Below, one piece after another: positions 1-64,000 of a DNA stretch of 64,000 nucleotides. The position numbers and the translations under genes were made by a program. The stretch's first letter is position 1. The number at the start of each line of letters is the position of its first letter. A model generated the notes under the pieces. That model was not told the DNA's origin. It did not search any database and saw only the letters and a list, made by a program, of their open reading frames with translations. Source of the stretch: Candidatus Omnitrophota bacterium (lineage in GTDB: Bacteria > Omnitrophota > Gorgyraeia > B26-G9); assembly GCA_043826565.1 (NCBI GenBank), contig JBDRPX010000028.1, forward strand, positions 16,607-80,606, given 5' to 3'.

Positions 1-91
1 TTTGTATTTTATTAGGAAATACTAAGGATTAACGATTTTATACATGAGTGTATAATATTTTTTCTTATTGTGATAGATATGTCGATATTAT

Positions 92-1153
92 ATGAAAAAT
101 AAAAAAATTGTTTTTCTCATAAGTTTTTGTCTGCTTTTGTTAAACTGCTCTGTTGCGTTCGCAACTTCATCCCCAGGATATGCATCAATATCCGGGCATG
201 TAAGCGATAAGATTATGGAAACCCCTTTACAGGGTGTATATGTCTTAATAAAATGCGGTTCATTTAAATCTTCGGTGATTACGGATGCTTCCGGATATTA
301 TGAATTTCCTCAAGTTCCTATTGATAAAAAGAAAAATAAAGATCAGGATAAAGCGCAGATTATTGTGCTTGCAAAACAATACCGTCCGGAAATAAAAAAA
401 CTTAATTTAAAGCCTAATAAAAATTACACCGTTGACTTCGCGCTCAATACGTTATTTCAATACCCTATTCTTAAGGGGAAGATAATTGATAGTTCTACTT
501 CTGAAGGTATTGCCGGAGCTCTAATTACTGTAAAAAATCCAAAAGAGACTTATACGGCAATAACCAATACACTTGGTCATTATGTTCTGCGGATAATGAA
601 CCGGCGAAAAGGCAAGTATACAGTAGAAGCTAGTGCTGATGGGTATATATCCAGCGCACCTCAAGTCCTAACAACCCGTCCACGCCTTACCTATACTTTA
701 AATTTCTCCCTAGATAAGGTAATGCTGGGAATTAATGTATCTCCGGATTCTTGGAACATTGGGGAAATAGCTCCTGGGAACATAGCGACAATGTCTTCCG
801 GACAAGAAATAGTTGTCAGTAATATAGGTTGGGAGACAAATCAGACCTATAGTCTGATGGTGGTCAATCCTTCAGGATGGACTGTTTCTCAAACTAGTGT
901 CGGAAGTGACAAATATATTTTAAATGCTTCTTTTGCTGAGAATCCGCTAACTATAAATTGGAATGAAGCTAATCACGCACTTTCTACAGAAGCTCAGAAA
1001 GCAACAAATACTAAATTTGCCGCGGATCAGACCGGGGTTAATGTCGCGCCGAATGAAGAACGAACTCTTTGGCTGCAATTTAAAGCTCCGACATCGACAA
1101 CTATTACCCAACAGCAGGAAATTGAGGTAATTATAAATACACAAGCTCCTTGA
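92..1153 (+). CDS. Secreted protein with two carboxypeptidase-regulatory-like (CarbopepD_reg) beta-sandwich domains
   Basis: N-terminal signal peptide (MKNKKIVFLISFCLLLLNCSVAFA). Two segments with the G-V-x-D..G-x-x-V..DxxGxY pattern typical of CarbopepD_reg domains. Long clean ORF. Confidence 0.6.
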   Translation: MKNKKIVFLISFCLLLLNCSVAFATSSPGYASISGHVSDKIMETPLQGVYVLIKCGSFKSSVITDASGYYEFPQVPIDKKKNKDQDKAQIIVLAKQYRPEIKKLNLKPNKNYTVDFALNTLFQYPILKGKIIDSSTSEGIAGALITVKNPKETYTAITNTLGHYVLRIMNRRKGKYTVEASADGYISSAPQVLTTRPRLTYTLNFSLDKVMLGINVSPDSWNIGEIAPGNIATMSSGQEIVVSNIGWETNQTYSLMVVNPSGWTVSQTSVGSDKYILNASFAENPLTINWNEANHALSTEAQKATNTKFAADQTGVNVAPNEERTLWLQFKAPTSTTITQQQEIEVIINTQAP

Positions 1154-1233
1154 TTATAAGGAGCTTTTATATAGATCGGTATTTTATATTAATTGTTAAA
1201 CATGTGAAAAAGGAATGAAAGGAGGAACAAGAA

Positions 1234-1707
1234 ATGAAGAAAGGGTTAATTTTAGGATTAATTATAGTTTTGTTGTGCGCGGCCAACGCGATGGCGCAGA
1301 CAGCCCAAATAGCGGTTACGGTTACAATCACTCAGAGTATTTCCGTGTCGGTAACTCCGGGCAGCTATGCGTTTGGGGGAACTGATTCCGGGCAGACTTT
1401 GTCTACAGCAGCAGGCGCGTTTGTCGCGACAAACGATGGAAATGGCGCAGAAAATCTTGCGATAACAGTTGGTGACAGCGCGAATTGGACCGCAAGTACA
1501 GCAGCAGGCGCGGATGCATTCGCGATGAATGCTTATATTGGAGCTACTTGGGCTTTGATAGATCCGGCAAGCGGAGTAAGTTTAGATGCCGGGTTAGCAC
1601 CAGCAGGAACCCAGAGTTTTGGGTTACAGCTTTTAGTGCCGACTTCTACATCTAATGCCGGAGTTGAACAGACTATTCCGGTAACAGTTACAGCATCAGC
1701 AAGTTAA
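1234..1707 (+). CDS. Small secreted Ala/Thr/Gly-rich protein, possibly a pilin/SCPU-like beta-strand subunit
   Basis: RBS AGGAGGAAC 8 nt upstream. Signal peptide ending AMA|QTA. Alternating T/V/A beta-strand-like N-terminus. 157 aa. Confidence 0.5.
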   Translation: MKKGLILGLIIVLLCAANAMAQTAQIAVTVTITQSISVSVTPGSYAFGGTDSGQTLSTAAGAFVATNDGNGAENLAITVGDSANWTASTAAGADAFAMNAYIGATWALIDPASGVSLDAGLAPAGTQSFGLQLLVPTSTSNAGVEQTIPVTVTASAS

Positions 1708-1725
1708 ATTTAAACTGAAGTTTGC

Positions 1726-1770
1726 GGGAATAGGATAGAAAGTGCGAAATATGCTTTTTATCCTATTCCC
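1726..1770. terminator. Perfect 12-bp inverted repeat (GGGAATAGGATA...TATCCTATTCCC) with a long loop, downstream of the 1234..1707 gene
   Basis: Arms at 1726-1737 and 1759-1770 read directly from the sequence. The loop is 21 nt and the T-tract is weak, so this may be a terminator or an operator-like hairpin. Confidence 0.35.
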
Positions 1771-1803
1771 CAGTACCTTTTAGAAAAAGAAAGTATATTT
1801 ATA

Positions 1804-2247
1804 ATGAAATCATTTTGTTTACTAATTATATTTTTATTAGCGCCGGTTACCGTTTATGCCGGAGGATTATCCTCTAATTGGGGGGAAGTTATTGTAAATA
1901 ATTTAGAACCGGGTAATACCTATGATCTTAATGAGATTGCCGGGAGTACTTTTAAAATCACTAATAATTTTGATAAGGAAATAACCATAAAGCTGGAAGT
2001 TTTAAGGCCAATAGAAGAAGAATTAAAACCAGGGTATGAACCGATTGAAAATACTTCCTGGGTGCAAATAGAGGAAGAAGCAAAAATCAATGCCGGAGAA
2101 TATAAAGTTATTCCCATAAAAATATCTATTCCTGATGATAGCAAGTATTTGGGAAAGAAATATCATTTTTGGGTATGGACGTATACTTCCGGGCAGGCTG
2201 TAGGTGTAGGATTAAAAAGCAGGATATTGATTTCGATAATAGATTAG
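1804..2247 (+). CDS. Small secreted hypothetical protein
   Basis: Signal peptide MKSFCLLIIFLLAPVTVYA. 147 aa. No recognisable catalytic motif. Confidence 0.5.
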   Translation: MKSFCLLIIFLLAPVTVYAGGLSSNWGEVIVNNLEPGNTYDLNEIAGSTFKITNNFDKEITIKLEVLRPIEEELKPGYEPIENTSWVQIEEEAKINAGEYKVIPIKISIPDDSKYLGKKYHFWVWTYTSGQAVGVGLKSRILISIID

Positions 2248-2261
2248 ATATTTAAAATGTT

Positions 2262-5200
2262 ATGATAAGAAAATTAATTTCTACAATAATAGGCATAATC
2301 TTAATGTTCGGGGTAAGCAGTTCTGCTTTAGCCGGACTTTCGGAGACGATTCTGCTTACTGTAACTGTCACTGATAATGACCCGCCTCCGTTTGTGGAAA
2401 TACTTTCTCCAATAGAAGGACAGGCCTATTCCGGAAGTTTTGAGATCCGGGGTACAGCTACAGATGATAATTTTGACTATGCTCAGCAGTATCATGGCCG
2501 GGGCGCAGTGCCTACAGAGTGGCTTTTGGATGATACCTATGATGATCCGTTTGAAAACTTTGTCGTTGCGAATGCTGATATAAGTGAAACAATAAACGGT
2601 GTTTACTCTATAAAATTTTGGGCAATAGATACTGCCGGACATGAAGCAGAAGATATTGTGATTTTTTCAATTGAAAATCCCCTTGTCTTACATACTCCGG
2701 CATCTTCTGAAGAAATGATTTCACCAAATGCCGATGGAAACAAAGATACAGTTGTCTTTTCCGCATATACTAATGATCCCAGAGTCAATTGGGATATTTC
2801 TATAAAAAATGATAGCAATGTGGAAATAAGGCATATCAGCGGAAGCGGAGCAGTTATTAGGGAAATTCCTGATCCTGGTGATCCGGGTGATACGAATGAA
2901 GCGGCAGTTATCGAACAGGTTTGGGATGGAAAAAATAATTCCGGAGTTGTTGTGTTGGATGGAAATTACACCTTTGAAATAATGGCTAATTATAATGGCC
3001 AGACTGTTGGGCCGGTTGGCGGTCAGGTTGAAGTTGATACAGCTCCACCGATAGCGCAGATTATCTCTCCGCAGGATTATGATGTTATCTCCGGAACCAT
3101 TGAAATGATCGGAACAGCAACTGATGCAAATTTTGAAATATGTGAAGTATATCATGGGTTAGGGGATGCCCCCGCGGAATGGGAGTTATTAAATGAATCA
3201 TACACAATTCCCCAGATCAATGCTGTTTTATTGTCAGCAAATATAATGGAAACAGTTAATGGCCTGCATTCTTTGCGGATTGTGGTTAAAGATAAAGCGG
3301 GCAATGAATCCATAGATACTCTTATAGTGGAATTTCAGAATGAGTTTAGATTATCGGATGGTGATGTTTCGGAGGATTTATTTTCTCCTAACACGGATGG
3401 GAACAAAGATACAGTTACAATTTCCGCGCGAACTAATGAAGAAACAGCCGCATGGACAATTATTATAAAAGATTCTATTGGCGCGGAAGTTAAACAATTT
3501 TCCGGACAAGGTGCTCAGATAGAACAGATTTGGGATGGTAAGGATGATTTCGGAGTTGTTGTGCCGGATGGAGTTTATACTTATGAGATCAGGGCTGCTT
3601 ATAATAGCCAGACTTTGGGTCCGTTAACCGGAACAGTAGAAATAGATACAGTTTATCCTGCGGCGGTGATTAGTTATCCGCAGAATGATGATGTAGTGAC
3701 CGAAGGCCCGAGGGTTGATGTGATTGGAACAGCCACAGATGATAATTTTGTGAGGTGTACTGTTTATTCAGGGTATGGGAGTAATCCTGATGAATGGGGG
3801 TATCGAGATACTTATAATGAACAAAAATCAGCAGAAATTTTGGCTGTTTTCGGAGTGTATTCACCTTTAATTAATACTACTTATGGAGCAAAAATAAGTG
3901 TTTTAGATAGAGCCGGCAATGAATCTGTGGCAACAGTGGTTTTTGATGTAAATTTAGGTTTTTATATTACTAATCAAAATGCTTCTTCGGCATTTATTTC
4001 TCCGAATGCTGACGGAGCTAATGATACCACAACGATTACAGCGGATGTTGTGGGATATATTTATTCTAGTACCTGGTTAATTTCTATTAGAGATTCGATA
4101 AATCAGGAAGTAAAACAGTTTAGCGGTTCAGGAAATATTAATCAAATATGGGATGGTAAGGATGCGCAGGGACAAGTGGTTCCTGATGGAGAGTATACTT
4201 ACGTGATAACCGCTACTTTTGGAGAGCAGACTACAGATCCTGTACAGGGAACTATTACTAAAGACACAGGGACTCCTATTGCTTTGATTACTTCCCCGCA
4301 GGAAAATGAAATTATTGATGATGGGCATACTGACCTTATCGGTACAGTGGGTGATGAAAATTTAGCCCAATATTCAGTTTATTACGGTCAGGGAAATTCC
4401 CCAGCAGAGTGGCATTTAATAGGGGCAGAGACTCATCATAGACTGAATGATGAGCTGGTGGTTAATGGCTGGTATACACAAGGATTGGGAAATGGCGCAT
4501 ATACTGTGCGGCTATTAGTAGAAGATAAAGCGGGAAATAAAGCTATAGATGATGTTTTAGTTGAAGTTAATAACGGGTTTTATATAGAGAATTACAATGC
4601 AAATCCTGAAAATATCTCGCCTAATAATGATGGATTTAAGGATAGCACAGTAATTAATGCGACAGTTGTTGGATATGAAACTAACTGGACGATTGCTATT
4701 AAAGATATAGAGAACAATATTATCCGTCAAATAAATGGTTTTGGTTTTAGCATTAACTTTGTTTGGGATGGGAATAATGAATCAGGGGAGACGGTTCCTG
4801 ACGGTATTTATACGATAGAAATTACGGCTGCATATAATACTATTACTACCGATCCTGTGGGTAGTCAGATTCAGGTAGATGTTTCTCCGCCAATAGCTAT
4901 TATTGCATCTCCGCAGGAAAATGCTGTTGTTTCCGGTTATGTAGAGATTTCCGGAACAGCTGCTGATGAAAGTTTTAAACAATATTCTGTTTTTTATGGT
5001 GAAGGGGCTGCTCCTGCAGAATGGAGTCAATTGGCAGTGAATAGTTATATTAAAGTTGATGAGGTATTAGCGTACTGGGATACTCGAGATTTAAATAACG
5101 GCACATATTGCCTGAAATTAGTTGTGGAGGATAATCATAATCTTGAGACCGAACAGATTATTCAGGTTGAAGTTGATAATGGATTTTCTATAATCAACTT

Positions 5201-8200
5201 TTGGATGGATCCGGATTATATTTCACCGAACGGAGATAATTTTAGAGATACAACTTCATTTCATGCGCAAATAATCGGGTATGCTGCGGATTGGGCAATT
5301 AGTATTAAAAATTCTGAGAATATGGAAGTTAGACGGCTTAGTGGACAAGGCTATTCAGTGAATGTTTCCTGGGATGGTAAAAATGAGTCAGGCATAGTAG
5401 TCCCGGATGGTGATTATACCTGGGAGCTTACTGCTGTATATAATACTCATACAGCAGATCCGATAAACGGGACCATAAAAATTGATGCTGCTTTTCCGAT
5501 AGCAGAAATAATTTCGCCTTTGCAAGATGAAGCAATTTCCGGAGAGGTTGATATTATGGGAACTGCTAATGATGCGAATTTTCATAGTTTTTCTCTTCAT
5601 TATGGCAAAGGAACAGATCCTCAGACTTGGGTATCTCTTTGTACGTCGCAGGATCCTGTGACTAATGGCATGTTGAATACATGGAATACTAATAATCTTG
5701 TAAATGGCATTTATACCTTGAGACTTGGAGTATGGGATGAGATAGGAAATAGTGTTTTTGATTTTGTACCGGTATTTTTGGCGAATGACCTTATTTTTGA
5801 AGATGTTAATATTACCCGTGATAGGATTTCTCCAAATGATGATGGTTTGAATGACAATACAATAATCACCGCTTGGACTAATGAAGCGGAAGCAGTCTGG
5901 ACGATTTCCATAAAAGATTCTACAGAGACAGTAGTGCGTGAGTTTACTGGTCAGGGATCTGATATAGAACAGGTATGGGATGGAAAGAACGAAGGGGGTG
6001 TTGTAGTAGACGGGGAATATAGCTGCGAGATAAGTGCAGAGTATAACAGCCAGACTGTTAGCGTGATTGCGGGAACTGTTATTGTGGATATTACTCCGCC
6101 GACAGCAATAATAACCTCGCCTGTTGAGAATGATAATGTTGCCGGGATTGTTACAATAACCGGGCAAGCTAATGATATTCATCTAAGTTCAAGAACACTT
6201 TATTACGGGCAAGGAGCTGGTCCAACAGAATGGATACAGCTATCTAATGTGGATTGGAATGAAGATGGTTTTAGCGCAACATGGGATACTTCTGGTCTGA
6301 CTAATGGGGTTTGTGTGTTACGTTTGGTAGTTAATGACAATTTTTCTCAGCAGACTATTAATTATGTTTCAGTTAATGTGCAAAATCCGTTAGTGTTGAT
6401 TTCTCCGAGTGTTGATTTTGAATATATAACTCCTAATGGTGATGGTATTCAAGATAATGTGACAATTACCGCTGTGGTAAATGAGCCACAAGCTAACTGG
6501 ACGATTTCCATAAAAGATTCTACAGAGACAGTAGTGCGTGAGTTTACTGGTCAGGGATCTGATATAGAACAGGTATGGGATGGAAAAGATGAGTTTGGTG
6601 TAGTTGTTCCGGACGGTGAATATACATATGAAGTAACTGCCGAATATGATACCCAGACAGCTGGGCCGGTTAGCGGGACAGTTATTGTGGATAATACTCT
6701 ACCTATAGCTGAAATAATATCTCCGCAGGAAAATGGAACGATTATGTGGTTTATGTCTATTATCGGAACAGCTAAAGATGATAATATCGCGGATTATTCT
6801 ATAAGTTATGGAAGAGGGGATGCTCCGGATACCTGGAGTACTTCTAGCCTTACCTTAAAGAGTCCAAGAAATATTTCCCGGGAAAATATTGAATTAGCTA
6901 CATGGAATACATCGGATAATTTTAATGATAGATATACGATAAAGCTTTCCGTTATTGATTTAGCCGGAAATACATCTACGGCTGAGGTTAGAGTAGATTT
7001 AGCTACCGGATTATGGATTCAAGATGCAGCGAGTAGTTTGAATTATATGTCTCCGAATGGAGATGGCGTTAAAGACACAGCAGCTATTAGCGGACGTCTA
7101 AATGAAGAATTCGCAAATTGGAAAGTTGAAATAAAGACTTCCTGGGGGGCGGTGATTCGCCAGTTTAGCGGACTGGGGTATAATATATCACAAGTTTGGG
7201 ATGGTAAAGACGAAACCGGAACTGTGGTAGATGACGGTGCGTATATATGGGAAATCAACGCAGAATATAATGGGCAAACCGCTTCTCCGGAAAGCGGTTG
7301 GATTACAGTTGATCTTAATCTGCCAACTGTTTCCATAACGACTCCTGGGGAAAATGATATTGTAAGCGGAAGTGTGAAAATAATTGGCACAGCAACAGAT
7401 GCGAATTTTTACTATTATAAATTTTCTTATGGAGTAGGTGCTGATCCTGTTGCTTGGAACAACTCTAATAATATAAGTACTCCTGTAGAAGATGGTGTTT
7501 TGGCTACTTGGTCTACTGGTAATCTAATCAATGGTATATATTCCTTAAGAATCATGGCCTGGGATCGCTTATTGCAGGTATCTTCAGATACGATTTTGGT
7601 TACCGTGGCTAATGAACTAACTTTACAGAATAGTTCTGTTTCTTTAGATGTAATATCTCCAAATGAAGATGGACAAAATGATAGTACAATAATAACAGCT
7701 TGGACAAATGAAGAATTAGCTACCTGGGCTATTTCCATAAAGAATTCCACAGATGGAGTAGCGCGTGAGTTTACCGGTCAGGGGTCTGATATAGAGCAGG
7801 CCTGGGACGGTAAAAATGAAACGGAAACAGTGGTTGCTGACGGTGAATACACTTATGAGGTTAGTGTTGAATATAATAGTCAGACAGTTGGCCCGATAGG
7901 CGGTACGATTATTGTAGATTCAACTGCACCTATTGCTTTAATTAGTTTACCTGGAGAAAATGATATTGTTAGCGGGAATGTGGATATTATTGGTATTGCT
8001 GCTGATCCTAATATGCATAAATATTATATTCATTATGGAAAAGGAACTGCGCCGACTGAGTGGACAAACATTAAAGAGAGTACGCAAACAGTAGATAACG
8101 CAGTTTTATTTACCTGGGATACGTTGAATAGAACTAATGGAATATATACATTAAGACTTCTGGTTCGTGATATTGTTAATAATGAATCTATGGATACTGT

Positions 8201-9758
8201 AAGTATTATTTTGAATAATGAACTGATATTAGATAATCTTACCATTTCCTTGGAGGTAATTTCTCCGAACGCAGATGGAAATAATGATAGCACAACAATT
8301 ACAGCTTGGACAAATGAAGAGTTAGCTAACTGGACGATTTCCATAAAAGATTCAGCAAGTACAATTGTACGTCAGTTTACCGGCCAGGGTTCTGATATAG
8401 AGCAAGTCTGGGATGGTAAAAATGAAACGGAAACAGTGGTTGCTGACGGAGAGTATACTTATGAGGTTAGTGCTGAATATAATAGTCAGACAGCGGGCCC
8501 GATAGGCGGTACGATTATTGTAGATTCAACTGTTCCGATTGCTGTGATTAGCTCTCCTGGGGAAAATGAAACTGTTTGGGGGGATATTTCTGTAATTGGA
8601 ACTGCTAATGATGCGAATTTGTTGTGGTACAGAGTATATTATGGAGAGGGGGAAAATCCCCAGACATGGTATCAGCTTATAAGTTCAAGTAACAGTGTTG
8701 TAAGCGGCCAATTGACAAGTTGGGATACTCTAACATTCCCCAACGGTATTTATACTTTAAAGTTACTTGTAAGAGATACTGTAAGTAATATATCGGAATA
8801 CTATACTAAGGTTAATCTGGAAAATATGGAAATTAAGAATGTGTCTGCTTCCCAGCAGTTTATTAATCCTGCGCATTCAGAGATTAGCACAATAGACTTT
8901 ATTTTGGATCGGGATGCGCAAGTAGCAGTAAAGATGTATCACGTATACATTAGATTTAATTCACTTGAAGGTACATATACGAGGAGTTATGTGGATACTG
9001 TAGCAACAGTTTTTGGTCAAGCCGGGGGTAACAGCTGTGTTTGGGACGGCCGGGATTCCGGAGGGGACCTGATGTCTTATGGAGCTTATGTTTATGAATT
9101 GGAAGCACTTGCTCCTGATGGGCGAAATGGGTTTTACGGCCCTGATTATGTGCGTGGTTTTGTGGATGTGACTAATATGACGGTAAATGCTAATGCGAAT
9201 CCGTATTATTGTGAGCGTTATAAAATCGATTATGATATTTCCCAGCCGGCTTTTGTAGTGATTGCTTTTAAAAATTTAGTAGGAGCTGTTTTGTGGGGAG
9301 AGCCAAGGTCAGCGGGAGGTCATTATGAATACTGGGATGGACGTAATCCTTTTACCGGTAAGATAGTGAATAATCAAACGACAACGCTAAGCGGGTTTGC
9401 CTGGACTTTGCCGGATAATTGTATTGTTGTTTATGATGACACATTGGAAATAACTGAATTATCCAGTGGAAGCTTTTTGATTCAACCGGGGTATAGCCAG
9501 GTTAGTAGTATAGGATATGCGATTAATGAAGATGCGGAAATTACAATTAAGTTATCTGATCCTAATGGTAATTATTGTAAAACACTTATAGATAATTCAC
9601 TTGTCAGCGCCGGGGCTTATCAAGTAGAATGGGATGGAATGAATGATGATGGAGAGCTTGTCTCAATAGAAGGGGATTATATCATTGAAGTTACCGCGTC
9701 TACTCCCGGAGGAGAAACTACGGTTATTAGAAGAGGCAATATAAAAGTCTATAAATGA
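2262..9758 (+). CDS. Giant modular cell-surface adhesin (2498 aa) built of tandem Ig-like plus FlgD-Ig-like modules
   Basis: Signal peptide. About 12 tandem ~200-aa modules. Each pairs a 'PIAxIxSPxxNxxVxGxVxIxGTAxDxNF..YYGxG..PxEW..WDTxxLxNGxYTLRL' domain with a FlgD-Ig-like 'ISPNxDGxNDxxxI..W(T/A)IxIKDS..FxGQGxxIEQVWDGKxExGxVVxDGEYTYE' domain. The C-terminal ~400 aa hold two more FlgD-Ig-like 'WDGRD/WDGMNDDGELV' units. Confidence 0.85.
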   Translation: MIRKLISTIIGIILMFGVSSSALAGLSETILLTVTVTDNDPPPFVEILSPIEGQAYSGSFEIRGTATDDNFDYAQQYHGRGAVPTEWLLDDTYDDPFENFVVANADISETINGVYSIKFWAIDTAGHEAEDIVIFSIENPLVLHTPASSEEMISPNADGNKDTVVFSAYTNDPRVNWDISIKNDSNVEIRHISGSGAVIREIPDPGDPGDTNEAAVIEQVWDGKNNSGVVVLDGNYTFEIMANYNGQTVGPVGGQVEVDTAPPIAQIISPQDYDVISGTIEMIGTATDANFEICEVYHGLGDAPAEWELLNESYTIPQINAVLLSANIMETVNGLHSLRIVVKDKAGNESIDTLIVEFQNEFRLSDGDVSEDLFSPNTDGNKDTVTISARTNEETAAWTIIIKDSIGAEVKQFSGQGAQIEQIWDGKDDFGVVVPDGVYTYEIRAAYNSQTLGPLTGTVEIDTVYPAAVISYPQNDDVVTEGPRVDVIGTATDDNFVRCTVYSGYGSNPDEWGYRDTYNEQKSAEILAVFGVYSPLINTTYGAKISVLDRAGNESVATVVFDVNLGFYITNQNASSAFISPNADGANDTTTITADVVGYIYSSTWLISIRDSINQEVKQFSGSGNINQIWDGKDAQGQVVPDGEYTYVITATFGEQTTDPVQGTITKDTGTPIALITSPQENEIIDDGHTDLIGTVGDENLAQYSVYYGQGNSPAEWHLIGAETHHRLNDELVVNGWYTQGLGNGAYTVRLLVEDKAGNKAIDDVLVEVNNGFYIENYNANPENISPNNDGFKDSTVINATVVGYETNWTIAIKDIENNIIRQINGFGFSINFVWDGNNESGETVPDGIYTIEITAAYNTITTDPVGSQIQVDVSPPIAIIASPQENAVVSGYVEISGTAADESFKQYSVFYGEGAAPAEWSQLAVNSYIKVDEVLAYWDTRDLNNGTYCLKLVVEDNHNLETEQIIQVEVDNGFSIINFWMDPDYISPNGDNFRDTTSFHAQIIGYAADWAISIKNSENMEVRRLSGQGYSVNVSWDGKNESGIVVPDGDYTWELTAVYNTHTADPINGTIKIDAAFPIAEIISPLQDEAISGEVDIMGTANDANFHSFSLHYGKGTDPQTWVSLCTSQDPVTNGMLNTWNTNNLVNGIYTLRLGVWDEIGNSVFDFVPVFLANDLIFEDVNITRDRISPNDDGLNDNTIITAWTNEAEAVWTISIKDSTETVVREFTGQGSDIEQVWDGKNEGGVVVDGEYSCEISAEYNSQTVSVIAGTVIVDITPPTAIITSPVENDNVAGIVTITGQANDIHLSSRTLYYGQGAGPTEWIQLSNVDWNEDGFSATWDTSGLTNGVCVLRLVVNDNFSQQTINYVSVNVQNPLVLISPSVDFEYITPNGDGIQDNVTITAVVNEPQANWTISIKDSTETVVREFTGQGSDIEQVWDGKDEFGVVVPDGEYTYEVTAEYDTQTAGPVSGTVIVDNTLPIAEIISPQENGTIMWFMSIIGTAKDDNIADYSISYGRGDAPDTWSTSSLTLKSPRNISRENIELATWNTSDNFNDRYTIKLSVIDLAGNTSTAEVRVDLATGLWIQDAASSLNYMSPNGDGVKDTAAISGRLNEEFANWKVEIKTSWGAVIRQFSGLGYNISQVWDGKDETGTVVDDGAYIWEINAEYNGQTASPESGWITVDLNLPTVSITTPGENDIVSGSVKIIGTATDANFYYYKFSYGVGADPVAWNNSNNISTPVEDGVLATWSTGNLINGIYSLRIMAWDRLLQVSSDTILVTVANELTLQNSSVSLDVISPNEDGQNDSTIITAWTNEELATWAISIKNSTDGVAREFTGQGSDIEQAWDGKNETETVVADGEYTYEVSVEYNSQTVGPIGGTIIVDSTAPIALISLPGENDIVSGNVDIIGIAADPNMHKYYIHYGKGTAPTEWTNIKESTQTVDNAVLFTWDTLNRTNGIYTLRLLVRDIVNNESMDTVSIILNNELILDNLTISLEVISPNADGNNDSTTITAWTNEELANWTISIKDSASTIVRQFTGQGSDIEQVWDGKNETETVVADGEYTYEVSAEYNSQTAGPIGGTIIVDSTVPIAVISSPGENETVWGDISVIGTANDANLLWYRVYYGEGENPQTWYQLISSSNSVVSGQLTSWDTLTFPNGIYTLKLLVRDTVSNISEYYTKVNLENMEIKNVSASQQFINPAHSEISTIDFILDRDAQVAVKMYHVYIRFNSLEGTYTRSYVDTVATVFGQAGGNSCVWDGRDSGGDLMSYGAYVYELEALAPDGRNGFYGPDYVRGFVDVTNMTVNANANPYYCERYKIDYDISQPAFVVIAFKNLVGAVLWGEPRSAGGHYEYWDGRNPFTGKIVNNQTTTLSGFAWTLPDNCIVVYDDTLEITELSSGSFLIQPGYSQVSSIGYAINEDAEITIKLSDPNGNYCKTLIDNSLVSAGAYQVEWDGMNDDGELVSIEGDYIIEVTASTPGGETTVIRRGNIKVYK
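5897..5986 (+). repeat. Intragenic 90-bp exact direct repeat, copy 1; copy 2 lies exactly 600 bp downstream
   Basis: The 90 nt 'ctggacgatttccataaaagattctacagagacagtagtgcgtgagtttactggtcagggatctgatatagaacaggtatgggatggaaa' is identical at 5897-5986 and 6497-6586. Confidence 0.8.
6497..6586 (+). repeat. Intragenic 90-bp exact direct repeat, copy 2
   Basis: Identical to 5897-5986. A second near-identical pair of about 115 bp lies at about 7810-7925 and about 8413-8528, offset 603 bp. Confidence 0.8.
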
Positions 9759-10624
9759 GAAAATATATTATATCTTTAATGTTATTAATATTTATATGCT
9801 TAACGGCAGTTTTTTGTCAGGGACAGGGAATGATTAAAGGCAAAATTGCTTATTCGGGGTTTACCGACGGATATTGGCAGATTTGGGTTATGGATTGCGC
9901 GGCAAAGTCTGCAGTTCAGCTGACCTCATCAAAGGTTGATAAAAAGACCCCGGTTTGGTCTCCGGAAGGAAAGAGAATTATTTATCGTACCAGCAACGGT
10001 GAATTTTTTCTGATTGATGTCGAAAGTAAAGAAGAAAAAAGAATATTTTCTAAGTTGGGATATCTGGTTGATCCATCATGGATTAGCTTAGAACGGATTC
10101 TTTTCGCGCGCTATCGTAGTGACTTAAAAGATGACAGTGATATTTGGAGCGCTGATCTTAATGGAGCCGGCGTAAAAGTAATAAATGAGGATTTGGGATT
10201 GCAGTACTTTCCGGCGATTTCTCCGGATGGGGAAAAAATAGTATATGTTTCCGGGAAAAAAGCGCATGAACATGATATTTGGGTTATGAATAAAAACGGG
10301 CAGGATAAAGTTCTGCTTGTTCAAAAATACGGCTATGACATTTGTCCGCGCTGGTCTCCTGACGGAAAGAGTATTGTGTTTGTTTCCGACCGTACGGGAA
10401 GCTATGAGATTTGGATAATGAATGCGGACGGAAGTAATCAAACGCAGTTTACCCGTACCAAAGGGTATAATAATAATCCGGCTTGGTCTCCTGACGGAGA
10501 AAGAATAGTATTTGTATCCAATGCCGGCGGGGATTTGCAGTTATGGGTAATGGATAAAGATGGCAATAATGCGGTACAGATAACAAGAGGCGCGGAATGC
10601 GTAGATCCGGCGTGGTGTTTGTAG
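9755..10624 (+). CDS. TolB-like periplasmic beta-propeller protein (PD40/WD40-like repeats)
   Basis: Signal peptide. Repeated 'P.WSPDG..I.FVS' PD40 motifs (PVWSPEGKRIIY, PAISPDGEKIVYVS, PRWSPDGKSIVFVSDRTG, PAWSPDGERIVFVS). ATGA overlap with the adhesin stop. Confidence 0.75.
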   Translation: MRKYIISLMLLIFICLTAVFCQGQGMIKGKIAYSGFTDGYWQIWVMDCAAKSAVQLTSSKVDKKTPVWSPEGKRIIYRTSNGEFFLIDVESKEEKRIFSKLGYLVDPSWISLERILFARYRSDLKDDSDIWSADLNGAGVKVINEDLGLQYFPAISPDGEKIVYVSGKKAHEHDIWVMNKNGQDKVLLVQKYGYDICPRWSPDGKSIVFVSDRTGSYEIWIMNADGSNQTQFTRTKGYNNNPAWSPDGERIVFVSNAGGDLQLWVMDKDGNNAVQITRGAECVDPAWCL

Positions 10625-10663
10625 GGACAATCTGGAAGAGGTGAGAGTATTAACACAAATAAT

Positions 10664-11788
10664 ATGCGTAGAATAATTTTTTTACCATTAATAGTAATGA
10701 TTGTAAGCGGCTGTGCCGCAAGACAGATGACTGTAAAAGAAGACCTTTATCCTGAACAAAGGTTTACGATATCTAATGTCTCGGCCAAGCCAAAGACTAT
10801 TAACAATACAAAAAGTCAGCGAGTAAAAATAGAATATTCGCTTTCGCAAGACGCGGAGGTTTCTGTTGATATATATGACAGTGATGACCGGTGGATAAAC
10901 TCAATTAAAAAAGACGTGACGGAAAAAGCCGGTAAAAATTTAGTAAAATGGGATGGTAAAGATAGTAATGAAGAACTTGTGCCTAGCGGCGCGTATATTT
11001 ATGTGATCAAAGCCAAGGATAATGCTGGTAAAAAAACAAAGTACGATCCTGCGGACATTAGTAAAGGCATCGGATTAAGTGAGCGGGAACTTATCTATAA
11101 TAAGGAAAAGAATAAAGTGCGATATATTCTTCCCCGGGCGGCAAGGGTTCTGATTCGCGCGGGTATTAAAGAAGGCCCGCTTCTAAAAACATTGGCAGAT
11201 TGGGAGCCGCGGGAAGCGGGTAAAAATTCCGAGGGTTGGGATGGCCAGGACAATGCCGGGAATTTAATAACTCAACATCCTGATTTTACTTTGTTTCTTT
11301 CCGCGTATTCTTTGCCGGATAACAGTATTATTGTAAAAAACAATAATAAAGGATTTGAATATGAATGTGCTTTTGAATTAAAAACAGAGCAGCCCCGGAG
11401 AGTCCCGCGGAATGTTACCGGAATAATCTTGCATCCTAGTGCAAAGCAAAGCTGCCGAAAAACCCGAGTGCCGCGTTTTAGTATTGAATTCCCAGAAGCA
11501 GACCATGATGAAAAAAGTGTTCCGGTTATTGCTGGTCCTACGACAATTAGGCTTAGTTGTGATGAACAGGATAAGCATCTGCTGGTTGAATCCCGTTTTG
11601 AAATCATTTGCTATATTGATAATATATTTTATTTTGAAGAGGAACAGGGTTTTACACCGTTTAATTACCGCTGGGATCCTCAGGGAATGACAGCTGGAGA
11701 ACATATTGTAACGTTTAATCTGCAAAGTTATACCGGAGCTGTGGGTACTAAAAGTTTAAAGGTTAGAATAAAAGGAAGAAAACAATAA
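10664..11788 (+). CDS. Lipoprotein with FlgD-Ig-like domains
   Basis: Lipobox IVMIVSGC|A. 'VKWDGKDSNEELVPSGAYIYVIKA' and 'EGWDGQDNAGNL' motifs matching the FlgD-Ig-like units of the adhesin. Confidence 0.7.
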   Translation: MRRIIFLPLIVMIVSGCAARQMTVKEDLYPEQRFTISNVSAKPKTINNTKSQRVKIEYSLSQDAEVSVDIYDSDDRWINSIKKDVTEKAGKNLVKWDGKDSNEELVPSGAYIYVIKAKDNAGKKTKYDPADISKGIGLSERELIYNKEKNKVRYILPRAARVLIRAGIKEGPLLKTLADWEPREAGKNSEGWDGQDNAGNLITQHPDFTLFLSAYSLPDNSIIVKNNNKGFEYECAFELKTEQPRRVPRNVTGIILHPSAKQSCRKTRVPRFSIEFPEADHDEKSVPVIAGPTTIRLSCDEQDKHLLVESRFEIICYIDNIFYFEEEQGFTPFNYRWDPQGMTAGEHIVTFNLQSYTGAVGTKSLKVRIKGRKQ

Positions 11789-14700
11789 TGAGAATTTACG
11801 CGAAAAAATTTAAAATACTATCCTTATTTATTATTATATGTTTTTTGTTTAATACTACAGTGGCTCCCTACGCGTATGCTTCACATTTAGGAGCTTGGGA
11901 TGATCATATCGGAATTCCCGGGCCGGATGTTCCTCCGCCCTATAATCCGGATAATCCGGATAATCCGGATGCGCCGCCATGCAATCCTTCGCCGCCGCCG
12001 CCGCCGGACATGTGTCCAAATCCGGAATCTCCGCCGGATCCCGGAGATGAGGATAAGAGCGAATGTACCGGAGGAGAACCGGTGTCTTTATATGACGGCA
12101 GTTTTTATTACCGGCATACCGACCTGGAAATTCCGGGAAGGATGTCTCTTTCTCTAAAAAGAGCCTATGATACCCGAAGTACCTATAACGGAGTTTTCGG
12201 ATACGGCTGGTCATTTAACTTTCATACGCGTTTATTTAAGGTATCTGACGGCACATTACTGCTTAAGCGCGGAGATAATACCGAAGATACATTTACCTAT
12301 GACAATGTAACAGGTAATCATCTTAGCCCTTTGGGTAAATACGAAACAATCATTTCTAATTCAGATGGTACCTATGTTTTAAAAAGTAAATATGGGTCAA
12401 AGTATCATTTTGATATTAATGGAGTCCTGGTAAAGATGGAAAATACAAAGGGCAACCAGATATTCTTAAGTTATGACCCGGCAGGCAAACTGCCGATTAG
12501 CGGCATATCTCCCTATTCAAACATAACCAATTCGATTGTGATCGGATATGACTACCGCTTGATAAAGATAGAAGAAGCGCAGAATGATATTCCCAGCGGA
12601 AGGTTTATAGAATTTTTCTATAATAATGACGGACGAATTATAAAGGCTAAAGATTTTACGGACAGAGAAGTTATCTATACCTATGATCCCAGCGGGAACG
12701 GAGATCTGCTGTCTGTGCAGGATCCGGAAGGTAATCTTTATGAATATGTCTATGATGAACACCGGATTGCTGTATTTTCCGATACAGCCAGCTGCAGCGG
12801 ATGCGGGGGATTGGGCGGCGGAGTGCATATAAACACCTATGATGACCAAAAGCGGATAAGCCGGCAGGTACATGGGAATAATATTGTGGATATAGAATAC
12901 ATTGTTCCTTATGAAAAAACCAAAGTAACTACGAGTATCTATAATGACGAAACCGAAGAATTTTTGCATACCCGGTATGAATATTTTGAATTTGATGAAG
13001 ATGGCTATACAATTAAACAAACCCGGCAGATGGGTGATTTTCTTGATGAAGACGGCGGCACAGAAAACGATGATATTATAAAAGAGATGGTTTATAATAA
13101 CGCGAAGAAAGTCGAGTCAAAGACCTATGCGCAAGGGAATGCTGTAGATTATACCTATGATGATAAGGGCAATATCCTGACCAAGACAGTGACATTAGAA
13201 GACGGAACTATTGTAACTACGCGGTATACTTATGAACCTAATAACAGTAAAGCAATGTCCAAAGAGATTACTTCTACGGATACTTCACAAACATACCGCA
13301 AGGAATATACGCGTTATGCTGACGGCAGTATCCACGAAGAAAAGACAATATTAGATGATACAACTACTTATACAACAACCTACACTTATACAGCTCAGGG
13401 AGATATTGATACTATAATTGATCCCAGAGGCAATACAATTAAACATGAGTATAATGGATATGGTTATCTTACCCGTGTCTATGACCCGAATAATCCAAGT
13501 CATCAGACATTATATGGTTATAATGATGTGGGCAATCGCGTATCCATGACTGATGCAAATAATAATACTTCAACTTTTACTTATGATAAACTCAACCGGA
13601 TTACAAAGATCACGACGCCTAAAAATGAAGAAACAATATATACCTGGGAAGGCACAAACTTAATCCAGATTGAAACCGGAAAATTAGGGGCGCAGGAAGG
13701 CCGGATTACGCAAATAGAATATGATGATTTAAACCGGAAAACCGCGATAAAACAGAAAAACGACAGTGCTGTTTTTGTAACTATGGCGGCTTATACTTAT
13801 GACTCCGAAGGTAAAGTTTTAACCACTACCGACGCATTAGGACATACTACGGCAAATAGTTATGATGTGATGGGGAGGCTGATACAGGTTACAAGCCCCC
13901 TGTCGCAGGCCACAAGTTATGAATATGATAAAAATAGTAATCTTATCGCTGTAATTGATGCCAATAACAATACTACAGAATATGAATATGACAAAACCAG
14001 CCGGCTTAGTAAAGTAATTCAATATGAAGGTACTGCTCCCATAGAGACAAGCTATATTTATGATTTTCAGGGGAACATTAAAACTATTACTGACGCGGAA
14101 ACTCACACAACTACTAATATCTATGATAATCTGGGCAGGCTGATACAAGTCACAAGTCCCATGTCACAAGTCACAAGTTATGAATATGATGCTAACGGAA
14201 ATCTAACTAAGAAAACAGACGCGAAAAATCAGGTTATTGAATATGAATATAATGCCTATAATCAGCTAACGCATGTTTATTATGGGGGGAAAACATCACC
14301 AATAAAGACAGTAGCTTTTACTTATGATGATGTGGGCAACATGGAAACCTGGAGCGATGGGGCTTATTCAGCAACGTATATATATGATGAATTAAATAGA
14401 GTCCTTAATGTTGCTACACAATATCCATTGGGCACAAAGACTGTATCGTATACATATGACCGGTTCGGGAACAAAGCTACACTGATATATCCGGATGCGC
14501 TGGGTGCGGTGACGTATAGTTATGATGCGTTTAATAGGTTAGTGCAGGTCACAGGTCCCATGTCGCAAGTCACAGGTTATGAATACGACAACTCTGGGCG
14601 GCTTCTAAGTAAGACTTTGCCCAATGGAGTTTATACGGATTATGGGTATGATGATGCAAATAGGCTGACGAGCTTGGTGAATAAGAAAAGTGACGCGAGT

Positions 14701-16008
14701 GTGATTAGTTCATTTAGTTATACGCATGATGGGGTGGGTAACAGAGTACAGACTATAGACCATAGACCATCGACCATGGACTATACCTATGATGATGTGT
14801 ATAGGTTAAAGCAGGTGGATGAGGATACGGTAACCACAGAGACGTATAGTTATGATAATGTAGGGAATCGGGAGACAAGTGTAGCACATAGTGATTGGAT
14901 GTATGATTCGGAAAATAAATTGCAATCTTACAACGGAATAACGTATAATTATGATAACAACGGAAATCTTATTTCAAAAGACGATAATGGTTCTTTGACT
15001 ACGTATAGTTGGGATTATGAGAATAGGTTAACAGGTGTTATTAATGCATCGAATATCAGCTATAGTTATGATCCTTTTGGGAAGCGAATAAGTAAGACTG
15101 TTGATGGAGTAACAAAGTACTATTTATATGATTCAGAAGATATCATTGTTGAGTATGATGCTGGAGGTGTTGTGGTAGCGCATTATGTGCATGGACAGGG
15201 AATAGATGAGCCGATTTCGATGACTCGAAATTCCAATACTTACTATTACACTATGGATGGATTAGGGTCAGTAAGAGGTTTGACGGATAATATAGAAGCA
15301 GTAGTTGAAAGTTATGAATATGATTCTTTTGGCAATCTTAAATCACAGCCGGCAACTGGGAATCCTTATACATACACATCAAGAGAATATGATGCAGAAA
15401 CGGAGCTTTATTTTTACCGGGCACGGTATTATGATAGTAGTGTAGGGAGGTTTATCAGCGCGGATATTATTGGATTTTTTGGGGGTATTAATTTTTATAC
15501 ATATGTAGAAAACAATCCGATATTAAGATTGGATGTATTTGGTTTAGCATGGACAACGATTGACTTTATATATCATTTTTATCGGGGTGGGGGGACAACT
15601 GTTGATATATCTACTGTAGGATTGCTAGAAAGATATAAAATGGATTCTTCCGTTGGGGTAGTGCGTAGTTTTTCGGAAATGGAAGTCAAAATTAAAACTA
15701 GAAGTTTTTATCAAACACTAAATGGAGGTGAGTCTGGAGACTTTAAAGTTTCTGGGGCAGGCCTAGTATATGTTACTACGATTTATGTATTGGCGGGGGG
15801 GTATTTAAATTATAATGGGAACTGCGTGGCAGTTAAAGACAAAAATTGTGAATGTGTGACAACTGTTTGTGAAATGTCATATAATTTTAGAGATACTTTT
15901 ACAGATCCCTTAGATACTGGGAAAGATTATGGCGGGACTAAATATGATATTATTGGTTCTTGGAAGGATACCTATTCTTATAAATACTGTCCGAGGGGTG
16001 AGAAATGA
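11788..16008 (+). CDS. RHS/YD-repeat polymorphic toxin with an uncharacterised C-terminal toxin domain
   Basis: Signal peptide, then a Pro-rich stretch (PDNPDNPDAPPCNPSPPPPPD). Dozens of YD repeats (YxYDxxGNR/L..). RHS core end 'YYDSSVGRFISADIIGFFGGINFYTYVENNPILRLDVFGL' (a DPxGL-type variant). A ~150-aa C-terminal tail (nt ~15550-16005) with no recognisable motif. Start overlaps the preceding stop (TAATGA). Confidence 0.9.
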   Translation: MRIYAKKFKILSLFIIICFLFNTTVAPYAYASHLGAWDDHIGIPGPDVPPPYNPDNPDNPDAPPCNPSPPPPPDMCPNPESPPDPGDEDKSECTGGEPVSLYDGSFYYRHTDLEIPGRMSLSLKRAYDTRSTYNGVFGYGWSFNFHTRLFKVSDGTLLLKRGDNTEDTFTYDNVTGNHLSPLGKYETIISNSDGTYVLKSKYGSKYHFDINGVLVKMENTKGNQIFLSYDPAGKLPISGISPYSNITNSIVIGYDYRLIKIEEAQNDIPSGRFIEFFYNNDGRIIKAKDFTDREVIYTYDPSGNGDLLSVQDPEGNLYEYVYDEHRIAVFSDTASCSGCGGLGGGVHINTYDDQKRISRQVHGNNIVDIEYIVPYEKTKVTTSIYNDETEEFLHTRYEYFEFDEDGYTIKQTRQMGDFLDEDGGTENDDIIKEMVYNNAKKVESKTYAQGNAVDYTYDDKGNILTKTVTLEDGTIVTTRYTYEPNNSKAMSKEITSTDTSQTYRKEYTRYADGSIHEEKTILDDTTTYTTTYTYTAQGDIDTIIDPRGNTIKHEYNGYGYLTRVYDPNNPSHQTLYGYNDVGNRVSMTDANNNTSTFTYDKLNRITKITTPKNEETIYTWEGTNLIQIETGKLGAQEGRITQIEYDDLNRKTAIKQKNDSAVFVTMAAYTYDSEGKVLTTTDALGHTTANSYDVMGRLIQVTSPLSQATSYEYDKNSNLIAVIDANNNTTEYEYDKTSRLSKVIQYEGTAPIETSYIYDFQGNIKTITDAETHTTTNIYDNLGRLIQVTSPMSQVTSYEYDANGNLTKKTDAKNQVIEYEYNAYNQLTHVYYGGKTSPIKTVAFTYDDVGNMETWSDGAYSATYIYDELNRVLNVATQYPLGTKTVSYTYDRFGNKATLIYPDALGAVTYSYDAFNRLVQVTGPMSQVTGYEYDNSGRLLSKTLPNGVYTDYGYDDANRLTSLVNKKSDASVISSFSYTHDGVGNRVQTIDHRPSTMDYTYDDVYRLKQVDEDTVTTETYSYDNVGNRETSVAHSDWMYDSENKLQSYNGITYNYDNNGNLISKDDNGSLTTYSWDYENRLTGVINASNISYSYDPFGKRISKTVDGVTKYYLYDSEDIIVEYDAGGVVVAHYVHGQGIDEPISMTRNSNTYYYTMDGLGSVRGLTDNIEAVVESYEYDSFGNLKSQPATGNPYTYTSREYDAETELYFYRARYYDSSVGRFISADIIGFFGGINFYTYVENNPILRLDVFGLAWTTIDFIYHFYRGGGTTVDISTVGLLERYKMDSSVGVVRSFSEMEVKIKTRSFYQTLNGGESGDFKVSGAGLVYVTTIYVLAGGYLNYNGNCVAVKDKNCECVTTVCEMSYNFRDTFTDPLDTGKDYGGTKYDIIGSWKDTYSYKYCPRGEK

Positions 16009-16415
16009 TTAAAAAATTTTTTATTGAATTTTTGTATTTTATTTTTGGCTCAATAATTACTTCAACATTATTTGTTATTATGCATAATTATTTTGCTAAT
16101 TATAATAATATGCCATTTTTCATAATTCTGATATTTCGAATAATAGATATATTTATTATCGGTTTTCCTGCTTTTGTGATCGCATTCCTGTGTTATATAT
16201 TAAGGAAACAAAAAGACTTTATCGATTCAAGTTGGTTCTTGGTGGGGTGTTTGTGGGCAGCGGTTTTAATAACAATAAAAAATATGCCTAACTTTTCTGA
16301 AAGATCGTTGTATCTATACGGCAAATTAATGGTATATTTTTTGCCAATGGTATTCAGCTATTTGATTGTTTTCCTTTTAAATCTTATTAGAATTAAGATT
16401 TTGGAGAAAAATTAA
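16005..16415 (+). CDS. Small polytopic membrane protein; cognate immunity candidate for the RHS toxin
   Basis: ATGA overlap with the RHS stop. 136 aa with about 4 hydrophobic helices. Position typical of rhs immunity genes. Confidence 0.5.
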   Translation: MIKKFFIEFLYFIFGSIITSTLFVIMHNYFANYNNMPFFIILIFRIIDIFIIGFPAFVIAFLCYILRKQKDFIDSSWFLVGCLWAAVLITIKNMPNFSERSLYLYGKLMVYFLPMVFSYLIVFLLNLIRIKILEKN

Positions 16416-16466
16416 TGTCAGCTCTCCACCTTCCACTATAGGGTTATAATAAGGGGGCAGGGGATA

Positions 16467-16694
16467 ATGGTAAAAATTATTTTAGCTATAATATTAGTTT
16501 TATTTGGAATAATGATTATAATTAGGCATAATAAAGTTGCAAAAGTTTTAGAAGATTTCTATAAAAAATATCCTTTTATAAGGTACGCGTCTGATAAACA
16601 GTTTAAAATGCGTCCAATTTTTATTATAAGTGTAGGCGTTACGATTATATTTATCGGGATTATTGCGTTTGTGGACATTGTGAACTACCTATGA
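16467..16694 (+). CDS. Small membrane protein (2 TM), possible second immunity or orphan
   Basis: RBS AGGGGGCAGGGG upstream. 75 aa, two hydrophobic helices. Confidence 0.4.
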   Translation: MVKIILAIILVLFGIMIIIRHNKVAKVLEDFYKKYPFIRYASDKQFKMRPIFIISVGVTIIFIGIIAFVDIVNYL

Positions 16695-16716
16695 TTAATG
16701 GAATGTGAAATAGTAG

Positions 16717-17121
16717 ATGAAACTCTTAAAAACAATCCCAATTTTACTTATATTTTTTTGCCTTGCCAGTCAGTTAGCTTTTGCCCAGCCTGCTGAAGTT
16801 GTATTTGAACAATATAAGGAAGCGGTTGAGCAGGGGAATGATGGGTTATATGGATCTTTTGCAACACAGGCTTCTGTGCAAAAAGGATATCATAAACTTA
16901 GCGCTGGTCAACGAAAAGCGGTTTTATCCTGTATCAAAGATAATAGCTATGCGGTTGAGAATAGAACTGATAATGAAGCTATTATTACTTTTTCCGATAG
17001 CCGGAATGGAAAAGCTAATCCGTATATTTTTACCAAAGAAAACGGCGAGTGGAAAATAGATTTTGTGGAGATGAGTAAGCGGATTGTTTTTGATAAAAAT
17101 GATAAATGGAGATGGCGTTAA
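16717..17121 (+). CDS. Small secreted hypothetical protein
   Basis: Signal peptide MKLLKTIPILLIFFCLASQLAFA. 134 aa. Confidence 0.5.
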   Translation: MKLLKTIPILLIFFCLASQLAFAQPAEVVFEQYKEAVEQGNDGLYGSFATQASVQKGYHKLSAGQRKAVLSCIKDNSYAVENRTDNEAIITFSDSRNGKANPYIFTKENGEWKIDFVEMSKRIVFDKNDKWRWR

Positions 17122-17492
17122 AGAATTTCACCTTTAATTTCAATAGTAATGAATGAATTTTTTGTTTGTTCTAATTTTAAAAATAAATATTTACGGAATT
17201 TTCCTGGTTTTAGAGTGGTTGTGTTAAGCTGTAAGGTAAGTTTGAGAGATTCATTTGGATTGATTGTGTGTATCGTATTATCGTAAACAATAGTAATACA
17301 GTTGCAGGATGAGCGCACTTTTTTTAAGATAATAGTGTTGTCCTCATTATTTTTTATAGTGAGGACTTTTTTATAAACAACTTCATCTTGTTGAATTTCG
17401 CCAAAATTAATGTTTTTTGGTGTTATTTCAACAGCATAAGCTATGTTTGTTGTTAGTAATGTGAAACATATAAGTAAAGTTAGTTTTTCCAT
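17118..17492 (-). CDS. Secreted DUF1573-like (Ig-fold, CxC motif) protein
   Basis: Signal peptide. 'KKVRSSCNCITIV' CxC motif in a small beta-sandwich-like protein. RBS GGAGACC upstream on the minus strand. Confidence 0.55.
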   Translation of the reverse strand: MEKLTLLICFTLLTTNIAYAVEITPKNINFGEIQQDEVVYKKVLTIKNNEDNTIILKKVRSSCNCITIVYDNTIHTINPNESLKLTLQLNTTTLKPGKFRKYLFLKLEQTKNSFITIEIKGEIL

Positions 17493-17531
17493 TTGGTCTC
17501 CTTGTTATAATTATAAGGAATTACACAAGTT

Positions 17532-18701
17532 ATGCAATATATTTTTAGGTATAAGATTAAAAAATTTGTTCTTGGCATTTTGATATTGAGTTTATTACTT
17601 GTTGCTAAAGGGTATAGCACAGAACCTTTAAAAGTATATTTGTTTGCTTCTTCAACATGTGAAGAATGCCGCCAGTTAAAAGAAGCAGTTATCCCGGAAG
17701 TCTTGGCAAAGTATAAAGATAAGGTTATTTTCGAGCATATTGCGGTTGATAATAAAGAAATGTTTGAACTGCAGTTGCTTTATGAGGAAGAGTTTGAGGA
17801 TGATTCTGATTCTAGTGTGAAGCTGTTTGTGGGCACACAATGTTTAGCTGGAGTTAAAGCAATAAAGAATAATTTAGATAGGGTATTATCTGAGGAATTC
17901 GGGAAAGGAACTGATACCATATCTCCGGATCAGATCTTAGCAAAACGTAGTGAGGGTATGATTAAACAGCGTTTTTCTTCTTTTAGCCCGATTTTAGTAG
18001 CAAGTGCCGGTTTAATAGACGGGGTTAATCCTTGCGCTTTTGTGACCCTGGTATTTTTTATTTCTGTATTATCCTTACTTAAAAAATCCAAAAAAGAAAT
18101 ATTATTTGTGGGATTGGCTTTCTCAATTGTTGTGTTTTTGACATATCTATTGTTGGGAATCGGAGTATTGCATGCAGTGAAAATTATATCGGTGAATGCA
18201 GGTATCGCCAAAGGTATTACAGTATTAGTTGGTATTATTGCTTTGATCCTGGCTTTTTTTAGTTTTTTGGATTGTGCGCGTTATTATATCAGTAAAAAAT
18301 CTTCAGATATTAGTCTAAAACTGCCGAAGATGATACGCAATATAATTAATCGTTTAATCAGCTCAAAAATGAGAACAAGGAATATTGTGTTTGCGGCTAT
18401 TGGCTTGGGAGTTATGGTCTCTTTACTGGAGTCAATGTGTACAGGCCAGGTTTATTTACCGACAATTATGTATGTACTGCAGGATAAAACATTAAACCTT
18501 AAGGCAATATCTTATTTGATTTTGTATAATCTGATGTTTATTGTGCCGTTGCTTATTGTGTTTTTATTTGCTTATATCGGAATAAGTTCACAGAAGATTA
18601 CTGCATTATTTACCCGAAATATCGGAATGATTAAATTTTTAATGGGGTTATTGTTTTTAGTAATGGGAAGTGTTTTAATATATAAGAGTTATGTTTTTTA
18701 A
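17532..18701 (+). CDS. Thiol:disulfide interchange membrane protein (CcdA/DsbD-family TM domain) with an N-terminal thioredoxin-like CxxC domain
   Basis: N-terminal periplasmic segment with CEEC (CxxC). TM core with conserved Cys in 'GVNPCAF' and 'LESMCTGQ', as in the DsbD/CcdA family. Confidence 0.65.
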   Translation: MQYIFRYKIKKFVLGILILSLLLVAKGYSTEPLKVYLFASSTCEECRQLKEAVIPEVLAKYKDKVIFEHIAVDNKEMFELQLLYEEEFEDDSDSSVKLFVGTQCLAGVKAIKNNLDRVLSEEFGKGTDTISPDQILAKRSEGMIKQRFSSFSPILVASAGLIDGVNPCAFVTLVFFISVLSLLKKSKKEILFVGLAFSIVVFLTYLLLGIGVLHAVKIISVNAGIAKGITVLVGIIALILAFFSFLDCARYYISKKSSDISLKLPKMIRNIINRLISSKMRTRNIVFAAIGLGVMVSLLESMCTGQVYLPTIMYVLQDKTLNLKAISYLILYNLMFIVPLLIVFLFAYIGISSQKITALFTRNIGMIKFLMGLLFLVMGSVLIYKSYVF

Positions 18702-18714
18702 AGGAGGGGAGAGC

Positions 18715-19737
18715 ATGAGATATAGAAATATAATAACATTGTTTCTAGTAATTGGAATTATTCTAACATCAGCTTTATTGGTAAAAGCAGAAAAACAAAA
18801 AGAAGTTGTTTTATATACAGCTTTAGACCAGATTTTTTCTGAGCCGATAATTAAAGATTTTGAAAAACAAACCGGGATTAAAGTAAAAGTTGTCTATGAT
18901 ACAGAGGCAGCGAAAACCACCGGCCTGGTAAACCGTTTAATTGCCGAAAAAAACAATCCCAATGCGGATGTCTTCTGGAACAATGAAATTGCCCGAAGCA
19001 TTATCTTAAAGGACAAGGGGATATTAGGTGCTTATTTTTCAACTTCGGCAAAAGATATTCCGCCGCAGTTTAAGGATGCCGGAGGGTATTGGACCGGATT
19101 CGCGGCGCGCGCGCGGGTTTTAATCTATAATAAGAATATGCTTTCGGAAAGCAATATCCCGCAATCTATTTTTGATTTAACTAAAACGCAATGGAAAGGC
19201 CGTTTTGCTATGGCTAATCCATTATTCGGAACCACGGCTACGCATTGCGCGGCTTTATTTGTGAAACTGGGGGATGAAAAAGCCAAAGAATTTTTTACTT
19301 CTTTAAAAGAGAACGGAGTGGTCATGGTGCCGGGTAATTCCACTTCCCGGGACCGGGTAGTGGATGGTGAATTACCAGTTGGATTTACTGATACAGATGA
19401 TTCCTGGGTGGCGATGAGTGAAGGACAGCCGGTAGATATGGTGTACCCTGATGCTGATGGCTTGGGAACATTATTAATTCCCAATACAGTTTGCCTGATC
19501 AAAAATTGCCCGCATCCGGAAGAAGCAAAGCAATTGATTGATTTTATTTTAAGTAAAGAAGTAGAAGAAAAACTCGCTTATTCAGAAAGTATGCAGATAC
19601 CTTTGCGTAAAGACGTAAAAAAACCAAAACATGTACCGGATTATGATACACTTAAAGTTATGGAAGTTGATTTTGAAGCAGTAGCGCATAAACTGCCGGA
19701 ATCCGGTGAGTATTTAACCGAATTATTTTTACAGTGA
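18715..19737 (+). CDS. ABC transporter periplasmic substrate-binding protein, Fe(III)/thiamine-type family (FbpA/AfuA-like)
   Basis: RBS AAAGGAGGGGAGAGC then ATG. Signal peptide. Family resemblance to FbpA/AfuA (motifs VVLYTAL, VFWNNE, WTGFAARARVLIYNK). Confidence 0.75.
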   Translation: MRYRNIITLFLVIGIILTSALLVKAEKQKEVVLYTALDQIFSEPIIKDFEKQTGIKVKVVYDTEAAKTTGLVNRLIAEKNNPNADVFWNNEIARSIILKDKGILGAYFSTSAKDIPPQFKDAGGYWTGFAARARVLIYNKNMLSESNIPQSIFDLTKTQWKGRFAMANPLFGTTATHCAALFVKLGDEKAKEFFTSLKENGVVMVPGNSTSRDRVVDGELPVGFTDTDDSWVAMSEGQPVDMVYPDADGLGTLLIPNTVCLIKNCPHPEEAKQLIDFILSKEVEEKLAYSESMQIPLRKDVKKPKHVPDYDTLKVMEVDFEAVAHKLPESGEYLTELFLQ

Positions 19738-21293
19738 GCATATTGCCAAAAACCGTTATTGCTATTTGTCTGAGTGTATTCTGCGTTATTGTGATCGCGC
19801 CGTTGCTGCTGTTATTATTTAATGCAATTACTTCTGTGCCTTTATCGAGTTTTCTGCTTGAGGCTAGACAGCTGAACCTGTTAAAAAACAGCCTTGTTAT
19901 CGGGATCGGAACAGCGTTATTCGCGTTAATACTTGGTATTCCGTACGCTTTTTTCCTGACGAGAACAAGTATATTATTTAAACAGGGTTTTCTTTTAGCG
20001 GGTTTAATTCCGCTTTTTTTGCCCGCGCAGATAACTACAATCGGCTGGCTGAAATTAATGGGTACGCAGGGTTTGGATTTAGGATTTAAGTTATACGGTT
20101 TAGGGGGAATAGTCTTTATCCTGGGATTATCCTACTTTCCTTTTGTAGTACTGCTTACGCTTACCGGATTAAATTCCATGGATCCTAAACTGGAGCAGGC
20201 CGGAGAACTGACTTGTTCGCGAGCTAAGGTATTTACCCGGATTACTTTGCCGTTACTTTTACCTTATATATTTTCCGGAGCGATATTTGTGTTTATTTTT
20301 TCTATCGCGAACTACGGAGTGCCGGATCTTTTGAGAGTAAATACCTATCCGGTAGAAATATTTGTGCAGTTCAGTGCTTTCTATAATACGCAAAAAGCTG
20401 TAATTCTGGCTATACCATTAATATTAATTACCCTGGGATTGATATTACTGCAAAGGCATTTAATGGCGGAGAGATCATATGTTACTCTGCGCTGTCAAAA
20501 GGGGATCCCGCATTATATTGATTCCGCGAAAATTAAATGGCTGGGAATTGTATTTTGCAGTTTTGTTTTTATTTTATCTGTAGTTGTGCCCATGCTTATG
20601 CTGATTATCGGTGCCGGGCCAATAGCTACTTATGCAGCAGCTTTTAAAACTGCACAGCAGCAGATTTTTAACAGCTTATTTTTTGCGGTAATTGCCGCGA
20701 CTTTTATTTGTATAATATGTTTTCCGTTAGCCTATGTAATCCAGCGTGCGTCAAAACGATTTTCTTTGTTTGTTGATATTGTTTCTATGCTGCCGTTTGC
20801 GATTCCGTCGGCGATTTTTGGTATTGCTCTAATTAAGTTCTGGAATCATCCACAAACCAATTTTATTTACCAGACATTTTTGATTGTTGTTTTTGGCTAT
20901 ACTGTACGGTTTAGTGCTTTTGCTATTAGAACCATGAGTGCGAGTATAAGCCAGATACATAGAAACCTTGAAGAATCCGCCGGGCTTGTGCCGATATCGT
21001 GGTTTAAAAGATTTTGGAAGATTTTATTTCCTTTATCCGGTACCGGAATATTAGCCAGCTGGGTTTTATGTTTTTCTCTGGCTATGGGAGAGTTAGGTAC
21101 AACGCTTTTGGTTATTCCTGCCGGAGAAGCAACTATGCCCATACGGATATACACATTAATGCATTACGGCGCGCATAAACTGGTTTGCGGATTATGTGTG
21201 CTTTTAGTAATGATTATCTTGTTGCCGGGTATTATTTTGTTTATAATGCATAATTGGCGGCAGAGGAGAAAAAAGGCAAAGGTTCTATGTTAA
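19734..21293 (+). CDS. ABC transporter permease, fused two-domain FbpB-type
   Basis: 519 aa with two sets of about 6 TM helices. GTGA overlap with the upstream stop. Adjacent to the binding protein and ATPase. Confidence 0.8.
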   Translation: MSILPKTVIAICLSVFCVIVIAPLLLLLFNAITSVPLSSFLLEARQLNLLKNSLVIGIGTALFALILGIPYAFFLTRTSILFKQGFLLAGLIPLFLPAQITTIGWLKLMGTQGLDLGFKLYGLGGIVFILGLSYFPFVVLLTLTGLNSMDPKLEQAGELTCSRAKVFTRITLPLLLPYIFSGAIFVFIFSIANYGVPDLLRVNTYPVEIFVQFSAFYNTQKAVILAIPLILITLGLILLQRHLMAERSYVTLRCQKGIPHYIDSAKIKWLGIVFCSFVFILSVVVPMLMLIIGAGPIATYAAAFKTAQQQIFNSLFFAVIAATFICIICFPLAYVIQRASKRFSLFVDIVSMLPFAIPSAIFGIALIKFWNHPQTNFIYQTFLIVVFGYTVRFSAFAIRTMSASISQIHRNLEESAGLVPISWFKRFWKILFPLSGTGILASWVLCFSLAMGELGTTLLVIPAGEATMPIRIYTLMHYGAHKLVCGLCVLLVMIILLPGIILFIMHNWRQRRKKAKVLC

Positions 21294-21976
21294 AACTTGT
21301 AAATGTATCGAAGAATATCAATAAAAAGAAAATTGTGGAGGATGTTTCTTTTTCTGTGAAGCAGGGGGAGACTTGTGTTATTCTCGGGCCCTCCGGCAGC
21401 GGTAAAACCACATTATTGCGAATGATTGCCGGTTTTGACAAACCGGATCGCGGAAATATTATTATCGGAGGAAAAGATGTTAAAAATATACCGCCGCATA
21501 AACGCAATGTGGGAATGGTATTTCAGGATTTAGCTTTATGGCCGCATATGAGTGTGGAAGGAAATGTTTCTTTTTGCGCGGGAAAGGATATTCCCTTTAA
21601 GGAAATCACGCAGATGCTCCAATCCGTAGGATTAGCCGGCCGGGCCAAATGCTATCCGGCGCAGTTATCCGGAGGAGAACAGCAGAAGCTGGCTTTAGCC
21701 CGAAGTTTAATCGCCCAGCCAAAGATATTACTGCTTGATGAGCCGCTTTCGAGTATTGACCCGCTTTTTAAAGAAGATTTAAAAAAACTAATTCTGGAGC
21801 TTCAGCAGAGAATGAATGTTTCGCTTATCTATGTTACCCATGATCAGAATGAAGCATTTAGCTTATCGGATAATCTTATTGTTTTACATCAGGGGAAGAT
21901 TGAGCAGATGGGAAAGAAGGATAAGATATTTAAAAACCCATCATCGGAATTTGTGAAACGTTTTCTTGGTTTGTAA
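21287..21976 (+). CDS. ABC transporter ATP-binding protein
   Basis: Walker A GPSGSGKTT, ABC signature LSGGEQQKLALAR, Walker B LLLDEP, H-loop VTHD. Start chosen at the internal ATG (MLKLVNVSK) abutting the permease stop. Confidence 0.85.
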   Translation: MLKLVNVSKNINKKKIVEDVSFSVKQGETCVILGPSGSGKTTLLRMIAGFDKPDRGNIIIGGKDVKNIPPHKRNVGMVFQDLALWPHMSVEGNVSFCAGKDIPFKEITQMLQSVGLAGRAKCYPAQLSGGEQQKLALARSLIAQPKILLLDEPLSSIDPLFKEDLKKLILELQQRMNVSLIYVTHDQNEAFSLSDNLIVLHQGKIEQMGKKDKIFKNPSSEFVKRFLGL

Positions 21977-22010
21977 GACATCCTATAAGAGAAAAATAAA
22001 AGGATGTCTT
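21975..22010. terminator. Hairpin AAGACATCC-N18-GGATGTCTT directly after the ABC ATPase gene
   Basis: 9-bp perfect arms at 21975-21983 and 22002-22010. The downstream tract is not strongly T-rich, hence low confidence. Confidence 0.35.
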
Positions 22011-22153
22011 GATTATATAGATTAGAAAGAAGATTACAGTGATTTAAAAGCTATTCAGACAGGAGATTAATGGTTTAATCTCCGTAATCTAATATTAATC
22101 GTTTTAATCAGGTATAATTATTAGTGGATTGAAGATTATACCTGGAGTAAACT

Positions 22154-22639
22154 ATGGTTCGATATCTTTTTATTTTTTGTCTTCTGATCTCTGTCTCCTT
22201 TTTTCTGACATCTGAGGGGAGAACTGCTCAGGATGGACATTTTTACTCCACCTGGGATACCTTAGAACTTGATACCTGTGCAAGTGCTTGGCTGATAAAA
22301 AACTTTGTGGATAAAGAAGCGGAATTTAAATTTTATCCTAAAGGTGAAATTATTACCGAAGGCATGCCTTTTGACACTCCGGATGCGGAATTAAGAAGGA
22401 CAGCTAATGCTTCGGCTTATGAAAACGCGCTTATAAAATATAAACTAACCGATCCGGCTTTAATAGAGATCGGGAATATCATCCATGATATCGAAATTAA
22501 TTACTGGGGGCAAAAGCAAAAGGAAGAATCTCAGGTTTTAAAAGATAAAATCCTGCCGATAATAGAAAATTCAAAAACTCCGGAAGAATGTTTTAAGAAA
22601 ACCTTTATTGTTTTAGATGAATTGTATGGACAACTGTAA
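22154..22639 (+). CDS. Secreted protein, possibly ChrB C-terminal (Chrome_Resist)-like
   Basis: Signal peptide. 'DTCASAWLIKNFVDKEAEFKFYPKGE' resembles the conserved core of chromate-resistance exported proteins. The family call is tentative. Confidence 0.4.
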   Translation: MVRYLFIFCLLISVSFFLTSEGRTAQDGHFYSTWDTLELDTCASAWLIKNFVDKEAEFKFYPKGEIITEGMPFDTPDAELRRTANASAYENALIKYKLTDPALIEIGNIIHDIEINYWGQKQKEESQVLKDKILPIIENSKTPEECFKKTFIVLDELYGQL

Positions 22640-22688
22640 GATGGGATTATGGTCGAAGCAGAACAATCAAAAAAGGGAGGGAATGTAT

Positions 22689-23162
22689 ATGTTGGCTAAA
22701 AAAATTATTTTAGGATTTGGGATTGCAATCCTTTTGCCTATGTTGGTTTATTATGGATTAAGTTCTTTTGTGCATCGTCCATTTTGGAAAGATTATCAAA
22801 TTGAGGATTACTCTGAAAGATATGATGATGCCACTCCATTACAGAAGGCGGCGCTTGAAAAAGAAAGAAAAGAACTAAATAACAAATGGAAAGAAGATAA
22901 TGAAGTATTTGAGAGATATTTTTTCTATGCAGCTATTCCGATTGGGATTGTTGTAACTATTGGGGGTATAATTGTAAAAATTCAAGCTGTCGGAGCAGGT
23001 TTGATGGTGGGAGGGATAGTTACTTTGCTTTGGGGGTGTTCTACTCGCTGGGCAGAGTTACCTGCTTGGATCAGATTTGTCTCTCTTCTGGTTGTTTTTT
23101 TATGTCTTGTAGGTTTTGGAATCTCAAAAATTCAAAATGGGAAGGATAAGGATGAAAAGTAA
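22689..23162 (+). CDS. Membrane protein, hypothetical
   Basis: RBS AAGGGAGGG upstream of the internal ATG. About 4 hydrophobic helices. Confidence 0.45.
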   Translation: MLAKKIILGFGIAILLPMLVYYGLSSFVHRPFWKDYQIEDYSERYDDATPLQKAALEKERKELNNKWKEDNEVFERYFFYAAIPIGIVVTIGGIIVKIQAVGAGLMVGGIVTLLWGCSTRWAELPAWIRFVSLLVVFLCLVGFGISKIQNGKDKDEK

Positions 23163-25950
23163 GCGTCTTATCCATATATTTTTTTTATTGATAATTATAA
23201 GCTGGTTTTTTGTGGAAATTTCTTCTGCAAAATCGATTTTTTCCGGTATCCAAGTTCAAGAACTTAGAAAGATAACAGAAAACGATTTGGTTAAGGATTG
23301 GTTTTCAATTCCGGTATATCGAAGTGAAGATATGTTTAATCCTGTATTTTTACCCTTTACATATGTATGTGAAGAAGGAATAGAAGATCCTAATCAATCT
23401 CTAACTTTTCCATGTCTTTTGTCATTTAAATTTGATTTTGTTCCGGATAATTTTTCAGCGCGTCATCCGGGTTTTGTTTTTCGAAGTGATCCGAGTGTGT
23501 TGAAAATTGATCCTAAGGAAGCTGAGGAGATTGCTTATTATATTAAAAATTGGCAAGCTACTCACGTAATAACAGGAACCATAATCCAGAAGGATGATGA
23601 CTATAGGGGTGAATTAGTTGTCTATGATGTGAATGGGGTAGAAATATTACGCCAGGAATATGCAATTTCTAGGCCTTATTTTGAATTGATGGGAGAAATG
23701 GTTGAAAGTTGGATGGATTTTCGTAAGCAGGTTATCTCGGAAAAAATGGCTATGGAATTATTTAGGGATATGACTACTGATATGGAAACTGTGAAGTGGT
23801 ATGGCGAGACTTTTGATGTAGAATGGCGAAGTTTTGATGAATGGGATATTTATGAAAGAATTTTAGAACGGGATCCTGAATTTGCTGAAGTTAGATTTTG
23901 GTATGCCAATCAAAAAGGATGGTCAACAGGTGAGAAAACATCAAATCATTTTGAATATATACGTGCGTCAGAGAGTCATATTGTTATTCCAGCTATTTCA
24001 TATATTAGTTATAAAACTATAAAAGATCAATCTCTTCGCGAGCGATTTAAGGCAAATTTAGAAAAGGCCAGAGAAATATGCGGAGAAAGTCCTGTTATCG
24101 CGGAAACATATTTAGAACTTGGCAGGAATTATTTTTCTACTAAAGAATTAGATGAGTTTTTACCTTTAGCAGAAAAATACCCTAATTATAAATCATTTAT
24201 AGATGAACTTGCGGATAAATATTTTTATGCCGAGAAATACGACAAAGCCGCTCCGCTGTACTTAGCCACATTACATTCATCATATTTGCCAGGAGAAGGG
24301 CTGCAAGGGTTTTCCTGGGCATTCATACAATTAGTTAGAATTTATATGGAGTTAGGATATTTGTCAGAAGCTAAGGAATGTATTGAATTGGCCTTGGTTA
24401 ACTACGACTATAATAATAAGCCATGGCTTGATTACTATAGTGGAGTCATTTATCAGGAGTTATTTGATTTTAAAAAGGCAAAGGGGGTTTTAGATGTAGA
24501 TAAAATTACAGTTGGGGTCGTGAATCATATGTTTTTTCGAGCAGCTATGGGAGCATTTATTCTAGAAGACTTTGATACTATGAAAAAATGGGAAAATACT
24601 CCTAGTATGCAGTCATTGCTTTTTGGGATACGACATTTTTACAAGGCGCGAAAAGCACTTTTAGATAACAACCCTTTTACTGCTTTATTAATAATGGAAG
24701 ATGCTCCTTTTCGCAGTATGGAAAGTGATGAAATATATCGTTTTGAAAAAGAATCTATAAAAGCTGAAGCTTTTTTGGTTTTAAAACAAAAAAAGAAGGC
24801 GGTGAAAAGTGCTTTAAGGGCATGGTATCTATTTCCCCGAAGTAGAAAAGCCGGATATCTTTTAGAGGCTGTTTTAGATGGCAAGGTTCAAACCTGGGGC
24901 CGTTTTTTAGAGGTGGCGTCATTTATTTTTCCATCGCAGCATTACTGGGCGGATAAGTTGTCAGCTTTAAAGGGGCAAGGATATAAGACTGAAACTGATG
25001 ACTGGGTTCTTAATGCATTTTACGACTTGAAAAAGCGATTTGGTGAGATATCTTCAGGAGCTAAAATAGATTTTTTTATTTCCACCCCACCTTTTCTCAT
25101 TGAATATTTATGTATGAGAATTTTACAGACGGAAGATAGTAACCATATAAATGATGCGTTAGATTTTTATGTTAATTTTGCTGCGACAATTAGCGCCTTT
25201 TCTAGATATCAGAAAACTCATACACGAATTTATTTAATGCAAATTTTATCATCAGCATCAAAGGAAGAAAAAAATAAGTGGAGTAAAAAGCTGGAAGATT
25301 TAATTGAAAGAGAATTTGGCAAATATGAACGTCTTGAAGGAGATGGGTGGAGATATGTTGACGAAAACATGGATGATGAAGCCCTGAAAGTATTTGAGGA
25401 AGTTATTAAATTATTTCCTGAGAAAGCAGGAGGCTATCACGGGGTCGGATATGTTTATGAGAAAAAGGGGATGTCTGATGAAGCAATTCAGATGTGCGAA
25501 AAAGCAATAAGTATCAGTCCTGACGATTCACCGCCATATATAGTGATGGGGAATGCTTATATAGATAAAAAGATGGAAGATGAGGCGTCAGAAGCGTTTA
25601 AAAAAGCAACCCAAATAAATCCAGCTCAGTCAAGGAAATGGAAAAAAGGTGGTACTACTTTTAAGGTTTTTGGTAAAAGGGGTAGTGGGTTTCTGCACAG
25701 CGGAGAATTAGATAAGGCAATTGAAGAGTATGAAATTGCCTTGTCAATTAACCCCACATATTCGTGTATTTATCATGATCTTGCTGCGGTTTATTCGTTA
25801 AAAAAAGACAAATACAATGCATTGAGATTTTTGAAAATGGCTTTTTCTTTGGGTGTGTCTGATAAATGTAAAGAATGGGTAAAGACTGGCAAAGAGTTTG
25901 ATTTTGTGCGTAATGACCAAGAGTTTCAGAAAATTATACAGGAAGAGTAA
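23152..25950 (+). CDS. Large secreted TPR-repeat protein
   Basis: Signal peptide after the ATG at 23152 (MKSKRLIHIFFLLIIISWFFVEISSA). Multiple TPR-like motifs in the C-terminal half (AGGYHGVGYVYEKKGMSDEAIQMCEKAISISPDD...). Confidence 0.65.
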   Translation: MKSKRLIHIFFLLIIISWFFVEISSAKSIFSGIQVQELRKITENDLVKDWFSIPVYRSEDMFNPVFLPFTYVCEEGIEDPNQSLTFPCLLSFKFDFVPDNFSARHPGFVFRSDPSVLKIDPKEAEEIAYYIKNWQATHVITGTIIQKDDDYRGELVVYDVNGVEILRQEYAISRPYFELMGEMVESWMDFRKQVISEKMAMELFRDMTTDMETVKWYGETFDVEWRSFDEWDIYERILERDPEFAEVRFWYANQKGWSTGEKTSNHFEYIRASESHIVIPAISYISYKTIKDQSLRERFKANLEKAREICGESPVIAETYLELGRNYFSTKELDEFLPLAEKYPNYKSFIDELADKYFYAEKYDKAAPLYLATLHSSYLPGEGLQGFSWAFIQLVRIYMELGYLSEAKECIELALVNYDYNNKPWLDYYSGVIYQELFDFKKAKGVLDVDKITVGVVNHMFFRAAMGAFILEDFDTMKKWENTPSMQSLLFGIRHFYKARKALLDNNPFTALLIMEDAPFRSMESDEIYRFEKESIKAEAFLVLKQKKKAVKSALRAWYLFPRSRKAGYLLEAVLDGKVQTWGRFLEVASFIFPSQHYWADKLSALKGQGYKTETDDWVLNAFYDLKKRFGEISSGAKIDFFISTPPFLIEYLCMRILQTEDSNHINDALDFYVNFAATISAFSRYQKTHTRIYLMQILSSASKEEKNKWSKKLEDLIEREFGKYERLEGDGWRYVDENMDDEALKVFEEVIKLFPEKAGGYHGVGYVYEKKGMSDEAIQMCEKAISISPDDSPPYIVMGNAYIDKKMEDEASEAFKKATQINPAQSRKWKKGGTTFKVFGKRGSGFLHSGELDKAIEEYEIALSINPTYSCIYHDLAAVYSLKKDKYNALRFLKMAFSLGVSDKCKEWVKTGKEFDFVRNDQEFQKIIQEE

Positions 25951-26050
25951 CCTAATAAAATAGCAGGGAACAGAATAACAGGAATTCCCGTCTGACCCTG
26001 ATACTTTTAGAAAACTTTTACTGTTTTTGATGAATTATATCTACAGGTGA

Positions 26051-26932
26051 ATGATACAAATGAAGAAAATTGAAATTTTGGTTATAATAATTATTTTGAT
26101 TTTTCAAACTTTTTGCTTTGCGGATATCGTCTACCTTAACAGTGGGAAGAAAATTGAAGGAGAAATAATAGAGCAAACACAAGACTATGTTAAAATAAAT
26201 ATGATGGGCATGGGTTTTTATGTAACCTACCAAACGGAAGATATAAAAGAAATCAAAAAGACGGAAAATAAAGCATATATTCCCAATTCTTCTAATAATG
26301 ACTTATCGCAACCAATGCAGAATTTAGTTGAACAAATAGAAGCGCAAACAATTGATCAAGAAAGTTATCTTCTATATATTCCCTCTAATATTCATAAGGA
26401 AAAGAAATACCCGTTGGTTATTGCTCTGCATCCCGGAGGACATGCTCCGGCTATGATTGAAACATGGAAAAATATAGCGGAAGAACATAAATGGATAGTA
26501 TTTGCTTCAAAGACCTTTCGGAATGGAGCTAGTAATTGGAATGAGCCTATTTATGAAGCTTTAGAAGAAGTATTTATGAAATATCCTATAAACAAAAGAA
26601 AAATTATTTCTACGGGAATATCAGGAGGAGGAATGGGAGCACATATGCTTTCATATAGTTCTCTGAATCTAGTTTCGGCGGTAATTGCTAATGTGGGTAG
26701 GATCCATCCTAATTATAAAAAAGCTCCTGCTAAAAATGACTATCCAAGAAAAAAGATAGCGGTATTTTTAGCTAGCCCTACAGATTTTAATTATGAACAT
26801 ATGAAAGACGATAGAAATTTTTTAAGGGACCTTGGATGGGATGTTAAATGGATTGAATTTGAAGGAGGGCATGTAACGGCTCCAGAACATGCGTATCAGG
26901 AAGCCGCAGCATGGCTTGATAGGTATTTGTAA
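26051..26932 (+). CDS. Secreted alpha/beta-hydrolase (esterase/depolymerase-like)
   Basis: Signal peptide. Nucleophile elbow GISGGGMGAH (GxSxG) and HPGG motif. C-terminal 'EGGHV' His. Confidence 0.6.
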   Translation: MIQMKKIEILVIIIILIFQTFCFADIVYLNSGKKIEGEIIEQTQDYVKINMMGMGFYVTYQTEDIKEIKKTENKAYIPNSSNNDLSQPMQNLVEQIEAQTIDQESYLLYIPSNIHKEKKYPLVIALHPGGHAPAMIETWKNIAEEHKWIVFASKTFRNGASNWNEPIYEALEEVFMKYPINKRKIISTGISGGGMGAHMLSYSSLNLVSAVIANVGRIHPNYKKAPAKNDYPRKKIAVFLASPTDFNYEHMKDDRNFLRDLGWDVKWIEFEGGHVTAPEHAYQEAAAWLDRYL

Positions 26933-27074
26933 GGAGGTAAATTACAAAAACGATTTTTGTTTTATTAATTGTTTAGTTTTTCAATTAACGAATATTCAAT
27001 TAACGAATAACTGGAGCTCCCCCGATTTAATAGACACCTAGTTTACTATTCTTATTTTCTTTTCCAGCTGGCTC

Positions 27075-27103
27075 TTGACAATAATTATATTGTGTGGTAT
27101 TAT
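27075..27103 (+). promoter_or_regulatory. Sigma70-like promoter TTGACA-N17-TATTAT upstream of the AbiEi gene
   Basis: -35 TTGACA at 27075-27080, 17-nt spacer, -10 TATTAT at 27098-27103. About 40 nt upstream of the ATG at 27144. Confidence 0.45.
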
Positions 27104-27143
27104 TATTTCTGTAAGTTAACATTAATGTTAATTAAAGGAAATT

Positions 27144-27773
27144 ATGCGTTACGATGAATTTAAAGCAAAAGTACGGGGTTTCCCGGTATTAAGTACGCAA
27201 TTGCTGCAATTATTATCCGGCGAGGATGCGGGGTTTTCGGTGCAATTAGGGCGCTGGGTAAATGCGGGAAAAGTAATTCAGCTGAAGAAGGGGATTTACT
27301 TACTTAATGAACTTGACCGGAAGATTATGCCTTCAAGGCTTTATCTTGCCGGAGAACTATATAAACCTTCTTATATTAGCCTGGAGTATGCTTTGGCATA
27401 TTATGGCTTAATTCCGGAAAAAGTAGCAGATGTTACTTGTGTTTGCGCGAAAAAAACGGCAATGTTTCAAACTCCACTGGGAAGGTTTATTTATCAGCAT
27501 GTTAAAGATGGTTGTTTTAACGGATTTAGGCAAGTAAAAGATGAATCCGGTTTGAATTTTTTTATCGCATCTCCCGAGAAAGCACTAGTGGATTTTTTTT
27601 ATTTGAATTTGGGATTATTTAAAAAAGATTATGTGTTGGTTGGGCGGGAATCACTTCGTTTGCAAAATATGAAAACTCTTGATTGGGAAAAATTATTAAG
27701 TTTAGCCGGGCTATTCAGGGTTAAAAAACTAATGGAGGTTGTCCGTGCTTTTAGGGAGGAAAATAATGATTGA
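27144..27773 (+). CDS. abiEi: Type IV toxin-antitoxin system antitoxin, AbiEi family (wHTH transcriptional regulator)
   Basis: N-terminal 'FPVLSTQLLQLLSG...LGRWVNAGKVIQLKKGIYLL' typical of AbiEi. About 200 aa. Immediately upstream of, and overlapping, the AbiEii gene. Confidence 0.7.
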   Translation: MRYDEFKAKVRGFPVLSTQLLQLLSGEDAGFSVQLGRWVNAGKVIQLKKGIYLLNELDRKIMPSRLYLAGELYKPSYISLEYALAYYGLIPEKVADVTCVCAKKTAMFQTPLGRFIYQHVKDGCFNGFRQVKDESGLNFFIASPEKALVDFFYLNLGLFKKDYVLVGRESLRLQNMKTLDWEKLLSLAGLFRVKKLMEVVRAFREENND

Positions 27774-28566
27774 TGTCTTAAGGCAGAGTTTATCGGAAGC
27801 TGCTACACAGGAAGAAAAAGCGTATAAGGTTCGTGAAATGCTGCAGGTATTGATGCTGAAAATAATGTTTGACCGGGGCGCGTTTAAGCATCTTTGTTTT
27901 GTCGGCGGGACTGCTTTACGGATTCTTTATGGTTTAAGAAGGTACAGCGAAGACCTGGATTTTAGTTTAGTAGGAAAAACTCCGTATTCTTTTTCGGAGA
28001 TGCTGAAAAAATTATTATCTGAGCTTAGGCATTATGGTTTTACGGCGGAAGCGCGGGCTAATCAAAAAGGAGTAGTTCAAAGCGGTATGGTGAAGTTTCC
28101 TGATTTGCTGGAACAACTGGGATTGAGCAGGTTAAAGGAACAAAAGCTTGCTGTAAAGTTAGAAGTTGATACCAATCCTCATCAGGGCGGCAAAACATTG
28201 TTTATGCCGGTAACCAAATCATTTGTTTTTGCTGTGAATACTTTTGATTTGCCTTCGTTATATGCTACCAAGTTACATGCCTGTTTCTACCGGAAATTTA
28301 TTAAGGGAAGGGATTTTTATGACCTGGTTTGGTATCTTGGCAAAAGAATTGAGCCTAATTATTTGCTTCTTAATAATGCTATCCAGCAGACGAAAAAGGG
28401 GTATCGGAAAATCGAAACCAGTAATTTTAAAGAGTTTTTAGCGGAGCATTTGTCCCAGGTTGATTTAAGTGCTGCTAAAAAAGATGTTGAGCGTTTTTTA
28501 GAAGATAAGAAGGAATTAAAGCTTTTAGATAAAAAAATTATTCTGGGTATGGTTGAGGGAAGTTAG
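27766..28566 (+). CDS. abiEii: Nucleotidyltransferase toxin, AbiEii/AbiGii family (DUF1814)
   Basis: 'CFVGGTALRILYGLRRYSEDLDFSL' matches the GGTAL...SEDLDF nucleotidyltransferase motif of AbiEii. RBS AGGGAGGA. ATGATTGA overlap with the antitoxin stop. Confidence 0.85.
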   Translation: MIDVLRQSLSEAATQEEKAYKVREMLQVLMLKIMFDRGAFKHLCFVGGTALRILYGLRRYSEDLDFSLVGKTPYSFSEMLKKLLSELRHYGFTAEARANQKGVVQSGMVKFPDLLEQLGLSRLKEQKLAVKLEVDTNPHQGGKTLFMPVTKSFVFAVNTFDLPSLYATKLHACFYRKFIKGRDFYDLVWYLGKRIEPNYLLLNNAIQQTKKGYRKIETSNFKEFLAEHLSQVDLSAAKKDVERFLEDKKELKLLDKKIILGMVEGS

Positions 28567-28574
28567 AAAACCAA

Positions 28575-28602
28575 AAGAGGGGAAATAATTATCTCCCCTC
28601 TT
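28575..28602. terminator. Bidirectional rho-independent terminator between convergent genes
   Basis: Perfect 9-bp stem AAGAGGGGA / TCCCCTCTT with a 10-nt loop. Reads T-rich (TTTTGGTTTTCT) on the minus strand for the convergent 28623..29558 gene. Confidence 0.55.
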
Positions 28603-28622
28603 TGTGAAGATACTAAGAATTG

Positions 28623-29558
28623 TTATTTTTTCTGAGCCAGGACATTGGCGATGCTGTATTTATAAGCCGCGCCCACAGAGTTGATGACGTCCATTAAAGC
28701 TTTGTCATAAGCAGACATATCAATACTGCCTTTTTCCGGCCCGGCAATATCCGCGATATTCATGATCGGCAGAGGCATTTCCAGAATCGGCAGCCACTGG
28801 GTATAAAGGTCATAACGCATTTTTTTATTACCCTTAAACCCGACTTCCTGCCCGCGGATATCCGCGCTTAAAAGAACATTAAATGACTGCAGTATCGGAG
28901 TGCCGCCGCTGCCTTTATCTACTCTAAAATTAATCTGCAAAAATCCGTCCGCGCCCAGTTCATGAGTTATCTCCGCGACATTCATCGCTACTTTGATCAT
29001 GCCTAAAGGCCCGGGGAAAAGCCCTAATCCGGTGGCGGATACTTTTTGCGTTTTGGTTACAACCGTATCCGACATCATTCCTGATTTTACTCCGCGTCCG
29101 GCTTTTTCTTCAGCCAGGTTGAATGTCTGATATAATTCGTTTTGGCCGACTTCTTCGGTAGAAATTATCTCGATGCCGTTGTCTTTAAAAATTTCCGTAA
29201 CAATGTCATAAACCCGGTTTACAGTATTGGTGTAATAATCTTTGTCTAAATCCAAGGTGCTGGTTTTTGTGGTGGTTGTATAAAATTGCCGGCCCTGATT
29301 AGCCGCGGATCTGGCAGCGGCTCTGCTGGCAAATGCTCCTGCACTTACCTCTTTGGAGGTAACAAACTCTCCGTAACATTCCAGGATTACCAGTTTTTTA
29401 ATATTTTTTGATTTAAGTATTTTTACATTCGCTTTGGCAATTTTTCTGGCGATCTTTTCCGTATCGCTGAATTTTGCTTCGTCATACTTCAGCGGCCCGG
29501 CATATACCGCGGACTGACAGAGTAAAACCATTACTGCTGACCATAACCATTTTTTCAT
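28623..29558 (-). CDS. Secreted hypothetical protein
   Basis: RBS AAGGAGGA then ATG (MKKWLWSAVMVLLCQSAVYA|GP signal peptide). About 311 aa. No recognisable motif. Confidence 0.6.
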   Translation of the reverse strand: MKKWLWSAVMVLLCQSAVYAGPLKYDEAKFSDTEKIARKIAKANVKILKSKNIKKLVILECYGEFVTSKEVSAGAFASRAAARSAANQGRQFYTTTTKTSTLDLDKDYYTNTVNRVYDIVTEIFKDNGIEIISTEEVGQNELYQTFNLAEEKAGRGVKSGMMSDTVVTKTQKVSATGLGLFPGPLGMIKVAMNVAEITHELGADGFLQINFRVDKGSGGTPILQSFNVLLSADIRGQEVGFKGNKKMRYDLYTQWLPILEMPLPIMNIADIAGPEKGSIDMSAYDKALMDVINSVGAAYKYSIANVLAQKK

Positions 29559-29745
29559 AAATCCTCCTTTCAAGTGTTTATAATTTAGGACAATATATTT
29601 AATTTATTATACTAATTTATCATTTCCGGGGCAAGAAATAACTGGAATATAAAAAAAGTATTTATGGTAAAAGGTTTACTTTTGTGTTAGAATTTTTAAT
29701 GGATTTATAAACTTTAAATTTGTGTCGGATACATGGAGGTTTAAG

Positions 29746-30798
29746 ATGCTGGAAATTTTAGTTGTTGATGATGAGCGTGAAATAGCCAAAGCTCTCAAGA
29801 ATTTTTTCATTGCGAAAAATTATACGGTGTATGTTGCCAATAACGGCAAAAAAGCGATTGAAATAGTTAAAACACACCGGCCTCATCTTGTCTTTTTAGA
29901 TATCCGCATGCCGGAGATGGATGGACTGACAGTTCTCCGGACTATCCGAGAATATGATAAATCAATAAAAGTTATTATGGTTACCGCCTTTGGTACGCGT
30001 GAGATCGTTAATGAAGCCATGCGTCTGGGCGCGGCTGATTTTATCCGCAAGCCTTTTACTCTCGACTATCTGGAACATGATGTTATGGAAAAAGTAAATG
30101 TTCAGTTATTCGAAGATTTGCGCACAGAGATAAGTGAAAAAGATGATCTTATCGACCAATTACAAAAACTAAACAAAAGAGTATCACGCAATTTTTATCA
30201 GACCATGCTTTCTTTGGCCGCGGCATTAGAAGCCCGGGATCAATATACCCACGGACATTCCGAACGGGTTGATTTATTCAGCAAACTTATTGCCGGAGAA
30301 TTAAAAGCGAATAATAATCCTGTGGTCACAACAAAATTCTTTGATGATTTGCATATTGAATCACGGTTGCATGATATCGGTAAGATCGCGATCCCGGATG
30401 ATATTTTAAACAAACCGGGGAAGTTGACCAAAGAAGAATTCCGTGAAATCCAAAGACATCCCGCGGAGAGCGCGCGTATTTTAGCGCCGTTGGATGGGAT
30501 TAAAGAACATATTGATGTTGTTTATAACCATCATGAGCGTTTTGACGGCACCGGGTATCCGGAACAGCGGACCAGGCAAGATATCCCGCTGCGGGCCAGA
30601 ATAATTTCCGTGGCTGATGCTTTTGACGCGATGACGTCAGACCGGCCGTATCGTATGGCGATGCCGCAGGAAAAGGCTTTTTCTGAACTGGAAAAAAACA
30701 AAGGCACGCAGTTTGACGCGGAAATAGTGGACGCGTTTGTTTCCGCTTATAAGAATAAAAAAGATAAAGCTAAGGAGGCAATGGAAGCGATCATCTAA
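29746..30798 (+). CDS. Response regulator with receiver domain and HD-GYP phosphodiesterase domain (RpfG-like)
   Basis: Receiver 'LVVDDE...D55-like FLDIRMP...K'. HD-GYP 'HGHSERVD...HDIGKIAIPDDILNKPGKLT...HHERFDGTGYP'. RBS GGAGGT. Confidence 0.85.
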   Translation: MLEILVVDDEREIAKALKNFFIAKNYTVYVANNGKKAIEIVKTHRPHLVFLDIRMPEMDGLTVLRTIREYDKSIKVIMVTAFGTREIVNEAMRLGAADFIRKPFTLDYLEHDVMEKVNVQLFEDLRTEISEKDDLIDQLQKLNKRVSRNFYQTMLSLAAALEARDQYTHGHSERVDLFSKLIAGELKANNNPVVTTKFFDDLHIESRLHDIGKIAIPDDILNKPGKLTKEEFREIQRHPAESARILAPLDGIKEHIDVVYNHHERFDGTGYPEQRTRQDIPLRARIISVADAFDAMTSDRPYRMAMPQEKAFSELEKNKGTQFDAEIVDAFVSAYKNKKDKAKEAMEAII

Positions 30799-30938
30799 CG
30801 CGGATAAAAAGGACTTTTCGGCTTAGCACTGCTAAATATTAATTATTCCATAATTTATCATTCATACATAATACGCATTAATTTTTTATAAATAATAAAC
30901 CTTAATATTAACTTACAATATTCAATCGGAGGTTTGTA

Positions 30939-31988
30939 ATGCTAAAGATCCTGGTAGTGGATGATGAGCCGGAAATAACAGAGTTACTAAAAAACTTTTT
31001 TTCGCGTAAAGAGTATACAGTTTTTATTGCCAATAACGGAGAATCTGCTTTAGAGATTGTCAAGGAGCAGAGGCCGCATCTGGTGTTCCTGGATATCCGT
31101 ATGCCGGGGATGAACGGATTAAATGTTTTGAAAAATATCCGCCAGATGGATACGAGTATCAAGGTTATTATGGTAACCGCGCTCGAAAGTGATGCGATGG
31201 TAAGAGAGGCTTATTCTTTGGGGGCAGTTGATTTTGTGCGCAAGCCGTTTAATCTGGAGTATCTTGAACGTGATGTTATCGAAAAAGTAAATGCCAAACT
31301 TTTTGGCGACTTGCGGCAGGAACTTGACGAAAAAAGTAAACTGGTCGAACAATTAGCGGATCAGCTTAATCAGATCAGTGAGCTGAACAGTAAGCTAAAA
31401 CGCAATTTTTATCAGACGATTCTTTCTTTGGCCACGGCATTAGAAGCCCGGGACCAATATACTCACGGACATTCCGAACGGGTTGATTTATATTCCAAGA
31501 TTATTGCCGAAGAGTTGAGAGATAATCAAAACTGGCCGATCGATGATGAATTTTTGGATAATCTGCATGTGGAAGCGCGTTTACATGATATCGGCAAGAT
31601 CGCGATTCCGGACGGAGTTTTGAATAAGCCCGGGAAATTAGATGACGAAGAATTTAATTTAATTCAAGCGCATCCGGTAAAAAGCGCGAAAATTTTAGCT
31701 CCTTTAGAAGACCTTAAGGAAAATGCCGAAGTGATCCGTCATCATCATGAAAGATATGACGGCCGGGGATATCCCAGTGCTTTAAAAGGAGAAGATATCC
31801 CGGCCCGGGCCAGAATTATCGCGGTAGCTGATTCTTATGACGCGATGACATCTAATCGTCCGTATCGGAAGGCTTTGTCGATTGAAATCGCCATGGGAGA
31901 ACTGGAAAAAAATAAAGGCACGCAGTTTGACGCGCAGGCTGTAGATGCTTTTATCAGCGCGATCAAAAAAGGTAAAATACCTAATTAA
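30939..31988 (+). CDS. Response regulator plus HD-GYP domain, tandem paralog of the preceding gene
   Basis: Same architecture and about 60% identity by eye ('HGHSERVDLYSK', 'HHERYDGRGYP'). Same RBS context GGAGGTTTGTAATG. Confidence 0.85.
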   Translation: MLKILVVDDEPEITELLKNFFSRKEYTVFIANNGESALEIVKEQRPHLVFLDIRMPGMNGLNVLKNIRQMDTSIKVIMVTALESDAMVREAYSLGAVDFVRKPFNLEYLERDVIEKVNAKLFGDLRQELDEKSKLVEQLADQLNQISELNSKLKRNFYQTILSLATALEARDQYTHGHSERVDLYSKIIAEELRDNQNWPIDDEFLDNLHVEARLHDIGKIAIPDGVLNKPGKLDDEEFNLIQAHPVKSAKILAPLEDLKENAEVIRHHHERYDGRGYPSALKGEDIPARARIIAVADSYDAMTSNRPYRKALSIEIAMGELEKNKGTQFDAQAVDAFISAIKKGKIPN

Positions 31989-32030
31989 AAGATGATAATT
32001 GAGAATTGACAGTTGAAAGTTGAGTATTAA

Positions 32031-32387
32031 ATGTCTAAAAGATTTGAAGATTTACAAGTATGGCAACTGGCGGTTGATTTGGCAGTTAAAATATATAAGA
32101 GTTCAAAGGTATTTCCTGCAGAAGAGATATATGGGTTGACTTCACAATTAAGAAGAGCTGTTGTATCAGTTTCTACTAATATTGCTGAAGGAAGCGGCAG
32201 ATCATCAAAAAAAGAATACCGCCATTTTGTTGAAATAGCGATTGGTTCAATTAATGAGGTGGAAAATCTTTGGATAATCGCACAAAAGATAGGATATTTA
32301 AAAGAAATAGATTTTAAGTTGATAAAAAATAATATTGAGGAAGTGCATGGATTATTAAATGGATTTCGCAGGTATTTGAGTAAGTAA
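32031..32387 (+). CDS. Four-helix-bundle protein (23S rRNA intervening-sequence protein family)
   Basis: 'FEDLQVWQLAVDLAVKIYK...FPAEEIYGLTSQLRRAVVSVSTNIAEGSGRSSKKEYRHF' is the hallmark of this family. 118 aa. Confidence 0.8.
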   Translation: MSKRFEDLQVWQLAVDLAVKIYKSSKVFPAEEIYGLTSQLRRAVVSVSTNIAEGSGRSSKKEYRHFVEIAIGSINEVENLWIIAQKIGYLKEIDFKLIKNNIEEVHGLLNGFRRYLSK

Positions 32388-32472
32388 TTTGTTTTTACAA
32401 TTATCAATTATTAGAAATATGAAAATTGCAGGTTGAATGTTGAAAGTTGGGTATAAATAGTTTTTTATTTTA

Positions 32473-32502
32473 CAATTGTCAATTGTCAATTGTCAATGTT
32501 CA
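32473..32502. repeat. Tandem heptamer array (AATTGTC)x3 plus a degenerate unit in the mtnP leader
   Basis: 'acaattgtcaattgtcaattgtcaatgttca' read directly. Further 7-periodic units at 31997-32024 and 32416-32447. Confidence 0.7.
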
Positions 32503-32518
32503 AATCAAAGGGGGATTA

Positions 32519-33375
32519 TGGAATCAGTTAAAATAGGAATTATCGGCGGCAGTGGAATTTATGATATTGAGGAAATCAAGGAAGTTGATGTTATTGAAAT
32601 CGATACTCCTTTTGGAAAACCTTCGGATAAGGTTATTATCGGTACTTTAGAAGGGGTGAAATTCGCTTTTCTGCCGCGTCACGGCCGGGGGCATACCATA
32701 TCACCGTCGGAGTTAAATTACCGGGCGAATATTTATGCTTTAAAATCATTGGGCGTAGAACAGATAATTTCTGTTTCCGCGGTGGGCAGTCTTAAGGAAG
32801 AATTAAAGCCGCGTGATTTTGTGGTTCCGGACCAGTTGTTTGACCGGACCAAGAACCGTCCGTGTACGTTTTTCGGCAATGGAATAGTCGCGCATGTCGG
32901 CGTTGCCGATCCGTTTTGTCCGGAATTAACCAGCCTGGTGTATGATACTATTAAGGAAGTCGGTATTCCCGTACATAAAGGCGGCACCTATGTTTGTATT
33001 GAAGGCCCGCAGTTTTCTACGCGCGCCGAATCAAACGCCTACCGTCAATTAGGATTTTCCATTATCGGCATGACCAATGTGCCGGAAGCAAAACTGGCCC
33101 GGGAAGCGGAAATATGTTATGTAACTGTGGCTTTGGTTACTGATTATGATGTGTGGAAAGCAGACGAAGAAGTTACTTTAGAAACCGTGCTGGCTAATCT
33201 TAATGCTAATTCCGCTAATGCCAAGAATTTCATCAAGGCCATCCTGCCGAAAATGGACCGGGCGCGTAATTGCGGATGTCCAAGCGCTTTAGCCACGGCG
33301 ATCGTTACATCCAAAGATATTGTTCCGAAAGAGACTTTGAATAAGCTTCAGCTTTTGATCGGGAAGTATCTATGA
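32519..33375 (+). CDS. mtnP: S-methyl-5'-thioadenosine phosphorylase
   Basis: RBS AAAGGGGGA then ATG (MESVKIGIIGGSGIY). PNP/MTAP-family motifs and phosphate-binding region. The ORF-track start at 32476 is less likely. Confidence 0.85.
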
Positions 33376-33466
33376 TTAGCTGAAATGTAGGGGCTAAGGA
33401 TTAGGGGCTTTGTCCCGTCTGTCAGACAGTAATCGCTGTTCTATTGATATCACTTATTAGATTAAA

Positions 33467-34339
33467 ATGATAAAACAAATTAGAAAAAAAATTAGAATTC
33501 TTTTTGATGTAATATCTTATTTTATCCTTTCTGTAAAGCTTCATCTTATGCATTCTTATTCATGTTATATCTGTGGAAATAAAACACCAAATATTTATCT
33601 GCCTTACTGGAGAAGGCCTGTTCTTAAATGTTCCAGATGTGATTTAAAATTTGCTTTAACAAAACAAGGCCTTGACGATGTTAAAGTAATTCATGGCCGC
33701 CGCCATTGGAACGATATTTATAAAGAACTAGGATGTGAGGATAACTCTTTGGCCTGGAAAGATTGGCAAAAATGGAAACACGGCTTATTAGAGAAGTTTG
33801 CTTTTTCCGAGATTGAAAAGGAGTTTGGTTCTGCAAGAAGTGTCTTAGATGTGGGGTGTGGAAATGGTATGTTTCTGGAAATGTTCCTGCAGCGTAAATG
33901 GAGATGCGTAGGTGTTGATTTCAGTGAATTTGTTAAAGATATTTCGTTTTCTCCAGAAATTAATATTATAATATCTCCTTTTGAAAAGACACGTTTTGAT
34001 AGCAAACAGTTTAATTTAATTACTTTAATGCATGTCTTAGAGCATTTTATTGATCCAGTTGCATGTTTAATTGAAATTAAAAGGATTTTGAAAGATGATG
34101 GATATTTATTAATGGAAGTTCCTTTGACCCAGGATTATTACGGTATTTATCATCAAAGTTATTTTACAAAAAAAAGCTTATATCTTTTGTTGAAAAAAGT
34201 TGGAATAAAGGTCGTACAATGTTTTACGTATAAAGATGAGATTAAAAAGAAGGCACACTATAATTTTGTAGTACTTGCTAACAAGCTGACCTCCTCCCTA
34301 AAAACTGTACCACTTGCAAATGTGAAAATCAAGTGGTAA
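33467..34339 (+). CDS. Class I SAM-dependent methyltransferase with an N-terminal Cys4 zinc-ribbon
   Basis: CYICGN...CSRCD zinc ribbon. SAM motif I 'VLDVGCGNGMF'. Confidence 0.65.
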   Translation: MIKQIRKKIRILFDVISYFILSVKLHLMHSYSCYICGNKTPNIYLPYWRRPVLKCSRCDLKFALTKQGLDDVKVIHGRRHWNDIYKELGCEDNSLAWKDWQKWKHGLLEKFAFSEIEKEFGSARSVLDVGCGNGMFLEMFLQRKWRCVGVDFSEFVKDISFSPEINIIISPFEKTRFDSKQFNLITLMHVLEHFIDPVACLIEIKRILKDDGYLLMEVPLTQDYYGIYHQSYFTKKSLYLLLKKVGIKVVQCFTYKDEIKKKAHYNFVVLANKLTSSLKTVPLANVKIKW

Positions 34340-34360
34340 AACAGTAAAAGGAGGTGCAGG

Positions 34361-34627
34361 ATGAAAGGGAAAAGATATCCGGTAGAGCAGATCATTGGGA
34401 TACTAAAAGAATGTGAATCGGGGATGAAAACGGGAGATTTATGCCGCAAGCATGGGATTTCGACCAATACTTTGTATAATTGGAAGGCGAAATACGCAGA
34501 CATGAATATCAGTGATGCTCGCAGGTTAAAAGAACTTGAGCAAGAAAACGGACGGCTTAAGAGATTAGTAGCGAATCAAGCATTAGATATCCAGATGCTC
34601 AAGGAGATAAACTCAAAAAACTGGTAA
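34361..34627 (+). CDS. IS3-family transposase OrfA (HTH protein)
   Basis: See the mobile_element entry. RBS AAAGGAGGTG upstream. Confidence 0.75.
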   Translation: MKGKRYPVEQIIGILKECESGMKTGDLCRKHGISTNTLYNWKAKYADMNISDARRLKELEQENGRLKRLVANQALDIQMLKEINSKNW

Positions 34628-34662
34628 AGCCCGAAGCAAAACGCGAAGCGGCAAAACATCTC

Positions 34663-35028
34663 ATGAATCGTTTCGGGCAGAGTCAAAGACGCAGTTGTAA
34701 AATTGTTAAATTACATCGATCATCGTATAGTTACAAACACCAGTGCAAAGATGATGGCAAAGCACGAACAAGAATTAAGCAATTAGCAAAAGAAAACCGT
34801 AAATGTATGTGTTTAGCAAAGAAGTTTTTCTCTAAACTGGAAGAATATCCAACAGATAAAGCTGCGTATCAAAGGAATATTCATAATACGCTTAAGGTTG
34901 CGAAGTATTTGAATAATATCAATAATTTCGATGTTTCAGAAATACGTGTTCTTTTAGACCAGCTTTTACAAATATGGCAGATGGTCTGGGCAGAGAAAGA
35001 TATTGAGGAAACGTTGCTCATTCCATAG
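34663..35028 (+). pseudogene. Truncated IS3 OrfB fragment (N-terminal HTH only, no DDE domain)
   Basis: Only the first ~30 aa resemble OrfB N-termini. The remainder is non-homologous and Lys-rich. No frameshift site (A6G-like) seen. Confidence 0.5.
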
Positions 35029-35239
35029 GTTTATGCCTAACCTTTAACGTGTTATGCTCCAATAAGTTACCTTCCAAAATGTGATAATATACCGCTATTC
35101 TTGATAATTCCATCTGTTTATGATAGTATAACATATCTATAATTATAAAATATATTAGGTGTGTACCATTGAAAATTGAATATTGAGTATGGTATCAAAG
35201 ATCAACGCTCATTTTGACAGAAGTTATTGACTATAATAT

Positions 35240-36364
35240 ATGCGAAGAATTCTACTACTATATATATCTAATAATTCCGGCCATCACCGGGCGACTTTGG
35301 CGATAGAGGAGGCCTTAAACTTTCTTTGTCCGGAGCTCAAGGTGCTGAATATCAACTGTTTTAACTATACCAACCCGGTATTGGAAAAAGTTATAAACAG
35401 TACCTATAACAAGGTGATAAAGATAAAGCCGGAAGTTTGGGAGTATCTCTATGATAATCCTAAGATTGTGCGGCGTTCCTTAAAGCTGCGGGCGATGATC
35501 CATAAGTTCAATTCTAAGAAACTTAAAAAAATGATCTATAATTTTAAGCCGGAAGCGATTGCCTGTACCCAGGCTTTTCCCTGCGGCATGGTTGCTGATT
35601 TTAAAAAAACATATGATCTGGATGTTCCGCTTATCGGAGTATTAACCGATTATTATCCGCATTCTTATTGGAAATACGATAATGTGGACGGATATGTTGT
35701 TCCCAGCGACCAGGCTAAAAAGCGTCTGGTGGATAATGGCGTAAAAAAAGACAGGGTCCATGTATTCGGAATACCCATAAGTCCGACATTTTCCAAGCCG
35801 TTGGATAAAAATTTTATTTTAAAGAGTTTAAATCTGCAGACGAATATTCCCACGATCCTGCTGATGGGCGGCGGCCAGGGGTTAGGCCCGATCGAAGACC
35901 TGGTTTTTGCGATCAATACAATTGAAGGACAGTTTCAGGTGATTATTGTCTGCGGAACAAATAAAAAACTAAAAAAATGGCTGGAAAAAAGAAAAACTCT
36001 TTTTAAAAAAGACATGGCGATATTCGGATATACCAGGCAGATAAATATACTCATGGATATTTCGGATCTGATCGTAACTAAGCCGGGCGGATTAACTACT
36101 GCCGAAGCGCTTACCAAGGGCCTGCCGCTGGTAATCGTCAATCCGATCCCCGGGCAGGAAGCAAAAAATACCGAGTTTCTTTTAAGTGCAGGTGTTGCGG
36201 TTAAAGCCAAGAACCCGCTGGATGCTGCGGTGCTGATAGAATCGCTGTTAAATACTCCCGGCAAACTGGATAAAATGAAAGCCGCGGCATTAAAGCATGC
36301 TAAACCGCAATCAGCTATGGACACAGCAAAACTTTTATTAAGCCTTATTCAACAGGAGTCATAG
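35240..36364 (+). CDS. MGDG-synthase-like / processive diacylglycerol glycosyltransferase (GT28 family)
   Basis: N-terminal 'ILLLYISNNSGHHRATLAIEEAL' (MGDG_synth domain). C-terminal GT28 'GGGQGLGP...TKPGGLTTAEAL..GLPLVIVNPIPGQE'. Confidence 0.75.
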   Translation: MRRILLLYISNNSGHHRATLAIEEALNFLCPELKVLNINCFNYTNPVLEKVINSTYNKVIKIKPEVWEYLYDNPKIVRRSLKLRAMIHKFNSKKLKKMIYNFKPEAIACTQAFPCGMVADFKKTYDLDVPLIGVLTDYYPHSYWKYDNVDGYVVPSDQAKKRLVDNGVKKDRVHVFGIPISPTFSKPLDKNFILKSLNLQTNIPTILLMGGGQGLGPIEDLVFAINTIEGQFQVIIVCGTNKKLKKWLEKRKTLFKKDMAIFGYTRQINILMDISDLIVTKPGGLTTAEALTKGLPLVIVNPIPGQEAKNTEFLLSAGVAVKAKNPLDAAVLIESLLNTPGKLDKMKAAALKHAKPQSAMDTAKLLLSLIQQES

Positions 36365-36369
36365 AATAG

Positions 36370-37251
36370 ATGCTGATATATTTTTTATACCGATTAGCAC
36401 AGTGGTTAGCGTGCAGCCTTCCTATTTCTGTCGGTTATCGTGTCGCGGTTTTTATAACCGGGCTTAAGTTTTCTTTTACGAAAAAAGAACGTGTTTTTGT
36501 AAATAATAATCTAAAGACAATTCTCGGCGCAGATGATCCGCGCATTCCGCAATACACCAGGGAATTATATAATAATTTCGGGAAATATCTTAATGATTTT
36601 TTCCGTTCTTCAAAGCTGGATAAAAAATTCATTGATAGATTTGTCCGGATCGAGAATTTACGATATATGGATGAAGCTTTAAGTAAAGGTAAGGGCGTGA
36701 TCGGGCTTACCGCTCATTTGGGCAACTGGGAACTTACGGCTTCGATTCTGGCGGTACTCGGGTATAAGATGAATGCTATTGCCCTGACACATAAAAATAA
36801 GCAGATTGACCGGATCTTTGATCATCAGAGAAAAGTAACAGGAATGAATGTTATTCACTTAGGGATTAGTGTCCGGCAGTGCTTTGCCGCGTTAAAACGC
36901 AATGAAATTGTCGGGATCTTAGGTGATCGTGATTTTTCCGGGGAAAACGGTGTCCTTATGGATTTTTTCGGCAAGAAGATGCTGATCCCCCGCGGCCCGG
37001 CAGTATTGAGTTTAAAAACAAAAGCGGCGATTGTGCCGGCTTTTGTTGTCCGCGAGACACAAGATGACCGGTGCTTTCGTTATATTTTTGAAAAACCGAT
37101 CTACCCGCAAAATTCCGGAAATGATGAAGAGGATATATTAAGGATGACCGAAAAGTTCACCCGGATTATCGAAAAGTATGTAAAGCAGTATCCTCAGCAG
37201 TGGTTTATATTCCACGAGTTCTGGAATCCGTCAAAGGTAGAAATAATATAA
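36370..37251 (+). CDS. Lipid A biosynthesis lauroyl/myristoyl acyltransferase family protein (LpxL/HtrB-like)
   Basis: N-terminal TM. 'TAHLGNWEL' HX4(D/E)-type acyltransferase motif. 'ILGDRDFSGENG' second motif. Size 293 aa. Confidence 0.75.
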   Translation: MLIYFLYRLAQWLACSLPISVGYRVAVFITGLKFSFTKKERVFVNNNLKTILGADDPRIPQYTRELYNNFGKYLNDFFRSSKLDKKFIDRFVRIENLRYMDEALSKGKGVIGLTAHLGNWELTASILAVLGYKMNAIALTHKNKQIDRIFDHQRKVTGMNVIHLGISVRQCFAALKRNEIVGILGDRDFSGENGVLMDFFGKKMLIPRGPAVLSLKTKAAIVPAFVVRETQDDRCFRYIFEKPIYPQNSGNDEEDILRMTEKFTRIIEKYVKQYPQQWFIFHEFWNPSKVEII

Positions 37252-37252
37252 T

Positions 37253-37345
37253 ATGAATATTGAATATGGAATATGGAATATGGAAAGTTGGATATAAATA
37301 GTTATATGTTTTTCAATTTTCAATTTTCAATTCTCAACTGTCAAT
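37253..37345. repeat. Two adjacent heptamer arrays, (GAATATG)x4 then (TTTTCAA)x3 plus 3 degenerate units, filling the intergenic region
   Basis: 'tatgaatattgaatatggaatatggaatatggaaagttgg' and 'tttttcaattttcaattttcaattctcaactgtcaattatcaaaattatg' read directly. Confidence 0.75.
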
Positions 37346-37355
37346 TATCAAAATT

Positions 37356-38021
37356 ATGAAATGCTGTGTATTACTTCCCGCATATAACGAAGAAAAAACT
37401 ATCGGTGCGCTGGTTAATGATGTCCGGGCGCAGGGATTGGATGTTATTGTTGTTGATGACGGCTCCAAAGATAATACCGCGGCGGTTGCCGAGCAATCGC
37501 AGGCTGTGGTATTAAAACATGCGCAGAATCAGGGAAAAGGAAAAGCGTTGCGTACAGGATTTGATCATGTTATAAATAATCGTTATGACGGGGTGATTGT
37601 TATGGATGCGGACGGCCAGCATTCTGAAGGGGAAATTCAAAATTTTATTAAATTGGCTGAAGAATCTGAAGCGGGAATAATTATCGGTAACCGGATGCAT
37701 AATCCTCAGGGTATGCCTTTTGTCCGGAGAATGACTAATATTATTACATCTTCGGTAGTTTCTGCTTTAGTCGGAGATAATATCCCGGATAGTCAGTGCG
37801 GATTTCGGCTGATCAAGACCGAAGTGCTTAAAAAGCTCAGTCTTTCTACAATAAATTATGATACGGAAACAGAAATATTGCTTGAAGCCAGCCGGGCTAA
37901 ATTCCGGATTGAATCCATCCCCATCAAAACAGTCTATGCCGACCAAAAAAGCCAAATTAATCCTTTTATCGATACATTGCGGTTTTGGAGTTTGATAATC
38001 AGAAGCTTATTTAAGAAATAG
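37356..38021 (+). CDS. Family-2 glycosyltransferase (dolichyl/polyprenyl-phosphate sugar transferase-like)
   Basis: 'LLPAYNEEKTI', 'VIVVDDGSKDNT', 'GKGKALRTGF', 'VMDADGQH' are GT2 DPM1-like motifs. Confidence 0.8.
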   Translation: MKCCVLLPAYNEEKTIGALVNDVRAQGLDVIVVDDGSKDNTAAVAEQSQAVVLKHAQNQGKGKALRTGFDHVINNRYDGVIVMDADGQHSEGEIQNFIKLAEESEAGIIIGNRMHNPQGMPFVRRMTNIITSSVVSALVGDNIPDSQCGFRLIKTEVLKKLSLSTINYDTETEILLEASRAKFRIESIPIKTVYADQKSQINPFIDTLRFWSLIIRSLFKK

Positions 38022-38047
38022 TGTTTAAAGAAGGGGAAGTTCCGGGT

Positions 38048-38710
38048 ATGTGCGGAGAAACTGATTTTTATTTTTTGCGCGACCAAATGATTGAAACCCA
38101 GCTTACTTTGCGCGGGATTAAAGACCGAAGGGTTTTGGACGCGTTCCGGAAAGTCGCGCGTCATGAATTTGTATCCCCGGAATTAGAAAAGTCAGCCTAT
38201 GAAGATCATCCTTTGCCGATCGGCAGCGGGCAGACGATTTCCCAGCCGTATATGGTGGCATTGATGAGTGAGCTTTTAGAGCTTAAGGGGCAGGAAAGAG
38301 TCTTAGAGATCGGTACCGGCAGCGGTTATCAGTCGGCGATTCTCGCGCAGTTAGCTAAAGAAGTTTATTCGCTGGAGAGAATTGAAAAATTAGCTCATAA
38401 AACAAGAGAACGTTTCCAAAATCTGGGGATTGACAATGTTTTTATTGAAGTCGGGGACGGGACATTAGGGTTTGAAAAGCATAGTCCGTATGACGCGATT
38501 ATTGTTACGGCCGCGTCTCCGGAAATTCCTCCGGCATTATTATCGCAGTTAAACGACGGGGGCAGATTGGTTATTCCGGTGGGGGGCAGGTCTCAGCAGG
38601 TGCTGACCTGTTGTGTGAGGAAAAAAGAGCAGGTAGAAATTAGAAAAGTATGCGGATGTGTGTTTGTTCCGCTTATTGGTAAGGAAGGATGGAAGAGCGT
38701 ATATGAATGA
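38048..38710 (+). CDS. pcm: Protein-L-isoaspartate O-methyltransferase
   Basis: 'GQTISQPYMVALM', SAM motif 'VLEIGTGSGYQSAILAQL', 'VPVGG'. The start is uncertain (ATG 38048 or 38087; the ORF track begins with GTG 38021). Confidence 0.85.
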   Translation: MCGETDFYFLRDQMIETQLTLRGIKDRRVLDAFRKVARHEFVSPELEKSAYEDHPLPIGSGQTISQPYMVALMSELLELKGQERVLEIGTGSGYQSAILAQLAKEVYSLERIEKLAHKTRERFQNLGIDNVFIEVGDGTLGFEKHSPYDAIIVTAASPEIPPALLSQLNDGGRLVIPVGGRSQQVLTCCVRKKEQVEIRKVCGCVFVPLIGKEGWKSVYE

Positions 38711-39164
38711 AGCAGTTGTAGAATCTTTTAAGGTTGTGGCTCTTTCGGCAATGCCGATTTCGGAATTAAGAGGAGCGATCCCTGTGGGAGTGATGATGGG
38801 GATACCGCCGCTGAAAGTGTTTGTTCTGGCGATTATCGGGAATATTTTGCCGGTTCTGCCGTTATTGTATTTATTGGATCCGGTTTCCGCGAAACTGCGC
38901 AAATTTAAATTATTTAAAAAGTTTTTCGATTGGTTATTCGAACGGACAAAACGAAAAGCGCAGATCGTGGAAAAGTATGAATTATTAGGCCTGATCATTT
39001 TAGTGGCGATCCCTCTGCCGATGACCGGTGCGTGGACCGGATGTATGGCGGCATCATTATTCGGCCTGAATAAAAAACTTTCTTTTATCGCGGTTACGGT
39101 GGGCGTGCTTATCGCGGGAATTATTGTGATGTTGTTAACTCTCGGCGCAAAGAATATTTTTTAA
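38706..39164 (+). CDS. Small membrane protein (COG2426-like putative small exporter family)
   Basis: Start ATGA overlaps the pcm stop region. 4 TM helices. The family call is tentative. Confidence 0.45.
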   Translation, partial: NEAVVESFKVVALSAMPISELRGAIPVGVMMGIPPLKVFVLAIIGNILPVLPLLYLLDPVSAKLRKFKLFKKFFDWLFERTKRKAQIVEKYELLGLIILVAIPLPMTGAWTGCMAASLFGLNKKLSFIAVTVGVLIAGIIVMLLTLGAKNIF

Positions 39165-39411
39165 TAAAACATTAACATTAAAAATTTAGTATAACAAGGC
39201 AGTTTATATATCGCAAAAACACGTCTTTGAGCTAAGTCTGCTGCGGCATCCTGCCTTGCAGCCGCGCGTTCTTACTATTTTGACATCCTTGTCAAAATCA
39301 CGTTCGAAAGCGCCGCTCAAAGAGAATTTTTGCGCTATCTAGTTAGCTTGTACATGTAAACATATATTCAAAATAGTACATGCATTATATATTAGTATTA
39401 AAATTTTTAAG

Positions 39412-39456
39412 TTTTGAATTTAATTTTTGACTTTTGACCTTTGACTTTTGACTTTA
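39412..39456. repeat. Tandem heptamer array (TTTTGAC-like x5) immediately upstream of the priA start
   Basis: 'tttgaatttaatttttgacttttgacctttgacttttgactttactattatg' contains 4 TTGACT -35-like hexamers in a row. Confidence 0.75.
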
Positions 39457-39461
39457 CTATT

Positions 39462-41474
39462 ATGTATATACAGGTTGCGGTAAATCTACCGCTAAAAAAT
39501 ATATTTGATTATTCGGTTCCCGCGGAGATGACCGCGGATATCGCTATTGGTAAGCGGGTCTGGGTGCCTTTTCGTAATCGGACGATCATCGGTTATATCA
39601 TCAGTATCAGCGAGCATACGGATATTCGCCGGACCCGGGCGATAAAAGAAGTGATCGATGAAAAACCTATTCTAGCACCGGATATGCTTAAGCTGACCCG
39701 CTGGATCGCGGATTATTATTTTTGTTCCTGGGGTGAGGCTATTGAAGCAGCTATCCCCGGGCCGTTTAAAAAAGGAAAAACTTCTATACGTCTTCGCGAT
39801 AAAGAAGAAGATGATCTTCCTCAAAAGCAGGAGGTTGCCCGGGGGCGGGAGAATCTTTTAAATGCGCATCAGGGAATTGCCTTAGTAGAAATCATCCAGC
39901 ATATTAATAAAGGTGAATTCGGCGCGTATCTTTTGCACGGGATTACGGCCAGTGGAAAAACCGAAGTATATTTTGGGGCGATTGAAGCGGCTTTGCACAA
40001 AGATAAAACCGCGATCGTGTTTGTCCCGGAAATCGCGCTTACTCCGCAGACTTTAGAACGGTTTGAGCGGTGCTTTGGTAAAGACAAGCTTGCGGTCGCG
40101 CACAGCCGTTTAAGTAATAGCGAAAAATTCATACAGTGGCAGAGGATTAAAAGCGGAGAAGTAAAAATTGTTGTCGGCCCGCGTTCGGCGATATTTACGC
40201 CGTTGGAAAATCTGGGGGTAATTGTTGTTGACGAAGAACATGAAAATACCTATAAACAGGAAGATGTGCCTCGTTATAATCTTGTAACAACAGCTATTAA
40301 GCGGGCGCAGATTTCTCATGCCGTGGTGATCTTAGGCAGTGCTACTCCTTCTTTAGAGTCCGCCTATCGCGCGAAAAAGGGTATTTTAAAATTAATTGAA
40401 TTGCCGGAACGCATAGAGGGCAGTGATCTGCCCACAGTGCAGATAGTGGATATGCGCGGCCAGCGCCGGATTGTAAAACGCCAGCCGATCATATCTAAAA
40501 TTTTAGAGGATAATATTAACCGCTGTTTAAATAAAAAAGAGCAGATAATTCTTTTTCTTAACCGCCGGGGGTTTTCTACATTTATCCACTGCGCAAAGTG
40601 CGGTTATGTGGTGGGGTGTAAACGCTGTAATGTCGCTTTAGTGCATCATTTTGACCGGCAGAATCTTATCTGCCATCATTGTAATTATAAAACATCTTTG
40701 CCGAAAATATGCCCGGAATGTAATAGCGATTACTTGCGTTATGTCGGAGCGGGAACCCAAAAAGTGGAAAGCGAATTACACCGCCTTTTTCCGAACGCGG
40801 CTATCGGCCGGATGGATTCGGATGCTTTAGCGAAAAAGACCGCGCATTTTGAGGCTTTTGAGGATTTTAAATCCCGGAAAATCGATATTATGGTCGGTAC
40901 GCAGGTACTGGCGAAAGGTCTTGATTTTCCCAATGTTACTTTAGTCGGAGTAATATCCGCGGATATTACTTTAAATATCCCGGATTTCCGGGCTTCGGAG
41001 AGGACGTTTTCTTTATTGACGCAGGTTGCCGGCCGGGCCGGCCGCGGAAAAACTCCGGGCAAGGTTATTATCCAGACGTATACTCCGGAGCACTATGCGA
41101 TTCAATGCGCGCTAAAGCATGATTATGATAGTTTCTATAAGCAGGAGATCGTGTTTCGCGAGCAATTAAAACTGCCTCCTTTTGTGGAGATGGTATCCGT
41201 AATGCTGCGTTCGAAAAAAGAAGAGAACGCGATCAAGACCGCGCAAACTTTGGCAAATCTTTTAAGTATTAAAAATAAGGACAAAGGTATTCTGATTATG
41301 GGGCCGTCGCCATTACCGGTGGCCAAGCTGCGCGGATATCACCGCTGGGCCGTGACTTTAAAAGGCGCGGATGTTTTAAAAATGAATAAACTTCTGGAAT
41401 TGTGTTTTGCCAACTGGAAACCTTCATCAACAGTTAAGATGGCGGTGGATGTTGAGCCGCGGATGGTGGTTTAG
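39462..41474 (+). CDS. priA: Primosomal protein N' (replication restart helicase PriA)
   Basis: Walker A 'GITASGKTEVY', DEEH box 'VVDEEHE', Cys-rich zinc-binding insert (CAKCGY..CKRCN..CHHCN..CPEC), helicase motif 'QVAGRAGR'. Confidence 0.9.
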   Translation: MYIQVAVNLPLKNIFDYSVPAEMTADIAIGKRVWVPFRNRTIIGYIISISEHTDIRRTRAIKEVIDEKPILAPDMLKLTRWIADYYFCSWGEAIEAAIPGPFKKGKTSIRLRDKEEDDLPQKQEVARGRENLLNAHQGIALVEIIQHINKGEFGAYLLHGITASGKTEVYFGAIEAALHKDKTAIVFVPEIALTPQTLERFERCFGKDKLAVAHSRLSNSEKFIQWQRIKSGEVKIVVGPRSAIFTPLENLGVIVVDEEHENTYKQEDVPRYNLVTTAIKRAQISHAVVILGSATPSLESAYRAKKGILKLIELPERIEGSDLPTVQIVDMRGQRRIVKRQPIISKILEDNINRCLNKKEQIILFLNRRGFSTFIHCAKCGYVVGCKRCNVALVHHFDRQNLICHHCNYKTSLPKICPECNSDYLRYVGAGTQKVESELHRLFPNAAIGRMDSDALAKKTAHFEAFEDFKSRKIDIMVGTQVLAKGLDFPNVTLVGVISADITLNIPDFRASERTFSLLTQVAGRAGRGKTPGKVIIQTYTPEHYAIQCALKHDYDSFYKQEIVFREQLKLPPFVEMVSVMLRSKKEENAIKTAQTLANLLSIKNKDKGILIMGPSPLPVAKLRGYHRWAVTLKGADVLKMNKLLELCFANWKPSSTVKMAVDVEPRMVV

Positions 41475-42088
41475 GGATTATCAAAGCCTTCTTCCATGAC
41501 TCCGAAGGCGGCGATGTTTTTAAGGATATTTTCCGCTTCCAGATGATGCGGATTAATTTTTAGCAGCATTTGCGCAATAAGCTTTGCTTTTTGATAATCT
41601 TTATCCTGTAAATAAAGTTGAGCCAGTTCCGCGAGTACTTTGAGATTATTATTATTTATTAAGAGCGCTTCTTCAAGCGAAACCTTAGCCAATGCTCTTT
41701 TTTGCTGCTGAATGAAAAGTGTTGCCAACTTATAAAAAGCTGATATATTATCAGGATTAAGCAGTATGATTTTTTGCAGGACAGTAATTGCCGGATCCGG
41801 ATTATTTTTTAATAGTAAAAAAATAAGTTTAAAATTTAAAGTTAAAATTTTTGTTTGTTTGAAGAGCATATTAAAAATTGATGATTTTGAGGTTTTATTG
41901 CTTTCCCGGATTGCGGTCCAGAGATTGTGGAGGCATTCCGGTGAATCAGGATTTGTTTTAAGTACTTCCTGAAATAGTTCCACAGCATAGGCATAATTAT
42001 TTTTTCGTAAAGCAGAAATGCCTTTTTGATAGAACGGATTGTCCTGGATTGAAAAATTTTCACTATTCATGATATAGTATTGTAGCAA
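41471..42088 (-). CDS. TPR-repeat protein
   Basis: Three or more TPR-like units ('YAYAVELFQEVLKTNPDSPECLHNL', 'AFYKLATLFIQQQKRALAKVSLEEALLINNNN'). Convergent with priA; 4-bp end overlap. Confidence 0.6.
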   Translation of the reverse strand: MLQYYIMNSENFSIQDNPFYQKGISALRKNNYAYAVELFQEVLKTNPDSPECLHNLWTAIRESNKTSKSSIFNMLFKQTKILTLNFKLIFLLLKNNPDPAITVLQKIILLNPDNISAFYKLATLFIQQQKRALAKVSLEEALLINNNNLKVLAELAQLYLQDKDYQKAKLIAQMLLKINPHHLEAENILKNIAAFGVMEEGFDNP

Positions 42089-42115
42089 ATAAAGATGAAA
42101 ATTGAAAGATGAGAG

Positions 42116-43057
42116 ATGAAAATTGTATTTTTCGGATCTTCAGAGTTTGCTGTAGAAAGCCTGAAAAAACTTATCGATAAATATGATGTTGTTGCGGTGT
42201 TTACCCGGCCGGATCGTCCCAAGGGCCGGCATTTGCATTTAAGCAAGACTCCGGTTAAAATATATACCGAGGAGAGGGGGCTTACTCTATTGCAGCCGGA
42301 AGATGCCGGCAGTGCGGAATCTATTCTTCAGCTTAAAAGCTATGCCGCGGATTTATTTGTTGTAGTCAGTTACGGAACGATACTTAGTAAACAGGTTTTG
42401 GAAATTCCAGGGCAGTGCTGTATAAATGTGCATGCGTCATTGCTTCCGCGCTGGAGAGGCGCGGCGCCGATCAACCGGGCGGTTATGAGCCGTGATGAGC
42501 AGACCGGCGTTAGTATTATCCGGATGAATGAAGCCATGGATGCCGGAGATGTTATCTTAACCAAAAGCATAAGTATCGGGGAAGATGATTCGATAGTACT
42601 TTTTGATAAACTTGCTAAACTCGGAGCAGAGGCGCTGATCCAGGCCGTTGATCAGATCATTGCCGGAACAGCACAGTTTATTCCTCAGGATGAAAATGAA
42701 ATAACTATTGCGCATAAGCTTAAGAAAAGCGGCGGGCTTATTGATTGGCAGAATAAAGCTCTGGATATTCATAGCCAAGTCCGCGGACTTTTGCCATGGC
42801 CGTGCGCGTTTGCATATTATAAGGAAAAGTTTTTAAAAATTTTAAAAACAAGTGTTGCGGATAGTAATAAAGGTTTTTCGGCCGGAGAGATTATTGCCGC
42901 TGATCAGAAAGAAGGTATTATTGTCGCCTGCGGAGAAGGGGCGATCCTGATCGAGCAATTGCAGATTGAAGGCAGACGGGCAATGTCCGCGCATGATTTT
43001 TTATTAGGACATAAAATGATTCCCGGAGAAAAACTGGGAGATAAATGGGAAAAATAG
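42116..43057 (+). CDS. fmt: Methionyl-tRNA formyltransferase
   Basis: 'KIVFFGSSEFAVESL', 'INVHASLLPRWRGAAPINRAVM', C-terminal Fmt domain. Confidence 0.9.
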   Translation: MKIVFFGSSEFAVESLKKLIDKYDVVAVFTRPDRPKGRHLHLSKTPVKIYTEERGLTLLQPEDAGSAESILQLKSYAADLFVVVSYGTILSKQVLEIPGQCCINVHASLLPRWRGAAPINRAVMSRDEQTGVSIIRMNEAMDAGDVILTKSISIGEDDSIVLFDKLAKLGAEALIQAVDQIIAGTAQFIPQDENEITIAHKLKKSGGLIDWQNKALDIHSQVRGLLPWPCAFAYYKEKFLKILKTSVADSNKGFSAGEIIAADQKEGIIVACGEGAILIEQLQIEGRRAMSAHDFLLGHKMIPGEKLGDKWEK

Positions 43058-43058
43058 T

Positions 43059-44078
43059 ATGCCGGAATTAAGAAAAGATCCTTTAATCGGAAGATGGATA
43101 ATTATTGCCGCAGAACGCGGTAAGCGGCCGCATGATTTTATTGTCGAGCGTAAAGCTCCCAAGGAAGAAGACTGTCCTTTTTGCCAAGGCCAGGAACAGG
43201 AAACTCCTCCGGAAATAACTTCTGTACGGGATAATGGAACTGCTCCGGATTCTCCCGGATGGCAGGTGCGGGTTATCCCGAGTGCCCTGCCGCTAATGCA
43301 GATAGAAGGAGATATGGGGCGGCGCGGTAAAGGGATGTATGATCTTATGAACGGTATCGGGGCTCATGAACTTATTATTGATACTCCGGAGCATATCGCG
43401 AATATCGCGGATTTAGACCAGGAGCAGATCGCTAAGGTTTTTCGAGTATATGCCGAGCGCATGAAAGACTTAGAAGGCGATGAGCGGATAAAGTATGTTT
43501 TGATTTTTAAGAATTACGGCATTATTGCCGGAGCCAGTGCTTTGGGGCATTCCCGGACGCAGTTAATCGCGATGCCGGTCAACCCCCGCCGGGTCAAAGA
43601 AGAACTTGTCGGAGCGAGGCGTTACTATGAGTATCGTGAACGATGTATTTTTTGCGATATGATCAAGCAGGAAATTGATACCGATGCCCGGATCATTGCC
43701 CGGGAAGAAGGGTTTATTGCGATTGCGCCGTACGCCTCACGTTTTCCTTTTGAAATAATGGTTTTGCCGGAGAAGCATTGCTGTGATTTTTATACTATTG
43801 AAAATACGCTTGGTTTAGCAAAAATAATGAAGAAGGTTATGAAAAAATTATCGGTCGGCTTAAAAGATCCGCCGTATAATTATATTATTCATTCCGCGCC
43901 TTTTCGCAGAATGGTTTCCGCGGGTTATTGGAAAACTATTGATTATGATTATCATTGGCATATTGAGATTATGCCGAGATTGACAAAAGTTGCCGGATTT
44001 GAGTGGGGCAGCGGGTTTTATATTAATCCGACTCCGCCGGAACAGGCCGCGGAATTTTTGAAAGGGGTAAGGATTTAA
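43059..44078 (+). CDS. Galactose-1-phosphate uridylyltransferase-family (GalT/HIT-like) nucleotidyltransferase
   Basis: Zn-binding 'CPFCQGQE'. HIT-like 'HWHIEIMP'. 'GAHELIIDTPEH'. Confidence 0.7.
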   Translation: MPELRKDPLIGRWIIIAAERGKRPHDFIVERKAPKEEDCPFCQGQEQETPPEITSVRDNGTAPDSPGWQVRVIPSALPLMQIEGDMGRRGKGMYDLMNGIGAHELIIDTPEHIANIADLDQEQIAKVFRVYAERMKDLEGDERIKYVLIFKNYGIIAGASALGHSRTQLIAMPVNPRRVKEELVGARRYYEYRERCIFCDMIKQEIDTDARIIAREEGFIAIAPYASRFPFEIMVLPEKHCCDFYTIENTLGLAKIMKKVMKKLSVGLKDPPYNYIIHSAPFRRMVSAGYWKTIDYDYHWHIEIMPRLTKVAGFEWGSGFYINPTPPEQAAEFLKGVRI

Positions 44079-44089
44079 ATAATAAGTAA

Positions 44090-44235
44090 TTAATTCAAAA
44101 GTCAAAGGGCAAAAGTCAAAACTACAAGTTAAAATTCAAAATTAAAAAGAAAATAATTTTAAAAAATTTAGTTAACAAAAACTTTTGATTTTTGAATTGA
44201 ATTTTTGAGTTTTGCATTTTAAGTTTTGACTTTAA
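44090..44235. repeat. Long imperfect inverted repeat (about 50-nt arms) built from heptamer units, lying between the two GalT paralogs
   Basis: Left arm 'aaagtcaaagggcaaaagtcaaaactacaagttaaaattcaaaa'. Right arm 'ttttgatttttgaattgaatttttgagttttgcattttaagttttgacttt'. The reverse complement of the right arm aligns with the left arm with a few mismatches; the centre is near 44160. Confidence 0.6.
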
Positions 44236-44236
44236 T

Positions 44237-45265
44237 ATGATAGGAAGAAAAAATATGCAGCAGTTACGACGTGACCCAATTTTAGGCCGATGGATTATTG
44301 TGCATTATGACCGGGAAAAAGGGCCTCAGGATTATCAGGTTGAAGCCGTTAAAAAAGATGACAAAATGAAAGTCTGTCCTTTTTGCCCGGGACATGAGGT
44401 AAAAACTCCCGTGGAAATATATGTAGATAGAACTCCGAAAGCGCATTCGGAAGGCCCGGATTGGAATTTACGGGTTATTGCTAATAAATTTCCCGCGCTT
44501 TGTGTCGAAGGTGATTTATGCCGGGAGGGGTTGGGGATATATGATCAAATGAACGGCGTGGGAGCGCATGAAGTTATTATCGAGACACCGTATCATGATA
44601 AGGACCTGGGTGATTTACCGGTAGCGGATGTTAAAAAAGTCATCCTGGCTTATAAACACAGGTGTCTTGATCTAAAGAGAGATACCCGTTTTCAATATAT
44701 ATTAATATTTAAAAATCATGGAGCTCCGGCCGGAGCTTCTTTAGAACATTCCCATTCCCAGCTGATCGTTCTGCCGATTATGCCGAAAAAGGTTTTGCAG
44801 GCAATACAGGGGGCGGAGAATTATTATAAGTTTAAAGAACGCTGTGTGTATTGCGATATTATCCATCAGGAATTAGAGGATAAAGAGAGGCTGGTTTACG
44901 AGAATAAAAATTTTGTCGCTTTTGCTCCGTTTGCTTCCAGTTCGCCGTTTGAGACCTGGATAATTCCCAAGCGCCATGTTTCCCATTTTTATAATATTTC
45001 CGACGAACTTATCGAAGATTGCGCGGATATGCTGCGGGAGATTCTCTGGAGATTAAAAAAAGTATTGACAGACCCGCCATTTAATTTTATTATTAACACT
45101 GCTCCTATTCAGCGTGAAGAGGAGCTTAGTTTTTATCACTGGCACATAGAGATAGTGCCAAAACTCACCAGAGCTGCCGGGTTTGAATGGGGAACCGGTT
45201 TTTATATAAACCCGAGCCCGCCGGAAAAAGCTGCGCAATGGTTGCGCGAAGCAAAGAAAAAATAG
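44237..45265 (+). CDS. GalT/HIT-like nucleotidyltransferase, tandem paralog
   Basis: 'CPFCPGHE', 'HWHIEIVP', 'GAHEVIIETPYH'. About 45% identity to the upstream copy by eye. Confidence 0.7.
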   Translation: MIGRKNMQQLRRDPILGRWIIVHYDREKGPQDYQVEAVKKDDKMKVCPFCPGHEVKTPVEIYVDRTPKAHSEGPDWNLRVIANKFPALCVEGDLCREGLGIYDQMNGVGAHEVIIETPYHDKDLGDLPVADVKKVILAYKHRCLDLKRDTRFQYILIFKNHGAPAGASLEHSHSQLIVLPIMPKKVLQAIQGAENYYKFKERCVYCDIIHQELEDKERLVYENKNFVAFAPFASSSPFETWIIPKRHVSHFYNISDELIEDCADMLREILWRLKKVLTDPPFNFIINTAPIQREEELSFYHWHIEIVPKLTRAAGFEWGTGFYINPSPPEKAAQWLREAKKK

Positions 45266-45380
45266 CATATAGCGGGTAGCGTTTAGCGGATAGGAAAAAC
45301 CAAAGACACAAAACAAATAATTGTAAAGTTTGTGCTTACCGCGGCCTGTGTAATGTAAACAATGGAGAGGAGGAGTTACA

Positions 45381-46391
45381 GTGGGAGTAAAAATAGGTAT
45401 TAATGGTTTTGGGAGAATCGGGCGTCATGTATTCAAAATAGCATTTGCTAAAAAAGATATCGAGGTGGTGGCGATCAATGATATTACTGACGCGAAGACA
45501 CTTGCGCATCTTTTAAAATATGATTCAATTTACGGCAGATTCGGTAAAGATGTAACCGTTGACGGAGAGGCGATTGTTATCGACGGTAAGAAAATAAAAA
45601 TCTCCGCGGAAAGAGATCCCAAGAATTTGCCCTGGAAAGAATTAGGGGTAGATGTGGTTATTGAATCCACCGGGGTGTTTGTCAAGAAAGAACAATGTAT
45701 GTGGCATGTCGAAGCCGGGGCGAAAAAAGTCATTCTTACAGTTCCGTCCAAGGATAAAGTAGATAATACAATTGTGCTTGGAGTTAATGATGATGATTTA
45801 AGAGCGGAAGATATCGTAGTTTCCAATGCTTCCTGTACAACTAACTGCTTAGCTCCGGTAGCTAAGGTATTACATGATAATTTTGGGATAGTAGAAGGGT
45901 TGATGACAACAATTCACTCTTACACAAATGACCAGAGAATTCTTGATCTGCCGCATTCTGATTTAAGGAGAGCAAGAGCAGCGGCACTTTCGATGATTCC
46001 GACAACAACCGGTGCGGCAAAGGCTGTGGGCTTGGTTATTCCTGCGCTTAACGGTAAGTTAAACGGAATGGCTATTCGGGTGCCGACACCTACCGGGTCA
46101 CTGGTTGATTTGGTAGTTCAGCTGGAAAAAGATGCTTCTATTGAGCAAATTAATGCCGCGGTTAAAGCCGCTGCGGAAGGCCCGATGAAAGGTATTCTTT
46201 ATTATTGTGTGGATCCGATTGTGTCTGCGGATGTCATCGGAGATGCGCATTCTTCAGTTTTTGATTCTATTGCGACAATGAAGATCGGAAAGGGTATGGT
46301 TAAAGTCCTCTCCTGGTATGATAATGAATGGGGATATTCTAATAGAGTAGTAGATCTTATTAGCTTACTGGCTAAAAAGGCCGCCAAGTAG
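45381..46391 (+). CDS. gap: Glyceraldehyde-3-phosphate dehydrogenase (type I)
   Basis: GTG start after RBS GGAGAGGAGGAG. 'INGFGRIGR', active site '[12 protein letters not shown]', 'WYDNEWGYS'. Confidence 0.9.
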
Positions 46392-46483
46392 AAACTGAAA
46401 GTTTCCAGTGGCGAGCCTCGCCGTGGGTAGCTTCAAAGAGTTAACCCGGCGGGGACATAGATGTTAATAACTAATATATATAA

Positions 46484-46517
46484 GTGCAGAGAATTGATTT
46501 TTCTCTGCACTTTTTTT
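46484..46517 (+). terminator. Rho-independent terminator downstream of gap
   Basis: Stem GTGCAGAGAA / TTCTCTGCAC (10 bp perfect), 7-nt loop, followed by TTTTTTT. Confidence 0.75.
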
Positions 46518-46729
46518 ATAGTACTTTTTTATAGTACTTCTTTTTCAGCAACAGGTTAATGCTTGTTTTGGTAGGATATATTACTTGACAATAATTACAA
46601 TATATGCTATTTTAAAATTGTTTAAAATAGGGGAGTTGTATACGCTCTCAGGAAAATAAAATCCTGCCTTTTCCAGGGATGGGCGTGTTTATATTTAAAT
46701 GGAGTTAATATCTTTTTAATGATTTAGGA

Positions 46730-46981
46730 GTGGACATGGACGATGTATTGACCGCAATGGATGTGGTTAAAGAATTCAACATTTCATATCAAACATTAAA
46801 TCACTATACCAATTTTGGTCTGCTTAACGCGGTTAAAAAAAGAGGCTTAGGCAATAAGCGTTTATATGCCGCATCCGAAGTCAGAAGTAATCTCCAGAGA
46901 ATCGATCAATTAAAAGAAAAAGGATATCCTTTAAAAATCATTGTAGATATCATAAAAGAAAATGATGTTTTACCGGTATAA
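46730..46981 (+). CDS. Small MerR-like HTH DNA-binding protein
   Basis: 'LTAMDVVKEFNISYQTLNHYTNFGLL' is HTH-like. RBS GGAGTGGAC. 83 aa. Low confidence on family. Confidence 0.4.
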   Translation: MDMDDVLTAMDVVKEFNISYQTLNHYTNFGLLNAVKKRGLGNKRLYAASEVRSNLQRIDQLKEKGYPLKIIVDIIKENDVLPV

Positions 46982-47126
46982 CTTGGTATCTTTGTGTATG
47001 CCTGCCGGCTGGCAGGGAAGGAAAGGAATATAAAATGGAGTTTCGTGAGAAACAGTATTCTGTTGTAACATGGTTGAGCTATCCCTTTTTAAAGGGGGCT
47101 GTTCTTTATCTTTTGCGAGGTGAGAG

Positions 47127-47987
47127 ATGAGTTACTATAAAATACTGGGGTTTAATAAAGAGCCGTTTTCTACCAGCCCTGATCCATCCTTTTTTTATGA
47201 ATCCCGGGATCATGAACGGGCACTAACTAATCTGATGATTGAATTGCGGTTAAAGCGCGGCCTGTCGGTTATTTTGGGAGATGTCGGTACGGGCAAGACG
47301 ACTCTCAGCCGTAAGCTTTATCAGCTGATCAGATCCCAGGAAGGGTTTAAATGTCATATGATCCTTGATCCTGTCTATAGCGATGAGGAGATTTTTTTGA
47401 CTTCTCTGGTCAGGAATTTTGAGGTGGAACCGAATAATTTCGGGCCGGCAATCCTGAATCTTAAAGAAGCATTGGAAAAATTTCTTTATCAGCAGGGCGT
47501 AGAAAAAGATCAGACGGTTGTTTTGATTATCGATGAAGCGCAAAAACTTAATGAGGTAACCTTGGAAGCTTTGCGCGTACTTCTTAATTACGAAACAAAT
47601 GAATTTAAACTCCTGCAGCTTGTCTTGCTGGGACAAATGGAATTACATTCAAAGATTATTAATATCCCTAATTTTATTGATCGGATCAGCTTCAAATACA
47701 CTCTTAATCCGCTTGATGGTGAAGAGGTGCGTCAGATGATCGAGTTTCGCGTGCGTCAAGCCGGATACCAGTCAAATATACATTTGTTCCTTGACCGGGC
47801 CATAAAAGAAATACATCGTCACACCGGAGGTTATCCCCGCCGGATCAATATGCTTTGTCATAAATTGCTTAAGCAGTTGGTTATGAAAAACCAGTTTGTT
47901 GTGGATGAATCATTGGTCAAAGAAGTGGTTGAAGAAGAAACGCGCCAAGGGCTGCAATGGATAAGGCACCCTTCGGTAGTCGCATAA
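47127..47987 (+). CDS. ExeA/GspA/MshM-like AAA ATPase (secretin/pilus assembly accessory)
   Basis: 'PFSTSPDPSFFYESRDHERAL' N-terminus. Walker A 'GDVGTGKTTL'. Walker B 'VVLIIDEAQ'. Typical of the AAA_22 ExeA family. Confidence 0.75.
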   Translation: MSYYKILGFNKEPFSTSPDPSFFYESRDHERALTNLMIELRLKRGLSVILGDVGTGKTTLSRKLYQLIRSQEGFKCHMILDPVYSDEEIFLTSLVRNFEVEPNNFGPAILNLKEALEKFLYQQGVEKDQTVVLIIDEAQKLNEVTLEALRVLLNYETNEFKLLQLVLLGQMELHSKIINIPNFIDRISFKYTLNPLDGEEVRQMIEFRVRQAGYQSNIHLFLDRAIKEIHRHTGGYPRRINMLCHKLLKQLVMKNQFVVDESLVKEVVEEETRQGLQWIRHPSVVA

Positions 47988-48014
47988 CCTCAAAAGGTTT
48001 ATAAAATAATTAAA

Positions 48015-48692
48015 ATGGTAAATAAAGATCCTTCTCCGGAAAAACGTTTATTAAAAATAATTGAAGGCAAACAGGATGAGTCGGCGATAGCTTCTACTTT
48101 GCGGCAGAGCAAAAAATTTATCGCGCCCAGCAGTTTAAGAGGAAGGATGTCTTTTCTAAAGGAGAAGTTTAAACGGGGGAAAAAGTCTCCCCGCCGTGCC
48201 GAGGCTTTTGATGTAAAGAAATTTAATGTATTTTTGCAATGCTGTGTTGTGCTTCTGGTTATTGCGCTGGGAGTAAATGTAACTATGGAAATTATTAGTA
48301 TAAATAAGGATCAATTAATTCCCGTGCCTAAGTTCGGCGCGAACGCGAACGCGGAACCGGCACAGATAGTTTCTTTGCTGCAGCCGCAGGATTACTATCT
48401 GCAAAAGGTAACTGACCGGGATCTTTTTAAATTTGGAGATATTCCGAAGAAAAAGGTGGATTTTAAAGAGGATACTCAGCCAAAAATCTCTAAATTGCAG
48501 AGCATGGTGCAAGGATTAAAACTGGTGGGGATTTCCTGGGGCGAGGTGCCGGATGCTATTATTGAGAACGGGAATCTTAATAAAACATATTTTGTCAAAA
48601 AAGGATCTGGAGTTGAAGATATGCAGGTAAAAGATATTTTAAAAGATATGGTAATTTTGAGTTTTGAAGGGGAAGTTTTTGAATTGAAATGA
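48015..48692 (+). CDS. Bitopic inner-membrane protein with a C-terminal PilP/GspC-like secretin-interaction domain
   Basis: Single TM (CCVVLLVIALGVNVTMEIISI). C-terminal 'LKLVGISWGEVPDAIIENGNLNKTYFVKKGSGVEDMQVKDI...VILSFEGEVFEL' resembles the PilP/GspC HR beta-sandwich. Confidence 0.5.
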   Translation: MVNKDPSPEKRLLKIIEGKQDESAIASTLRQSKKFIAPSSLRGRMSFLKEKFKRGKKSPRRAEAFDVKKFNVFLQCCVVLLVIALGVNVTMEIISINKDQLIPVPKFGANANAEPAQIVSLLQPQDYYLQKVTDRDLFKFGDIPKKKVDFKEDTQPKISKLQSMVQGLKLVGISWGEVPDAIIENGNLNKTYFVKKGSGVEDMQVKDILKDMVILSFEGEVFELK

Positions 48693-50476
48693 GAAAAAAA
48701 ATAGGGGGACTTATAACGCTGTTACTATTGGGGGCTTGCGCAAGAGTAGCGCAGGCTGAGGAGCTTGCTTCGGCAATATTACCTGTGCCGAGTCAGGTGC
48801 AGGTAACTTCTTTAGCGGAAGGTATCTATGGAAAGATTTCTTTAGACCTGCGGCAAATAGATATTAACGATGCCCTAAAATATTTTTCCTTAAAAAGCGG
48901 ATTAAATATTATTACTTCCAAAATGGTCAGCGGCCGGGTAACCTTGGTTGTTGAGGATGTTCCGGTAAAAGATGTTTTTGATATTATGCTGCGTTCAAAC
49001 GGATTGGCCTATGATAAGACCGGGGATATCTATAATGTAATGACCCAGGAGGAATACAAGACACTTTACGGAAAAAGGTTTTCTGATGTTCGTGTCGTGG
49101 AAGTGTTCCGGTTACAATACGCTCTTCCGGAACAGGCCTTTGCCATGCTTGATACTATTAAAAGTGAAATCGGACGGATATTAGTCGATACTGAATCAGG
49201 TACGGTTTTATGTCTGGATTCGCCGGGAAAAATTGAACAGATGAAAGCGGCTCTCGTGGGATTTGAAAGAGAAACATTGGTCAAAGTTTTTGATCTAAAC
49301 TATGCCAAAGCCGCGGTTGTCGAGGAGCAGTTAAAAAGCCGGCTTGATGAAAAAAAAGTTGGTTCGATCAAAGCGGATGTTCGTTCAAACCGGGTGGTTG
49401 TTCAGGCTTTGCCGGACCGGATGACGGAAATTGAAAAATTAATTAAAGCTTTGGATACTAAAACAAGAGAGGTTTTAATTGACGCTAAGGTTTTAAAGGT
49501 TAAAGTCGGCGATGAACTTAATGTTGGGGTAAGATGGGAAGGGCTTGCTGAGGTGGTCGGAGGTGATGATGGGCTGACTTATTTGGGGTCGTCTCCCTTT
49601 AGCGCTGTTCAGGCAACAACCGATGCCTGGCGTTCGCGAAAACAAGTTTATCAGGATGTCGGCTATGCCGGGTCCTATGCTAGTAGCGGAACAACTTCCA
49701 ATTATTCATCGGCAGCTTCGGCACTGGGTATAAATAATTTGCATTATGGGGTTATCGGATCAAGCGATATCGATGCTGTCCTAACTTATTTAAAAACAGA
49801 AAATAATGCTAAGATACTTTCTAATCCTAAAATTGCGGTAACGAATAATCAGGAAGCGCGTATCCATGTGGGAGAACGTCAGGCTTATGTTACGACTACG
49901 ACGACCAGCGGACAGTCAACCAGTACTATTTCCGAAGATGTAAATTTTATTGATATCGGAATTCAGATGCATGTTATCCCGACGATCAGTGAGAACGGGT
50001 TTGTCAATTTACAGATCAAAACGGAAATCAGCAGTGTGGTGGACGTATTAATTACTCCCACGGAAAACCGGATCCCGATCGTGGATACCTCACTTGCCGA
50101 AACAACTGTTTTGATCAAGGAAGGCAAGACTGTTATTATCGGAGGTTTACGCCGCGAAGAAGTATCCCAGACAGTTAGGCGGGTTCCGATCTTGAGTAAA
50201 ATCCCGATATTGGGTTTCTTGTTTAAGGAAAAATCAGAAAATAAATATACTACGGAATTGCTGATCATGATTACGCCGATTGTAATCACCGGAGATGTAT
50301 TAGTCTTGGAAGAAGGCAAGAAGATCGGGGTTCCGGAGATAAAAGAAGCTCAGGAATATAAAGAGCTTGAAAGAAGGAAAAAAGAAATTGAAACTTATCA
50401 GCCGGTACCAAGTGATTTAGGGGGCATGAATTTTAAAAAGTTCAAAGTATATGAGGGGATACGGGATAAGGACTAA
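48689..50476 (+). CDS. Secretin (type II secretion/type IV pilus PilQ/MshL-like outer-membrane channel), copy A
   Basis: Signal peptide. N-terminal N0/N1-like repeats. C-terminal secretin domain 'ILSNPKIAVTNNQEARIHVGERQAYVTTTT...TVLIKEGKTVIIGGL...VPILSKIPILGFLFK'. ATGA overlap with the upstream gene. Confidence 0.85.
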   Translation: MRKKIGGLITLLLLGACARVAQAEELASAILPVPSQVQVTSLAEGIYGKISLDLRQIDINDALKYFSLKSGLNIITSKMVSGRVTLVVEDVPVKDVFDIMLRSNGLAYDKTGDIYNVMTQEEYKTLYGKRFSDVRVVEVFRLQYALPEQAFAMLDTIKSEIGRILVDTESGTVLCLDSPGKIEQMKAALVGFERETLVKVFDLNYAKAAVVEEQLKSRLDEKKVGSIKADVRSNRVVVQALPDRMTEIEKLIKALDTKTREVLIDAKVLKVKVGDELNVGVRWEGLAEVVGGDDGLTYLGSSPFSAVQATTDAWRSRKQVYQDVGYAGSYASSGTTSNYSSAASALGINNLHYGVIGSSDIDAVLTYLKTENNAKILSNPKIAVTNNQEARIHVGERQAYVTTTTTSGQSTSTISEDVNFIDIGIQMHVIPTISENGFVNLQIKTEISSVVDVLITPTENRIPIVDTSLAETTVLIKEGKTVIIGGLRREEVSQTVRRVPILSKIPILGFLFKEKSENKYTTELLIMITPIVITGDVLVLEEGKKIGVPEIKEAQEYKELERRKKEIETYQPVPSDLGGMNFKKFKVYEGIRDKD

Positions 50477-50480
50477 AATT

Positions 50481-52874
50481 ATGAGAAAAAATAAAAGTAT
50501 TTATCGAGCAAGTTTACCTGCCGGGGGAATGCTGATCATTACCGCATTACTTATGGTTTTTGCGGTTAATGGATATGGTCAATCCGCGCCGGAAAAACCG
50601 CAGGCACAGGTATCTTCTATTGTCGCGACAATAGAACAGAATATGTCGGCTTTGGCCAAAGAATTAGATGATAACAAAAAAGCTTATGAACAGCTCAAGG
50701 AAGAGTATGATAAAAAACAGCAGGATTTAAGTTTTAGCCAGGATGAGGTAAAGGAATTAGAGAAGAATTTTGAAGAGCTAAAACAGGATTTTAAACAGAA
50801 ATCGCAGGCATTATTAGAAAAAAAGGCTGATGAGGTCGGAGCATACAAGGCGCAGATAGACAAATTGCAAAATGAAATAGACGAGAGAGGAAAAACAATT
50901 GTCCGGAAAAAGGAAGAGATCATATCTTTAGAAACCCAGCTGAAAGAAGAAAAGAGAATACTAGAGGACAAAGAAAAATCGTTAAAAGCAAAAGATTTAG
51001 AGATCAATGATCTGCAAAAACAATTAAGCGACTTTGACCGGCTGCTTAAAGAAGCACATAATTCCATTAATGACCTCAGGCAGGAGGATACCAAAAAAGA
51101 TAATCTGGTTGAATCTTTTCGCGCGGAAATGCATAAAAAACAAAAAGAATTTGATGATAATATGCAAAATGAACGAGGCCAGTTCCAAAAGAGGCTTTTT
51201 GATGAGGAGCAGAAAGAAGAGAAATTAAGAAGACAAAATGCCGACCAATTAAAGGAGTATACTAAACAGCTTCAGGATAAAGATGATTTAATGTCCGCGC
51301 AGAAAGAGATGCTGGTTAAAAAAGACAAGCTTATTAATGATCTTAATATTAGTTTGGATAAGCAAAAACTGGATAATGAAAATATTCGTAAACAGAATAA
51401 TATTCTGGCCGAAGAAAAGAAACAGCTGCTGCTTAATATTTCTGTTTTTGAAGAGGAGATCGGTAAGCAGGGGTCTTTATTGAAGAATGGCAAACAGAAT
51501 TTGACTGTCGCGCAAAAGGAACAAGAGTATCTTCAGAAGGAGCAGCAGGATCTTAAAAAGAGATATGAAGAATTACACAATGAAAAAGAGGTTTATTTGA
51601 GCAAAAGTCAGTATCTTGAAAAACAGGTAGAAGAAAGAGATAAAAAATTGCAGGCATTGCGGGATGATATCCAGAAACAGGTAACTTTGCTGCATCAGCA
51701 GCTTGGCGGGGTGGTTCAGCAGACTCAGGACCCGCAGAATAAACAAGCATTGAAAGATAAACGGGATGAGCTTGAACAGATAAATCTTTCCTCTAAGCAG
51801 CAGGAGCGGGAATTACGCAAACAAATAGATGATCTTAAATCAGAAAAGCAGGATCTTTTTAATCAGAGTAATAATCTGATCCAGGAAAAACTTCAGATTC
51901 TGGCCAGGATGGTCCAGCTGGAAGCGCAGCAAAAGGCTTCCGGAGCTTCGGATGGAGCTGTCGGTATGTCTGAGGAAGAAATTGCCTATGTAAAACATGA
52001 ATTAGAGAATCTTAATAAATCATTAGATAAAAAAGCAAGTGAACTGGGTAAAGTCCAGGAAGAAAATTATAAGCTGTTTAAAGAAAAAGAGGAGCTGCGA
52101 AAACTTGTTAATGATTGCAATGATCAGATAACTTCTCAAAAGAAGCAGCTTAATGACCTGCAGGAAATGATGCGGAATAATGAGAATGAAAGCCAGTTGA
52201 AAGTTCGCGATATGAGAAAAGACCTTGATGGTCAAAGGGCTGAGTTCCAGAGAGTTTCTAAAGAATTGGAGAAAAAGAATGCTTTATATGATAAGGATAT
52301 AAAGAAATACTTAGCCCGCTGTGAAGATTTCCGGGGTAAATTAGCGGCTTCCCAGGAGAAATATGATACGATGAAAGCTGATTACGATATTTATGTAAAA
52401 CGTATCAAAGAAGTATACTCAGAGCAGCGCAAATTAGAAGGAAGGGTCCAAGAGCAGATTAAACTTCTTAATACATACTCAAAAACTATTGACGAGCTGA
52501 GCGCGGACAACAAGTCTATGGAAACGGAAAATGAGCGGCTGGGGTTGTTGTTAAAGACAATTCCGCAGAAATTAAATACTTTGGAAAGTGATGTCGCCCA
52601 ATTACGCAAACAAAATTCTACTTTACATTATAACTTAGGGGTTTTTCATACGCAGCGCCAGGAATATCCGCAGGCAATCGCGGAATTTAAACAGTCTTTA
52701 AAATATAATCCCAATGACGCGAGTACCCATTATAATATGGGCGTTATTTATTCGCAGTATTTAGTTGATGAATCCAGTGCGGTTATGCATTTTAGGCATT
52801 ATCTGTCGCTTGATCCTAATGATAAAGATTCTCAGCGGGCAAAAGAATATATTTTGCTCTGGGGAAGTAAATAA
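50481..52874 (+). CDS. Membrane-anchored long coiled-coil protein with a C-terminal TPR domain (MshN/PilF-like partner candidate), copy A
   Basis: N-terminal TM/signal anchor. About 650 aa of K/E/Q-rich heptad coiled coil. C-terminal 'LHYNLGVFHTQRQEYPQAIAEFKQSLKYNPNDASTHYNMGVIY' TPR units. Confidence 0.6.
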   Translation: MRKNKSIYRASLPAGGMLIITALLMVFAVNGYGQSAPEKPQAQVSSIVATIEQNMSALAKELDDNKKAYEQLKEEYDKKQQDLSFSQDEVKELEKNFEELKQDFKQKSQALLEKKADEVGAYKAQIDKLQNEIDERGKTIVRKKEEIISLETQLKEEKRILEDKEKSLKAKDLEINDLQKQLSDFDRLLKEAHNSINDLRQEDTKKDNLVESFRAEMHKKQKEFDDNMQNERGQFQKRLFDEEQKEEKLRRQNADQLKEYTKQLQDKDDLMSAQKEMLVKKDKLINDLNISLDKQKLDNENIRKQNNILAEEKKQLLLNISVFEEEIGKQGSLLKNGKQNLTVAQKEQEYLQKEQQDLKKRYEELHNEKEVYLSKSQYLEKQVEERDKKLQALRDDIQKQVTLLHQQLGGVVQQTQDPQNKQALKDKRDELEQINLSSKQQERELRKQIDDLKSEKQDLFNQSNNLIQEKLQILARMVQLEAQQKASGASDGAVGMSEEEIAYVKHELENLNKSLDKKASELGKVQEENYKLFKEKEELRKLVNDCNDQITSQKKQLNDLQEMMRNNENESQLKVRDMRKDLDGQRAEFQRVSKELEKKNALYDKDIKKYLARCEDFRGKLAASQEKYDTMKADYDIYVKRIKEVYSEQRKLEGRVQEQIKLLNTYSKTIDELSADNKSMETENERLGLLLKTIPQKLNTLESDVAQLRKQNSTLHYNLGVFHTQRQEYPQAIAEFKQSLKYNPNDASTHYNMGVIYSQYLVDESSAVMHFRHYLSLDPNDKDSQRAKEYILLWGSK

Positions 52875-52887
52875 AAACAGAATACAG

Positions 52888-54711
52888 ATGACAGAATACA
52901 GAAAACAGAAATTAAATATCCTGATAATATATTTTGCTCTGGCTTTATGCGGCAGTGTGTGCCGGGCAGATGAGAATAAAGAATATGCCGCTTTGCCAGT
53001 ACCCGCGGCTAATGGAATGATCTCAAATTTGGCGATAACGAAAGAGCGGATATCTTTGGAGTTGCGGGATATAGATATTAAAGACGCGCTTAAATATTTA
53101 GCATCCAAGGCCGAGATTAACATTGTTCCGACAAATCAGGTTTCCGGACGCATAACCTTAATGATTAAAGATGCGCCGATTGATGATGTTTTTGAAATGG
53201 TTATCCGTTCCAACGGGCTGGCGTATGATAAGATTGGAAGTATTTACAATGTTATGACGGAAACAGAATACAAGGAACGCTATGGACAGGCGTTTGATGA
53301 CCGCAGGCATCTTGAGGTCTTTCATCTTAAATATGTAATACCGGAACAGGCGTATTCAATAATTGATTCTATCAAAAGCACAATCGGAAAAGTTTTAATA
53401 GAGAACGATTCCGGGACGATTTTAGTTTTGGATACCCCGGAGAAATTAGAAGAAATAAGAAAGACCATTAAATCCTTAGAGCGCAAAGGTACTGTACGGA
53501 TGTTTGATTTAAAGTATGCCAACGCAGAAGATGTCGCAAAACAGCTTAAGTCACAGCTGGATAAGAAAAAAGTAGGGTCTATCCGGGCGGATCAGCGTAC
53601 GAATCAGGTGATTGTGCAGACTTTACCGGAACGTATGGACAATATTGCCAAATTGATCGAAGGCTTAGATCAAAAGACAAAAGAAGTTTTGATCCAGGCC
53701 CGGATCATCCAGATAAAACTTACGGATAATCTTAGTGAAGGCGTGGAATGGGAAGGATTGTTTGAGCTCTCAAAAGGCAGTAACAGCACGACGTATCTGG
53801 GCAGTACCCCGGTCGCGGCTGTGGGCAGTCCGGTGGATACTTGGCGCTCAAGACAGCAGGTGCTTGCCGATACCGGATATGTCGGGTCATATCCGTTTAG
53901 CGGAACATCCACGGATTATGCCAGCGGGCAGAGCAGTGTCGGGACCGAACAAATGCATGTCGGAGTTGTCGGCGAGAGTGATTATGATGTATTGATAAAA
54001 TATTTAAAAACATTAGGGCATGTGCAGATATTATCTAATCCAAAACTGGCGGTAACGAATAATCAGCAGGCACGTGTGCATGTCGGCGAGCGGCAGGCAT
54101 ATATAACTACGGTTACTACGGCCGGACAGACGACAACCACAGTTTCTGAAGAAGTTACTTTTCTTGACGTGGGTTTGCAGTTGTTTATTACTCCGACGAT
54201 TAACGATCAGGGATATGTAACATTAAATATTAAACCGGAGATAAGCAGTGTGGTGGGTACATTGTTAACCGCGCAGAATAACAAGATTCCGATCATTGAT
54301 ACTTCCACAGCGGAAACTACGGTCATGGTCAAGGATGGAGCAACAGTTGTAGTCGGAGGATTGCGCAGAGAGGAAGAGACATCTAGTTCCCGGCGCATGC
54401 CGATACTGGGAAGTATCCCTTTTTTGGGGAATTTATTTAAGACTGAAGATCGAGGAAAATCACGTAATGAATTATTAATCATGGTTACCGCGCATATTAT
54501 CGAAGGGGATGAGTTGATCACCGGCGATGACCGTGATTTTGGAAGTAAATCACATGAAAAATATCAGGAATATAATTTAATGACTAACGAATCGGATTTA
54601 ACAGAGTATGAGAAAGAACAGAAAAAAACATTAGAGCAGAAGATGTACCAGGAATATCCGGAATATAAGGAAGATAAAGAATTTTACCCCGACTTAAAAC
54701 CATTAAAATAA
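52888..54711 (+). CDS. Secretin, copy B (paralog of 48689..50476)
   Basis: Start ATG 52888 with signal peptide (MTEYRKQKLNILIIYFALALCGSVCRA). Collinear with copy A at about 50% identity ('ILSNPKLAVTNNQQARVHVGERQAYITTVTT', 'VVVGGLRREEE', 'MPILGSIPFLGNLFK'). Confidence 0.85.
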   Translation: MTEYRKQKLNILIIYFALALCGSVCRADENKEYAALPVPAANGMISNLAITKERISLELRDIDIKDALKYLASKAEINIVPTNQVSGRITLMIKDAPIDDVFEMVIRSNGLAYDKIGSIYNVMTETEYKERYGQAFDDRRHLEVFHLKYVIPEQAYSIIDSIKSTIGKVLIENDSGTILVLDTPEKLEEIRKTIKSLERKGTVRMFDLKYANAEDVAKQLKSQLDKKKVGSIRADQRTNQVIVQTLPERMDNIAKLIEGLDQKTKEVLIQARIIQIKLTDNLSEGVEWEGLFELSKGSNSTTYLGSTPVAAVGSPVDTWRSRQQVLADTGYVGSYPFSGTSTDYASGQSSVGTEQMHVGVVGESDYDVLIKYLKTLGHVQILSNPKLAVTNNQQARVHVGERQAYITTVTTAGQTTTTVSEEVTFLDVGLQLFITPTINDQGYVTLNIKPEISSVVGTLLTAQNNKIPIIDTSTAETTVMVKDGATVVVGGLRREEETSSSRRMPILGSIPFLGNLFKTEDRGKSRNELLIMVTAHIIEGDELITGDDRDFGSKSHEKYQEYNLMTNESDLTEYEKEQKKTLEQKMYQEYPEYKEDKEFYPDLKPLK

Positions 54712-54714
54712 AAG

Positions 54715-55695
54715 GTGGCTAAAGTGAGACTACTAATAATTACAATTGTTGTAAGTTGTATCATGGCGATGCCCGGAAATGTATTCAGTCAAGCAGCGGA
54801 TGATCATGTGAAGATAAAGGCGGAGTATGAAAAGCTGCGTAAGGAAAATGAAGACATCTCCAATGACCGGGATAATTTACGGGCTCAGATGAAAGTGCTT
54901 TTGCAATATAAAAGTGAGATCGTCAAGGCTCAGGAGATGGTAAATCAGACGAAGATGGAGCGCAATCAGTGGGAAACCCAGAAAAAACTGCTGCAGAATG
55001 AGAATCAAAATCTGCAAGATAGGATGAATCTGCTTAAAGCGCAGATAGATGACCATGAATCTGAACGGCTGCAGTTTGAGGCAGAAAGAGATAATATGAG
55101 AAAGTCTTTGTCTAAATCCAAAGCTGGATATATAATAGTAGACGATCTCAAAAGAAAAAACAGTGAAGAAAAAAGGAATAATAGCCTATTGCAAAAACAG
55201 ATTGCCGGCTTAGAGAAAAGAGTAAAAACGCTTACTGAAGAATCAGGAAAAATGGAGACAATTGAGGAGGTATTGCGCAGCCAGTTAAAGGAGCTTAAAG
55301 ATAAATACGCCCAGGCGCAGAAGAAAAACAAATCTTTTGAGAAAAAACTAGAACAGCAGCCGAAGCGGTACGCGGAAGTTGCCCGGGAGAATAAAGTTTT
55401 ATTAAAGCGCACGGCGTTGATGCATTATAACCTAGGGGTCTTTTACACAAAGGGGAAAGAGTATCCCCGGGCGATTGCGGAATTCGAAAAAGCTGTAGAA
55501 CTTAACCCTGAAGATACTTACGCTTATTTTAATTTAGGGTATATTTACGCGGAACACTATGTGGATAGGCCCAAAGCAATTGATAATTTCCGAAAATATC
55601 TGAGTTTGGCGAAAAAGGAGGATAAAGATGTGGACTGGGTAAAGAGGTATATTCTTACCTGGGAGACTTGGGAAGGTAAAGAGATAACTAAATAA
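54715..55695 (+). CDS. Coiled-coil protein with a C-terminal TPR domain, copy B (shorter paralog of 50481..52874)
   Basis: Signal/TM. Coiled coil. C-terminal 'LMHYNLGVFYTKGKEYPRAIAEFEKAVELNPEDTYAYFNLGYIY' aligns with the copy A C-terminus. The start is uncertain (GTG 54715 or 54724). Confidence 0.6.
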   Translation: MAKVRLLIITIVVSCIMAMPGNVFSQAADDHVKIKAEYEKLRKENEDISNDRDNLRAQMKVLLQYKSEIVKAQEMVNQTKMERNQWETQKKLLQNENQNLQDRMNLLKAQIDDHESERLQFEAERDNMRKSLSKSKAGYIIVDDLKRKNSEEKRNNSLLQKQIAGLEKRVKTLTEESGKMETIEEVLRSQLKELKDKYAQAQKKNKSFEKKLEQQPKRYAEVARENKVLLKRTALMHYNLGVFYTKGKEYPRAIAEFEKAVELNPEDTYAYFNLGYIYAEHYVDRPKAIDNFRKYLSLAKKEDKDVDWVKRYILTWETWEGKEITK

Positions 55696-55734
55696 AAACT
55701 AATTAAGTCGGGGAAAAGAGGAAGGGAGGAAGCA

Positions 55735-56322
55735 GTGAAAAAAACAATTACTTACGGTCTGATAATAATGTGTGTTTTCGTGTTTTCCGCAGTAGACAGC
55801 GGATATGCTTTTTTGGGTAAAAAGAAAACCGAGGAAGCGGAAAGCAAAACGGTAAAAAAGGCAGAAAAAACAGAGGTTCAGGAAATTCAAAAAACTGAGT
55901 CCAAGGTTGAAGAAAAAGCAGTTGAGAAAAAAGATGAAAAAGTCCAGGATAAAGAACGCGCTTTGAAAAAGAAGAAAAAAGCTCAATTGGATAATACAAT
56001 GTGGGATATAACCCTTATCCGTATGTCCGGCGAGGGTAAAAAGAAGTCTGATGTTTTGGTTTTTGAAGAAAACCGTTTTTATTCGCAAGCGTATATGGAT
56101 CAGGGATTTAGCGCAACAAATTATACGTTGAATGTAAAAGAGGAAGAGGCTGTGGTTTGGGAAACAATGCAGACTTCTGCCGGAGAAAAAGTTATTTTCT
56201 GGAGAGGGGAAATTGATCCTAAGTTAAATGATATGCGCGGGGTATTAAGTGTTCAGGTCAGTCCGGGCAAATCAGAAGATTTCTCATTTATTAGTAATGG
56301 TAAGAAGCCTTTTAAAAAATAA
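55735..56322 (+). CDS. Secreted Lys/Glu-rich hypothetical protein
   Basis: GTG start after GGAAGGGAGGAAG. Signal peptide. Charged K/E-rich segment, then a globular C-terminal part. Confidence 0.5.
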   Translation: MKKTITYGLIIMCVFVFSAVDSGYAFLGKKKTEEAESKTVKKAEKTEVQEIQKTESKVEEKAVEKKDEKVQDKERALKKKKKAQLDNTMWDITLIRMSGEGKKKSDVLVFEENRFYSQAYMDQGFSATNYTLNVKEEEAVVWETMQTSAGEKVIFWRGEIDPKLNDMRGVLSVQVSPGKSEDFSFISNGKKPFKK

Positions 56323-56363
56323 CTATAGTTTAAACAGTTTGATCGCAGCAAAAAGAATGCCGA

Positions 56364-57467
56364 ATGCTGAAAATATCCGATATTTTAAAAAAAGCCAAAG
56401 TACGCAAAAATAAAGAGGGGGGGGGGCCTTCTCCCAAACCTGCTGTTCCTGAATCGTCCAAAGCACCGGAATCTAAAAAGGCAGAGATAGCCAGGAGGGT
56501 GAAAAAACATCCTCCGGAAGATACTTTGCCCAAGAAGTCTTCAGGAAAAGAAAAAGCGGTGCCGGTCTTACCGATAGACAGTGATGAAGCCATCGGAAAA
56601 TATGAAACGGCAATAGCATTACTAAAAGATATCATGGAACCTCTGGCGGAAAAAAGAGATGATTTAATAGATGCCGCGGATAATCTGATCGAAAATATTA
56701 TTGAATTGCTTAAAAAAGATGATTCAGCTTTGATGGGGCTTTTTTTTCGGGATTATGAGGTATTAAAGGAGTATGTTTATCAACATTCGATTAATGTATG
56801 TGTTCTGGCCTTAAGGATCGGTTTGAATTTAGAATGTGATTTTGGTCATCTTAAAAAACTGGGGATGGCTGCGCTGCTTCATGATTTGGGCCAGTTAAAG
56901 TTTGAATCACTTGTAAATAAACCGCGGAAGCTTGAACAGAGTGAATATGAAAAAATAAAAAGTCATCCTGCCGTAGGCAGGGATATCTTAAAAAAGTTTG
57001 CGAGAAAATTGGATCTCAAGATTTTAGATGTTATATATCAAGAGCATGAACGGATCAACGGCACCGGATATCCGCAGGGGTTAAGCAAAGATATGATTGC
57101 CGATGACGCTAAACTGATCGGGATGGTTGATGTTTATGAAGCTTTAGTTCATTCCCGCCCGCATCGGTCAAAATTCGGCGGGCATGAAGCTATCCAGATG
57201 ATCATAAAAGAAAAAAGTAGTTTTGAATATAATTTAATAAAGGTTTTAATCGATACCATTGGTTTGTTTCCTCTGGGAACACTGGTCGAGTTAAATACAA
57301 AGGAAATAGGTATCGTCGTCAATCAAAATCCCAAAATGCCATTGAAGCCGATTATTGATATAACTCATAATATCAATAAACAAAAGTTATCGAAACCTAA
57401 GCGCGTCGATTTATCAAAGAATTACGCTATTTATATAAAACAGTGCTTTGATGAGCTTCAGGATTAA
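56364..57467 (+). CDS. HD-GYP-like domain protein (stand-alone, no receiver), with a G10 tract near its 5' end
   Basis: 'LLHDLGQLKF', 'HERINGTGYPQGL' (GYP motif), 'HSRPHRSKFGGHEAIQMI'. N-terminal Lys/Pro-rich low-complexity region. Confidence 0.65.
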   Translation: MLKISDILKKAKVRKNKEGGGPSPKPAVPESSKAPESKKAEIARRVKKHPPEDTLPKKSSGKEKAVPVLPIDSDEAIGKYETAIALLKDIMEPLAEKRDDLIDAADNLIENIIELLKKDDSALMGLFFRDYEVLKEYVYQHSINVCVLALRIGLNLECDFGHLKKLGMAALLHDLGQLKFESLVNKPRKLEQSEYEKIKSHPAVGRDILKKFARKLDLKILDVIYQEHERINGTGYPQGLSKDMIADDAKLIGMVDVYEALVHSRPHRSKFGGHEAIQMIIKEKSSFEYNLIKVLIDTIGLFPLGTLVELNTKEIGIVVNQNPKMPLKPIIDITHNINKQKLSKPKRVDLSKNYAIYIKQCFDELQD

Positions 57468-57470
57468 AAT

Positions 57471-59165
57471 ATGCAAAAATCCCATAAAATCATAACTATT
57501 TTATTTTGCTCTCTACTTGTAGCCAGCGGGTATCTTTTACTGCGGTTTATGATCACAGTCAATTATGTGGGCGAACTCAAAGACAATTATACTGTTTTAT
57601 CGGGAGAAAAAAATGTCCTGAAAAAACAGCTTGAGGCAGAAAAAGAGATTAACGTCGTGCGGGTGAAGAAATTAGAAAATGAGATTGCCGGCTTAAGTAA
57701 TGTTAAAAATATTCAGGATAATCTTGCTCTGACCCAGGAGAAACTTTCCAGTGTTGATAAAGACTTCAAACAAATTAGTCAGGAAAAAAAGCAATTAGAA
57801 CAAACAACCCTGAATTTAAATAACCGCATTAGTAATCTGACCAAGGAATTCACCAAGACTTTAGATCAATTGAAAGCCGTGAGGGAGGAATTGGTAAAAG
57901 CGCAGAGCGGAAGTGCTATGCGAAAGTATGAGAAAGAAATTGAAGGATTAAATGCGCAGCTTGAGCAAAAGGCCGAGCAGATCGTAAAACTGAATAATGA
58001 AATCAAAAAAATAAATGATGAAGTGGTAAATCTGAAGAAAGACGGCACAGAAGCTCACGGTCAAAACAAGGTTTTGGAAAATCAAATTACCCGGCTGGAG
58101 AAAAAAAAGCAAGAACTCCAGTTGAGATACACCAATCTTGAGGAAAGGATGTCCAAGAAGAAAGACCCTACCCTCGGATTAGGAGAGAAGCTGAACAAGC
58201 TTAAGGCGGAACTTTCCGAGAAAGAGAAACAGTTAGCAGAATTAGAAAAGAAAAATTCCCAGGAAGTCGAATATCTGAAAAAAAATCTGGAAATGGCCAG
58301 AGCGGAAAAAGAAACTCTGCAGGCAAATCTTAATAGAGCCGAAGACCGGCTCCGGGAAAAAGATAAATTTGCAGATGAGCTTGAAGAGAAGCTTAAGCGT
58401 TTTGATAAACAGCTTACCCAGCGGGAAGATGAAAGAGATGCTTTAGAAAAAGAAATTGCTCAGCTGAGAAAGACAAAAGTTGAAGTGACCGGAACTCTGC
58501 CGAGAGAAATGGTGCAGTACCAGGAAGAAGGAGCCTTAGATGCCCATGATATGGGTACGATGCAGGAAAAACTGAATAAGGTGTATGCTCTTTATGATAC
58601 CGCTAAGGCGCAAGTAGTTAAGTTCTCGGAACTTCTTATGCAAAAAGAATTGGAGATAGAGAAATCAAAGCAAAGAATTGTTGGTTTAGAGCAGGAGTTA
58701 AGTATGATTAAGGGCGGCGCGGCTTTCTCGGGAACCGGAGAAACTTCCGGTCAGATCGCGGATCTTGTCCAGGTCAAAGCTAAACTTGAGACGCAGTTAC
58801 AATACGAAAAGCAAAAGTATGAAGATATGAATTCTCTATATATTAATTTAAAGAGCCAGGTGGTCCAGGTTACGACACTTCTGACGCGGCGCGAATCCGA
58901 ATTAGATGATAAGAATGAAGAAATCGCAAACTTAAAAAGGGAAATGTTAAGGGTCCAGCAGGAGTATTCCATGGCCCAGCGGGAACTTAAAGATGTTGCA
59001 GAACGTCAGAAGAGAACCTTAGAGGATCTCTCGCGGTCGACGCGCCTGAATTCGACTTTGCAGGAAAACCTTTCATATCGTACAATAACAGCCGAAGATA
59101 GCAAAAAAAGCCATGAAGAAGCGGAGAGATTAAAAAAGGAAATTGAAGTCTTATTAGGTAAATAA
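57471..59165 (+). CDS. Membrane-anchored long coiled-coil protein
   Basis: N-terminal TM (IITILFCSLLVASGYLLLRFMITV), then about 500 aa of heptad-repeat K/E/Q/L-rich sequence. Confidence 0.55.
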   Translation: MQKSHKIITILFCSLLVASGYLLLRFMITVNYVGELKDNYTVLSGEKNVLKKQLEAEKEINVVRVKKLENEIAGLSNVKNIQDNLALTQEKLSSVDKDFKQISQEKKQLEQTTLNLNNRISNLTKEFTKTLDQLKAVREELVKAQSGSAMRKYEKEIEGLNAQLEQKAEQIVKLNNEIKKINDEVVNLKKDGTEAHGQNKVLENQITRLEKKKQELQLRYTNLEERMSKKKDPTLGLGEKLNKLKAELSEKEKQLAELEKKNSQEVEYLKKNLEMARAEKETLQANLNRAEDRLREKDKFADELEEKLKRFDKQLTQREDERDALEKEIAQLRKTKVEVTGTLPREMVQYQEEGALDAHDMGTMQEKLNKVYALYDTAKAQVVKFSELLMQKELEIEKSKQRIVGLEQELSMIKGGAAFSGTGETSGQIADLVQVKAKLETQLQYEKQKYEDMNSLYINLKSQVVQVTTLLTRRESELDDKNEEIANLKREMLRVQQEYSMAQRELKDVAERQKRTLEDLSRSTRLNSTLQENLSYRTITAEDSKKSHEEAERLKKEIEVLLGK

Positions 59166-59239
59166 ATAATGATTACATCGATTGAATACAGATTACACAG
59201 ATTAAATATAAGTTTATCGAATAGAGTTATGGTGATGGA

Positions 59240-60139
59240 ATGATCAGGAAAGTTAAGAAATATATTACTGTTACGATGATGGTATCTATCCTTTCTGCGG
59301 GGGGAATTTGTCCGGCACAAGATTTTAAAATGGAAGCTGACGCGCATTACCAAAAGGGGTTGATTTTATATCATCAAGGCAAATATGATCAAGCCCAGGA
59401 AGAATTTAGCCAAGCCAAAGAATTGCTTAAAAAAAACGAAGCCGAAAAGCCGGCTGTTTTAGAAAAAAAAACAGAAGTGATTAAAAAACAGACGAAAGTG
59501 ATCGAACTTAAGGCAGAAGATAAAAAAGAAGATACTGTGCCTAAAAAGAAACCGGTTATTGAATATACTATCGGAGCGGGTGATGAGCTGGTTGTTTCGG
59601 TATGGGAAAACGCGGATCTTGATAGAGAAACGATTGTGCGTCCGGATGGTAAGATATCTTTTGCGCTTATTGGAGATATGAAAGCTGCCGGGCTTACGAT
59701 TGAACAGTTTAAGAATAATTTAACCGAAGCTCTTCAAGAATATATCCGTTATCCTCAGGTATCTGTTTACATAAAAAAAATGGGTGGGGAAAAAGTCATT
59801 GTTTTAGGAGAAGTGCATGACCCGGGAGTGTATGAGGTTACCGGCCGCAGGACGATTTTAGAAGCTATCGGCATGGCCGGGGGATTTACCAAAGAAGCGG
59901 TGCTGAAAAGTGTGATTTTGGTCAAAGGCGGTGTGGATCAGCCTGTGCCCAAAAAGCTTAATCTTACCCGGGCTTTGTATAAAGGTGAAAGTATTGAGAA
60001 TGTCGTTCTTGAATCTGAAGATATCGTTTATGTGCCGAGTAAGGTTATTTCCGACGTAAGCTATTTCCTTAAAACAATTCTTGATCCGATCACATCCAGT
60101 ATTTATATAAATAAAGAAGTTCGTACTTGGGGAGAGTAA
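59240..60139 (+). CDS. Polysaccharide export protein (Wza/Poly_export plus SLBB domains)
   Basis: Signal peptide. 'YTIGAGDELVVSVWENADLDRETIVRPDGKISFALIGDMKAAGLTIEQFKNNLTEAL' is the Poly_export/PES motif. A second SLBB-like 'YVPS' segment. Confidence 0.75.
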   Translation: MIRKVKKYITVTMMVSILSAGGICPAQDFKMEADAHYQKGLILYHQGKYDQAQEEFSQAKELLKKNEAEKPAVLEKKTEVIKKQTKVIELKAEDKKEDTVPKKKPVIEYTIGAGDELVVSVWENADLDRETIVRPDGKISFALIGDMKAAGLTIEQFKNNLTEALQEYIRYPQVSVYIKKMGGEKVIVLGEVHDPGVYEVTGRRTILEAIGMAGGFTKEAVLKSVILVKGGVDQPVPKKLNLTRALYKGESIENVVLESEDIVYVPSKVISDVSYFLKTILDPITSSIYINKEVRTWGE

Positions 60140-60142
60140 TAA

Positions 60143-61446
60143 TGGAAGATGTGAAGTTAGTAACTAAAAATATTAAATCATTTGCTTCAAATAAAGAAAT
60201 TGAATCTGTATTTCGTCCGATGAAATTAATTCACCATGCCCTTATGAAAAAGCAGTGTCCGGGCAATGACTACTTAGGCTGGCTGGATTTGCCTTCTAAA
60301 TTACCGGCAGCGCTGATCAAGGATATCGAGCAAACCGCAAAAAAGATAAGAAAACAGGCCGATGCTTTTGTCTGCCTGGGGATTGGCGGGTCATATCTGG
60401 GAGCTAAAGCGGCTATAGAATTTTTAAAACCGACATTTGCTAATGAACTGAATACGGAAAAACCGAAGATTTATTTTGCCGGACATAATTTAAGTGCGGA
60501 TTATCTCGCGGATCTATTTAGCGTATTAAAGAACAAAAAGATCGTGGTTAATGTAATATCAAAATCAGGCACAACTACTGAGACTGCGGTAGTATTCAGG
60601 ATCATTAAGCAGTATATGGAAAAGCTCTATGGTAAAAAGAAATTAAAAGACAGGATTATTTGCACGACGGACCAATCAAAGGGAGCTTTACTTAAATTAG
60701 CCAAGGATGAAGGATTTAAAACTTTTGTGATTCCGGATGATGTGGGCGGCAGGTTTTCTGTGCTTACTCCGGTGGGGCTTTTACCGATTGCTGTAGCCGG
60801 GATCAATATTCGCGAGCTTTTAAAAGGTGCGGCTGATTTTGAAAAAAAATGCAATAGTTTAACCTTGCGCAATAATCCGGCATATCAATACGCGGCGATA
60901 AGACATATTCTTTATAAAAAAGGAAAAGTTATTGAGATATTATCATCTTTCCATCCAGCGCTTCATTATATCTCGGAATGGTGGAAACAGCTTTTTGGCG
61001 AAAGTGAAGGCAAGGATAATAAGGGGGTTTTTCCGGCATCATGTGATTTTACTACAGATCTGCATTCTTTAGGGCAGATAATTCAGGAAGGACAACGTAA
61101 TATATTTGAAACATTTATGGTCATAAATAAAACTTCGGCAAAATGCAGTATTCCCAAAGACAAAGAAAATCTGGACGGTTTAAACTATTTGGCGGGTAAG
61201 GATATTGAATTTGTCAATCGTAAGGCTTATGAGGCCACTGCCAGTGCGCATTATGACGGAGAAGTGCCGAATATGACCATTGAAATACCTTCACGTAATG
61301 CCTATTCTCTGGGGCAATTATTTTATTTATTCGAAAAGGCGATCGCGATGTCCGGATTACTTAGCGGCGTGAATCCGTTTAACCAGCCGGGCGTAGAAGC
61401 TTATAAAAAGAAAATGTTTAAGCTGCTGGGCAAACCGGGAACATAA
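60143..61446 (+). CDS. pgi: Glucose-6-phosphate isomerase
   Basis: RBS GGGGAGAG then ATG 60143. 'CLGIGGSYLGAKAAIEF', 'VISKSGTTTETAV', 'FGESEGKDNKG', 'VNPFNQPGVEAYK' are PGI family motifs. Confidence 0.85.
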
Positions 61447-61561
61447 TAATAGGACATCCTGAGAGGTTCCACGAACAAAGTGAAGTGCAACCGGGAGTGT
61501 AATAGGAAACTTGGCTTATAGCTTATGGTTAATAGCTGATGGGAAAAACAGATACAAGATA

Positions 61562-61594
61562 AAAGTCACAAGTCTCAAGTTACAAGTCGCAAGA
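61562..61594. repeat. Tandem heptamer array (AAGTCNC-like x4); a second TCAA-unit array lies at 61631-61658
   Basis: 'aaagtcacaagtctcaagttacaagtcgcaag' and 'ttctcaattttcaatactcaatattcag' read directly. Confidence 0.7.
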
Positions 61595-61680
61595 AAAAAT
61601 AAAACTATGCCGAAGTTCGGTTTATTACTATTCTCAATTTTCAATACTCAATATTCAGTAATAAAATAAATAAAAAACTT

Positions 61681-61863
61681 ATGGATTGTAAAAAGTGTAA
61701 AAAATCATTGGCCCAGTTTCTGGACGAGCAATTGGCCAAATCACAGCAGCGATCCATGGAAAAACATCTTAAGAGCTGCCCCAAGTGCGCGGATAATCTC
61801 AAATCTCTGCAAAAAATGATCTCGATCATGCGTACCATGAACAGTGAAAAATCCCCTGAATAA
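61681..61863 (+). CDS. Small zinc-finger protein (zf-HC2 anti-sigma-factor-like)
   Basis: 'CKKCKKSLAQFLDEQL...HLKSCPKCADNL' is a CxxC...H..CxxC pattern typical of anti-sigma zf-HC2 N-termini. Only 60 aa. Confidence 0.4.
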   Translation: MDCKKCKKSLAQFLDEQLAKSQQRSMEKHLKSCPKCADNLKSLQKMISIMRTMNSEKSPE

Positions 61864-61982
61864 AAATATGCATTTTGTTAGAAGATATCCTGTCTTTACC
61901 GGCGAATAGCCGTCCGGATAAACCGAGGAGCATTTTTAATCATAACATGTTTATTTATAGCTGGTTCTGGCTATGGATTTAT

Positions 61983-62011
61983 TTGCAAAAACCCCGTCAA
62001 TATGGTATACT
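61983..62011 (+). promoter_or_regulatory. Sigma70-like promoter TTGCAA-N17-TATACT upstream of the Kdo-transferase-like gene
   Basis: TTGCAA at 61983-61988, 17-nt spacer, TATACT at 62006-62011. About 85 nt upstream of the ATG at 62095. Confidence 0.35.
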
Positions 62012-62094
62012 TTAAAACCTTTTCTAATTCATGAAAACTTATTGTAACATGTTTAAGATGTTTAAGTTAGTTAAATAATAATTAAATTAAAATT

Positions 62095-64000
62095 ATGAAA
62101 ATATATAAAAAAATAAACCACATAATAATAATTTTGCTGGTGCAGGCACTGGTGATAGGCAGCATTGCTTTCGCGGCCCCGGAAATCATTGATGTGCCGC
62201 GCCGGACACAGGTTAATCTGGCGCCTTCCTTAGGAATTAGCAATTCGGGTTTCCAAAGAGCGTTTACTGATAAAAGCGGAAATAATTCACAACGGCTTCC
62301 CCTGAATAATGTTAAAAAAGTCGGGGCAAAGGTGGAGAAATTAAGGGGGAAAACTGAAGTTCTGGTTAAGCGTATAGTTGAAGCTGTTCTGCGTAAACTG
62401 CCGGATGGATATGTCGCGAAATTTTTATATTGGCAGATGCTGGTTGCCAGAAAATTAAGAGATGTGCATTTCAAAGGTTTTTTAGAGGAGATCTCTTTTA
62501 AAAGGATAAGCCGGTGGTTTAATTATCAGGGTGAACTTTCCCGGGAATTAGCCGGGGAAAAGATCATCTGGATTAATGGGATCGATGTTGGAGAGTGGAA
62601 TATCGCCGAATCATTAGTACGTGACCTGCAAAAAAAATATCCCGGACATAAACTAGTACTCTCTTCTCCTTATAAGATGGGTGTTGAATACGCTAAAAAT
62701 AAATTTCCCGGAGTTAAGGTAGTGTATACTTCTTACGGAATGCCGGTACTTAGGCCGGGTTTTTTTAAAAGCATTAATGTGGAATTGTTCATCATGATCG
62801 AAGGCCCCGGGCGTTCTGTTCCGGAATGGTTTAAAGCGATTAAACAAAAAGGCGGAAAGGTTATTGTGGTCAACGGACTGGCGCATTCTTTTATTGATAG
62901 AGTTTCCTATCGGGCATATCCGGATGAATTGTTTGGCAATATTGATGTACTTCTTGTGCGGGATCAGGCAGAACTTCAACAGATTCGCAACGATGGGTTA
63001 CCGGTTTCCCAGGTACAAGTAGCCGGAGATATAAAATTTGATACTTCTTCAATAACGGTTTCTGAGAGTCAACAGGAACAATTAAGGAATCTTTTGGGAA
63101 TAAATAACAATACTCCGGTTTTATTAGCCGGCAGTACCTGGCCGGGAGAACCGGAAATAATAATCCGGGCTTATGAAAAATTGAAACAGAAATATCCGGA
63201 TTTAGTTTTAATTCTCGCGCCCCGGCGGATGGATACAGTGGAGGAAACAATGGCGGCAGTGCCGAAGCGGTTTAGATGCCTCAGAAAAACAGAATTAGCC
63301 GCGGATCGTTCTTTTAGTTCTCCGTCGCCGGATATTGTGGTTCTGGATACGGTAGGGGAATTGCGTCAGTTTTACAGTATTTGTTCAGTAGCGATTATCG
63401 GGAATAGTTTTGGAAAGCAGCATGGAGGGCATAATCCCTTAGAACCGGCTAACTTTGCTAAACCGGTGGTTTTCGGCCCGAACATGGAACATTTTGCGAC
63501 AATGACCAGTTTGATGTTTAAAAGAAATGCGGCCATACAGGTAGCGGACGAAACAGAGTTATATGCCGCGTTAGAACGTTTATTTTCCGACAGCCGCCTG
63601 CGTGTTGAATATGGTAATGCCGCGCATCAGGTACTTCAGGAAAACCGCGGAGCAGTAGAGCGGACAATGCAGGTAATAGACGGCTTATTGAATCCGGAAC
63701 AAGTTCAGGATGTTGCGGGTGTGGAGGGTATAAGGCAGAGAGATAAATATGATTATGATGATATTTCTGCGTTGTACGGTAAGGTTTATGAGCGGAGGAA
63801 GCTGCAGGGAAATATGGGGTGGCTGATCAATCATATCCGCCGGGGTGCGGCAATAGTAGAAAATGTCGCGGATAGAATGGGGCTGAGTAAGAAAGATAAA
63901 GCAATAGTGCTTAATGCTTTTTTTATGCATGATCTGGGAAAACTATATAGTGAAGATTTATGGGCGATTGTTTCTTCGAATGAAATATATCCCCGAAAGG
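62095..64000 (+). CDS. 3-deoxy-D-manno-octulosonic-acid (Kdo) transferase-like glycosyltransferase with a C-terminal HD-domain extension; partial, continues past the window end
   Basis: My own translation reads with no stop from the ATG at 62095 to 64000 (it is absent from the ORF track because it has no in-window stop). N-terminal TM. 'IWINGIDVGEWNIAESL' and 'GGHNPLEPANFAKPVVFGPNMEHF' resemble Kdo transferase (WaaA/KdtA). The last ~70 aa, 'INHIRRGAAIVENVADRMGLSKKDKAIVLNAFFMHDLGK', look like an HD domain. Confidence 0.6.
   Translation, partial: MKIYKKINHIIIILLVQALVIGSIAFAAPEIIDVPRRTQVNLAPSLGISNSGFQRAFTDKSGNNSQRLPLNNVKKVGAKVEKLRGKTEVLVKRIVEAVLRKLPDGYVAKFLYWQMLVARKLRDVHFKGFLEEISFKRISRWFNYQGELSRELAGEKIIWINGIDVGEWNIAESLVRDLQKKYPGHKLVLSSPYKMGVEYAKNKFPGVKVVYTSYGMPVLRPGFFKSINVELFIMIEGPGRSVPEWFKAIKQKGGKVIVVNGLAHSFIDRVSYRAYPDELFGNIDVLLVRDQAELQQIRNDGLPVSQVQVAGDIKFDTSSITVSESQQEQLRNLLGINNNTPVLLAGSTWPGEPEIIIRAYEKLKQKYPDLVLILAPRRMDTVEETMAAVPKRFRCLRKTELAADRSFSSPSPDIVVLDTVGELRQFYSICSVAIIGNSFGKQHGGHNPLEPANFAKPVVFGPNMEHFATMTSLMFKRNAAIQVADETELYAALERLFSDSRLRVEYGNAAHQVLQENRGAVERTMQVIDGLLNPEQVQDVAGVEGIRQRDKYDYDDISALYGKVYERRKLQGNMGWLINHIRRGAAIVENVADRMGLSKKDKAIVLNAFFMHDLGKLYSEDLWAIVSSNEIYPRK

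What the first reader, a model, noticed from the sequence alone, without database searches (positions are those of the whole stretch)
62095..64000. Kdo-transferase-like glycosyltransferase apparently fused to a C-terminal HD domain (ORF runs off the contig)
My translation of the + strand from the ATG at 62095 runs without a stop to 64000. The first ~470 aa look like WaaA/KdtA, with an N-terminal TM and a 'GGHNPLEPA...FGPNMEHF' region. After a linker, the last ~70 aa (INHIRRGAAIVENVADRMGLSKKDKAIVLNAFFMHDLGK) resemble the start of an HD/HD-GYP domain. A WaaA-HD fusion would couple LPS core synthesis to a phosphohydrolase or signalling domain, which is unusual. The three minus-strand ORFs in the ORF track here (62082-63250) are almost certainly spurious shadows of this gene.
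Basis: partly seen in the sequence, partly recalled or inferred. Interest (0 to 1): 0.5.

Follow-up and report, generated by a model that had tools for sequence, protein, structure and literature searches.

The report
Kdo-transferase-like enzyme fused to HD phosphodiesterase
The gene is real and encodes one 781-residue protein that joins an unusual relative of the LPS Kdo transferase to a metal-dependent phosphodiesterase domain related to cyclic-dinucleotide signalling enzymes; I found this combination nowhere else, and its function is not established.

Summary
The + strand frame from ATG 62095 has no stop up to base 64000. The complete product is a 781-aa protein of a Candidatus Omnitrophota MAG (MFH2138409.1). 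A second assembly carries it on a contig 100% identical to the window.

Both domains pass Pfam thresholds: Glycos_transf_N (GT30) and HD. The fusion is genuine. HD-module homology starts within about 5-20 residues of the end of the GT homology, and GC content is uniform across the junction.

The interpretation needs correcting:
- The GT is not a canonical WaaA. It belongs to a tiny clade that is monophyletic in 100/100 bootstraps. The clade keeps the CMP site and the catalytic Gly-Glu, Glu and Lys, but its acceptor-side motifs are rebuilt.
- The HD part derives from the HD-GYP lineage. It keeps all metal ligands but lacks the GYP and KPG motifs and carries RPYQ.
- Both modules otherwise occur in odd multidomain proteins, including giant membrane-threaded ones (5,700 to more than 6,800 aa).

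An exhaustive search of 1.84 billion representative proteins listed no other protein with both domains. Functional coupling, perhaps nucleotide second-messenger turnover at a site of envelope glycolipid synthesis, is inferred and not shown. This is a new variant of known kinds, of moderate interest.

The parts
62095..64000 (+). Coding sequence, codons 1-635 of a 781-codon gene. It runs off the window end; the stop would be at 64438-64440.
   Evidence: No stop in frame. The full protein P0001 and contig L001 carry the rest. Nucleotide identity to L001 is 1906/1906.
61982..62011 (+). Promoter-like site (TTTGCA/TTGCAA, 17-18 nt spacer, TG-extended TATACT) about 85 nt upstream of the ATG, inside a 648-bp AT-rich gap after the PGI gene.
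   Evidence: Consensus scan only. The count of 6 promoter-like sites is barely above the shuffle mean of 3.5, so the evidence is weak. No Rfam element lies in the gap.
62122..62178 (+). aa 10-28, the only strongly hydrophobic segment (IIIILLVQALVIGSIAFAA). K2, K5 and K6 precede it and A25-F26-A27|A28-P29 follows: signal-peptide or signal-anchor-like.
   Evidence: Kyte-Doolittle 19-residue mean of 2.74. The interpretation rests on the positive-inside and AxA rules and is inference.
62179..62406 (+). aa 29-104, a polar and basic linker. It is lineage-specific and has no counterpart in canonical WaaA.
   Evidence: Alignment with canonical WaaAs. It is partly collinear with P0094 and P0092.
62407..62460 (+). 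aa 105-122 (GYVAKFLYWQMLVARKLR), which aligns with the N-terminal membrane helix of canonical WaaA but is amphipathic here.
   Evidence: Alignment. Mean hydropathy is about 0.3 and hydrophobic moment about 1.1.
62512..63042 (+). GT30 N-terminal (acceptor) Rossmann domain, aa 140-316. It carries W159-INGIDVGEWN-169 (G166/E167 kept; His to N161, Ser to D164), E236, a rebuilt ExELWPN region and K314 of GDIKFD.
   Evidence: Pfam PF04413, 70 bits. Residue mapping to A. aeolicus WaaA G30/E31/E98/K162 uses and PMC6286764.
63070..63708 (+). GT30 C-terminal (CMP-sugar donor) Rossmann domain, aa 326-538. P376-R377, G421, L423, N447 and E450 match the CMP-contacting residues of A. aeolicus WaaA.
   Evidence: phmmer to PDB 2xci (E 2.7e-19) and 4bfc. 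Alignments. E450 is invariant, and P376, R377, G421 and L423 are nearly invariant across 42-45 sequences.
63709..63762 (+). Junction, aa 539-556. It has no stop and no room for an intergenic spacer. HD-module homology to giant-protein modules begins at aa 542 (G11) to 557 (P0167, G12).
   Evidence: BLASTP coordinates. HMMER places the P0167 match at 522-759. GC is uniform across the junction.
63763..64000 (+). First 79 residues (aa 557-635) of the HD-GYP-derived phosphodiesterase module, which spans aa ~542-758 and so continues outside the window. H580 is at 63832-63834 and H612-D613 at 63928-63933. The remaining ligands H647, H673/H674 and D695 and the R705-P-Y-Q708 motif lie beyond the window.
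   Evidence: Pfam HD 38.5 bits on the full protein. Module alignment. PDB profile hits 4mcw and 5z7c. AF2 model with pLDDT 82.8 and Foldseek top hits to HD-GYP structures.
62082..63250 (-). Three antisense ORFs (62082-62474, 62653-62979, 62891-63250). They are non-coding shadows of the + strand gene.
   Evidence: All have TTG starts and no Pfam family. The + strand here is conserved at the protein level with seven homologues.

Best explanation
Shown: the locus encodes one 781-aa, two-enzyme protein of an Omnitrophota bacterium. Its order is:
- a signal-peptide-like hydrophobic N-terminus (aa 10-28);
- a basic linker;
- a divergent GT30 (Kdo-transferase family) GT-B glycosyltransferase (aa ~105-538);
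- immediately after it, an HD-GYP-derived metal-dependent phosphohydrolase module (aa ~542-758).

The GT keeps every residue known to bind CMP and to catalyse transfer in WaaA. Its acceptor-side motifs are rebuilt, and it belongs to a tiny separate clade. The HD module keeps the full binuclear metal-ligand set (H580, H612/D613, H647, H673/H674, D695) and an RxYQ motif. It has lost the GYP loop and the KPG motif. Each module recurs elsewhere only in shuffled multidomain or giant membrane-threaded proteins of Omnitrophota- or Planctomycetota-type MAGs.

Inferred mechanism:
- The GT transfers Kdo, or a related ulosonic acid, from a CMP-activated donor to a membrane glycolipid acceptor. That acceptor is not bound the way lipid IVA is bound by WaaA.
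- The tethered HD module hydrolyses a phosphodiester, most probably of a cyclic dinucleotide or related signalling nucleotide. The RxxQ motif points towards a cGAMP-like ligand rather than c-di-GMP.
- Nucleotide-signal turnover would then be placed at the same membrane site as envelope glycolipid or polysaccharide assembly.

Whether the two activities regulate each other or are merely co-anchored is open.
For: Fusion is real:
- The frame is open.
- The same 781-aa product appears in the NCBI and Logan assemblies, and the DNA is identical.
- GC is uniform across the junction.
- Module homologies abut at aa 533-557.

GT30 membership:
- PF04413 scores 70 bits.
- NCBIfam WaaA models reach E 1.6e-63.
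- PDB WaaA 2xci and 4bfc are hit.
- G166/E167, E236, K314, P376/R377, G421, N447 and E450 correspond to Aa WaaA G30/E31, E98, K162, P211/R212, G248, N273 and E276.

Separate clade:
- Six relatives score 267-386 bits, against 213 bits or less for canonical WaaAs.
- They share the motif W[IV]N[AG]xG[VIL]GE[WF]N (P0001 itself has Asp at the central Gly) and an E-x-P insertion in place of ETELWPN.
- NJ bootstrap support for the clade is 100/100.
- A canonical WaaA exists in Omnitrophota: P0099, MCK4423117.1.

Lipid context:
- Clade member P0092 fuses the GT to a PlsC-type acyltransferase.
- L008 has MsbA-like ABC genes next to two tandem clade members.
- The window carries an LpxL-type acyltransferase at 36370-37251.

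HD module:
- The profile hits HD-GYP structures 4mcw (E 6e-6) and 5z7c (E 1.2e-4).
- All 120 best database hits to the module profile carry PF13487, many with HD-GYP-type sensory partners such as REC or GAF.
- The AF2 model has pLDDT 82.8. Its best Foldseek matches are DvhD, PmGH and PA4781 HD-GYP domains and PgpH.
- Ligand conservation holds in all four module members, except that P0167 has Ser for the second His of HH.
- The RxxQ variant is linked to cGAMP specificity in preprint 10.1101/2021.11.05.467447.

Signalling-rich neighbourhood: three other HD-GYP-type genes lie in the same 64 kb, and a Wza-like exporter lies two genes upstream.
Against: - No biochemical data exist for either module family.
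- The fusion is a singleton: one protein, one organism, effectively one read set. Conservation of the architecture therefore cannot be used as evidence of coupling.
- The partners of both modules elsewhere are heterogeneous. They include acyltransferase, tandem repeats, GNAT, MTase, radical SAM, LOG, CheB and sigma70 domains. This suggests promiscuous domain concatenation in these lineages.
- The HD module lacks the GYP Tyr and the KPG motif that contact c-di-GMP in PmGH. A cyclic-dinucleotide substrate is therefore a guess.
- The N-terminus reads as a signal peptide or N-in anchor. That would place both nucleotide-dependent domains outside the cytoplasm, contrary to the proposed chemistry.
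- No riboswitch or other regulatory RNA was found upstream.
Confidence: 0.5

Rival explanations
1. It is the organism's ordinary housekeeping WaaA (lipid IVA Kdo transferase) that has acquired an accessory C-terminal HD domain.
For: - GT30 family membership and an intact CMP and catalytic residue set.
- No second GT30 gene in the 64-kb window.
- An LpxL-type Kdo-dependent late acyltransferase gene lies in the window, so the organism should need a Kdo transferase.
Against: - It scores less than half of every NCBIfam WaaA equivalog cutoff.
- It falls in a separate clade with 100/100 bootstraps.
- The proposed lipid IVA 1-phosphate contacts of A. aeolicus WaaA (S28, S54, R56) are replaced by D164, Y193 and M195. 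The ELWPN segment containing W102 is also rebuilt.
- Clade members occur as tandem duplicates and inside a 6142-aa repeat protein.
- A canonical WaaA with all motifs exists in Omnitrophota.
- Only 64 kb of the genome was visible, so absence of a second GT30 gene is not informative.
Confidence: 0.2
2. The fusion is real but functionally neutral. It would be a product of the unusually free concatenation of enzyme modules in Omnitrophota and Planctomycetota-like genomes. The GT and the HD module would then act independently and merely share a membrane anchor.
For: - Every member of the GT clade has a different architecture.
- The HD module sits in ORFs of 1866, 5719 and more than 6886 aa. Its neighbours there are MTase, radical SAM, GNAT, LOG/SLOG, CheB, HTH and sigma70 domains, with many hydrophobic segments between them.
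- The GT+HD combination occurs once among 1.84e9 representative proteins.
Against: - Metal ligands and catalytic residues are retained in both modules, so both are under selection.
- The junction is tight, with no degenerate spacer.
- Neither point excludes independence. This rival overlaps with the best explanation and differs only on coupling.
Confidence: 0.3
3. It is an exported or secreted effector. The N-terminal segment would be a cleaved Sec signal peptide, and the GT+HD protein would act outside the producer's cytoplasm, possibly on or in prey or host cells.
For: - An n-region with three Lys, a 15-18-residue h-region and an A-F-A|A-P site.
- Similar N-termini in clade members P0090, P0094 and giant P0089.
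- Two secretin genes, an RHS toxin-like gene and a large adhesin-like gene in the same window.
- Omnitrophota giant proteins have been proposed to act in prey adhesion and cell-wall digestion, with genes near type II secretion genes (bioRxiv 10.1101/2023.11.21.568195; abstract as I recall it, not read here).
Against: - Leloir GTs and HD-GYP-type enzymes need cytoplasmic nucleotide substrates.
- P0091 and P0092 lack such an N-terminus.
- No dedicated signal-peptide or topology predictor was available, so the reading is by rule of thumb.
Confidence: 0.1
4. It is an assembly or sequencing artefact: two adjacent genes (a GT30 gene and an HD gene) merged by a frameshift error or a chimeric join.
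For: Only one organism and effectively one data set support it. The NCBI MAG and the Logan contig may derive from the same reads.
Against: - Two assemblers give identical sequence over 7.6 kb.
- GC stays at 0.40-0.47 across the junction.
- GT homology ends at aa ~533-538 and HD-module homology begins at aa 542-557 in the same frame. That leaves no space for a stop, spacer, ribosome-binding site and start.
- The relatives of the HD module are themselves always internal modules, not free-standing genes.
Confidence: 0.03

Closest known systems
WaaA/KdtA, CMP-Kdo:lipid IVA Kdo transferase (CAZy GT30; A. aeolicus structures 2XCI/2XCU; E. coli b3633)
   Same: - GT-B fold family by sequence: PF04413 plus a C-terminal donor domain.
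- 28-32% identity to canonical WaaAs.
- Conserved CMP contacts (P376/R377, G421, N447, E450).
- Conserved Gly-Glu (G166/E167), E236 and K314.
   Different: - Below all equivalog cutoffs.
- WxHAxSxGE becomes WINGIDVGEWN (His to Asn, Ser28 to Asp).
- The TxTG and ETELWPN motifs are rebuilt, with a 2-residue insertion.
- The canonical N-terminal membrane helix is only amphipathic.
- A 104-aa N-terminal extension and a C-terminal HD module are added.
- It forms a separate clade with 100/100 bootstraps.
HD-GYP cyclic-dinucleotide phosphodiesterases (PmGH 4MCW, DvhD 9RBZ, PA4781 4R8Z, V-cGAP3 5Z7C; Pfam HD_5/HD)
   Same: - Best sequence-profile and fold matches.
- H...HD...H...HH...D metal-ligand set.
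- HDxGK Lys.
- DA...RPY motif after the last ligand.
   Different: - The 7-residue GYP loop is deleted (YHHTPEKIED against HHERWDGTGYP).
- The KPG motif is not recognisable (EIYPRK).
- The RxY[K/R] motif is RPYQ.
- No acidic residue is evident at the third-metal position (W576).
- There is no Pfam HD_5 hit.
- A conserved extra C-terminal extension of about 60 aa (CRH...LYP) is present.
- It is attached to a glycosyltransferase rather than to a sensory domain.
PgpH (7TMR-HD) c-di-AMP phosphodiesterase, 4S1B
   Same: A membrane-anchored HD-domain nucleotide phosphodiesterase without a GYP motif. It is among the best fold matches and a weak profile hit.
   Different: Only marginal sequence similarity (E 0.64). 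PgpH has seven TM helices and an extracellular sensor, not a GT.
Other GT30 fusions seen here: kinase (PF06293)-GT30 proteins P0069 and P0073; GT30-acyltransferase P0092; tandem GT30 P0093
   Same: They show that Kdo-transferase-family domains do get fused to other enzymes, in several cases LPS- or lipid-related ones.
   Different: None has an HD domain. P0069, P0073 and P0093 score with the canonical WaaAs or lower and were not examined further; only P0092 is in the divergent clade.
Second-messenger-controlled polysaccharide synthases such as BcsA (GT2 + PilZ). From my own knowledge, not tested here.
   Same: A glycosyltransferase and a cyclic-dinucleotide-related domain sit in one membrane protein.
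   Different: BcsA carries a receptor (PilZ), not a hydrolase. It belongs to GT2, not GT30, and makes a processive polymer. Here no ligand binding is shown.

Membership tests
GT30 Kdo transferase (WaaA/KdtA) | Glycos_transf_N (PF04413) domain above Pfam's gathering score | tested here: met
   70.1-70.7 bits against a cutoff of 23.9, aa 152-316.
GT30 Kdo transferase (WaaA/KdtA) | CMP-binding residues of the C-terminal domain (A. aeolicus P211/R212, G248, L250, N273, E276) | tested here: met
   P376/R377, G421, L423, N447 and E450 align with these residues. E450 is invariant across the alignment.
GT30 Kdo transferase (WaaA/KdtA) | Catalytic and acceptor-cleft residues G30/E31, E98 and K162 | tested here: met
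   G166/E167, E236 and K314. K162 was mapped to the GNLKF Lys through the 2xci alignment.
GT30 Kdo transferase (WaaA/KdtA) | Score above the NCBIfam equivalog cutoff for lipid IV(A) Kdo transferase | tested here: not met
   The best model, NF004388, scores 214.7 bits against a cutoff of 438. The other four models are further below.
GT30 Kdo transferase (WaaA/KdtA) | Canonical acceptor-side motifs (WxHAxSxGE with Ser28; S54/R56 region; ExELWPN with W102) | tested here: not met
   The corresponding residues are N161, D164, Y193 and M195, and EGPGRSVPEW carries a 2-residue insertion. The same changes run through the six-member clade.
GT30 Kdo transferase (WaaA/KdtA) | Hydrophobic N-terminal membrane helix directly preceding the GT domain | tested here: not met
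   The aligned segment, aa 105-122, has mean hydropathy of about 0.3. The only TM-like segment is aa 10-28, about 75 residues upstream.
GT30 Kdo transferase (WaaA/KdtA) | Transfer of Kdo from CMP-Kdo to lipid IVA | not testable with these tools
   This needs an enzyme assay or complementation.
HD superfamily phosphohydrolase | Pfam HD (PF01966) above the gathering score, with H...HD...D ligands | tested here: met
   38.5 bits against 22 on the full protein. The window-truncated part scores only 18 bits. H580, H612/D613 and D695 are present.
HD-GYP c-di-GMP/cGAMP phosphodiesterase | Full metal-ligand set H, HD, H, HH, D | tested here: met
   H580, H612/D613, H647, H673/H674 and D695 align with the PmGH ligands.
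HD-GYP c-di-GMP/cGAMP phosphodiesterase | GYP motif (HHExxDGxGYP; the Tyr contacts the substrate phosphate) | tested here: not met
   The loop is deleted in all four module members. The G, G and Y columns are gaps in P0001.
HD-GYP c-di-GMP/cGAMP phosphodiesterase | KPG motif that binds the second base | tested here: not met
   EIYPRK stands in its place, with a 4-residue insertion.
HD-GYP c-di-GMP/cGAMP phosphodiesterase | RxY[K/R] motif that sets guanine specificity | tested here: inconclusive
   The motif is R705-P-Y-Q708, an RxxQ variant. The preprint associates RxxQ and RxxN variants with cGAMP preference. Three of the four modules have Q and one has K.
HD-GYP c-di-GMP/cGAMP phosphodiesterase | Pfam HD_5 (PF13487) match | tested here: not met
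   No HD_5 hit at E <= 0.01 on P0001. All 120 best remote hits of the module profile do carry PF13487.
HD-GYP c-di-GMP/cGAMP phosphodiesterase | Fold similarity to solved HD-GYP domains | tested here: met
   Foldseek: 9rbz at E 8.7e-5 with TM 0.70 normalised to the target; 4mcw and 4r8z follow. Caveat: the model was built from an MSA of HD-GYP proteins.
HD-GYP c-di-GMP/cGAMP phosphodiesterase | Hydrolysis of c-di-GMP or cGAMP | not testable with these tools
   This needs an enzyme assay.

The most novel reading that the evidence does not exclude
The protein would be the first case of a cyclic-dinucleotide phosphodiesterase-type domain covalently coupled to a Kdo-family glycosyltransferase. A GYP-less, RxxQ-type HD module would sense or degrade a cGAMP-like or other signalling nucleotide. 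It would thereby gate addition of an ulosonic acid to a non-lipid-IVA envelope glycolipid. The same two module families would serve as building blocks of the giant membrane-threaded multi-enzyme proteins of Omnitrophota and Planctomycetota.
Probability: 0.15. Interest if true: 0.7.

Novelty: new variant of a known kind. Interest (0 to 1): 0.4.

Why it matters
If the two halves are functionally coupled, envelope glycolipid synthesis would be wired directly to nucleotide second-messenger turnover within one polypeptide. This is not known for any GT30 enzyme.

Three results stand even without coupling:
- A small, well-separated GT30 clade keeps the CMP-sugar donor site but has a rebuilt acceptor site. 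GT30 enzymes may therefore act on acceptors other than lipid IVA.
- A GYP-less offshoot of the HD-GYP domain retains all its metal ligands.
- Both modules are parts of the poorly understood giant proteins of ultra-small, possibly predatory bacteria. This 781-aa protein is a tractable 'mini' version in which those modules could be expressed and assayed.

The practical weight is limited, because there is one sequence, from one uncultured organism, with no functional data.

Tried and rejected
1. A single-sequence AF2 model of the full protein was unusable (pLDDT 38.6).
2. A full-length MSA model was not obtained. I modelled the HD module alone instead.
3. The word-index search with the HD part alone found nothing, not even P0001 itself. 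The profile search returned only generic HD-GYP proteins.
4. The genome-contig scan with P0001 found no relative. The source MAG or close species are therefore not among the scanned representatives, or the peptide patterns were too strict.
5. The metagenome scan with the module profile recovered only the P0167 contig as a true member. The other 32 loci are ordinary HD proteins at 24-32% identity, and none has a GT30 domain nearby.
6. Viral contigs hold neither the HD module nor the clade's GT motif. The DNA motif I wrote would not match P0001 itself, which has Asp at the Gly position, so that negative result is weak.
7. I looked for a c-di-GMP or other riboswitch upstream and found none.
8. 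I considered whether the HD module is a recent duplicate of the neighbouring HD-GYP gene at 56364-57467. It is not: identity is only 23% over 110 aa.
9. The contig L008 seemed at first to pair a canonical WaaA with a clade member. The 436-aa gene proved to be a second clade member (WINAIGVGEWN). It therefore gives no evidence of co-occurrence with a canonical WaaA.
10. The library held no paper containing both 'Kdo transferase' and 'HD domain', and neither Omnitrophota giant-gene preprint mentions Kdo or an HD domain.
11. The first tree script timed out. It was redone with a faster distance routine.


Full report
**1. The observation**

Translating window 62095-64000 on the + strand gives 635 codons without a stop. 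The frame is absent from the ORF list only because it runs off the window end.

The same sequence is the N-terminal 635 residues of a 781-aa database protein, P0001. NCBI holds it as MFH2138409.1, 'MAG: glycosyltransferase N-terminal domain-containing protein [Candidatus Omnitrophota bacterium]', on an 87.6-kb contig.

An independent Logan assembly of run SRR26275510 carries the whole gene on contig L001 (9.4 kb), followed by a LexA-like gene. L001 matches the window at all 7,637 overlapping bases.

**2. Domain content**

- Pfam finds Glycos_transf_N (PF04413) at aa 152-316 with 70 bits.
- Pfam finds HD (PF01966) at aa 578-699 with 38.5 bits on the complete protein. Both are above the gathering scores.
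- On the window-truncated piece the HD match is sub-threshold at 18 bits.
- NCBIfam's five WaaA equivalog models align across aa 140-533 (best E 1.6e-63). All score less than half of their cutoffs.
- PDB WaaA structures 2xci and 4bfc are the only solved relatives of the GT part.

**3. Is the fusion real?**

- GT homology to relatives ends at aa ~533-538.
- Homology of the HD module to its relatives begins at aa 542 (giant ORF in L011) to 557 (P0167, L012) in the same frame. HMMER extends the P0167 match back to aa 522.
- That leaves no room for a stop, a spacer and a new start.
- GC stays at 0.40-0.47 through the junction.
- Two assemblies agree base for base, though they may share reads.

I rate an artefact at about 3%.

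**4. The glycosyltransferase is a GT30 enzyme but not an orthodox WaaA**

An exhaustive HMMER scan of 1.84 billion representative proteins found six close relatives at 267-386 bits: P0089, P0090, P0091, P0092 and P0094, plus P0093, which is a tandem canonical WaaA. Ordinary WaaAs begin below that, at 213 bits or less.

I aligned the clade with E. coli WaaA, canonical WaaAs and the A. aeolicus sequence recovered from PDB alignments. I then mapped the residues listed in the review PMC6286764.

Conserved residues:

| A. aeolicus WaaA | P0001 | Role |
|---|---|---|
| G30/E31 | G166/E167 | Gly-Glu; E31 is the proposed catalytic base |
| E98 | E236 | acceptor cleft |
| K162 | K314 | GNLKF Lys |
| P211/R212 | P376/R377 | CMP contact |
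| G248 | G421 | CMP contact |
| L250 | L423 | CMP contact |
| N273 | N447 | CMP contact |
| E276 | E450 | CMP contact |

Changed features:
- WxHAxSxGE is WINGIDVGEWN here. The clade consensus is W[IV]N[AG]xG[VIL]GE[WF]N.
- The proposed 1-phosphate contacts S28, S54 and R56 become D164, Y193 and M195.
- ETELWPN, which includes W102, becomes EGPGRSVPEW with a 2-residue insertion.

A neighbour-joining analysis included seven clade sequences, among them a second copy in L008, and 41 canonical WaaAs. It recovers the clade in 100 of 100 bootstraps. A canonical WaaA with all the usual motifs exists in Omnitrophota (P0099, MCK4423117.1).

I could not test whether the same genome has both kinds. There is no other GT30 gene in the 64-kb window, and the genome collection scan did not find the MAG. 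The donor is therefore most likely a CMP-activated ulosonic acid. The acceptor site is remodelled, so the acceptor may differ from lipid IVA.

**5. Architectures in the GT clade are all different**

- P0089/P0240 is a 6142-aa protein. It has a signal-like N-terminus, the GT at 1016-1472 and long arrays of ~96-aa repeats.
- P0092 (1294 aa) adds a PlsC-type acyltransferase. In the Raetz pathway a Kdo-dependent acylation follows Kdo transfer, so this points to a lipid acceptor.
- L008 has two tandem clade genes around a GT8-like gene, next to MsbA-like ABC genes.
- P0090 and P0094 have signal-like N-termini and short tails.

**6. The HD module**

The module (aa ~542-758) has only three detectable close relatives, at 41-47% identity:
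- an internal segment of P0167 (1866 aa);
- internal segments of two giant ORFs in MAGs labelled Planctomycetales and Planctomycetia. L012 holds a 5719-aa ORF. L011 is a 20.6-kb locus that is one open frame of more than 6886 aa running off both ends.

A profile of the module hits the HD-GYP structures PmGH 4mcw (E 6e-6) and V-cGAP3 5z7c (E 1.2e-4), and weakly PgpH. Against 5.8 billion proteins, all 120 best hits carry PF13487 (HD_5), and many pair it with REC, GAF or HDOD-type (PF08668) domains.

An AF2 model of aa 520-781 built on that alignment is confident (pLDDT 82.8, pTM 0.80). Its best Foldseek matches are HD-GYP domains (DvhD 9rbz, PmGH, PA4781) and PgpH. The MSA consisted of HD-GYP proteins, which may bias the model towards that fold.

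All metal ligands are present (H580, H612/D613, H647, H673/H674, D695). They are conserved among the four module members, except that P0167 has Ser for the second His of HH.

Measured against the criteria in Galperin and Chou (10.1101/2021.11.05.467447), the module departs from HD-GYP in these ways:
- It lacks the GYP loop, a 7-residue deletion in all four members.
- It lacks the KPG motif.
- It has no obvious acidic residue for a third metal.
- It carries RPYQ in place of RxY[K/R]. The preprint reports that RxxQ and RxxN variants shift specificity towards 3'3'-cGAMP.

It is thus an HD-GYP-derived, probably active, binuclear phosphodiesterase of unknown substrate, and not a member of the HD-GYP family proper. 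It is not a copy of the nearby HD-GYP gene at 56364-57467 (23% identity).

**7. Context**

Upstream on the same strand lie the following:
- an HD_5/HD-GYP gene (56364-57467, with INGTGYP);
- a 564-aa coiled-coil protein;
- a Wza-like Poly_export/SLBB protein;
- a PGI-family protein.

A 648-bp AT-rich gap follows, with a weak promoter-like site and no Rfam element.

The window also holds two RpfG-like REC+HD_5 genes, an LpxL-type lipid A acyltransferase, GT28- and GT2-type transferases, twin secretins, an RHS protein and a 2498-aa Ig-repeat protein. The organism is therefore Gram-negative-like, with lipid A late acylation and a rich HD-GYP signalling repertoire.

**8. Mechanism**

Shown:
- one polypeptide;
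- an intact GT30 donor and catalytic apparatus;
- an intact HD metal site;
- HD-GYP ancestry of the HD module.

Inferred:
- The GT transfers Kdo or a related sugar from a CMP donor to a membrane glycolipid.
- The HD module hydrolyses a signalling nucleotide phosphodiester.
- Co-tethering links the two activities.

I put about 0.9 on the structural statement. I put about 0.25-0.3 on real functional coupling. The fusion is unique, and both modules are promiscuously shuffled in these lineages.

The giant ORFs combine the HD module with MTase, radical SAM, GNAT, LOG/SLOG, CheB, HTH and sigma70 domains. About 20 hydrophobic segments separate those domains.

**9. An unresolved problem**

The only strongly hydrophobic segment is aa 10-28. 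It has three lysines in front and A-F-A|A-P behind, so it reads as a Sec signal peptide or an N-in anchor. The place of the usual WaaA membrane helix is merely amphipathic.

Taken at face value, both nucleotide-dependent domains would lie outside the cytoplasm. That conflicts with their chemistry, or else hints at an exported effector. No dedicated predictor was available to settle this.

**10. Novelty and score**

I found no description of a GT30-HD protein, or of either module family, in the searchable literature.

The finding is a new domain architecture made of divergent members of two known superfamilies, so I class it as a new variant of a known kind. Interest is moderate (0.4). The fusion is real, unique and linked to the puzzling giant proteins of Omnitrophota. 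It is also a singleton from an uncultured organism with no functional evidence.

Noticed in passing
L011 1-20660 (CAZRVK010000003.1) and L012 77-17236 (CAZWJT010000006.1): Giant ORFs in MAGs labelled Planctomycetales and Planctomycetia. L011 is one uninterrupted frame of more than 6886 aa that runs off both ends of the locus. L012 encodes 5719 aa. The enzyme-like domains MTase, radical SAM, GNAT, HD, LOG/SLOG, CheB methylesterase, HTH_3 and sigma70 r2/r4 were seen in L012; only an 11-kb central part of L011 was scanned, and it showed MTase and HD. Both ORFs carry about 20 strongly hydrophobic segments, so they read like operons fused into membrane-threaded polyproteins.
   Followed up: partly
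L005 3261-21689 (GCA_964431495.1, CAYSJU010000014.1): A 6142-aa protein (P0089/P0240). It has a signal-like N-terminus, the divergent GT30 domain at aa 1016-1472 and long arrays of ~96-aa tandem repeats with no Pfam match. A Leloir-type GT embedded in a giant repeat protein is odd.
   Followed up: partly
L008 4532-8180 (FLOH01001696.1): Two tandem paralogues of the divergent GT30 clade flank a 239-aa GT8-like gene. MsbA-like ABC_membrane and ABC_tran genes lie upstream. This may be a small glycolipid-assembly cassette.
   Followed up: partly
window 29722-30798, 30939-31988 and 56364-57467: Three further HD-GYP-type genes lie in 64 kb. Two are adjacent RpfG-like response regulators (REC + HD_5). 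The third is a stand-alone HD_5 protein with an intact INGTGYP motif.
   Followed up: partly
window 48689-50476 and 52765-54711, with 50451-52874 and 54715-55695: Two secretin genes (STN + Secretin_N + Secretin) alternate with large coiled-coil/TPR proteins. This looks like a duplicated secretin plus pilotin-like or docking module.
   Followed up: no
window 2262-9758 and 11788-16008: A 2498-aa protein with 8 FlgD_ig and 6 CHU_C (type IX secretion signal-like) matches plus other Ig-like domains. Nearby is a 1406-aa RHS-repeat/DUF6531 protein typical of polymorphic toxins.
   Followed up: no
window 27739-28566: An AbiEii-type nucleotidyltransferase toxin gene (type IV toxin-antitoxin or abortive infection). 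The overlapping upstream ORF 27144-27773 has no Pfam match and could be the antitoxin.
   Followed up: no
window 43059-44078 and 44237-45265: Two adjacent GalT/HIT-like (galactose-1-phosphate uridylyltransferase family, DUF4921) genes, apparently a tandem duplication.
   Followed up: no
window 35240-38021: A cluster of an MGDG-synthase/GT28-like transferase, an LpxL-type lipid A late acyltransferase (Lip_A_acyltrans, 154 bits) and a GT2 transferase. It shows that the organism acylates a lipid A-type molecule.
   Followed up: no
P0001 aa 1-29 (window 62095-62181): The N-terminus looks like a cleavable Sec signal peptide (MKIYKK, a hydrophobic core, then AFA|AP). This is at odds with cytoplasmic nucleotide-dependent catalysis by the GT and HD domains.
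   Followed up: partly
tool behaviour: The word-indexed protein search did not return P0001 or P0167 for queries made from their own HD modules, although both are in the collection. Negative results from that tool for internal modules of long proteins should not be trusted.
   Followed up: no
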